A stretch of DNA of 21,765 bases from an uncultured Methanosarcinales archaeon (GTDB lineage: Archaea; Nanobdellota; Nanobdellia; Woesearchaeales; CAZYIM01). This document shows positions 1 to 21,765 of the stretch, piece by piece. The DNA is taken from the NCBI GenBank assembly GCA_964647565.1, contig CAZYIM010000040.1, forward strand, positions 1 to 21,765. Reading direction: 5' to 3'. How positions within the stretch are numbered: the stretch's first letter is position 1; the number at the start of each line of letters is the position of its first letter. A model generated the notes under the pieces. That model saw nothing but the letters and a program-made list of their open reading frames with translations, was not told the origin of the DNA and made no database searches. Position numbers and translations under genes: made by a program.

Positions 1-207
1 AATCAACTTCTCTGCAGCAGTATTATTCACAACTATTATTTCGTCACCAATCAAAGGCAGGGGCTCCCTGAAAAATACGATTGCAACTGCAATCAGTGCG
101 AGAAGAGTAATAATGATTAGAAATTTATGCATTAGATTTTTTTTAACAGGCTTTTTTGAGGCCTTTTTGGTTTTCTTTCTCTTTTTGCCAGTTTTTTTCT
201 TATTCAT
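1..207 (-). CDS. Partial CDS (runs off left edge): membrane-anchored protein with Lys-rich N-terminus and one TM helix
   Basis: Not in ORF track. Manual translation from ATG at 207: MNKKKTGKKRKKTKKASKKPVKKNLMHKFLIIITLLALIAVAIVFFREPLPLIGDEIIVVNNTAAEKLI, open to position 1. The start overlaps the stop of the upstream gene (200-202). Confidence 0.8.
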   Translation of the reverse strand, partial: MNKKKTGKKRKKTKKASKKPVKKNLMHKFLIIITLLALIAVAIVFFREPLPLIGDEIIVVNNTAAEKLI

Positions 208-2632
208 TGTTCTTATATAGTGCTCTGTTTTTAATCAGGACTTTTTTACTGAAATCCTGCATGAACTCATAGTCCAGTTTAAATTCTATAGGCATACCTT
301 TTTTAGGCTTATCCAATTTACAGATAAATGCGCATAATTGGCTGGAGCATTCATTAGTTTTACATTTATTGTCGTTTAGACTCATTTCAATAGGTAAACT
401 ATCTGAATCTTCATTGCAATTTTCTGTAGGGTGTATTACGCCCTCGCTGATAATCCAGGATTCCAATTGAACTGTCAAAGAAGTATTACCACCTGATACC
501 TGATTTATCTGGAAACGAACAGGTGCTCCACTTAAAGAGAAATTGCATATATATAAATATCCTTGTGACTCGCAAATCGTTGCGTCTGCGCACGTTTGGT
601 ATGGATAACAAAGCCGGACCTTTGAAGTAAGAACCTGTTCTTTGGTCTCGATCTTTTTGATTTTTGCATCTCCAAAAGAAAGCACATAATTGTCAAACTC
701 AGGGACGCCATCAGTGATACTTACTGGGAAAAATTCATGGGGAATAGTGAGGATGTGCTTGTTGGATATAAAATCATCTGAAGCAAGATCGCCCATAAGC
801 ACTGCTTTTACAGAACCTGAAACAACCAGATGATCTCCCATGTTCTTGACAGGGACCTTAACTGGAAAGAATTCATCTGACCAGATGAAATCAGGCGGGG
901 CATCTTTTGAGAAATCATTGAGAAAGAGGCCTGGAAGTGAAAATACTGGAGATTGAGTGATATCCTCTGGTTTAAACAGGCTCTTGTCTGGTTTGGCGCT
1001 AGGCCTTATGGAAGGTTGATCGCTTAAGCAAAGGAATACGCTGAGATCCTCATTTAGGGAGATGTGCTCACATTCTGCAATTTTTTCAAGGAAATTCCTT
1101 TGGTTCCCACAATTTTTTTCATTTAGGTACATATTGAAAAGCCTACAACCTCCATCATTATTGGTATCGACAACAATGATCATGTTATCCTCATAACTAT
1201 CAATAAAGCTTTTTCTAACAGGCCAGATATTCTGAGCTGCATAATCAGAGTAGAACATGATTGGGAATGCGTTTGATGTTGTGAGTATGAATGTGTCAGA
1301 AGATATGTTTTTTGTTTGAAGAAATCCAATAACATCTAATATCCCTTCAGAACCAAATGTAGTCCTGGCTCCAACAATATCTCCAACCAAAAAAAGATCA
1401 TGAGCTGGGCGGGTCTGGATAATAGGATTGGGTATTATCAATATAACCGCGGTACATAGTAATAACATTGCTATTACTGCTTTATTTCCAATTATTAACA
1501 TTCTGTACACAAAAAAGGCAGCAAATGTAATAGTCGGAATTAGCAGGGATAAATACAACTTTTCATTGAAAGAGGTGAACGGTACCAATAAGGTTGGCAC
1601 GATCATGAAACAAAGCATCCAGATCAATAATAGATATCCTCCTTTAGTTTTGAAATCAAATAGCTTCTGTACTGGTTTAGGGAGTTTAAGATTCTTGAGT
1701 GTGGCGGCTAGAATTAACAGAACTATCCCTAATAGCATAATGAAAAAAAGCCAGCCTTGATTGTTTATGCCTGTAAATGGATAGAAGAATATGTCTGACT
1801 TATTCATCACATGCCAAAAATGCCGGATGGTGGGTTGGAATGGCATCAATTGGAAGAATCTTGTATAAAGTATCCAGGGTAAACATCCGATGATCAGAAA
1901 TATCAGAGATATAAGAAAACTCTTTCTAGTGAAAAACTTAATGTTATCCTTTTCACAAAACAACATGTAAAGCAGTAAAGTTAAGCAGAATGTGAAACAA
2001 ACTAGTATGTTGGTATAAAATAGGCCGAGAATCATCACTGCAGATAACAAATATTGGTGGAATTTTTTTTCCCTTACAGCACATATGAAGAAATAGCTGC
2101 CTGCTGCAAGAAAGAAAAAGACCAATGAATAATATCTGATCTGGCGGTGATAGAATAACATCACCTCATTGATAGCTAGAAAGAAGGTCGATAAAAGGGC
2201 TGTACCTTCATTTAAAATCCTCTTGATAAAAAGGAAGAAGAATAGCAGGGAAGCAATGCCCAATAACGCAAATGGCAATCTTAAAATGAATTCTGAATTT
2301 GAAATATCTATGAAAGGTGCCAGGAAATAATAGGTCAGCCAACCCTTTACTGTAACATAATCTGTGTGGAGATAGTTAGTTGGTTTGTACTCATAGATAT
2401 GGCTTTCGGATTCTACCATAAATGCATTTTCATAGAACTGCACCCGATAAAAACCTCTTGGAACGCCCTCTTTTAGGATGTTCTCTGATAAGAGTACTGT
2501 CTCTGCTTCATCGACTGAAAGAGTAGGAAACCCCAGTGAATAAATTCTTAGGAAACCTCCGATCAATAGGATTAGTATCAGAATCAACATTCCGTGTTGT
2601 TTCAGAAAACCACCCCTTTTCTTTGAAACCAT
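200..2632 (-). CDS. ArnT/PMT-like (GT-C fold) integral membrane glycosyltransferase with an extra C-terminal Cys-containing extracellular domain
   Basis: N-terminal TM then LRIYSLG..SVDE motif, LRLPFALLG, RQIRYY, many TM helices, then a soluble ~270-aa tail (APP...CYPYQT...SGAPV...LDYEF). The ORF track starts at GTG 2644; ATG 2632 is preferred because it lies about 24 nt from a TATA box. Confidence 0.8.
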   Translation of the reverse strand: MVSKKRGGFLKQHGMLILILILLIGGFLRIYSLGFPTLSVDEAETVLLSENILKEGVPRGFYRVQFYENAFMVESESHIYEYKPTNYLHTDYVTVKGWLTYYFLAPFIDISNSEFILRLPFALLGIASLLFFFLFIKRILNEGTALLSTFFLAINEVMLFYHRQIRYYSLVFFFLAAGSYFFICAVREKKFHQYLLSAVMILGLFYTNILVCFTFCLTLLLYMLFCEKDNIKFFTRKSFLISLIFLIIGCLPWILYTRFFQLMPFQPTIRHFWHVMNKSDIFFYPFTGINNQGWLFFIMLLGIVLLILAATLKNLKLPKPVQKLFDFKTKGGYLLLIWMLCFMIVPTLLVPFTSFNEKLYLSLLIPTITFAAFFVYRMLIIGNKAVIAMLLLCTAVILIIPNPIIQTRPAHDLFLVGDIVGARTTFGSEGILDVIGFLQTKNISSDTFILTTSNAFPIMFYSDYAAQNIWPVRKSFIDSYEDNMIIVVDTNNDGGCRLFNMYLNEKNCGNQRNFLEKIAECEHISLNEDLSVFLCLSDQPSIRPSAKPDKSLFKPEDITQSPVFSLPGLFLNDFSKDAPPDFIWSDEFFPVKVPVKNMGDHLVVSGSVKAVLMGDLASDDFISNKHILTIPHEFFPVSITDGVPEFDNYVLSFGDAKIKKIETKEQVLTSKVRLCYPYQTCADATICESQGYLYICNFSLSGAPVRFQINQVSGGNTSLTVQLESWIISEGVIHPTENCNEDSDSLPIEMSLNDNKCKTNECSSQLCAFICKLDKPKKGMPIEFKLDYEFMQDFSKKVLIKNRALYKNNE

Positions 2633-2655
2633 CAAATGTTCCACATGTAGTAAGA

Positions 2656-2670
2656 TATATAAATTTATTG
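2656..2670 (-). promoter_or_regulatory. Archaeal BRE/TATA promoter for the ArnT-like gene
   Basis: Minus strand reads CAATAAA-TTTATATA, about 24 nt upstream of ATG 2632 (leaderless spacing). Confidence 0.55.
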
Positions 2671-2678
2671 TAGAATGA

Positions 2679-2867
2679 GGCTATTATGAAACCCTCTGGA
2701 TTTTTATGTTCGTCTGTGCCATTGTTGTCATTGTTTTCGACTGAAAAGGAGAACAACAATGGCAAGGCCAGACGTAATCGACGAGGTTAAGCTACAAAGT
2801 GGCTTTGTTCTCGTCGATGTAGTAGGACATAAAAATCCTAAAAGACGTAAAGGGTTTCATAATAGCC
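2679..2867. mobile_element. MITE (non-autonomous element), 189 bp, possibly IS1595-family derived
   Basis: Perfect 17-bp terminal inverted repeats GGCTATTATGAAACCCT (2679-2695) / AGGGTTTCATAATAGCC (2851-2867), flanked by a 9-bp direct repeat GTAGAATGA (2670-2678 and 2868-2876). No transposase. The GGnnATTAT terminus resembles, from memory, the ISNwi group of IS1595. Confidence 0.88.
2698..2838 (+). ncRNA. Putative structured RNA (three-way junction) inside the MITE
   Basis: Nested helices: 2698-2711/2825-2838, 2712-2716/2769-2773, 2717-2728/2753-2764, 2734-2738/2743-2747, 2777-2786/2809-2818, 2789-2795/2799-2805. There are three G-U wobbles on the + strand. Expression is not demonstrated. 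Confidence 0.4.
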
Positions 2868-2878
2868 GTAGAATGAGC

Positions 2879-4735
2879 TTAAGATACTGGATCCAATGCT
2901 CTTTTAATATCAATATAGCCATTTAGAGCTGCATTGATAGCATCCGCAACTTCTTCAACAGAGATCTGTGTCATGCATTTTCTATGATCGCATTCATCGG
3001 ACTTAGTATCTGTGCATGGTGCACAATCAACATTCTTATAGATATTAATGTTATTATCATACCCCCATACTTTAGGCGTGGAAGCCCCAAAGAGGATAAC
3101 CCCTTTGGTGCCCACAGCCATCGTTGCATGATTAAGGAAAGAATCAACGCTGACTAATAAGTCAGCATGCTTTAGAAGGGCAATAGCTTGGCGGACAGTA
3201 GTCCTGCCTCTGAGATCCAAGCAACCTTTGATCATTTCATCTTCCTCTAAACCCAGCTGTATGAATTGAAATTCTTTGAACTTTTTGACAATCATCTCCC
3301 CGTTTTTTTTATTCCATTCCTTGTTGGATATCTTGGTGCTTGGATGCAGTAGTATAGTTTTTTTTCCATTGGACTTTTTCAGAGTATCCAGTGCAAACTG
3401 TTCATCATCCTCCGATAAGAAGATGTCAGGTTTCATATCCTTTAACTTCACATCCAGCATCTCTCCAATTATATCTGCTGCATGACCCATATCGCTGATT
3501 CCGGGATTAAACCTTTTGTAGCTCGGAAAGTATTTTCTTTCCCAAAGCTTAATACCCTTGAATGCACTTTCGTCAGGAGATACTGAGAGTTGGTCGATGT
3601 ATGGATTAGTCTCTAGCAGGTTCTTGTGATTTTGATTACAGACAACCATGATCTTTCTTTTCGGGTTTTCCTTTTTTAGGGCTCTTATGGCTGGCGTCAT
3701 CATCAGGCAGTCACCGATACCACCCCAGGTCCTGATAAAAACTCTTTTCTCTCTTAATTGGTTATTGTCCATCTCTGCTTTTAGGGCAAGACATCCGCCT
3801 TGACAGGATCTTCGGATCTTATATTTGCATTTTTTACATTTTTCAAATGTGTTGACATCCCATCTAAGTTCTTCTGTCTGTTTGAGGAAGAATTCTGAGA
3901 TCTCTTGGAGGTTCTCGTATTTATCCATGATTTGGCTCTGTATCCTAGCAAGTGGCAGACAATAATACATGGTCAGGTCAGGATTGATGTCTAGGGCGGG
4001 AGTGCAGGTGGTCTGAATCTTCCTGACTTTTTTCTTTATGAACAGCCATTCTTTTTCACTAAACATGCAATAGGGGACACAGCAATCCCAATCTATATGC
4101 AGATCTTGGTCTGAAGCGCGTTTTATGAAATCAAGTACATGTTTCTTTATGCTTAATAGGCTCTTCATATCCATGTAGTTATTTGAATAAGCAAAATCTG
4201 GTGAAACCACTGCACACCTAATCTTATTTATATCGTATTTTTTACAGGCATCTAAAAGAAACGTACAATCCTTTGATTCTTCTGTTATGTTATAGCTGAA
4301 CTTAATATCCATCTTGATTTCTTTTTTTTCATTAAGAGCAATCAAGGATTGGATATTCTGATCCAGTAATTTCCATTGGTCTTTGGTATATTGATCCTGG
4401 GGATTGTAATTTATTATCACTGCTCTTGCTGCTTCATTTCTAAAGCCTTCCAAAGCATTATTGTCGAACAAGCAGTTGGAGAAAATGATGCCCATGATAT
4501 TTCTTTTGTGTAAAAGATTAAGGATTTCTTTGAACTTGGGATAGATGGTGGGTTCACCGCCAAGCAAACAGATTTTTTTGGGCTTGTTTACAAAGGACTC
4601 AGAGCTTTCCAACCAGTCAAGAAGCCTCATAAAATCCTCTAGTTGTAATGGTTTCTTGAATATAGACTTTTGATGAAGCGCAAAACAGAAATTACAATCT
4701 CTGTTGCACTCATAACTAAGCATTACATTTACCAT
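2879..4735 (-). CDS. Radical SAM/SPASM-like domain fused to a family 9 (heptosyltransferase-like) glycosyltransferase
   Basis: CNRDCNFC and GGEPT radical SAM motifs; Cys-rich CKKCKYKIRRSCQGGC. The C-terminal half (about 3750->2879) has GT9 hallmarks GGIGDCLMMTPAIRALK, NPYID, DLRGRTT, VDSFLNH..AVG..LFGAS, CAPC..C..CM..ISVEEV. Confidence 0.88.
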   Translation of the reverse strand: MVNVMLSYECNRDCNFCFALHQKSIFKKPLQLEDFMRLLDWLESSESFVNKPKKICLLGGEPTIYPKFKEILNLLHKRNIMGIIFSNCLFDNNALEGFRNEAARAVIINYNPQDQYTKDQWKLLDQNIQSLIALNEKKEIKMDIKFSYNITEESKDCTFLLDACKKYDINKIRCAVVSPDFAYSNNYMDMKSLLSIKKHVLDFIKRASDQDLHIDWDCCVPYCMFSEKEWLFIKKKVRKIQTTCTPALDINPDLTMYYCLPLARIQSQIMDKYENLQEISEFFLKQTEELRWDVNTFEKCKKCKYKIRRSCQGGCLALKAEMDNNQLREKRVFIRTWGGIGDCLMMTPAIRALKKENPKRKIMVVCNQNHKNLLETNPYIDQLSVSPDESAFKGIKLWERKYFPSYKRFNPGISDMGHAADIIGEMLDVKLKDMKPDIFLSEDDEQFALDTLKKSNGKKTILLHPSTKISNKEWNKKNGEMIVKKFKEFQFIQLGLEEDEMIKGCLDLRGRTTVRQAIALLKHADLLVSVDSFLNHATMAVGTKGVILFGASTPKVWGYDNNINIYKNVDCAPCTDTKSDECDHRKCMTQISVEEVADAINAALNGYIDIKRALDPVS

Positions 4736-4736
4736 T

Positions 4737-6296
4737 TTATTCTGGGCACCTGATAAAACTGCATAGGTTTCTGACTAGATATCTGCAGCCCTTGCAATTA
4801 TCGAGCAGCTTTTTATCTTTTTCATTGTCCTTGAAGAATTGGCTAAGCTCATTTTCATCTTTTAGTTCAGAAAGCTCAGGTCCTTTGGTTCCATTACAGA
4901 AAAAGACCTTGTTGTCCTGGACTCTGAAGAGCTGTAGACATTCAGAACAGTTGGTTGGTAGATTATATTTAGCAAATATTTTCATATAACTTAATCCAAA
5001 TATACAAGGTGGTAAAGGTCTAACAATCCGGAAATCTATCTTCTTTTCCTGAAGTGAACAAAGAAATGTTTCTATCTGCTTGCCCGCCTCTTTATTCAGC
5101 TCATTGTCCTTTAATGCAATGGCGATTAGGTTGTTGCCTTTGGCAGCTTTAAATTCCTTTAACTTATTCAATGTTAACTCTTTGATTTTGCCTTGTTTGT
5201 CCGGATCATTATAGGTTTTCTTTATCTCTATTCCTCCATAGATGCAGACTTCTTCGCAGCAGTAGCATTTTATGCATTGGTTTTCATCTATGATAAAGTC
5301 TTGCGAAATAGCCTTCACAGGACAGCTTTGGATACAGACAGTGCACTTCTTGCACTTATCCTTGTTAATGAAGGGTATAATATCGACTTCTTTGAAGCAC
5401 CTCTTTGTTTGGCACTTATCTGAATATAATGGGTGCTTGATGAAATTGTTGATTCGAGCCTCATCTAAGGATGTACCCAATACTTCGATCTCTTTGATAC
5501 TGCCGCATCCAATATTTTTTTGGTGTGCATATTTTGTAGGAGGAATGCTCAAAGCGCCGTGGCCTGTCAGCTCTGCTAAAACTGCATCTACAGCCACCCC
5601 GTCTTCGCCAGCAACTATCAGACCATATTGTTTTGGCGGGCCCAAAGGCCTATCGTGACCTCTTGCATCAAGACAGACGATACCATCAACGATGGTCAAC
5701 TGAGGCATTATAGCTGAGTAGATATCCACCAGAGCTTTTGAGAAATCCTTATCATCCAGCTTGTGGGTATTGGTCCGGGTCTCAAAACTGGTGCAGCCGA
5801 ACATGTTCTTTATTGCACCTGTAATATAGGTCTTGAAATGGGTTTTCAGCTTAGGAAGGTTGATGATCACATCAGCTCTTAGAGCTGCCTCTGCAATATC
5901 TATTTTTTTAAGTACAGAACCTTTAAGGATAGCTACAGCAGAGAACTCCTGCTCCTGCAAGTTATGTATTGCAATTGTAGGATCAAGGATACTGCTTACA
6001 CCACATATATCCAAGCATTCTTTGGTCCTGTTTCTGAAGTTGCCAGCTGCCTGTTCTCCAACCCAGACAGAAGCTCCTTGCTCCTGGACAAGCTCAGCAA
6101 CGGCCTTAATAAACAAGGGGTGAGTCGTAACTCCCTTTTCTGCTTCAAAAGGATCACAGAGATTTGGCTTGATAAGAACGACATCGCCCTTTTTGACAAA
6201 TCGTTGGATACCTCCTATATGCTCGAGACATTTGATTATACTTGTCTTTACATTGCTATAACTCGGTTCCTTAACGATTGCAACCTGGGTTATCAT
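4737..6296 (-). CDS. DUF362 domain + 2[4Fe-4S] ferredoxin domain protein with an extra C-terminal Cys module
   Basis: VLIKPN, VTTHP, NLPKLKTH, TGAIKNMFG, DGVAVD (DUF362); CKKCTVCIQSCP and CIKCYCCEEVC (dicluster). ATG 6296 overlaps the upstream TGA (ATGA); the ORF track gives 6323. Confidence 0.88.
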   Translation of the reverse strand: MITQVAIVKEPSYSNVKTSIIKCLEHIGGIQRFVKKGDVVLIKPNLCDPFEAEKGVTTHPLFIKAVAELVQEQGASVWVGEQAAGNFRNRTKECLDICGVSSILDPTIAIHNLQEQEFSAVAILKGSVLKKIDIAEAALRADVIINLPKLKTHFKTYITGAIKNMFGCTSFETRTNTHKLDDKDFSKALVDIYSAIMPQLTIVDGIVCLDARGHDRPLGPPKQYGLIVAGEDGVAVDAVLAELTGHGALSIPPTKYAHQKNIGCGSIKEIEVLGTSLDEARINNFIKHPLYSDKCQTKRCFKEVDIIPFINKDKCKKCTVCIQSCPVKAISQDFIIDENQCIKCYCCEEVCIYGGIEIKKTYNDPDKQGKIKELTLNKLKEFKAAKGNNLIAIALKDNELNKEAGKQIETFLCSLQEKKIDFRIVRPLPPCIFGLSYMKIFAKYNLPTNCSECLQLFRVQDNKVFFCNGTKGPELSELKDENELSQFFKDNEKDKKLLDNCKGCRYLVRNLCSFIRCPE

Positions 6297-7918
6297 TTGC
6301 CAGCACCTTCGATATATCTGCATGCTTCTCTAAGTCTGTATTTACAGTTCTTGCAGTCAGGACCTACATCCTGGATGTGGTAGCTTTTTATCAGCCCAAA
6401 GTACTCCTTTATCTGGTCCAGATTGTTCATGTATTTTAGCTCGGGTCCCTTAGCTCCACTACAGAGGATTATCTGACGGTTCTTCACCCTGAAGAATGCA
6501 GGGCTTTCTTCCCAGCTTTTGGGAATCTTGAATTTCTGGATAGTCTTTTCAAACTCTGCTCCAAAAAGGCAGGGAGGCAGAGGTGTGGTTAGTTTAAACT
6601 CGATCTTGTTTTTAGCCAGTTTGTCAAAGAACTCAATGATCTTCTTGCCTGTTTCAAGATTGGTGTCTTTTTCCTTTAGTTTGATATTGATCAATGAATG
6701 GTCGAGTTTATTGATGCTTTCCAGGTTTTGGATATAGATTTCCTGTATCTTTGGATTTAATGAGTCCTTTGGAATCTGAGGAAGAGACTCTATGAGATTG
6801 CCTACATACCTCTGGCAAAACATAAGTTCATCAACATCATTATCCTTGTATTTGGCAGTGGTTGGAAGAGTGTCCTTAAAAAGGTGCCAGCACTGGGGAT
6901 CTGGAGCATTGATAGAACCAAAATATCCATAAGATACACACCTACCGCTGCCTCTGCATTGGTTAAAATAAGTGCACTCAAGACAGTCCTTGCTCATGTT
7001 GGCAAGGTTCTTGAGCTTCCACATCTGGTTGTTAGAATAATAGAGTTCAAGAAAATTATTCTTAAGGATGTTTCCTATCTTTAGAGGCATCCGTCTGCAG
7101 GGAATCACATCTCCGTTGGGCAAAAGGGTGAATACATCAAATGGTGTTGAGCAGCCATGCATTCGATGTTCTGTCTTGACAGTCTTGAACAGACTATCAG
7201 CACAATGCACATCTACCTGGAAATTGAGGCCCTCTCTTCTGAACTGCTCGTTCATCCTGATGATATTTTCATACATCTGGCGGGTTTCATTAGGGGTTAG
7301 CATCAGTTTTCTCATCTGTTCCCCTCTTCCCAAGGGAACTAATCTTCCTACACCCATGCCTGTGATGCCCATCTTTGCTGCAAGCCTGGCCAGAGGCTCG
7401 ATCTCACCTACATTCTTTCTTGTAACTGTGAGGGAAAACGAAAGAAGCATCTTGTTCTGGATTATGATCTCAGCACCTTTCATAGCCCTTGCAAAGTTGC
7501 CTTTGCCCCTGATTTCATCGTTGATTTCTTCTAGGCCTTCAATACTGATCTGCATATAGTTGACACCTAAATCCTGATATCTCTTTATGATTTCATCTGT
7601 TACTGTAGAGCCATTTGTCATAATATAGAACCTGTCGAACAATCCCTGGCTCTTGTACTGACTGGCCTTCTCAAGGAATTTAAAGAAGCCAGGTTTTAGA
7701 ATGGGTTCTCCTCCCGACATAGTCAGGTTTCTATGCATCTTGATGCCCATCTTCTGAAGGTAATCAACCCACATGTCTAAAACATGTATCATCTGCTCTA
7801 TTGATAGTTCATTCTTCAATAGTTCTGGATCCATATAGCAATGAGTACATTGGAAATTACATTTCTCTGTTATGTGCCATTGCAGATGGCAGGTCTGTGC
7901 TTTTGGTAGATAGCTCAT
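6293..7918 (-). CDS. Radical SAM/SPASM domain protein with an extra C-terminal Cys module
   Basis: QWHITEKCNFQCTHC, SGGEP, TNG, QISIEG; complete SPASM GC..PNGDVIPC..GNI..CLEC..QCRGSGRC..PDPQCW. ATG 7918 is 1 nt after the upstream stop; the ORF track gives 7933. Confidence 0.92.
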   Translation of the reverse strand: MSYLPKAQTCHLQWHITEKCNFQCTHCYMDPELLKNELSIEQMIHVLDMWVDYLQKMGIKMHRNLTMSGGEPILKPGFFKFLEKASQYKSQGLFDRFYIMTNGSTVTDEIIKRYQDLGVNYMQISIEGLEEINDEIRGKGNFARAMKGAEIIIQNKMLLSFSLTVTRKNVGEIEPLARLAAKMGITGMGVGRLVPLGRGEQMRKLMLTPNETRQMYENIIRMNEQFRREGLNFQVDVHCADSLFKTVKTEHRMHGCSTPFDVFTLLPNGDVIPCRRMPLKIGNILKNNFLELYYSNNQMWKLKNLANMSKDCLECTYFNQCRGSGRCVSYGYFGSINAPDPQCWHLFKDTLPTTAKYKDNDVDELMFCQRYVGNLIESLPQIPKDSLNPKIQEIYIQNLESINKLDHSLINIKLKEKDTNLETGKKIIEFFDKLAKNKIEFKLTTPLPPCLFGAEFEKTIQKFKIPKSWEESPAFFRVKNRQIILCSGAKGPELKYMNNLDQIKEYFGLIKSYHIQDVGPDCKNCKYRLREACRYIEGAGK

Positions 7919-7919
7919 T

Positions 7920-9296
7920 TTAATTAGTCCCAATGTTTATGGCTTTTGCTCTCTGGATCATTTCATCATTGAGGATGTTGTGAGGTGGCTTGTATAGAAC
8001 CGCCTGGCTGTACTTTTTTAGATATGAGTTGTCAACTTTGATGTTCTCTTCTTTTTGCAGTTTTTTGAACATTATAGCATGCCTGAAAAGCTCAAAGTTG
8101 CAGAAGTTGGCCCTTTGTGTAATATATTGCCTATTCTTTTCAATAAAATCCATATTATCCTTTACAACAGCGTCGGTCTCGCCTGGATAATCATAGATAA
8201 AGTTAACAACGGTCTTGATATCAACTTGTTTGCAGTCTCGGATGATCTGTTCAACCTCATCTGGGTCGATGAATTTGTTCATTCTCTTTAGCATATCCCT
8301 GTTAGCAGATTCAAGACCGAACTGAATAAGGAAGCAACCTGCATCTGCCATCTTTTTTAACAATTCCAAATCCATATCCTTAGGTGTGCAAAGGCAGGTC
8401 CATCGTATCTTAATATTTCTCTTGACCAGTTCATCGCAAATCTTGAAAATAAAATCCCTGTCAAATGCCATGTTGTTGTCTTGAAACTGATAGTTGTCAG
8501 TCAGGGATTTATATTTATGATAGAGATGTTCAATGTCTGAGATGATTTTTTCAAATGATTTATGCTTAAATTTGGCCTGTCTGAAGTTACAGAAAAAACA
8601 ATTGTTGTTACAGCCCTCAGTCATTATATATTGAATAGATAAAGGCTGAAGATAAAGCTCGAAGTTGTATCCGTCAAAATCAGGTTCTGGCTGCTTTTCT
8701 AGCGGGAAGTCTTCATATTGGTTATGGATTATCTTTTCATCTTTCCAATAGCTAAGATTGGGTACGTTTTCAAGTGTTTCTTTGCCTTCATAATATCTCA
8801 CCAGCCTTAAAAGTGAGTTTTCTCCCTTGCCCCAGATAACATAGTCGATGAATTCAAAATCTTTTAACAGGTCTTCTGCATAATCACACACTCCTAGCCC
8901 ACCCATTACTATTATCTTGTCAGGATAAGCCTGCTTGATTTTTTTTGCTATGATCAGACCAGGGATTAGATTTTCTGAAGAAAGGATAGAGAAACCGACA
9001 ATCTTTTCGTCATCCAGCCTGACTTTCTGGAACAGTTTATCAACAATGTACCGAAAATAGGGTGGTGCAGTACCTTGTTTTAGATATGTTTCACATTCTT
9101 TGCCGTTCTTGAAATGGAAGAGCTCTAGTTTAAGCCTTTTTTTTAGATTGAGGGAATTGCACTCTATATCCATATCCTGAACAGAGATTTCAATACCTTT
9201 CTTTCTTAGGTAGGATGTGATAACAGCCATACCAAGGGGCATTGAGTTGTATTTTTCCTGTCTTCCTAATGGAGGATATATAAGTTTAACTTTCAT
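7920..9296 (-). CDS. Cobalamin (B12)-binding radical SAM protein (class B methyltransferase-like)
   Basis: MKVKLIYPP..PLGMA..SYLR, IVGFS, IVMGG, GKGE (B12-binding domain); GCNNNCFFC; FQDNN; AGC..FGLES; YPGET. Start placed at ATG 9296 (track 9329). Confidence 0.9.
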   Translation of the reverse strand: MKVKLIYPPLGRQEKYNSMPLGMAVITSYLRKKGIEISVQDMDIECNSLNLKKRLKLELFHFKNGKECETYLKQGTAPPYFRYIVDKLFQKVRLDDEKIVGFSILSSENLIPGLIIAKKIKQAYPDKIIVMGGLGVCDYAEDLLKDFEFIDYVIWGKGENSLLRLVRYYEGKETLENVPNLSYWKDEKIIHNQYEDFPLEKQPEPDFDGYNFELYLQPLSIQYIMTEGCNNNCFFCNFRQAKFKHKSFEKIISDIEHLYHKYKSLTDNYQFQDNNMAFDRDFIFKICDELVKRNIKIRWTCLCTPKDMDLELLKKMADAGCFLIQFGLESANRDMLKRMNKFIDPDEVEQIIRDCKQVDIKTVVNFIYDYPGETDAVVKDNMDFIEKNRQYITQRANFCNFELFRHAIMFKKLQKEENIKVDNSYLKKYSQAVLYKPPHNILNDEMIQRAKAINIGTN

Positions 9297-9322
9297 TTTA
9301 ATCAATTTTTCAAAACCAAGAC

Positions 9323-9781
9323 TTAGCAATTGTCCCAGCCATTATCAGGTCTTACCCAGCCGTTGGCGGTCTGTTTGTTAGTCCTTAAGACGAATTTGTG
9401 AGGATCATTCACACAATCAATCTCCACACAACCACTGCCAAGCCTTAGATCTGTGTTTAAATTAGCAAAATTGATATTTCCCCCGGGAGTATAGTTTACA
9501 CCTCTTGCAACAAGGGTGATGGGTGAGGTGGATATATTATCAACTGTCACGATTAACTTGTTGCCTTTTTTATCATAGAGCACTTTCCTGATGACAAGAT
9601 TAGGTTCAAGTGACCATACCCCTTCTTGAGTAGAGGCAGGGTTCACTTGTCTTGTCATAATTGGAGCATTGCTCGGTTCGATTATCCAGTCTGGTTTGTA
9701 TCTAAATAAGGGATGTCGCTGGTCAACTTGAGTCTTGACCAGCAAATCAAACTTTTCAAATGAGTTTATCTTTTCAGCCAT
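9323..9781 (-). CDS. Hypothetical 152-aa protein with C-terminal tandem NGW motif (candidate substrate of the cluster)
   Basis: In-operon ORF 3 nt after the upstream stop. No signal peptide and no family that I recognise. Ends ...TANGWVRPDNGWDNC. Confidence 0.75.
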   Translation of the reverse strand: MAEKINSFEKFDLLVKTQVDQRHPLFRYKPDWIIEPSNAPIMTRQVNPASTQEGVWSLEPNLVIRKVLYDKKGNKLIVTVDNISTSPITLVARGVNYTPGGNINFANLNTDLRLGSGCVEIDCVNDPHKFVLRTNKQTANGWVRPDNGWDNC

Positions 9782-9784
9782 TCT

Positions 9785-10561
9785 TTATTTTTTCTTTTTT
9801 TCTTTATGCTTAGGTTTTGGTGGTGGAATCTTTTTCTTTTTCTTATGTTTGGCATTCGCTATGATTTGAATAACCAGCATAAGCAAAGCGATTAAAAGTA
9901 CTGCCACCACAAATTTTACTAATGCAGGAGAGGCTGTTCTTTTTACTGCAGCCTTGTTGGTATCTTCAGCTCCATTAGGTTGATCTTCAGCTATAGGTTC
10001 AGGAGTTGGATTGGAACCAGGTGCTGAAATTAGTTCTGGCGTAGGATCGCCCATATCATCTCCTGATGCAGGTGGTTGTGCGGTTGTTGGATTAGGTACA
10101 ACATCTTCTGCACAATCAGGATTGTCATCTGGGCTTGTACATGCCACTATGATGGGGTTCATGCCTGTGCTATGTACATAAAAGGAACCCTCGTTAAAGT
10201 ATAGCTCAGCTTCTGAATCCGCTATCCTGCCTTCTGCTCCTGAAAATTCCCCTGTTTCAATATTAAGATATGTGTATGTGCTGTTTAGGCTAGCACTTTT
10301 TTGGAATGTTGCAGTTGGTGTTATAATTTCTAGCTCGATGTTGGCGGTTACAGGATTCACTGCTGTTAAGGATTGGACTGTGATGGTTGCCTGGCCAAGC
10401 TGGTTATTACACTGGAAATCAGAGCACATGTTTTGTTGCCATGTTACTCCCCTGCTAAGTTCTAACAGGTCGGTCCCATAAGATTCTGCTGCTGAGACAG
10501 CATATGCTGATATCATTAACAATATCAGTCCAATTAACAATATGTTTCTTGTTCCCTTCAT
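9785..10561 (-). CDS. Secreted, C-terminally membrane-anchored surface protein
   Basis: Signal peptide (MKGTRNILLIGLILLMISAYAVSA), beta-rich domain with two Cys pairs, Pro/Thr/acidic linker, TM helix (FVVAVLLIALLMLVIQII), poly-Lys/Pro tail. Confidence 0.82.
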   Translation of the reverse strand: MKGTRNILLIGLILLMISAYAVSAAESYGTDLLELSRGVTWQQNMCSDFQCNNQLGQATITVQSLTAVNPVTANIELEIITPTATFQKSASLNSTYTYLNIETGEFSGAEGRIADSEAELYFNEGSFYVHSTGMNPIIVACTSPDDNPDCAEDVVPNPTTAQPPASGDDMGDPTPELISAPGSNPTPEPIAEDQPNGAEDTNKAAVKRTASPALVKFVVAVLLIALLMLVIQIIANAKHKKKKKIPPPKPKHKEKKKK

Positions 10562-10593
10562 TTTATTTTAGCACAAAAATTGTTTGTGCTTTC

Positions 10594-11577
10594 TCACCCC
10601 CTTTTTGTTGGCTTCCTAACTGGAAGTACGAATATATTTGGATCTGTGATCTTTTCACCCGGTACTGGTTTGAACTCGTCAAAGCCTCTTTTTCTTGGAT
10701 ATTCAATCCACGGGCCTTCACATATTGGATAGTATCTGCACTCAGGACATAGGGGTCCCTTTTTTTTCGCAACATTCTTCCGTGTATATTCATAATCGGG
10801 ATCCATATGATCAAGGTCCCTGAGTTCACTTTTCGGGATCCTGAGCTCTGATACAAGACTTTCATTGCCTACCATGAAACAGAACGGTATGGCTTCAAAG
10901 GTAACTTGAACATCATTTTTTTCAGCAAGATTAATTGCTCTATCAACAAAAGGTTTGATCTCGGTATAAGTAGGGACGCAACTGTCAAAATTGAGCATGG
11001 CATTGCCCATGCCATGAGGGAAAGCAACGTTCATATAGCTGACGCCTAAGTCTGAAAATAATTTGACAATCTCGGGGAGGTGACCGAAGTTTTTCTTTGA
11101 AAGCACTATCTTACCTCCCACTTCTTGGCCGTGGCTTATCAAATTCTTGATACCTTGCACAGTCTGCTTAAAACTTCCTTTAACTGCAGTGATCTCGTCA
11201 TGTATCTCAGCTATTGGAGCATGTAGTGCAATGACATAGGAGATGTTGGCTATGTCAACCATTTTTTGGCAGAAATCATTATAGAAAAACATCCTGCCAT
11301 TAGTCTGCATGTTAATAGACATATCCTTGTCCTTGACATATTTGACAATCCTGAATACATCGTCTCTTATGGTTATCTCTCCACCAGTTAATACTACCCT
11401 GTCAGAGCCATTGAGCTTGGCTTGATCAATCTGATGGAAGACATCCTCTGTACTCCTGTTTATGGGTTTGCTTTCAGTTTTCAGAGTTCTTCTTTTATCT
11501 GCAATAACACAATGGAAACAGTCATTATTGCATCCATAGCCGACTTTAATATCTGCATATTTTCTAGTTGGGGGCAT
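10594..11577 (-). CDS. HxsC-like radical SAM protein
   Basis: DIKVGYGCNNDCFHC, LTGGEITIR, MQTNGR, EAIPFC, C-terminal CPECRYYPICEG. Sits directly after hxsB with a 14-nt overlap. Confidence 0.8.
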   Translation of the reverse strand: MPPTRKYADIKVGYGCNNDCFHCVIADKRRTLKTESKPINRSTEDVFHQIDQAKLNGSDRVVLTGGEITIRDDVFRIVKYVKDKDMSINMQTNGRMFFYNDFCQKMVDIANISYVIALHAPIAEIHDEITAVKGSFKQTVQGIKNLISHGQEVGGKIVLSKKNFGHLPEIVKLFSDLGVSYMNVAFPHGMGNAMLNFDSCVPTYTEIKPFVDRAINLAEKNDVQVTFEAIPFCFMVGNESLVSELRIPKSELRDLDHMDPDYEYTRKNVAKKKGPLCPECRYYPICEGPWIEYPRKRGFDEFKPVPGEKITDPNIFVLPVRKPTKRG

Positions 11578-13030
11578 TTTTCATCCTTAATCTATTTTTT
11601 CTTCTGTTGGGTATTGCCCAGTCAAGAAGGATCTCTCTTGCTTGAGGATCATAGATGAGTTTTTCAAAAATGTAATCCATCATGGCTTTTCTTATCTGGC
11701 ATTCATGATCAATGGCTAGTTTGGGCGGGATATTGCCTTGTCCTTCATAGGTTCCGACAGCACAGATGCCGCAGAACGGGTGATAGATACACGCTTCACA
11801 AAGCGTGTTGACTCCGCAAGTATGACCTAGTAATTTTCTTGATTTCTTGATAATCTCTGCATAGGTGTGTGTGTGTACATTGCCTACACAGAATAGGTTC
11901 ATGGATCTTGATTCATCGCATACATGAATATCGCCGTTTTCCTTATATGCAATTTGAGAGATCAGAGCTCCGCAAGGCGCCCCAAAACATGTGAAAGTCC
12001 TGGCCCTTGTTGTGACAATCCTTTGGACAATGGTGGCGATCTTGGTTTCAATAAAACGAGTGCCTTTCTTGTTGAGTTCCAGAATGTAGTTGAAGATCTC
12101 TTTCCAATACTTGATAAACTCTTCGGGTGTGTAGCCGAGCAGTTTCCATTCATCTTTTGCAAAGCCTGCAACATTAAGGTTTCTTGAGCTAATGTTGTAG
12201 AATCCTTGTTTCATATATTCATCAACGATCTTCTTGCCATACTTAAAAGATTTTCTTGTTGTAGTTGGCAGCACAGAGAAACTGACATGTTGTTTCATCT
12301 CTTTTATCTTTGGAATAACTTCGTCATAGGAGCTAGCATGATCATAATATTTTCTGTGTGCATCATGCAATTCTTTGGGCCCATCCAAAGAGCTGCATAT
12401 GGCTATCTTGTTATCTAAGAAGTATTTCTTAATCTCAGGTGTCATAGCAGTAAGATTGGTTACCGCAATAAAGAACAATTCTTTCTTATGGGTCTTGTTT
12501 AGTTCGGTTGCATATTCAAAGATCACCTTTATTATTGGAAAATTTAGTAAGGGTTCTCCTCCCTGAAACTCAATAGTGTAATGCTGGCCTGGACTTTGGA
12601 ATATGAAGTCCACCACTTTTTTGGCAGTTTTCTCAGTCATGTCAAAGCCTTGTTTATCAGGTGCAAAAGACTTGGCGTGACAATAGACACATTTGTGGTT
12701 GCATCTTAGTGTTGGCACAAGTATGTGTAGGTTTGCACCATTAGTAGTATGATGGACTTTTTGCCTGTAGCAATTCTTGATAAACTCTACATTGTCAGAT
12801 GTAATTATGATACCTTTTTCAACCAGCAGGTCAAATAGATGTTTATTTTCATTGACTTTATCATACCTCAATAGATTAAATTCTTCCTTGTTGAGCACTA
12901 CCCAGCCTCCATGATCTGTAGTTACGAGGATATGTTCATCATCAAATTTCTTGAACTGGAACTCATTAAGATAATAATTGGTGTTATCTGCGGGTGGCTG
13001 TGCGCCTTCATTGAAAAAACTTATTGCCAT
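11564..13030 (-). CDS. hxsB: His-Xaa-Ser system radical SAM/SPASM maturase HxsB-like
   Basis: N-terminal F.F.KF...LVT.D.G.W..L extension, LHILVPTLRCNHKCVYCHA, IFQSP..TIEFQGGEPLLNF, SLDGP, PCGA..Q.AY...GDI..CDE.R, CEAC..PFCGIC. Adjacent to HxsD-like genes. Confidence 0.85.
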   Translation of the reverse strand: MAISFFNEGAQPPADNTNYYLNEFQFKKFDDEHILVTTDHGGWVVLNKEEFNLLRYDKVNENKHLFDLLVEKGIIITSDNVEFIKNCYRQKVHHTTNGANLHILVPTLRCNHKCVYCHAKSFAPDKQGFDMTEKTAKKVVDFIFQSPGQHYTIEFQGGEPLLNFPIIKVIFEYATELNKTHKKELFFIAVTNLTAMTPEIKKYFLDNKIAICSSLDGPKELHDAHRKYYDHASSYDEVIPKIKEMKQHVSFSVLPTTTRKSFKYGKKIVDEYMKQGFYNISSRNLNVAGFAKDEWKLLGYTPEEFIKYWKEIFNYILELNKKGTRFIETKIATIVQRIVTTRARTFTCFGAPCGALISQIAYKENGDIHVCDESRSMNLFCVGNVHTHTYAEIIKKSRKLLGHTCGVNTLCEACIYHPFCGICAVGTYEGQGNIPPKLAIDHECQIRKAMMDYIFEKLIYDPQAREILLDWAIPNRRKNRLRMKNAPN

Positions 13031-13031
13031 T

Positions 13032-13262
13032 TTATCTTACTCGCTCCCTTATTATTTTAAGCAGGTTGTCGCAAAATTCCAGGGCAGTTGTTTCATCTTT
13101 GGCAGTGATTTTTTTTTTAGAGATTATAACCTGCTCATCTTTGAGTTCTGCCTTGAATTTGTCTTGAAATCTTAAAATCCCCTCTTTTATGACATCTTGT
13201 GGATAAAAGGCAGGATTAAGCTTGATTATTAGTTGGTTGTCTTTCTTGATTATTGCCTTCAC
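13032..13262 (-). CDS. Short HxsD-like protein (second paralog)
   Basis: GTG start. IKLNPAFYP and LEFCDNLL parallel ISVNPKLYP and YAFNDELV of the upstream HxsD-like protein. Confidence 0.7.
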   Translation of the reverse strand: MKAIIKKDNQLIIKLNPAFYPQDVIKEGILRFQDKFKAELKDEQVIISKKKITAKDETTALEFCDNLLKIIRERVR

Positions 13263-13270
13263 TTTAACGC

Positions 13271-13708
13271 CTATTCATATTTAACCTTCTTTATACCTTC
13301 AGGATCGTTGGTTTCACAACCACAAGAATCTTGCTGTGTCCGATTTGGAGGTGGATTTGACGTTGGAGTATTAGGTGTGTTTCGCAGGTTGCCAGAAATA
13401 GCGTTTTCTACAATAGCCTCTCGGATCCTCTGATTCCTCAGCGCCTGGACATTATAGACTGAATAGTTCACCAACTCATCATTGAATGCATAACCGAGCT
13501 CTTTTAGATCAAGACTCTTTTCCTTGGCTCTTAGCTCAACCAGGATTTCTGTAGCAGGATCCCCGTCGATAAGTACATGGACTTTATCAAGCAGTGAATA
13601 TGCTGCAGAGTAGATTACACTAAGCGGATATAGCTTAGGATTTACAGATATTATTAAGAAATCTTTATGGATTTCAATATTATTTAAAACACTTTCTTCC
13701 TCAACCAT
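13271..13708 (-). CDS. hxsD: His-Xaa-Ser system protein HxsD-like
   Basis: NPKLYP..VIYSAAY.LLD, F.DELVNY, IREAIV..A pattern of HxsD. ATG 13708 follows a GGGGGT SD-like motif (track start 13714). Confidence 0.75.
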   Translation of the reverse strand: MVEEESVLNNIEIHKDFLIISVNPKLYPLSVIYSAAYSLLDKVHVLIDGDPATEILVELRAKEKSLDLKELGYAFNDELVNYSVYNVQALRNQRIREAIVENAISGNLRNTPNTPTSNPPPNRTQQDSCGCETNDPEGIKKVKYE

Positions 13709-13751
13709 TTGCAACCCCCAATTAATGACTTAATTTGAAACTTAAGATGCT

Positions 13752-13767
13752 CTTAAATATTTTTTGG
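13752..13767 (-). promoter_or_regulatory. BRE/TATA promoter of the radical SAM operon
   Basis: Minus strand CCAAAAAA-TATTTAAG about 45 nt upstream of ATG 13708, leaving a short leader containing the SD-like motif. Confidence 0.5.
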
Positions 13768-13820
13768 TTTTATTTTATTTAGAAATTATCAACAAATACC
13801 TTTTTTTAAACAATCAGTAG

Positions 13821-14015
13821 TTATCTTTTAACTTTTTTAATCACAATGGCATTTAAAGGGCAGATTTGAGCAGCATCTTTGATTTCATATATATCGTCTA
13901 AATAGTTCTTTTTTACAAATATTTTGTTGGCTACAATGCCCAGGAGATTGGGGTGCCTGCTTACACAAAGCTGGCAATGATCACAGCAAGCCTTGATAGA
14001 TATTTCGTATACCAT
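13821..14015 (-). CDS. Small single-cluster ferredoxin
   Basis: 64 aa with CDHCQLC and distal AAQICPLNAI. Confidence 0.8.
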   Translation of the reverse strand: MVYEISIKACCDHCQLCVSRHPNLLGIVANKIFVKKNYLDDIYEIKDAAQICPLNAIVIKKVKR

Positions 14016-14019
14016 TTTC

Positions 14020-15204
14020 TTAGTTTCTTATAGCAAGAGAGTGTCTTAAGGTGTCTAGCACCCTCTTGAGATCTTTATGGGTGACCTTGTTCCTTAAGCT
14101 TATCCTCGCATTTGCCTTTACCATACGGATTATTCCCAGGACAAGCCTTGGGCTTACCTCAATTATATACTTGTTCTCGTTGTTCTTGACATCCCTTACA
14201 AATTCGATTATCTCTGTCTCTAGATCATGGTCAAATTCTACATCTATTTTTCGTGAGAAATCAACATAATCTTTTATGAATTTGTAGTCTGCTTTATTTT
14301 CCTCAACCTTATCCTTTCTGATGATCTTCTTTGCAATGTTCACAAACTCTTCTGTGCCTGGTTTCCTGATAAGGAATACCAGGTGGAATCTCGATATCAG
14401 GGCAGGATCAAACGGTAGTTGTTTTTTGATAAGATCTGCGTTCTTGCCTATGAATTTGTCCCCCGTTGGATTGGCTGTCGCTAATACGCTGATTTTTGCA
14501 TCCATCTTTATGTGAGTTGTGCCCTTATCATAGGTCACAAATCCTTTTTCCATTGCATTTAGCAATGAGCCTCGGTCCTCTTTTTTCATCAGGTTCAGTT
14601 CATCGATACAGCAGATGCCGTTGTTTGCAAGAGGTAATAGGCCCTTGATGACTGCTTTTCCCTGTTTGATAAGGCTAAGACCTGCACCAGATGTTCCTGA
14701 TCCTAGGCCAAATGAAGATATTGGTGACATTTCATAGATACTTCTTAGGATATCGGTTTTGCCTGTGCCAGGATCTCCCAATAGAAGTATATGGAGGCTA
14801 TCGTCTGAGAATAACTGTAGGGCTGCAGCCTCTTTTACCTCATCTAAGCCGATGATATTAGGAGCAATAAGTTTTATGATGTTGGTTTCAGCAATTTCAG
14901 AGAATTGCTTAAAGGCTTCTAATTTGAATTTCTCTTCGATAGCCTCGTTCCATTCCTCAACAGCATTCTTGATATCTTTATCATCGATTTTAGCTTTGAT
15001 AAATGGCCGGAGAATGTCTTTAACCAGTTTTTCGCTGATGCCGAAACTCTTGTCAGTAAGCTGGATTTTCTTGATCTTGAGCAGGTATTTAAGCTTAGAG
15101 AAATCTCTTTTTTCGAGAATCTGGTCGACTTCTTTTAGTAGATGCCTTTCTGAATTGCTCAAGGATCTAAAAACCTTGAAAAAATCCCCTATGTTTTTAT
15201 CCAT
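14020..15204 (-). CDS. MCM-family AAA+ ATPase core (truncated MCM paralog lacking N-terminal OB/Zn and C-terminal WH domains)
   Basis: IAPNIIG, HILLLGDPGTGKT (Walker A), TSGAGLS, GICCIDE (Walker B), LLNAMEKG, LATANP, LISRF (Arg finger), SPR..IIR...A.AR. Only 394 aa. Confidence 0.88.
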   Translation of the reverse strand: MDKNIGDFFKVFRSLSNSERHLLKEVDQILEKRDFSKLKYLLKIKKIQLTDKSFGISEKLVKDILRPFIKAKIDDKDIKNAVEEWNEAIEEKFKLEAFKQFSEIAETNIIKLIAPNIIGLDEVKEAAALQLFSDDSLHILLLGDPGTGKTDILRSIYEMSPISSFGLGSGTSGAGLSLIKQGKAVIKGLLPLANNGICCIDELNLMKKEDRGSLLNAMEKGFVTYDKGTTHIKMDAKISVLATANPTGDKFIGKNADLIKKQLPFDPALISRFHLVFLIRKPGTEEFVNIAKKIIRKDKVEENKADYKFIKDYVDFSRKIDVEFDHDLETEIIEFVRDVKNNENKYIIEVSPRLVLGIIRMVKANARISLRNKVTHKDLKRVLDTLRHSLAIRN

Positions 15205-15226
15205 ACAATATTATTCGAAAGAGTTG

Positions 15227-15240
15227 TATATATACTTTTC
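15227..15240 (-). promoter_or_regulatory. BRE/TATA promoter for the MCM-like gene
   Basis: Minus strand GAAAAG-TATATATA about 23 nt upstream of ATG 15204. Confidence 0.6.
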
Positions 15241-15269
15241 TTATTTTCACTAACTATTTCGAAACATTA

Positions 15270-15327
15270 CTGAATTATTTCATAATTCAGAAGTTTTCGT
15301 TCTGTCCTAATGACATAACGAAAACTT
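15270..15327. repeat. Two adjacent inverted repeats in the divergent intergenic region
   Basis: CTGAATTAT-ttc-ATAATTCAG (15270-15290) and AAGTTTTCGTT (15291-15301) / AACGAAAACTT (15317-15327), with inner TGTC/GACA pairing. Confidence 0.75.
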
Positions 15328-15333
15328 TTTAAG
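15319..15333 (+). promoter_or_regulatory. BRE/TATA promoter for the winged-helix gene
   Basis: CGAAAAC-TTTTTAAG; implies a leader of roughly 55-60 nt before ATG 15412. Confidence 0.5.
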
Positions 15334-15411
15334 TAGATAATGCTATACTAATGTGGGGGTGACTAGAAACGTTCACTTATCTCAGTTGTTTGAACTTTAC
15401 TAGCCATTAAA

Positions 15412-15687
15412 ATGAACGAGGAGGATTTTGAGGAGATAATGCGGATCCAGAGAATGATGGCCTCCAGGATAGTTCAGGAGGACGAAGTAGACTCCAAAAT
15501 AAAACTCTTTGACATCATTCGAGGCATGGTAACACCTAAAAAGAAAAAAATCCAGATAGAAGAGTTGATTGTCGAAGCCAGTCTTGATGGGATGACAGAG
15601 ACTGATGTCGACCGACTTCTTGATAAGCTAAAAGAAGACCATATGGTTTACGAGCCCGAACCAGGTTATATCCAGCCTGCTCGATGA
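15412..15687 (+). CDS. Stand-alone winged-helix protein resembling the archaeal MCM C-terminal domain
   Basis: IKLFDIIR...IEELIVEA...GMTE.DVDRLLDKLKED.MVYEPEPGYIQ matches the remembered II..L...EA...G.....LE.L...G.IYEP.PG pattern of archaeal MCM C-termini. Confidence 0.7.
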   Translation: MNEEDFEEIMRIQRMMASRIVQEDEVDSKIKLFDIIRGMVTPKKKKIQIEELIVEASLDGMTETDVDRLLDKLKEDHMVYEPEPGYIQPAR

Positions 15688-15730
15688 ATTTTTAAAAGAA
15701 TATTTAAATTGAGATATCTTTACACCTGCT

Positions 15731-16960
15731 ATGCTTATTTTTAATAACAGTAAATATGAATTATTCTTCAGCAATAATCTGCCTCCCCTGATTGCATTAA
15801 ACTATGCGGATGAATTATTTTTCAAAGAATTTGAACAACTATGCGGTGTAAGGTACAGGATACTTTCTATAATACGGTCTGGTTGGCAGCAAAAATACGG
15901 CCTTTCTGAAGATATTGAGAAACTCACTACAGTATTTGAGTCAAAGATGGAGAATGAGGTTTGGGCATCAAGTCTGTTAAAAATTTATATCGAAAAATCT
16001 AAGATGTTGAGAGAATTTTTAGAATCGTTATCATTAAAGGTCTATTCTGGTGTTGAGGATTCTGAACTAATCTTAGATATCAAAGAAGTAAGACGGCAAT
16101 CTTCAAGTTTAGATGCGATGAGCAACATGCTGCACTTGTTTAGTTCCTTGGTAGGCTACCAGTTTTTTGAACTATTGCACACTTATTCTGATGATAAAGA
16201 CAAAATAAATCAAAACTTCATCTTTTATACACAACCTATACAAGAAAGTCGATTTGCAAAAATTGAGATTACTGAATTGCCTGATAAGATTGAATTGTCA
16301 ACAAGAGACGCAAATTTTAGCAGAATCTTAAGAATCGGCGCATTTGTGAAAGATGATGTATCTGAACTTCTGGATCTAAGAAAGGATATGATGGAAAATT
16401 TATTTAAAGCTGTTGCTGGACGCATTGGCTGTAGTGCAGAGGATCTTGAATACTTGCAGATATCCGAAATTGAAGATTTTTTATTAAAAAAAGAGTCGCC
16501 TTCAGAGTTGATTGTGCAAAGAAGAGTTGTTACTGTGCTTTTTTATCCTGAAGATAAGTTGGCGGTCTGTGCAGGTGATGATGCAGAGCATTTCATAAAG
16601 GAGGCTAATATGCGGGAGCTTGTTGAAACTAATCAATTTACGATTCTCAAAGGACAGACTGCTTCTTTGGGCAGTGTGACTGGTAAGATAGTGGTTGCTA
16701 ATAATAGTGGAGAGGCACTAAAAAAGATGAAAGAAGGAGACATTCTCGTTGCACCCTATACTGCTGTTGAATATGTTCCCGCAATGCAAAAAGCAGCGGC
16801 AATCATTACTGAGACAGGAGGCATAACATCTCATGCTGCAATTGTATCTAGAGAGCTGAAGATTCCTTGTATTATTGGGGTGAAAGATGCAACAAAAGTC
16901 CTCAAAGATGGTCAACTGGTAGAAGTGGATGCTGACAATGGGTCTATAGAGTTAAAATGA
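15731..16960 (+). CDS. PEP-utilizing enzyme mobile (phospho-His swivel) domain protein
   Basis: C-terminal LKGQTASLG..GDILVAPYT..AIITETGGITSHAAIVSRELKIPCIIG..VEVDADNG; helical N-terminal region. TATTTAAA at 15701-15708 lies about 23 nt upstream. Confidence 0.88.
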   Translation: MLIFNNSKYELFFSNNLPPLIALNYADELFFKEFEQLCGVRYRILSIIRSGWQQKYGLSEDIEKLTTVFESKMENEVWASSLLKIYIEKSKMLREFLESLSLKVYSGVEDSELILDIKEVRRQSSSLDAMSNMLHLFSSLVGYQFFELLHTYSDDKDKINQNFIFYTQPIQESRFAKIEITELPDKIELSTRDANFSRILRIGAFVKDDVSELLDLRKDMMENLFKAVAGRIGCSAEDLEYLQISEIEDFLLKKESPSELIVQRRVVTVLFYPEDKLAVCAGDDAEHFIKEANMRELVETNQFTILKGQTASLGSVTGKIVVANNSGEALKKMKEGDILVAPYTAVEYVPAMQKAAAIITETGGITSHAAIVSRELKIPCIIGVKDATKVLKDGQLVEVDADNGSIELK

Positions 16961-16972
16961 TAATGTTTCTTC

Positions 16973-19285
16973 TCAATAGTTGAAAAGATTGGTCTGAGTG
17001 CTGTTCATTATTATATCATCAAAGTTCTGATTGTAGAAGCAGAGCACAGCATCTGCAATTGGTTTGATTTGTTTCTCTATATAATGCTCATAGTCTATCT
17101 GATGAGTCAGTTTTTGCAGGGGTTCAGGACCTTCGACAGTAAGATAGTACTCGATTATGTTGCTCTCGATCTTGTCAAGCAGTCGGGCAGCCTTGACATG
17201 AGGAGGAGTGGTCTTGGTATATGCATCCAGGTCCTTCCTAAGAGCCTTTCTATATATTAATAGATCATCGAATTTACCATCCTTTAGCTTGTCAACAAAG
17301 TCCTTGATGTATTTGGCAACCTCCTGCTTATGGAATATCTTGTCAAGCAGCGCCATCTGGAATTTCTTTGAGACCTCTGTCCAATCGCGTCTGACAAACT
17401 CAAGGCCTGTGAAATCAATCTTTTCATTACCTTTGTCATCCAGTAAAAGTCCTGCATATCTCTTTTTTGAACCTACCTCGCTGCCCCTTACCTTAGGCAT
17501 TAAGAATCTTATGAATGTTTTCTCAAACTCAAGCTCCATGAAATTATCCCTTTTGTAATCTTTCTTGACCATTTCTTCAAAAAAGGCATTGATCTTTTTC
17601 TGGAGTTTCTGTCCGATCTTTTCAGCATCTTCCGTATTAGCTGCTTCAGTCTTGATGAAAATAGAATCTGTGTCTCCGTAGATGACTTCGTAGCCATCAT
17701 CTTCGACCTTTTCTGCTGTTGTCTTGAGGATATATTGTCCGAAATGGGTTATTGCATTGGCTATATCGTTGCTGTAGAACCTGCAGTTTGGATTTGCCAA
17801 GACCCCGAAAAAAGAGTTCATCAGAATCTTAATAGCATATCTTGCCAGCTCATTCTTGTCTTTCCTGGCCTTGTCTCTTGCGTCCCATAGTTTCTGAATC
17901 AGCATTGGAAGAATGCCATCCTCATTTCTGAAATTAGCTCCATTTGGCGCCTTTACAAGATCCTTGCCTTTTTTGTTTGGAACATAGGAATATGGATCGA
18001 TATTGAAAGTCCTGATGATACTTGGATACAAGCTCTTAAAATCACAGACAACAATGAAATCATAGATTCCTGGAGTTGATTTCATCACATAACCCCCTTT
18101 TATCCGTTCTTCCCTTTCATTGAACTTGGCCGAGGGTGCAACCAATTTCAGCTGTTTTAGCTCCCTTAGGTAGAGAGAGTCTAACGATGCTATGCTTGCC
18201 TTTACCCTATCCAGGGGCATGCCTGTCAATAGGGATCTCTGTATGGTTAGGTTGAGTACTCCAATCTTTTCTAAGATCTTATAGACCAATTCTGCATCCT
18301 TAAGATTATAATCAACCAGTTTCTGTGGATTTTCCATGAATAATTCTTCGATCTCTGCACCTTTTCTATTACTGCTGATCAGCTTTTTCTCACCAAGGAA
18401 TTCCTGGGCTGCCGTGTCAAGCTTATAATCATCCAGTTTGATGAAAGAGGTCTTCAACAAGTGTATGCCGTCCAATACCATCCTGCCGATGAAATTAGCC
18501 TTGGAATCCCTGAAAAAATCTGTGACAATCCTTAGTTTTGATTTCTCTGGGCTTCTTCCCAGATTAAAATCAATCTTGTAAATCTTGAACTTTTCCTGGA
18601 GCTTGGCCAGGTCAAAGTCAATCAGGTTCCAGCCGACCACAATATCTGGGTCAATCTTGAGATATTGCTCCTTGAACTTGTTAAGCAGCTCTTCTTCATC
18701 CTTACAGCTGACTGCATTCTTCAGCTTCTTGTCTGAGATGATAAAGGCTTTCTGGAAGTCTCCACTATATATAGAGATAGAGTAGATGTCCATTGCTTCT
18801 GAATCTGTTTCGATGTCAATAGAGGCGATCTTGAGCTTTGGGATGAAACTGGCTGGTTTTAGCTTAGGTTTGTTGTATAACCTGTCTACATATTCATCTT
18901 TTTCAAACTCTCCTTCTATCTCAAGGCTTCCCTTTAGGTCTAGGTCCATCATGAACCTGTAGGCAAACCTGATGTCAGCCTCATAACATTCAATGCCCTG
19001 ATCCTCGAATGATTTCCTGAGGTCAGGTACATGGCCAGGAACATCTAATATGATCTTAACAGTATCATCGCCACGGAAGGTCTTGAATCCTGATTCTTCA
19101 TCATCGAATTTTTCAATATCCTTGATTCCCTGGGCTTGTTTTAAGTCATTTTTCCTGATATAGAAGTAAGGCCTCAGATAGTTGATGGTCTGGAAAGTTT
19201 CTCCGTTCTCCAGTTTTCCATATAGATGGACATAAGCCTTGCCATCAACAATCCTATATGTTGGATAGAGAATGAAACCTTTCAT
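16973..19285 (-). CDS. polB: Family B DNA polymerase, E. coli Pol II-like
   Basis: Exonuclease SIDIET, GWNLIDFD, YNLKD; polymerase DFKSLYPSIIRTFNIDP, KILMNSFFG, YGDTDS; Pol II-type ELEFE..F.RFLMP..RG...GSKKRYAG. ATG 19285 fits TATA spacing (track 19294). Confidence 0.93.
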   Translation of the reverse strand: MKGFILYPTYRIVDGKAYVHLYGKLENGETFQTINYLRPYFYIRKNDLKQAQGIKDIEKFDDEESGFKTFRGDDTVKIILDVPGHVPDLRKSFEDQGIECYEADIRFAYRFMMDLDLKGSLEIEGEFEKDEYVDRLYNKPKLKPASFIPKLKIASIDIETDSEAMDIYSISIYSGDFQKAFIISDKKLKNAVSCKDEEELLNKFKEQYLKIDPDIVVGWNLIDFDLAKLQEKFKIYKIDFNLGRSPEKSKLRIVTDFFRDSKANFIGRMVLDGIHLLKTSFIKLDDYKLDTAAQEFLGEKKLISSNRKGAEIEELFMENPQKLVDYNLKDAELVYKILEKIGVLNLTIQRSLLTGMPLDRVKASIASLDSLYLRELKQLKLVAPSAKFNEREERIKGGYVMKSTPGIYDFIVVCDFKSLYPSIIRTFNIDPYSYVPNKKGKDLVKAPNGANFRNEDGILPMLIQKLWDARDKARKDKNELARYAIKILMNSFFGVLANPNCRFYSNDIANAITHFGQYILKTTAEKVEDDGYEVIYGDTDSIFIKTEAANTEDAEKIGQKLQKKINAFFEEMVKKDYKRDNFMELEFEKTFIRFLMPKVRGSEVGSKKRYAGLLLDDKGNEKIDFTGLEFVRRDWTEVSKKFQMALLDKIFHKQEVAKYIKDFVDKLKDGKFDDLLIYRKALRKDLDAYTKTTPPHVKAARLLDKIESNIIEYYLTVEGPEPLQKLTHQIDYEHYIEKQIKPIADAVLCFYNQNFDDIIMNSTQTNLFNY

Positions 19286-19332
19286 AGGAGTCATAAGTGA
19301 TAGAATCTATTTAAAGATTTTTATTTAGAAAA

Positions 19333-19354
19333 AATTTGAAAAAATATATAAATG
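19333..19354 (+). promoter_or_regulatory. BRE/TATA promoter, copy 1 of a 22-bp direct repeat
   Basis: AATTTGAAAAAATATATAAATG; the TATA ends about 23 nt before ATG 19375. Confidence 0.7.
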
Positions 19355-19374
19355 ATATAATCAAGGAATAGCTT

Positions 19375-21285
19375 ATGGAAAAAAGAGGTCTTGCTGTAAT
19401 AATAATCTTATTCCTATTTTTCATATCCTCTACTATTGTCAGTGCAGATCCTGTAGAAGGAAAATGTCCTGGTCAAGGGAGATATGAATGTGGTTGTTAT
19501 AATGATAATTACTGCCGGAAATTTGGGACTGTTGATTCCAATGGAATCTGTGAATATGCAAGTAAAAACTGCCAATATGATTCTGATTGTGATATAACTG
19601 ATGATCGTTGTCGGCCGGCCTGTGCCCTTAAACAAAAAGGAGATCCTTGTAAAGCAGGTTATGTCTGTCAAAATGGTGCCTGTGAATTTGATCCTAACCA
19701 AGCTGTCGGTGAGGATTGTACTACTCCTGAGGATGAGGATAATGATAATGAAGGCCAGTGCGGCGATACAGATTGTGAAGGTCTACAATGTGATGCGGGG
19801 GATGCAAGATTCATTTGCCAGAACGGCCAATGCTTAGTAGATCCTGATTTTGTTATGGAATTGGGTCATGTTTATGGAGATCTTCAATGGGAGTCCCAGA
19901 ATGGGGCTGCAGGAAATCATGTTCATGAGAATAATGCGCGGTTCTTCAAAGCAGGAGGGCTTACAAGTACATCTTGGTCTACATGGGTGTTTATATTCAA
20001 AGAAACAAAGCTGAAACTTTTCTTAGGAGCAGATGATTCTGTTGAACTCAAATTCTTAAAGGATGGAAATGAAGCTGCAAAAGTTTCTTACAACTGCAAT
20101 CCTAATTGTGCTGGCAGGAGCCATGACAAGGATAATCCTAAGTATACCATAAAGACAACAGATGCTCTTGATCCTGGTTGGTACAAGATGGAGATGACCT
20201 ATTCTTCAGGAGGCTCTCCGAACTATCTAAATGTCAAATTACAGCAGACAAGCGGCACAGGAGATATGCCTCTTAAGGAGGTTTTTCTGGCATTTAATTC
20301 GCATAGTGAGTTATTTATAGATGGAGACTTGCTCAACTCGACCTGCGATCTTTTTAATCACGCTGCTTGGAACGATACAGTTGATGATGCAGTCCCTGGC
20401 AAAGGCTGTTGTGGAGATGATACTTTTGCAGATGTTGGCTTTCCTGATCCTACTTTAGGCGATATATACTGCTACTATGATGGCAACAGCTATCATTGGG
20501 GATCATTTACAGGTGAAAATGGTGTATGTGCTGTCCAGCTTGGATTGCCTTGGAACGAGCAGGTCTATGTCCCTGGCCAGCACTCCTCGACAGATGGTCA
20601 TGACGGTTGTTGTGGTGATGATGATCCTCGGGTAACTAATGGATTATGCCAAGGTGGGAGCCTCATAGATTGTGTTGGTTTGAGTCCTTGCCCGGTTGAT
20701 TGCACATTGACTCCTGTGATAAAAGAGAATGAGGTCTATATTGATAATTATTGTGAGAGCTTTTCAACGACTCGTATGATCGGGATACGTTCTGAATGTG
20801 ACTCCAGCCATTACTGCGAGACTGATGATGACGATTGCATAGAAGAGCGAAAATATAGTTCTGATGATAATGATAAGAAGTCTTGCGCCACAGTATACAG
20901 GAATGAAAAAAATGATATTCACGGTAGGTCATTGGTTTTTAAGAGCCAGAGATTTAATGACAAATGCTTGTCAGGCGCTGAGTGTGTTGGAGAAACATCA
21001 GCTGACTGCGTTGGTAAAACATATTCTGAATGCTTTGCTGCATCATCAATTGGTTGTGAATGGCAACCCTCTGGAGACGTCTTTTTATCTGATGGACTAA
21101 AAGACCTTGGATTCGGAGGCAGCAACTCGCGTTATCTCTGTTTAAATGATCATGATGCTGGTTCTACTCCAGATATAAAGCTCAATTCAGATTGGAAATG
21201 GTGGGATGCCAAGCAGCAGACTAATGCTTTCCTGATACACACTGTTTCTTTTAATTTGAAAAAATATATAAATGTGGTATTCTAA
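19375..21285 (+). CDS. Secreted Cys-rich surface protein with PA14-like domain and CCGDD repeats
   Basis: Signal peptide, dense Cys repeats, acidic DEDNDNEGQCGDTDC loop, LGADD...PGWY.ME..Y segment (PA14-like), two W(n)CCGDD motifs (20407, 20608). Confidence 0.78.
   Translation: MEKRGLAVIIILFLFFISSTIVSADPVEGKCPGQGRYECGCYNDNYCRKFGTVDSNGICEYASKNCQYDSDCDITDDRCRPACALKQKGDPCKAGYVCQNGACEFDPNQAVGEDCTTPEDEDNDNEGQCGDTDCEGLQCDAGDARFICQNGQCLVDPDFVMELGHVYGDLQWESQNGAAGNHVHENNARFFKAGGLTSTSWSTWVFIFKETKLKLFLGADDSVELKFLKDGNEAAKVSYNCNPNCAGRSHDKDNPKYTIKTTDALDPGWYKMEMTYSSGGSPNYLNVKLQQTSGTGDMPLKEVFLAFNSHSELFIDGDLLNSTCDLFNHAAWNDTVDDAVPGKGCCGDDTFADVGFPDPTLGDIYCYYDGNSYHWGSFTGENGVCAVQLGLPWNEQVYVPGQHSSTDGHDGCCGDDDPRVTNGLCQGGSLIDCVGLSPCPVDCTLTPVIKENEVYIDNYCESFSTTRMIGIRSECDSSHYCETDDDDCIEERKYSSDDNDKKSCATVYRNEKNDIHGRSLVFKSQRFNDKCLSGAECVGETSADCVGKTYSECFAASSIGCEWQPSGDVFLSDGLKDLGFGGSNSRYLCLNDHDAGSTPDIKLNSDWKWWDAKQQTNAFLIHTVSFNLKKYINVVF
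21253..21274 (+). promoter_or_regulatory. BRE/TATA promoter, copy 2 of the 22-bp direct repeat
   Basis: Identical AATTTGAAAAAATATATAAATG inside the 3' end of the upstream CDS, ahead of ATG 21296. Confidence 0.7.
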
Positions 21286-21295
21286 GGATAAGATA

Positions 21296-21765
21296 ATGAA
21301 AAAAAGAGGTCTTATATTCTTAATTGTGTTCTTATTAGTGATTGCCATTGCATCAGCAGATGATGCTATACCTTGTGTTGAAGGGGATGTCAGCCCTTCT
21401 TCAAGTTATGTATTGCCAGCAAATAGACCTGATTGTACTGTTATGTCTTCAAAAGTTATTGATGTGGAAAATAAGACCTATTATTTCAAGACATTGAAGA
21501 TCCAAGATGGCGCTAAGTTAAGATTTAAGAATGCTCTGTATGGTTCTAAATCATGTGCTGCTGGCGGTGCTGGTGCTAGTGGTGGCGGTGGAGATGGCGG
21601 TGCTGGCGGCTATGGCGGTACTGGCGGTTGTCCTGGTCAGTATGGTTCAAATGGGCGTTATGGAGAAGAAGAGAAAAATAAAGGTACAAGCGGTTCGCAA
21701 GGCGTAAGAGGTAGTCCTGGAGCTGTCTTTACTATCCAAGCTGTTTCGATTGAGATTAATGGCAT
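21296..21765 (+). CDS. Partial CDS (runs off right edge): secreted glycine-rich protein
   Basis: Not in ORF track. Manual translation: MKKRGLIFLIVFLLVIAIASADDAIPCVEG...YYFKTLKIQDGAKLRF...AGGAGASGGGGDGGAGGYGGTGGCPGQYGSNG...GSPGAVFTIQAVSIEING, open to the end of the window. Confidence 0.85.
   Translation, partial: MKKRGLIFLIVFLLVIAIASADDAIPCVEGDVSPSSSYVLPANRPDCTVMSSKVIDVENKTYYFKTLKIQDGAKLRFKNALYGSKSCAAGGAGASGGGGDGGAGGYGGTGGCPGQYGSNGRYGEEEKNKGTSGSQGVRGSPGAVFTIQAVSIEING

Follow-up and report, generated by a model that had tools for sequence, protein, structure and literature searches.

An archaeal HxsB-type gene cluster with a conserved second module and no His-Xaa-Ser precursor in its assembly

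The closest described relative of the locus presented here is the bacterial HXS system (TIGR03976–03979). According to Li et al. (Nat Commun 2026, PMC13128918), HXS systems are found almost entirely (99.7%) in Pseudomonadota, their canonical gene order is HxsD-HxsB-HxsC-HxsA, and HxsB, HxsC and HxsD mature a whole protein encoded beside HxsC, HxsA being the exported effector. Archaea of the same order as the organism studied here carry compact HxsD-HxsD-HxsB cassettes, in the company of an A24 prepilin-type peptidase and of a small protein that bears a leader and is rich in His or Cys. A third point of comparison is the mycofactocin pathway (MftA-F), where a radical SAM/SPASM enzyme acts on the C-terminal aromatic residue of the precursor and glycosylation follows afterwards. 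No published description of the cluster reported below was found in the searchable literature.

The cluster lies in a window of 21,765 nucleotides, the whole stretch of archaeal DNA that was analysed, and consists of ten ORFs on the minus strand between positions 2879 and 13714 (Table 1). Neighbouring ORFs overlap or lie at most 32 nt apart: from the first HxsD-like gene (HxsD1) to the gene of the radical SAM-GT9 fusion, the successive gaps are 8, 1, −14, 32, 3, −7, −14, −31 and 1 nt, in agreement with the compact same-strand arrangement reported in an initial annotation of the sequence. Its count of five radical SAM proteins also holds, the CxxxCxxC motif being present in HxsB (residue 110), the HxsC-like protein (16), the B12 radical SAM enzyme (240), the radical SAM/SPASM enzyme (25) and the radical SAM-GT9 fusion (10). 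The ten genes thus stand, but the GT-C/PMT_2 gene, which had been left outside the limits drawn and is separated from them by a gap of 234 nt, is a further member of the conserved unit. On the other side, 106 nt upstream of HxsD1, lies a small ferredoxin gene of uncertain membership; no such gene was found upstream of HxsD1 in loci L025 and L043, where a B12 radical SAM gene takes its place. The flanking genes encode MCM-like, family B polymerase and PEP-utilising domains, and no mobile or defence genes were found among them.

Table 1. Genes of the cluster and its borders, with window coordinates and profile matches
Feature	Coordinates	Strand	Basis
HxsD-like protein 1, 147 aa, C-terminal extension	13271..13714	-	TIGR03976 41.6 bits, cut-off 50
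HxsD-like protein 2, 76 aa	13032..13262	-	NF038315 HxsD_rel 28 bits, cut-off 41
HxsB radical SAM/SPASM maturase, 488 aa	11564..13030	-	TIGR03978 418.6 bits, cut-off 370
HxsC-like radical SAM protein, 327 aa	10594..11577	-	best matches HxsC4 and HxsC, sub-cut-off
Orphan surface-anchored protein, 258 aa	9785..10561	-	no family match
Orphan 152-aa protein, candidate substrate	9323..9781	-	no library family; 5′ of radical SAM/SPASM gene
B12-binding radical SAM enzyme, 469 aa	7920..9329	-	PF02310 and PF04055 pass
Radical SAM/SPASM enzyme, 546 aa, extra Cys-rich C-terminal domain	6293..7933	-	PF04055, PF13186
DUF362 + 2x[4Fe-4S] ferredoxin + Cys-rich C-terminal domain, 528 aa	4737..6323	-	PF04015, Fer4
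Radical SAM (SPASM-like)-GT9 glycosyltransferase fusion, 618 aa	2879..4735	-	PF04055, PF01075
GT-C type membrane glycosyltransferase, PMT_2, 814 aa, large Cys-rich C-terminal domain	200..2644	-	PF13231
Small ferredoxin, 64 aa, membership uncertain	13821..14015	-	PF13370 24.4 bits, cut-off 24.5

The first four genes resemble bacterial HXS both in their best family matches and in order: D-(D)-B-C, then a protein-coding gene after HxsC. HxsB exceeds the curated cut-off with a match that spans positions 2–466 of the 466 in the profile, and its secondary best matches are peptide maturases throughout. The remaining Hxs calls of the initial annotation point to the same families with scores that stay under the cut-offs. 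The two top-scoring families for the HxsC-like protein are HxsC4 (NF038332, 119.3 of 500 bits) and HxsC (TIGR03977, 106.7 of 267.9 bits), and TIGR03976 and NF038315 are the sole matches of the HxsD-like proteins, at near full profile length. HxsD1 orthologues of 56–64% identity lie immediately 5′ of HxsB in L025, L027 and G062, the HxsD2 slot is occupied in relatives by an ORF of 68–81 aa, and HxsC-like orthologues (47–55% identity) are found 3′ of HxsB in these three loci and in L014. Unlike bacterial HXS, the cluster has an archaeal host, two HxsD paralogues, sub-cut-off HxsC- and HxsD-like scores and six more conserved genes attached, and the fourth slot of the canonical order is taken by an unrelated, non-conserved surface protein. 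A further difference concerns the precursor. The best match to HxsA (TIGR03979) in the whole assembly has an E value of 0.44. When the 86 contigs were translated in six frames and scanned for at least three H-x-S repeats, one trivial (H.S)x3 match, on C4, was returned. A His-Xaa-Ser repeat protein, reported as missing from the window, is therefore missing from the 2.68 Mb assembly as well; as this is 87% complete, the organism may have an HxsA on the missing DNA.

Analysis by tblastn demonstrated that the downstream genes form a second module with a fixed order. The orphan gene, the gene of the radical SAM/SPASM enzyme with its additional domain, the radical SAM(-GT9) gene and the GT-C gene follow one another in five related clusters (L025, L026, L027, L032 and G062), and hence in six of six when the window is counted; the GT9 part is present on the radical SAM enzyme in four of the five. 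The HxsD-HxsD-HxsB-HxsC set is directly upstream in three of the related clusters (L025, L027 and G062), where HxsD1, HxsB and the HxsC-like gene immediately precede the module on the same strand. In the L026 genome, HxsD1-D2-B-C are located on a separate contig that ends about 2 kb past the HxsC-like gene, and the metagenomic contig L032 carries the second module with no Hxs genes within the 5.1 kb available upstream. The two modules are thus neighbours on the same strand in four of six clusters, representing two taxonomic families; in a fifth, a contig end is all that separates them. HxsB scores above its cut-off in all four other searchable genomes that have the second module (in G062 by tblastn). 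Because the window's genome belongs to one family (f1) and four others to another (f60), with orthologues about 30–55% identical, the modules have stayed linked while these genomes diverged considerably; four of the five supporting clusters, all from a single taxonomic family, are not independent. The cluster is real and recurs in a few other archaea of the ultra-small type, and is not an accident of the window's genome. Its description as a divergent Hxs-linked cluster of archaea that lacks a His-Xaa-Ser precursor is borne out, and the genomic pattern that the initial annotation named as refuting it was not found: no canonical HxsA turned up elsewhere in the assembly, and the downstream genes lie beside hxsB in three further genomes, with a contig end intervening in a fourth.

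Across 40 relatives at the level of the order, the second module was found at none of 11 HxsB loci, which makes the ten-gene form, kept in few clusters, a rare sub-type and indicates, together with L032, that the modules can exist apart. What most of these loci have instead is the prepilin-type peptidase together with a small His-rich protein bearing a leader. Their HxsD-HxsD-HxsB core is 31–46% identical to that of the window, with a tblastn match to HxsD1 at 10 of 11 loci; unlike the window, 10 of the 11 are without an HxsC-like gene. No protein with the leader motif of their small proteins was found in the window's assembly. Of the small genes that the initial annotation proposed to follow across hxsB neighbourhoods, the orphan 152-aa gene recurs in the related clusters and is absent from the 11 loci of the order.

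The B12, SPASM, DUF362-ferredoxin and GT9 assignments in the initial annotation all pass the Pfam gathering scores. In the B12 radical SAM enzyme, whose true start is probably an ATG 11 codons in, the B12-binding domain (PF02310, 35.2 bits, cut-off 32.1) is N-terminal to the Radical_SAM core (PF04055, 80.6 bits). Its best NCBIfam match is the RiPP C-methyltransferase TIGR03975 (132 of 282 bits); it is a putative methyltransferase, and orthologues of 32–33% identity are found at other places within the L025 and L027 clusters. The 546-aa enzyme combines radical SAM (PF04055, 74.2 bits) and SPASM (PF13186, 28.5 bits, cut-off 21.5) regions with a Cys-rich C-terminal domain (residues ~395–546), and has orthologues of 48–52% identity in every related cluster. 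The same Cys-rich domain terminates the DUF362 protein (PF04015, 171.5 bits, plus Fer4 domains), a likely electron carrier, where it is 32% identical (E 4e-25). This fusion was not seen outside the window: L026 and L027 instead have the domain on a B12 radical SAM enzyme, so that it is common to three enzyme classes. Homology also extends to the radical SAM-GT9 protein, whose auxiliary-cluster region matches it (hhalign 96.3%, E 1.6e-9), and the domain thereby ties the enzymes of the second module together. The GT9 domain of the latter protein (PF01075, 62.9 bits, cut-off 22) covers residues 424–579, and all specific heptosyltransferase models tried on it are under cut-off. Nine full-length homologues (39–44% identity) were found, the named sources being ‘Nanoarchaeota archaeon’ or ‘archaeon’, and the fusion architecture is found in only about ten archaeal proteins. 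The GT-C protein (34.9 bits, cut-off 26.1) has orthologues of 28–35% identity 3′ of the radical SAM(-GT9) gene in all six clusters.

The orphan 152-aa protein is the sole conserved non-enzyme besides the HxsD-like proteins and, these aside, the only conserved member without a family match (NCBIfam and Pfam profiles). Its gene is immediately 5′ of the radical SAM/SPASM gene in six of six clusters. Its family is very small and follows the cluster in its distribution: a search of 1.84 billion proteins gave 12 representatives at E ≤ 1e-10, and within the order 5 of 401 genomes have a member. The protein consists of a disordered N-terminal region of ~55 aa, a seven-strand beta-sandwich and a tail with a conserved terminal Trp, and no hydrophobic segment was found in it. 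In the AF2 model, residues 57–142 have a pLDDT of 81–87 and the N-terminus is of low confidence. The alignment of the family shows that the N-terminal region is variable apart from a nearly invariant His, and that the tail is conserved, the Trp being invariant at or near the end and the last residue in 10 of 12 members. The orphan adjoins maturases and joins a disordered, variable N-terminus to a conserved tail, and may be a precursor of the RiPP type. It is the best candidate for a substrate replacing HxsA; it could also be a helper.

The explanation that we tentatively favour, with a confidence somewhat short of even, is that of a single conserved two-module maturation cluster, a rare sub-type in which the orphan protein takes the place of HxsA as substrate. 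The first module, HxsD1-HxsD2-HxsB-HxsC-like, corresponds to the enzyme and helper core of bacterial HXS. The second comprises the orphan protein of ~150 aa, the radical SAM/SPASM enzyme with its SPASM-like Cys-rich domain, the B12 radical SAM enzyme, the usually GT9-fused radical SAM enzyme, the GT-C enzyme and, additionally in the window, the DUF362-ferredoxin with its Cys-rich domain. The disordered N-terminal region with its near-invariant His may serve as the recognition or first modification site for HxsB, HxsC and HxsD, and the flexible Trp-ending tail may be the target of the adjoining radical SAM/SPASM enzyme. The B12 enzyme would then contribute methyl groups and, on the side of the cytoplasm, the GT9 domain would attach a sugar, while the DUF362-ferredoxin would supply the clusters with electrons. 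The GT-C enzyme would work on the external side of the membrane, on the product or on an envelope component receiving it. Crosslinking, methylation and glycosylation, as the initial annotation proposed, are possible activities predicted from family names. The locus may resemble mycofactocin in its logic, combining a conserved terminal aromatic residue with an adjoining radical SAM/SPASM enzyme and with a glycosyltransferase encoded in the same locus, and MftC (TIGR03962) is among the better matches of the 546-aa enzyme (123.9 bits, under the cut-off of 265). In contrast to mycofactocin, the candidate substrate is a folded protein of 150 aa rather than a peptide of ~30 aa, and family profile searches found no MftB, MftD or MftE equivalents and no peptidase in the window.

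GT9 and GT-C enzymes usually target glycolipids: typical GT9 members heptosylate LPS cores and GT-C enzymes use polyprenyl-phosphate sugars. Radical SAM and B12 radical SAM enzymes also tailor sugars in aminoglycoside pathways. The second module might thus build or tailor a lipid-linked or nucleotide-activated sugar through radical SAM steps, B12-dependent C-methylation and GT9, with GT-C transferring it onto an envelope acceptor; the 152-aa protein would then have an accessory role, and the neighbouring Hxs module would either work on the acceptor or serve to mature something different. We consider this unlikely, though it is the strongest competitor. Both glycosyltransferases are conserved members, related clusters additionally hold GT2 and more B12-type proteins, and the window's genome has many radical SAM-plus-GT2 arrays. 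Yet a small non-enzymatic protein heads the module in every cluster, HxsB belongs to a family of peptide and protein maturases, and no sugar-nucleotide synthesis gene was found in the window. The GT9 domain also resembles the protein O-heptosyltransferases TibC/Aah, whose model (TIGR04414) matches residues 326–587 weakly (E 6e-6; 25 of 200 bits, far under cut-off), although in the window it is fused to a radical SAM enzyme. The conserved orphan protein tilts the choice between a glycan and a protein substrate towards the latter.

An archaeal counterpart of the HXS antiviral system, in which the HxsB/C/D-like proteins mature the 258-aa protein, the downstream enzymes decorate it and it acts at the surface against viral DNA, appears improbable. 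Defence systems commonly include orphan effectors that evolve fast. A gap of 32 nt separates the 258-aa gene from the HxsC-like gene before it, which places it in the position of HxsA in bacteria, and its product has a signal-like hydrophobic N-terminus, a C-terminal TM segment and a Lys-rich tail, recalling the exported effector that ends the canonical HXS order (PMC13128918). However, it contains no H-x-S array, and none of the five related clusters has a counterpart, the slot being empty or holding an opposite-strand radical SAM/SPASM gene; the surface protein is not a conserved member of the cluster. It has no family match, no paralogue in the assembly and no Atlas match. PADLOC 2023, a library older than the HXS paper, returned just generic viperin-type radical SAM matches and nothing for this protein; with no defence genes in the flanks either, no support for a defence role of the cluster was found.

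Least probable of all is a chance adjacency of two unrelated operons in a genome rich in radical SAM genes, for which the separate occurrence of the modules (the 11 loci of the order and L032) and the 110 radical SAM matches of the assembly speak, and against which stand the same-strand adjacency across two families and the presence of HxsB in every other searchable genome with the second module. Those 110 matches are organised in large arrays, so neighbouring radical SAM genes are weak evidence alone in this genome. Nor is the host the reduced-genome symbiont initially supposed: at 86.9% completeness, its assembly of 2.68 Mb is already larger than those of all 40 sampled relatives (0.6–2.1 Mb).

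The description of ten tightly packed genes on one strand, given in the initial annotation, is borne out by the coordinates and gaps of the open reading frames and by library scans. Ten minus-strand reading frames run from 13714 to 2879, with successive gaps of 8, 1, -14, 32, 3, -7, -14, -31 and 1 nt, on the contig C40 that the window covers entirely, in an assembly of 2.68 Mb (86 contigs, 86.9% complete, 1.85% contaminated, 38% GC). The CxxxCxxC motif is present in all five radical SAM proteins of the cluster. The Hxs names call for one reservation: HxsB alone scores above its curated cut-off, and the HxsC-like and both HxsD-like proteins score below theirs. An Rfam scan of the window gave zero matches. 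The 234-nt spacer that separates the radical SAM-GT9 gene from the GT-C gene beyond it is either polymorphic in the sampled population or an assembly seam, because in four of four DNA runs (all 30 bins covered) the contigs, which are short and of low depth, diverge from the window sequence at 2679 and 2868 and carry several single-base variants between 2763 and 2831.

Features of the window cluster and of related loci (L015-L017, L023 and L024, HxsB loci of same-order relatives; other L numbers, related archaeal clusters and contigs)
Feature	Location	Strand	Length	Assignment or remark
HxsD-like 1		-	147 aa	TIGR03976, 41.6 bits (cut-off 50)
HxsD-like 2		-	76 aa	NF038315, 28 bits (cut-off 41)
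HxsB		-	488 aa	TIGR03978, 418.6 bits (cut-off 370)
HxsC-like radical SAM		-	327 aa	best matches HxsC4 (119 bits, cut-off 500) and HxsC (107 bits, cut-off 268)
Surface protein		-	258 aa	without family match in library scans
Orphan protein		-	152 aa	without family match in library scans
B12-binding radical SAM		-	469 aa	library scans
Radical SAM/SPASM enzyme		-	546 aa	library scans
DUF362-ferredoxin		-	528 aa	library scans
Radical SAM-GT9 fusion		-	618 aa	library scans
GT-C/PMT_2 membrane glycosyltransferase	window 2644-200	-	814 aa	
Cys-rich domain	window 6296-6751 and 4740-5189; L026:7745-8179; L027:8162-8596		~150 aa	five invariant Cys, without Pfam match
Conserved opposite-strand radical SAM/SPASM, between the HxsC-like and orphan genes in f60 clusters	L025:6793-7677 (-); L027:3500-4360 (-); L043:196-771 (+)		~290 aa	
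Compact HxsD-HxsD-HxsB loci with A24 peptidase homologue/small protein	L016:7765-11129; L015:1295-3833; L017:7910-11348; L024:4279-5497 and 9385-11327; L023:10732-11286			

The Hxs enzyme core joined to a second module is a conserved cluster. The radical SAM-GT9 fusion has nine full-length homologues (39-44% identity), the named ones being assigned to 'Nanoarchaeota archaeon' or 'archaeon', and scans with their alignment led to the genome loci L025, L026 and L027 and to metagenome loci, among which L031, L033 and L034 repeat loci already found in genomes, L032 adds a new one and L035 amounts to a fragment of 3.3 kb. One more genome, G062, emerged when 401 genomes of the order were searched using an alignment of the orphan protein. 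Comparison by tblastn and ORF maps revealed that the six clusters (those of the window, L025, L026, L027, L032 and G062) have one gene order in common, in which a 152-aa protein homologue (~30% identity) is followed directly by the radical SAM/SPASM enzyme (48-52%), then, after variable insertions of B12 radical SAM genes, by the radical SAM(-GT9) protein (39-45%) and finally by the GT-C enzyme (28-35%), at times behind extra GT2, radical SAM or B12-type genes. In the window, L025, L027 and G062, HxsD1-(HxsD2)-HxsB-HxsC-like lies directly upstream in the same orientation. The L026 genome has its HxsB (435.8 bits, above cut-off) with HxsD1, HxsD2 and the HxsC-like gene on another contig, which ends ~2 kb past the HxsC-like gene. 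In L032, a metagenome locus without a searchable genome, the 5.1 kb upstream of the cluster holds unrelated genes. Bacterial homologues of the radical SAM half of the fusion (L028-L030) occur in an unrelated context and gave no functional lead.

The match in G062 covers the radical SAM half of the fusion only. At this locus (L050, G062:C4, ~13691-14671) that half stands without a detectable GT9 half and with the GT-C gene directly after it, so the GT9 domain is dispensable in the minimal form of the cluster.

The absence of a His-Xaa-Ser precursor, noted at first for the window, extends to the whole assembly (86.9% complete), where the best match of the HxsA model TIGR03979 has an E value of 0.44, nothing meaningful, and the six-frame translation of every contig, scanned for at least three consecutive H-x-S units, returned a single trivial match, on contig C4. 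The combination that the initial annotation had named as counting against its reading, a canonical HxsA elsewhere in the genome together with downstream genes not kept beside hxsB, was not found. The available text of the 2026 paper on bacterial HXS places the gene order HxsD-HxsB-HxsC-HxsA in 99.6% of systems and 99.7% of systems in Pseudomonadota, and describes HxsC and HxsD as a complex and HxsA as an exported effector that is processed N-terminally and gains 8 Da on one H-x-S-type motif (PMC13128918). Maturation of a protein effector by a bacterial HXS system was first shown in that work, the +8 Da change being left unexplained in the same text (PMC13128918). Compared with these systems, the window holds a true HxsB-centred system, yet one without HxsA and with six extra conserved genes. 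Here the Hxs core, devoid of a His-Xaa-Ser target, is linked to a different and very rare protein and to glycosyltransferases, which suggests that the chemistry of HxsB, HxsC and HxsD is not bound to H-x-S repeats.

The rare protein in question is the 152-aa orphan. Profile searching against 1.84 billion representatives recovered a family of 15 proteins at E ≤ 0.001, of which 12 also reach E ≤ 1e-10; their lengths are 131-162 aa, and the family is present in five of 401 genomes of the order. An alignment of 12 members shows a variable N-terminal stretch of ~55 residues, in which one His is kept in 10, then a conserved core and a tail with an invariant Trp; this Trp ends the sequence in 10 of the 12, and three residues follow it in the window's protein. 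The orphan has no hydrophobic segment. AlphaFold2, run on a five-sequence alignment, predicts a seven-strand beta-sandwich at residues 57-142 (pLDDT 81-87) with low confidence at both ends (mean pLDDT 68). A Foldseek search of the PDB with this model found nothing at E ≤ 0.001, the best matches being generic Ig-like sandwiches such as the archaeal pilin 8fk7_A (E 2e-3, TMq 0.42), FlaF, FlaG and SoxYZ; assignment to a fold family from these matches was dropped because the Ig-like similarity is too weak.

We tentatively take the orphan protein to be the substrate of the cluster, a reading to which we give slightly less than an even chance. The analogy behind it is bacterial HXS, whose enzymes mature an entire neighbouring protein, and further arguments for it are that, apart from the two HxsD-like helpers, the orphan is the sole conserved member lacking a family match, that it always adjoins the radical SAM/SPASM gene, and that its two flexible, partly conserved ends are of the kind on which radical SAM maturases act. 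On this reading, methylation would fall to the B12 enzyme and glycosylation to the GT9 domain, and the GT-C enzyme would work on the outer side of the membrane. The same genes could instead form a glycan or glycolipid pathway in which the orphan is a helper, which we consider rather unlikely. Prediction of a complex between the 541-aa radical SAM/SPASM enzyme and the 152-aa protein scored 0.00, a result that counts neither way. If the orphan is the substrate, a far-reaching version can be imagined in which the 150-aa beta-sandwich is a scaffold. Up to five radical SAM enzymes would rebuild its genetically encoded Trp-ending tail, perhaps with the His-bearing N-terminal region, which would also be C-methylated and, after that, heptosylated. 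The Hxs enzymes would have been recruited to a substrate without His-Xaa-Ser repeats, and the product would be either an archaeal glycoprotein of a new class matured by radical SAM enzymes or, by a logic like that of mycofactocin, a glycosylated small molecule or cofactor derived from a protein and built on a carrier. This version is decidedly unlikely. The cluster offers a compact substrate candidate that can be tested.

In the window, the place taken by HxsA in bacterial HXS is occupied by the 258-aa surface protein, which has a signal-like N-terminus, a C-terminal transmembrane segment and a Lys-rich tail. It has a counterpart in none of the other clusters and no paralogue in the assembly, and an Atlas search gave no usable match; it is either an insertion specific to this lineage or a member that evolves fast. 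The HxsC-like gene of L025, of L027 and of the L026 genome is followed by an opposite-strand radical SAM/SPASM gene of 287-295 aa, of which the window's assembly holds only distant radical SAM paralogues (22-29% identical) elsewhere. That the cluster is a defence system akin to HXS, the 258-aa protein being its effector, is improbable. Least probable of all is that two operons are adjacent by chance: the window genome belongs to family f1 and the other four genomes all to f60, so the linkage exists in two lineages, the four f60 genomes not being independent of one another.

Another feature of the second module is a Cys-rich domain that several of its enzymes share and that moves between them. 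The radical SAM/SPASM enzyme and the DUF362-ferredoxin have 32% identity over their last ~150 residues (E 4e-25), and in clusters L026 and L027 this domain stands at the end of a B12 radical SAM protein instead; it is thus fused to three enzyme classes. Its five Cys residues are invariant across eight copies, none of which matched a Pfam family at a meaningful E value. The domain has its homologue in the radical SAM-GT9 family at residues ~188-307, a SPASM-like/auxiliary region (hhalign 96.3%, E 1.6e-9), and its Atlas neighbours, as a lead only, are stand-alone SPASM-domain proteins (score 0.94-0.95), many of them viral. Derivation from the C-terminal part of the HxsC-like enzyme was rejected (hhalign probability 3.5%). 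Word-index searches returned no match for this domain and self only for the 152-aa protein; homologues of the domain are present in the retrieved loci, and both outcomes reflect the limits of sensitivity and are not evidence. The domain is probably an extra auxiliary Fe-S domain, which would fit an electron-relay role for the DUF362-ferredoxin. Both the radical SAM-GT9 fusion and this detachable SPASM-like domain, moving among three kinds of enzyme, are undescribed features of relevance to the way in which radical SAM pathways of several enzymes are put together. Among the matches listed for HxsB, HxsC, HxsD and His-Xaa-Ser, only the 2026 paper (PMC13128918) and its preprint treat the HXS system, three others naming it in passing, and full-text literature searching found no paper that joins radical SAM, DPANN, glycosyltransferase and SPASM.

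The organism invests in radical SAM chemistry genome-wide. The assembly contains 110 matches to Radical_SAM (PF04055) at E ≤ 1e-5, of which 109 exceed the Pfam cut-off, and dense same-strand arrays of such genes, many of B12-binding or SPASM types and often with GT2 genes, occur on contigs C12, C13, C17 and C35. This expansion is unusually large for an archaeon of the order, and with 110 matches in 2.68 Mb the organism is a rich source of unexplored radical chemistry. The initial argument that the cluster is a large investment for a reduced genome does not apply, because the assembly is bigger than those of all 40 sampled relatives.

Most HxsB loci of the order are of a different, compact type. 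An HxsB homologue (E ≤ 1e-20) is present in 11 of 40 same-order relatives, and 13 window proteins were compared by tblastn with these 11 loci (4-20 kb each). HxsD1 has a homologue in 10 of them and the HxsC-like protein a strong one in a single locus (L014); the 152-aa, 258-aa, DUF362, radical SAM-GT9 and GT-C proteins have none in the 11. What these loci encode instead is a membrane protein assigned to the A24 prepilin-peptidase family (PF01478, 27.6 bits against a cut-off of 26.5 in the one locus tested) and a small protein in which a conserved basic leader is combined with one hydrophobic segment and an end rich in His or Cys. In the window's assembly, phmmer with four such leader-bearing His-rich proteins found zero matches among 54,456 six-frame ORFs, and three leader regular expressions gave irrelevant matches only. 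Beside the Hxs genes, the window encodes a 394-aa protein (14020-15204, minus strand) with the MCM AAA and lid domains only, without the N-terminal domain, and a separate 91-aa ORF (15412-15687, plus strand) with a weak MCM winged-helix match; three of the relatives (L018, L023 and L024) likewise have MCM-like genes no more than 10 kb from HxsB.
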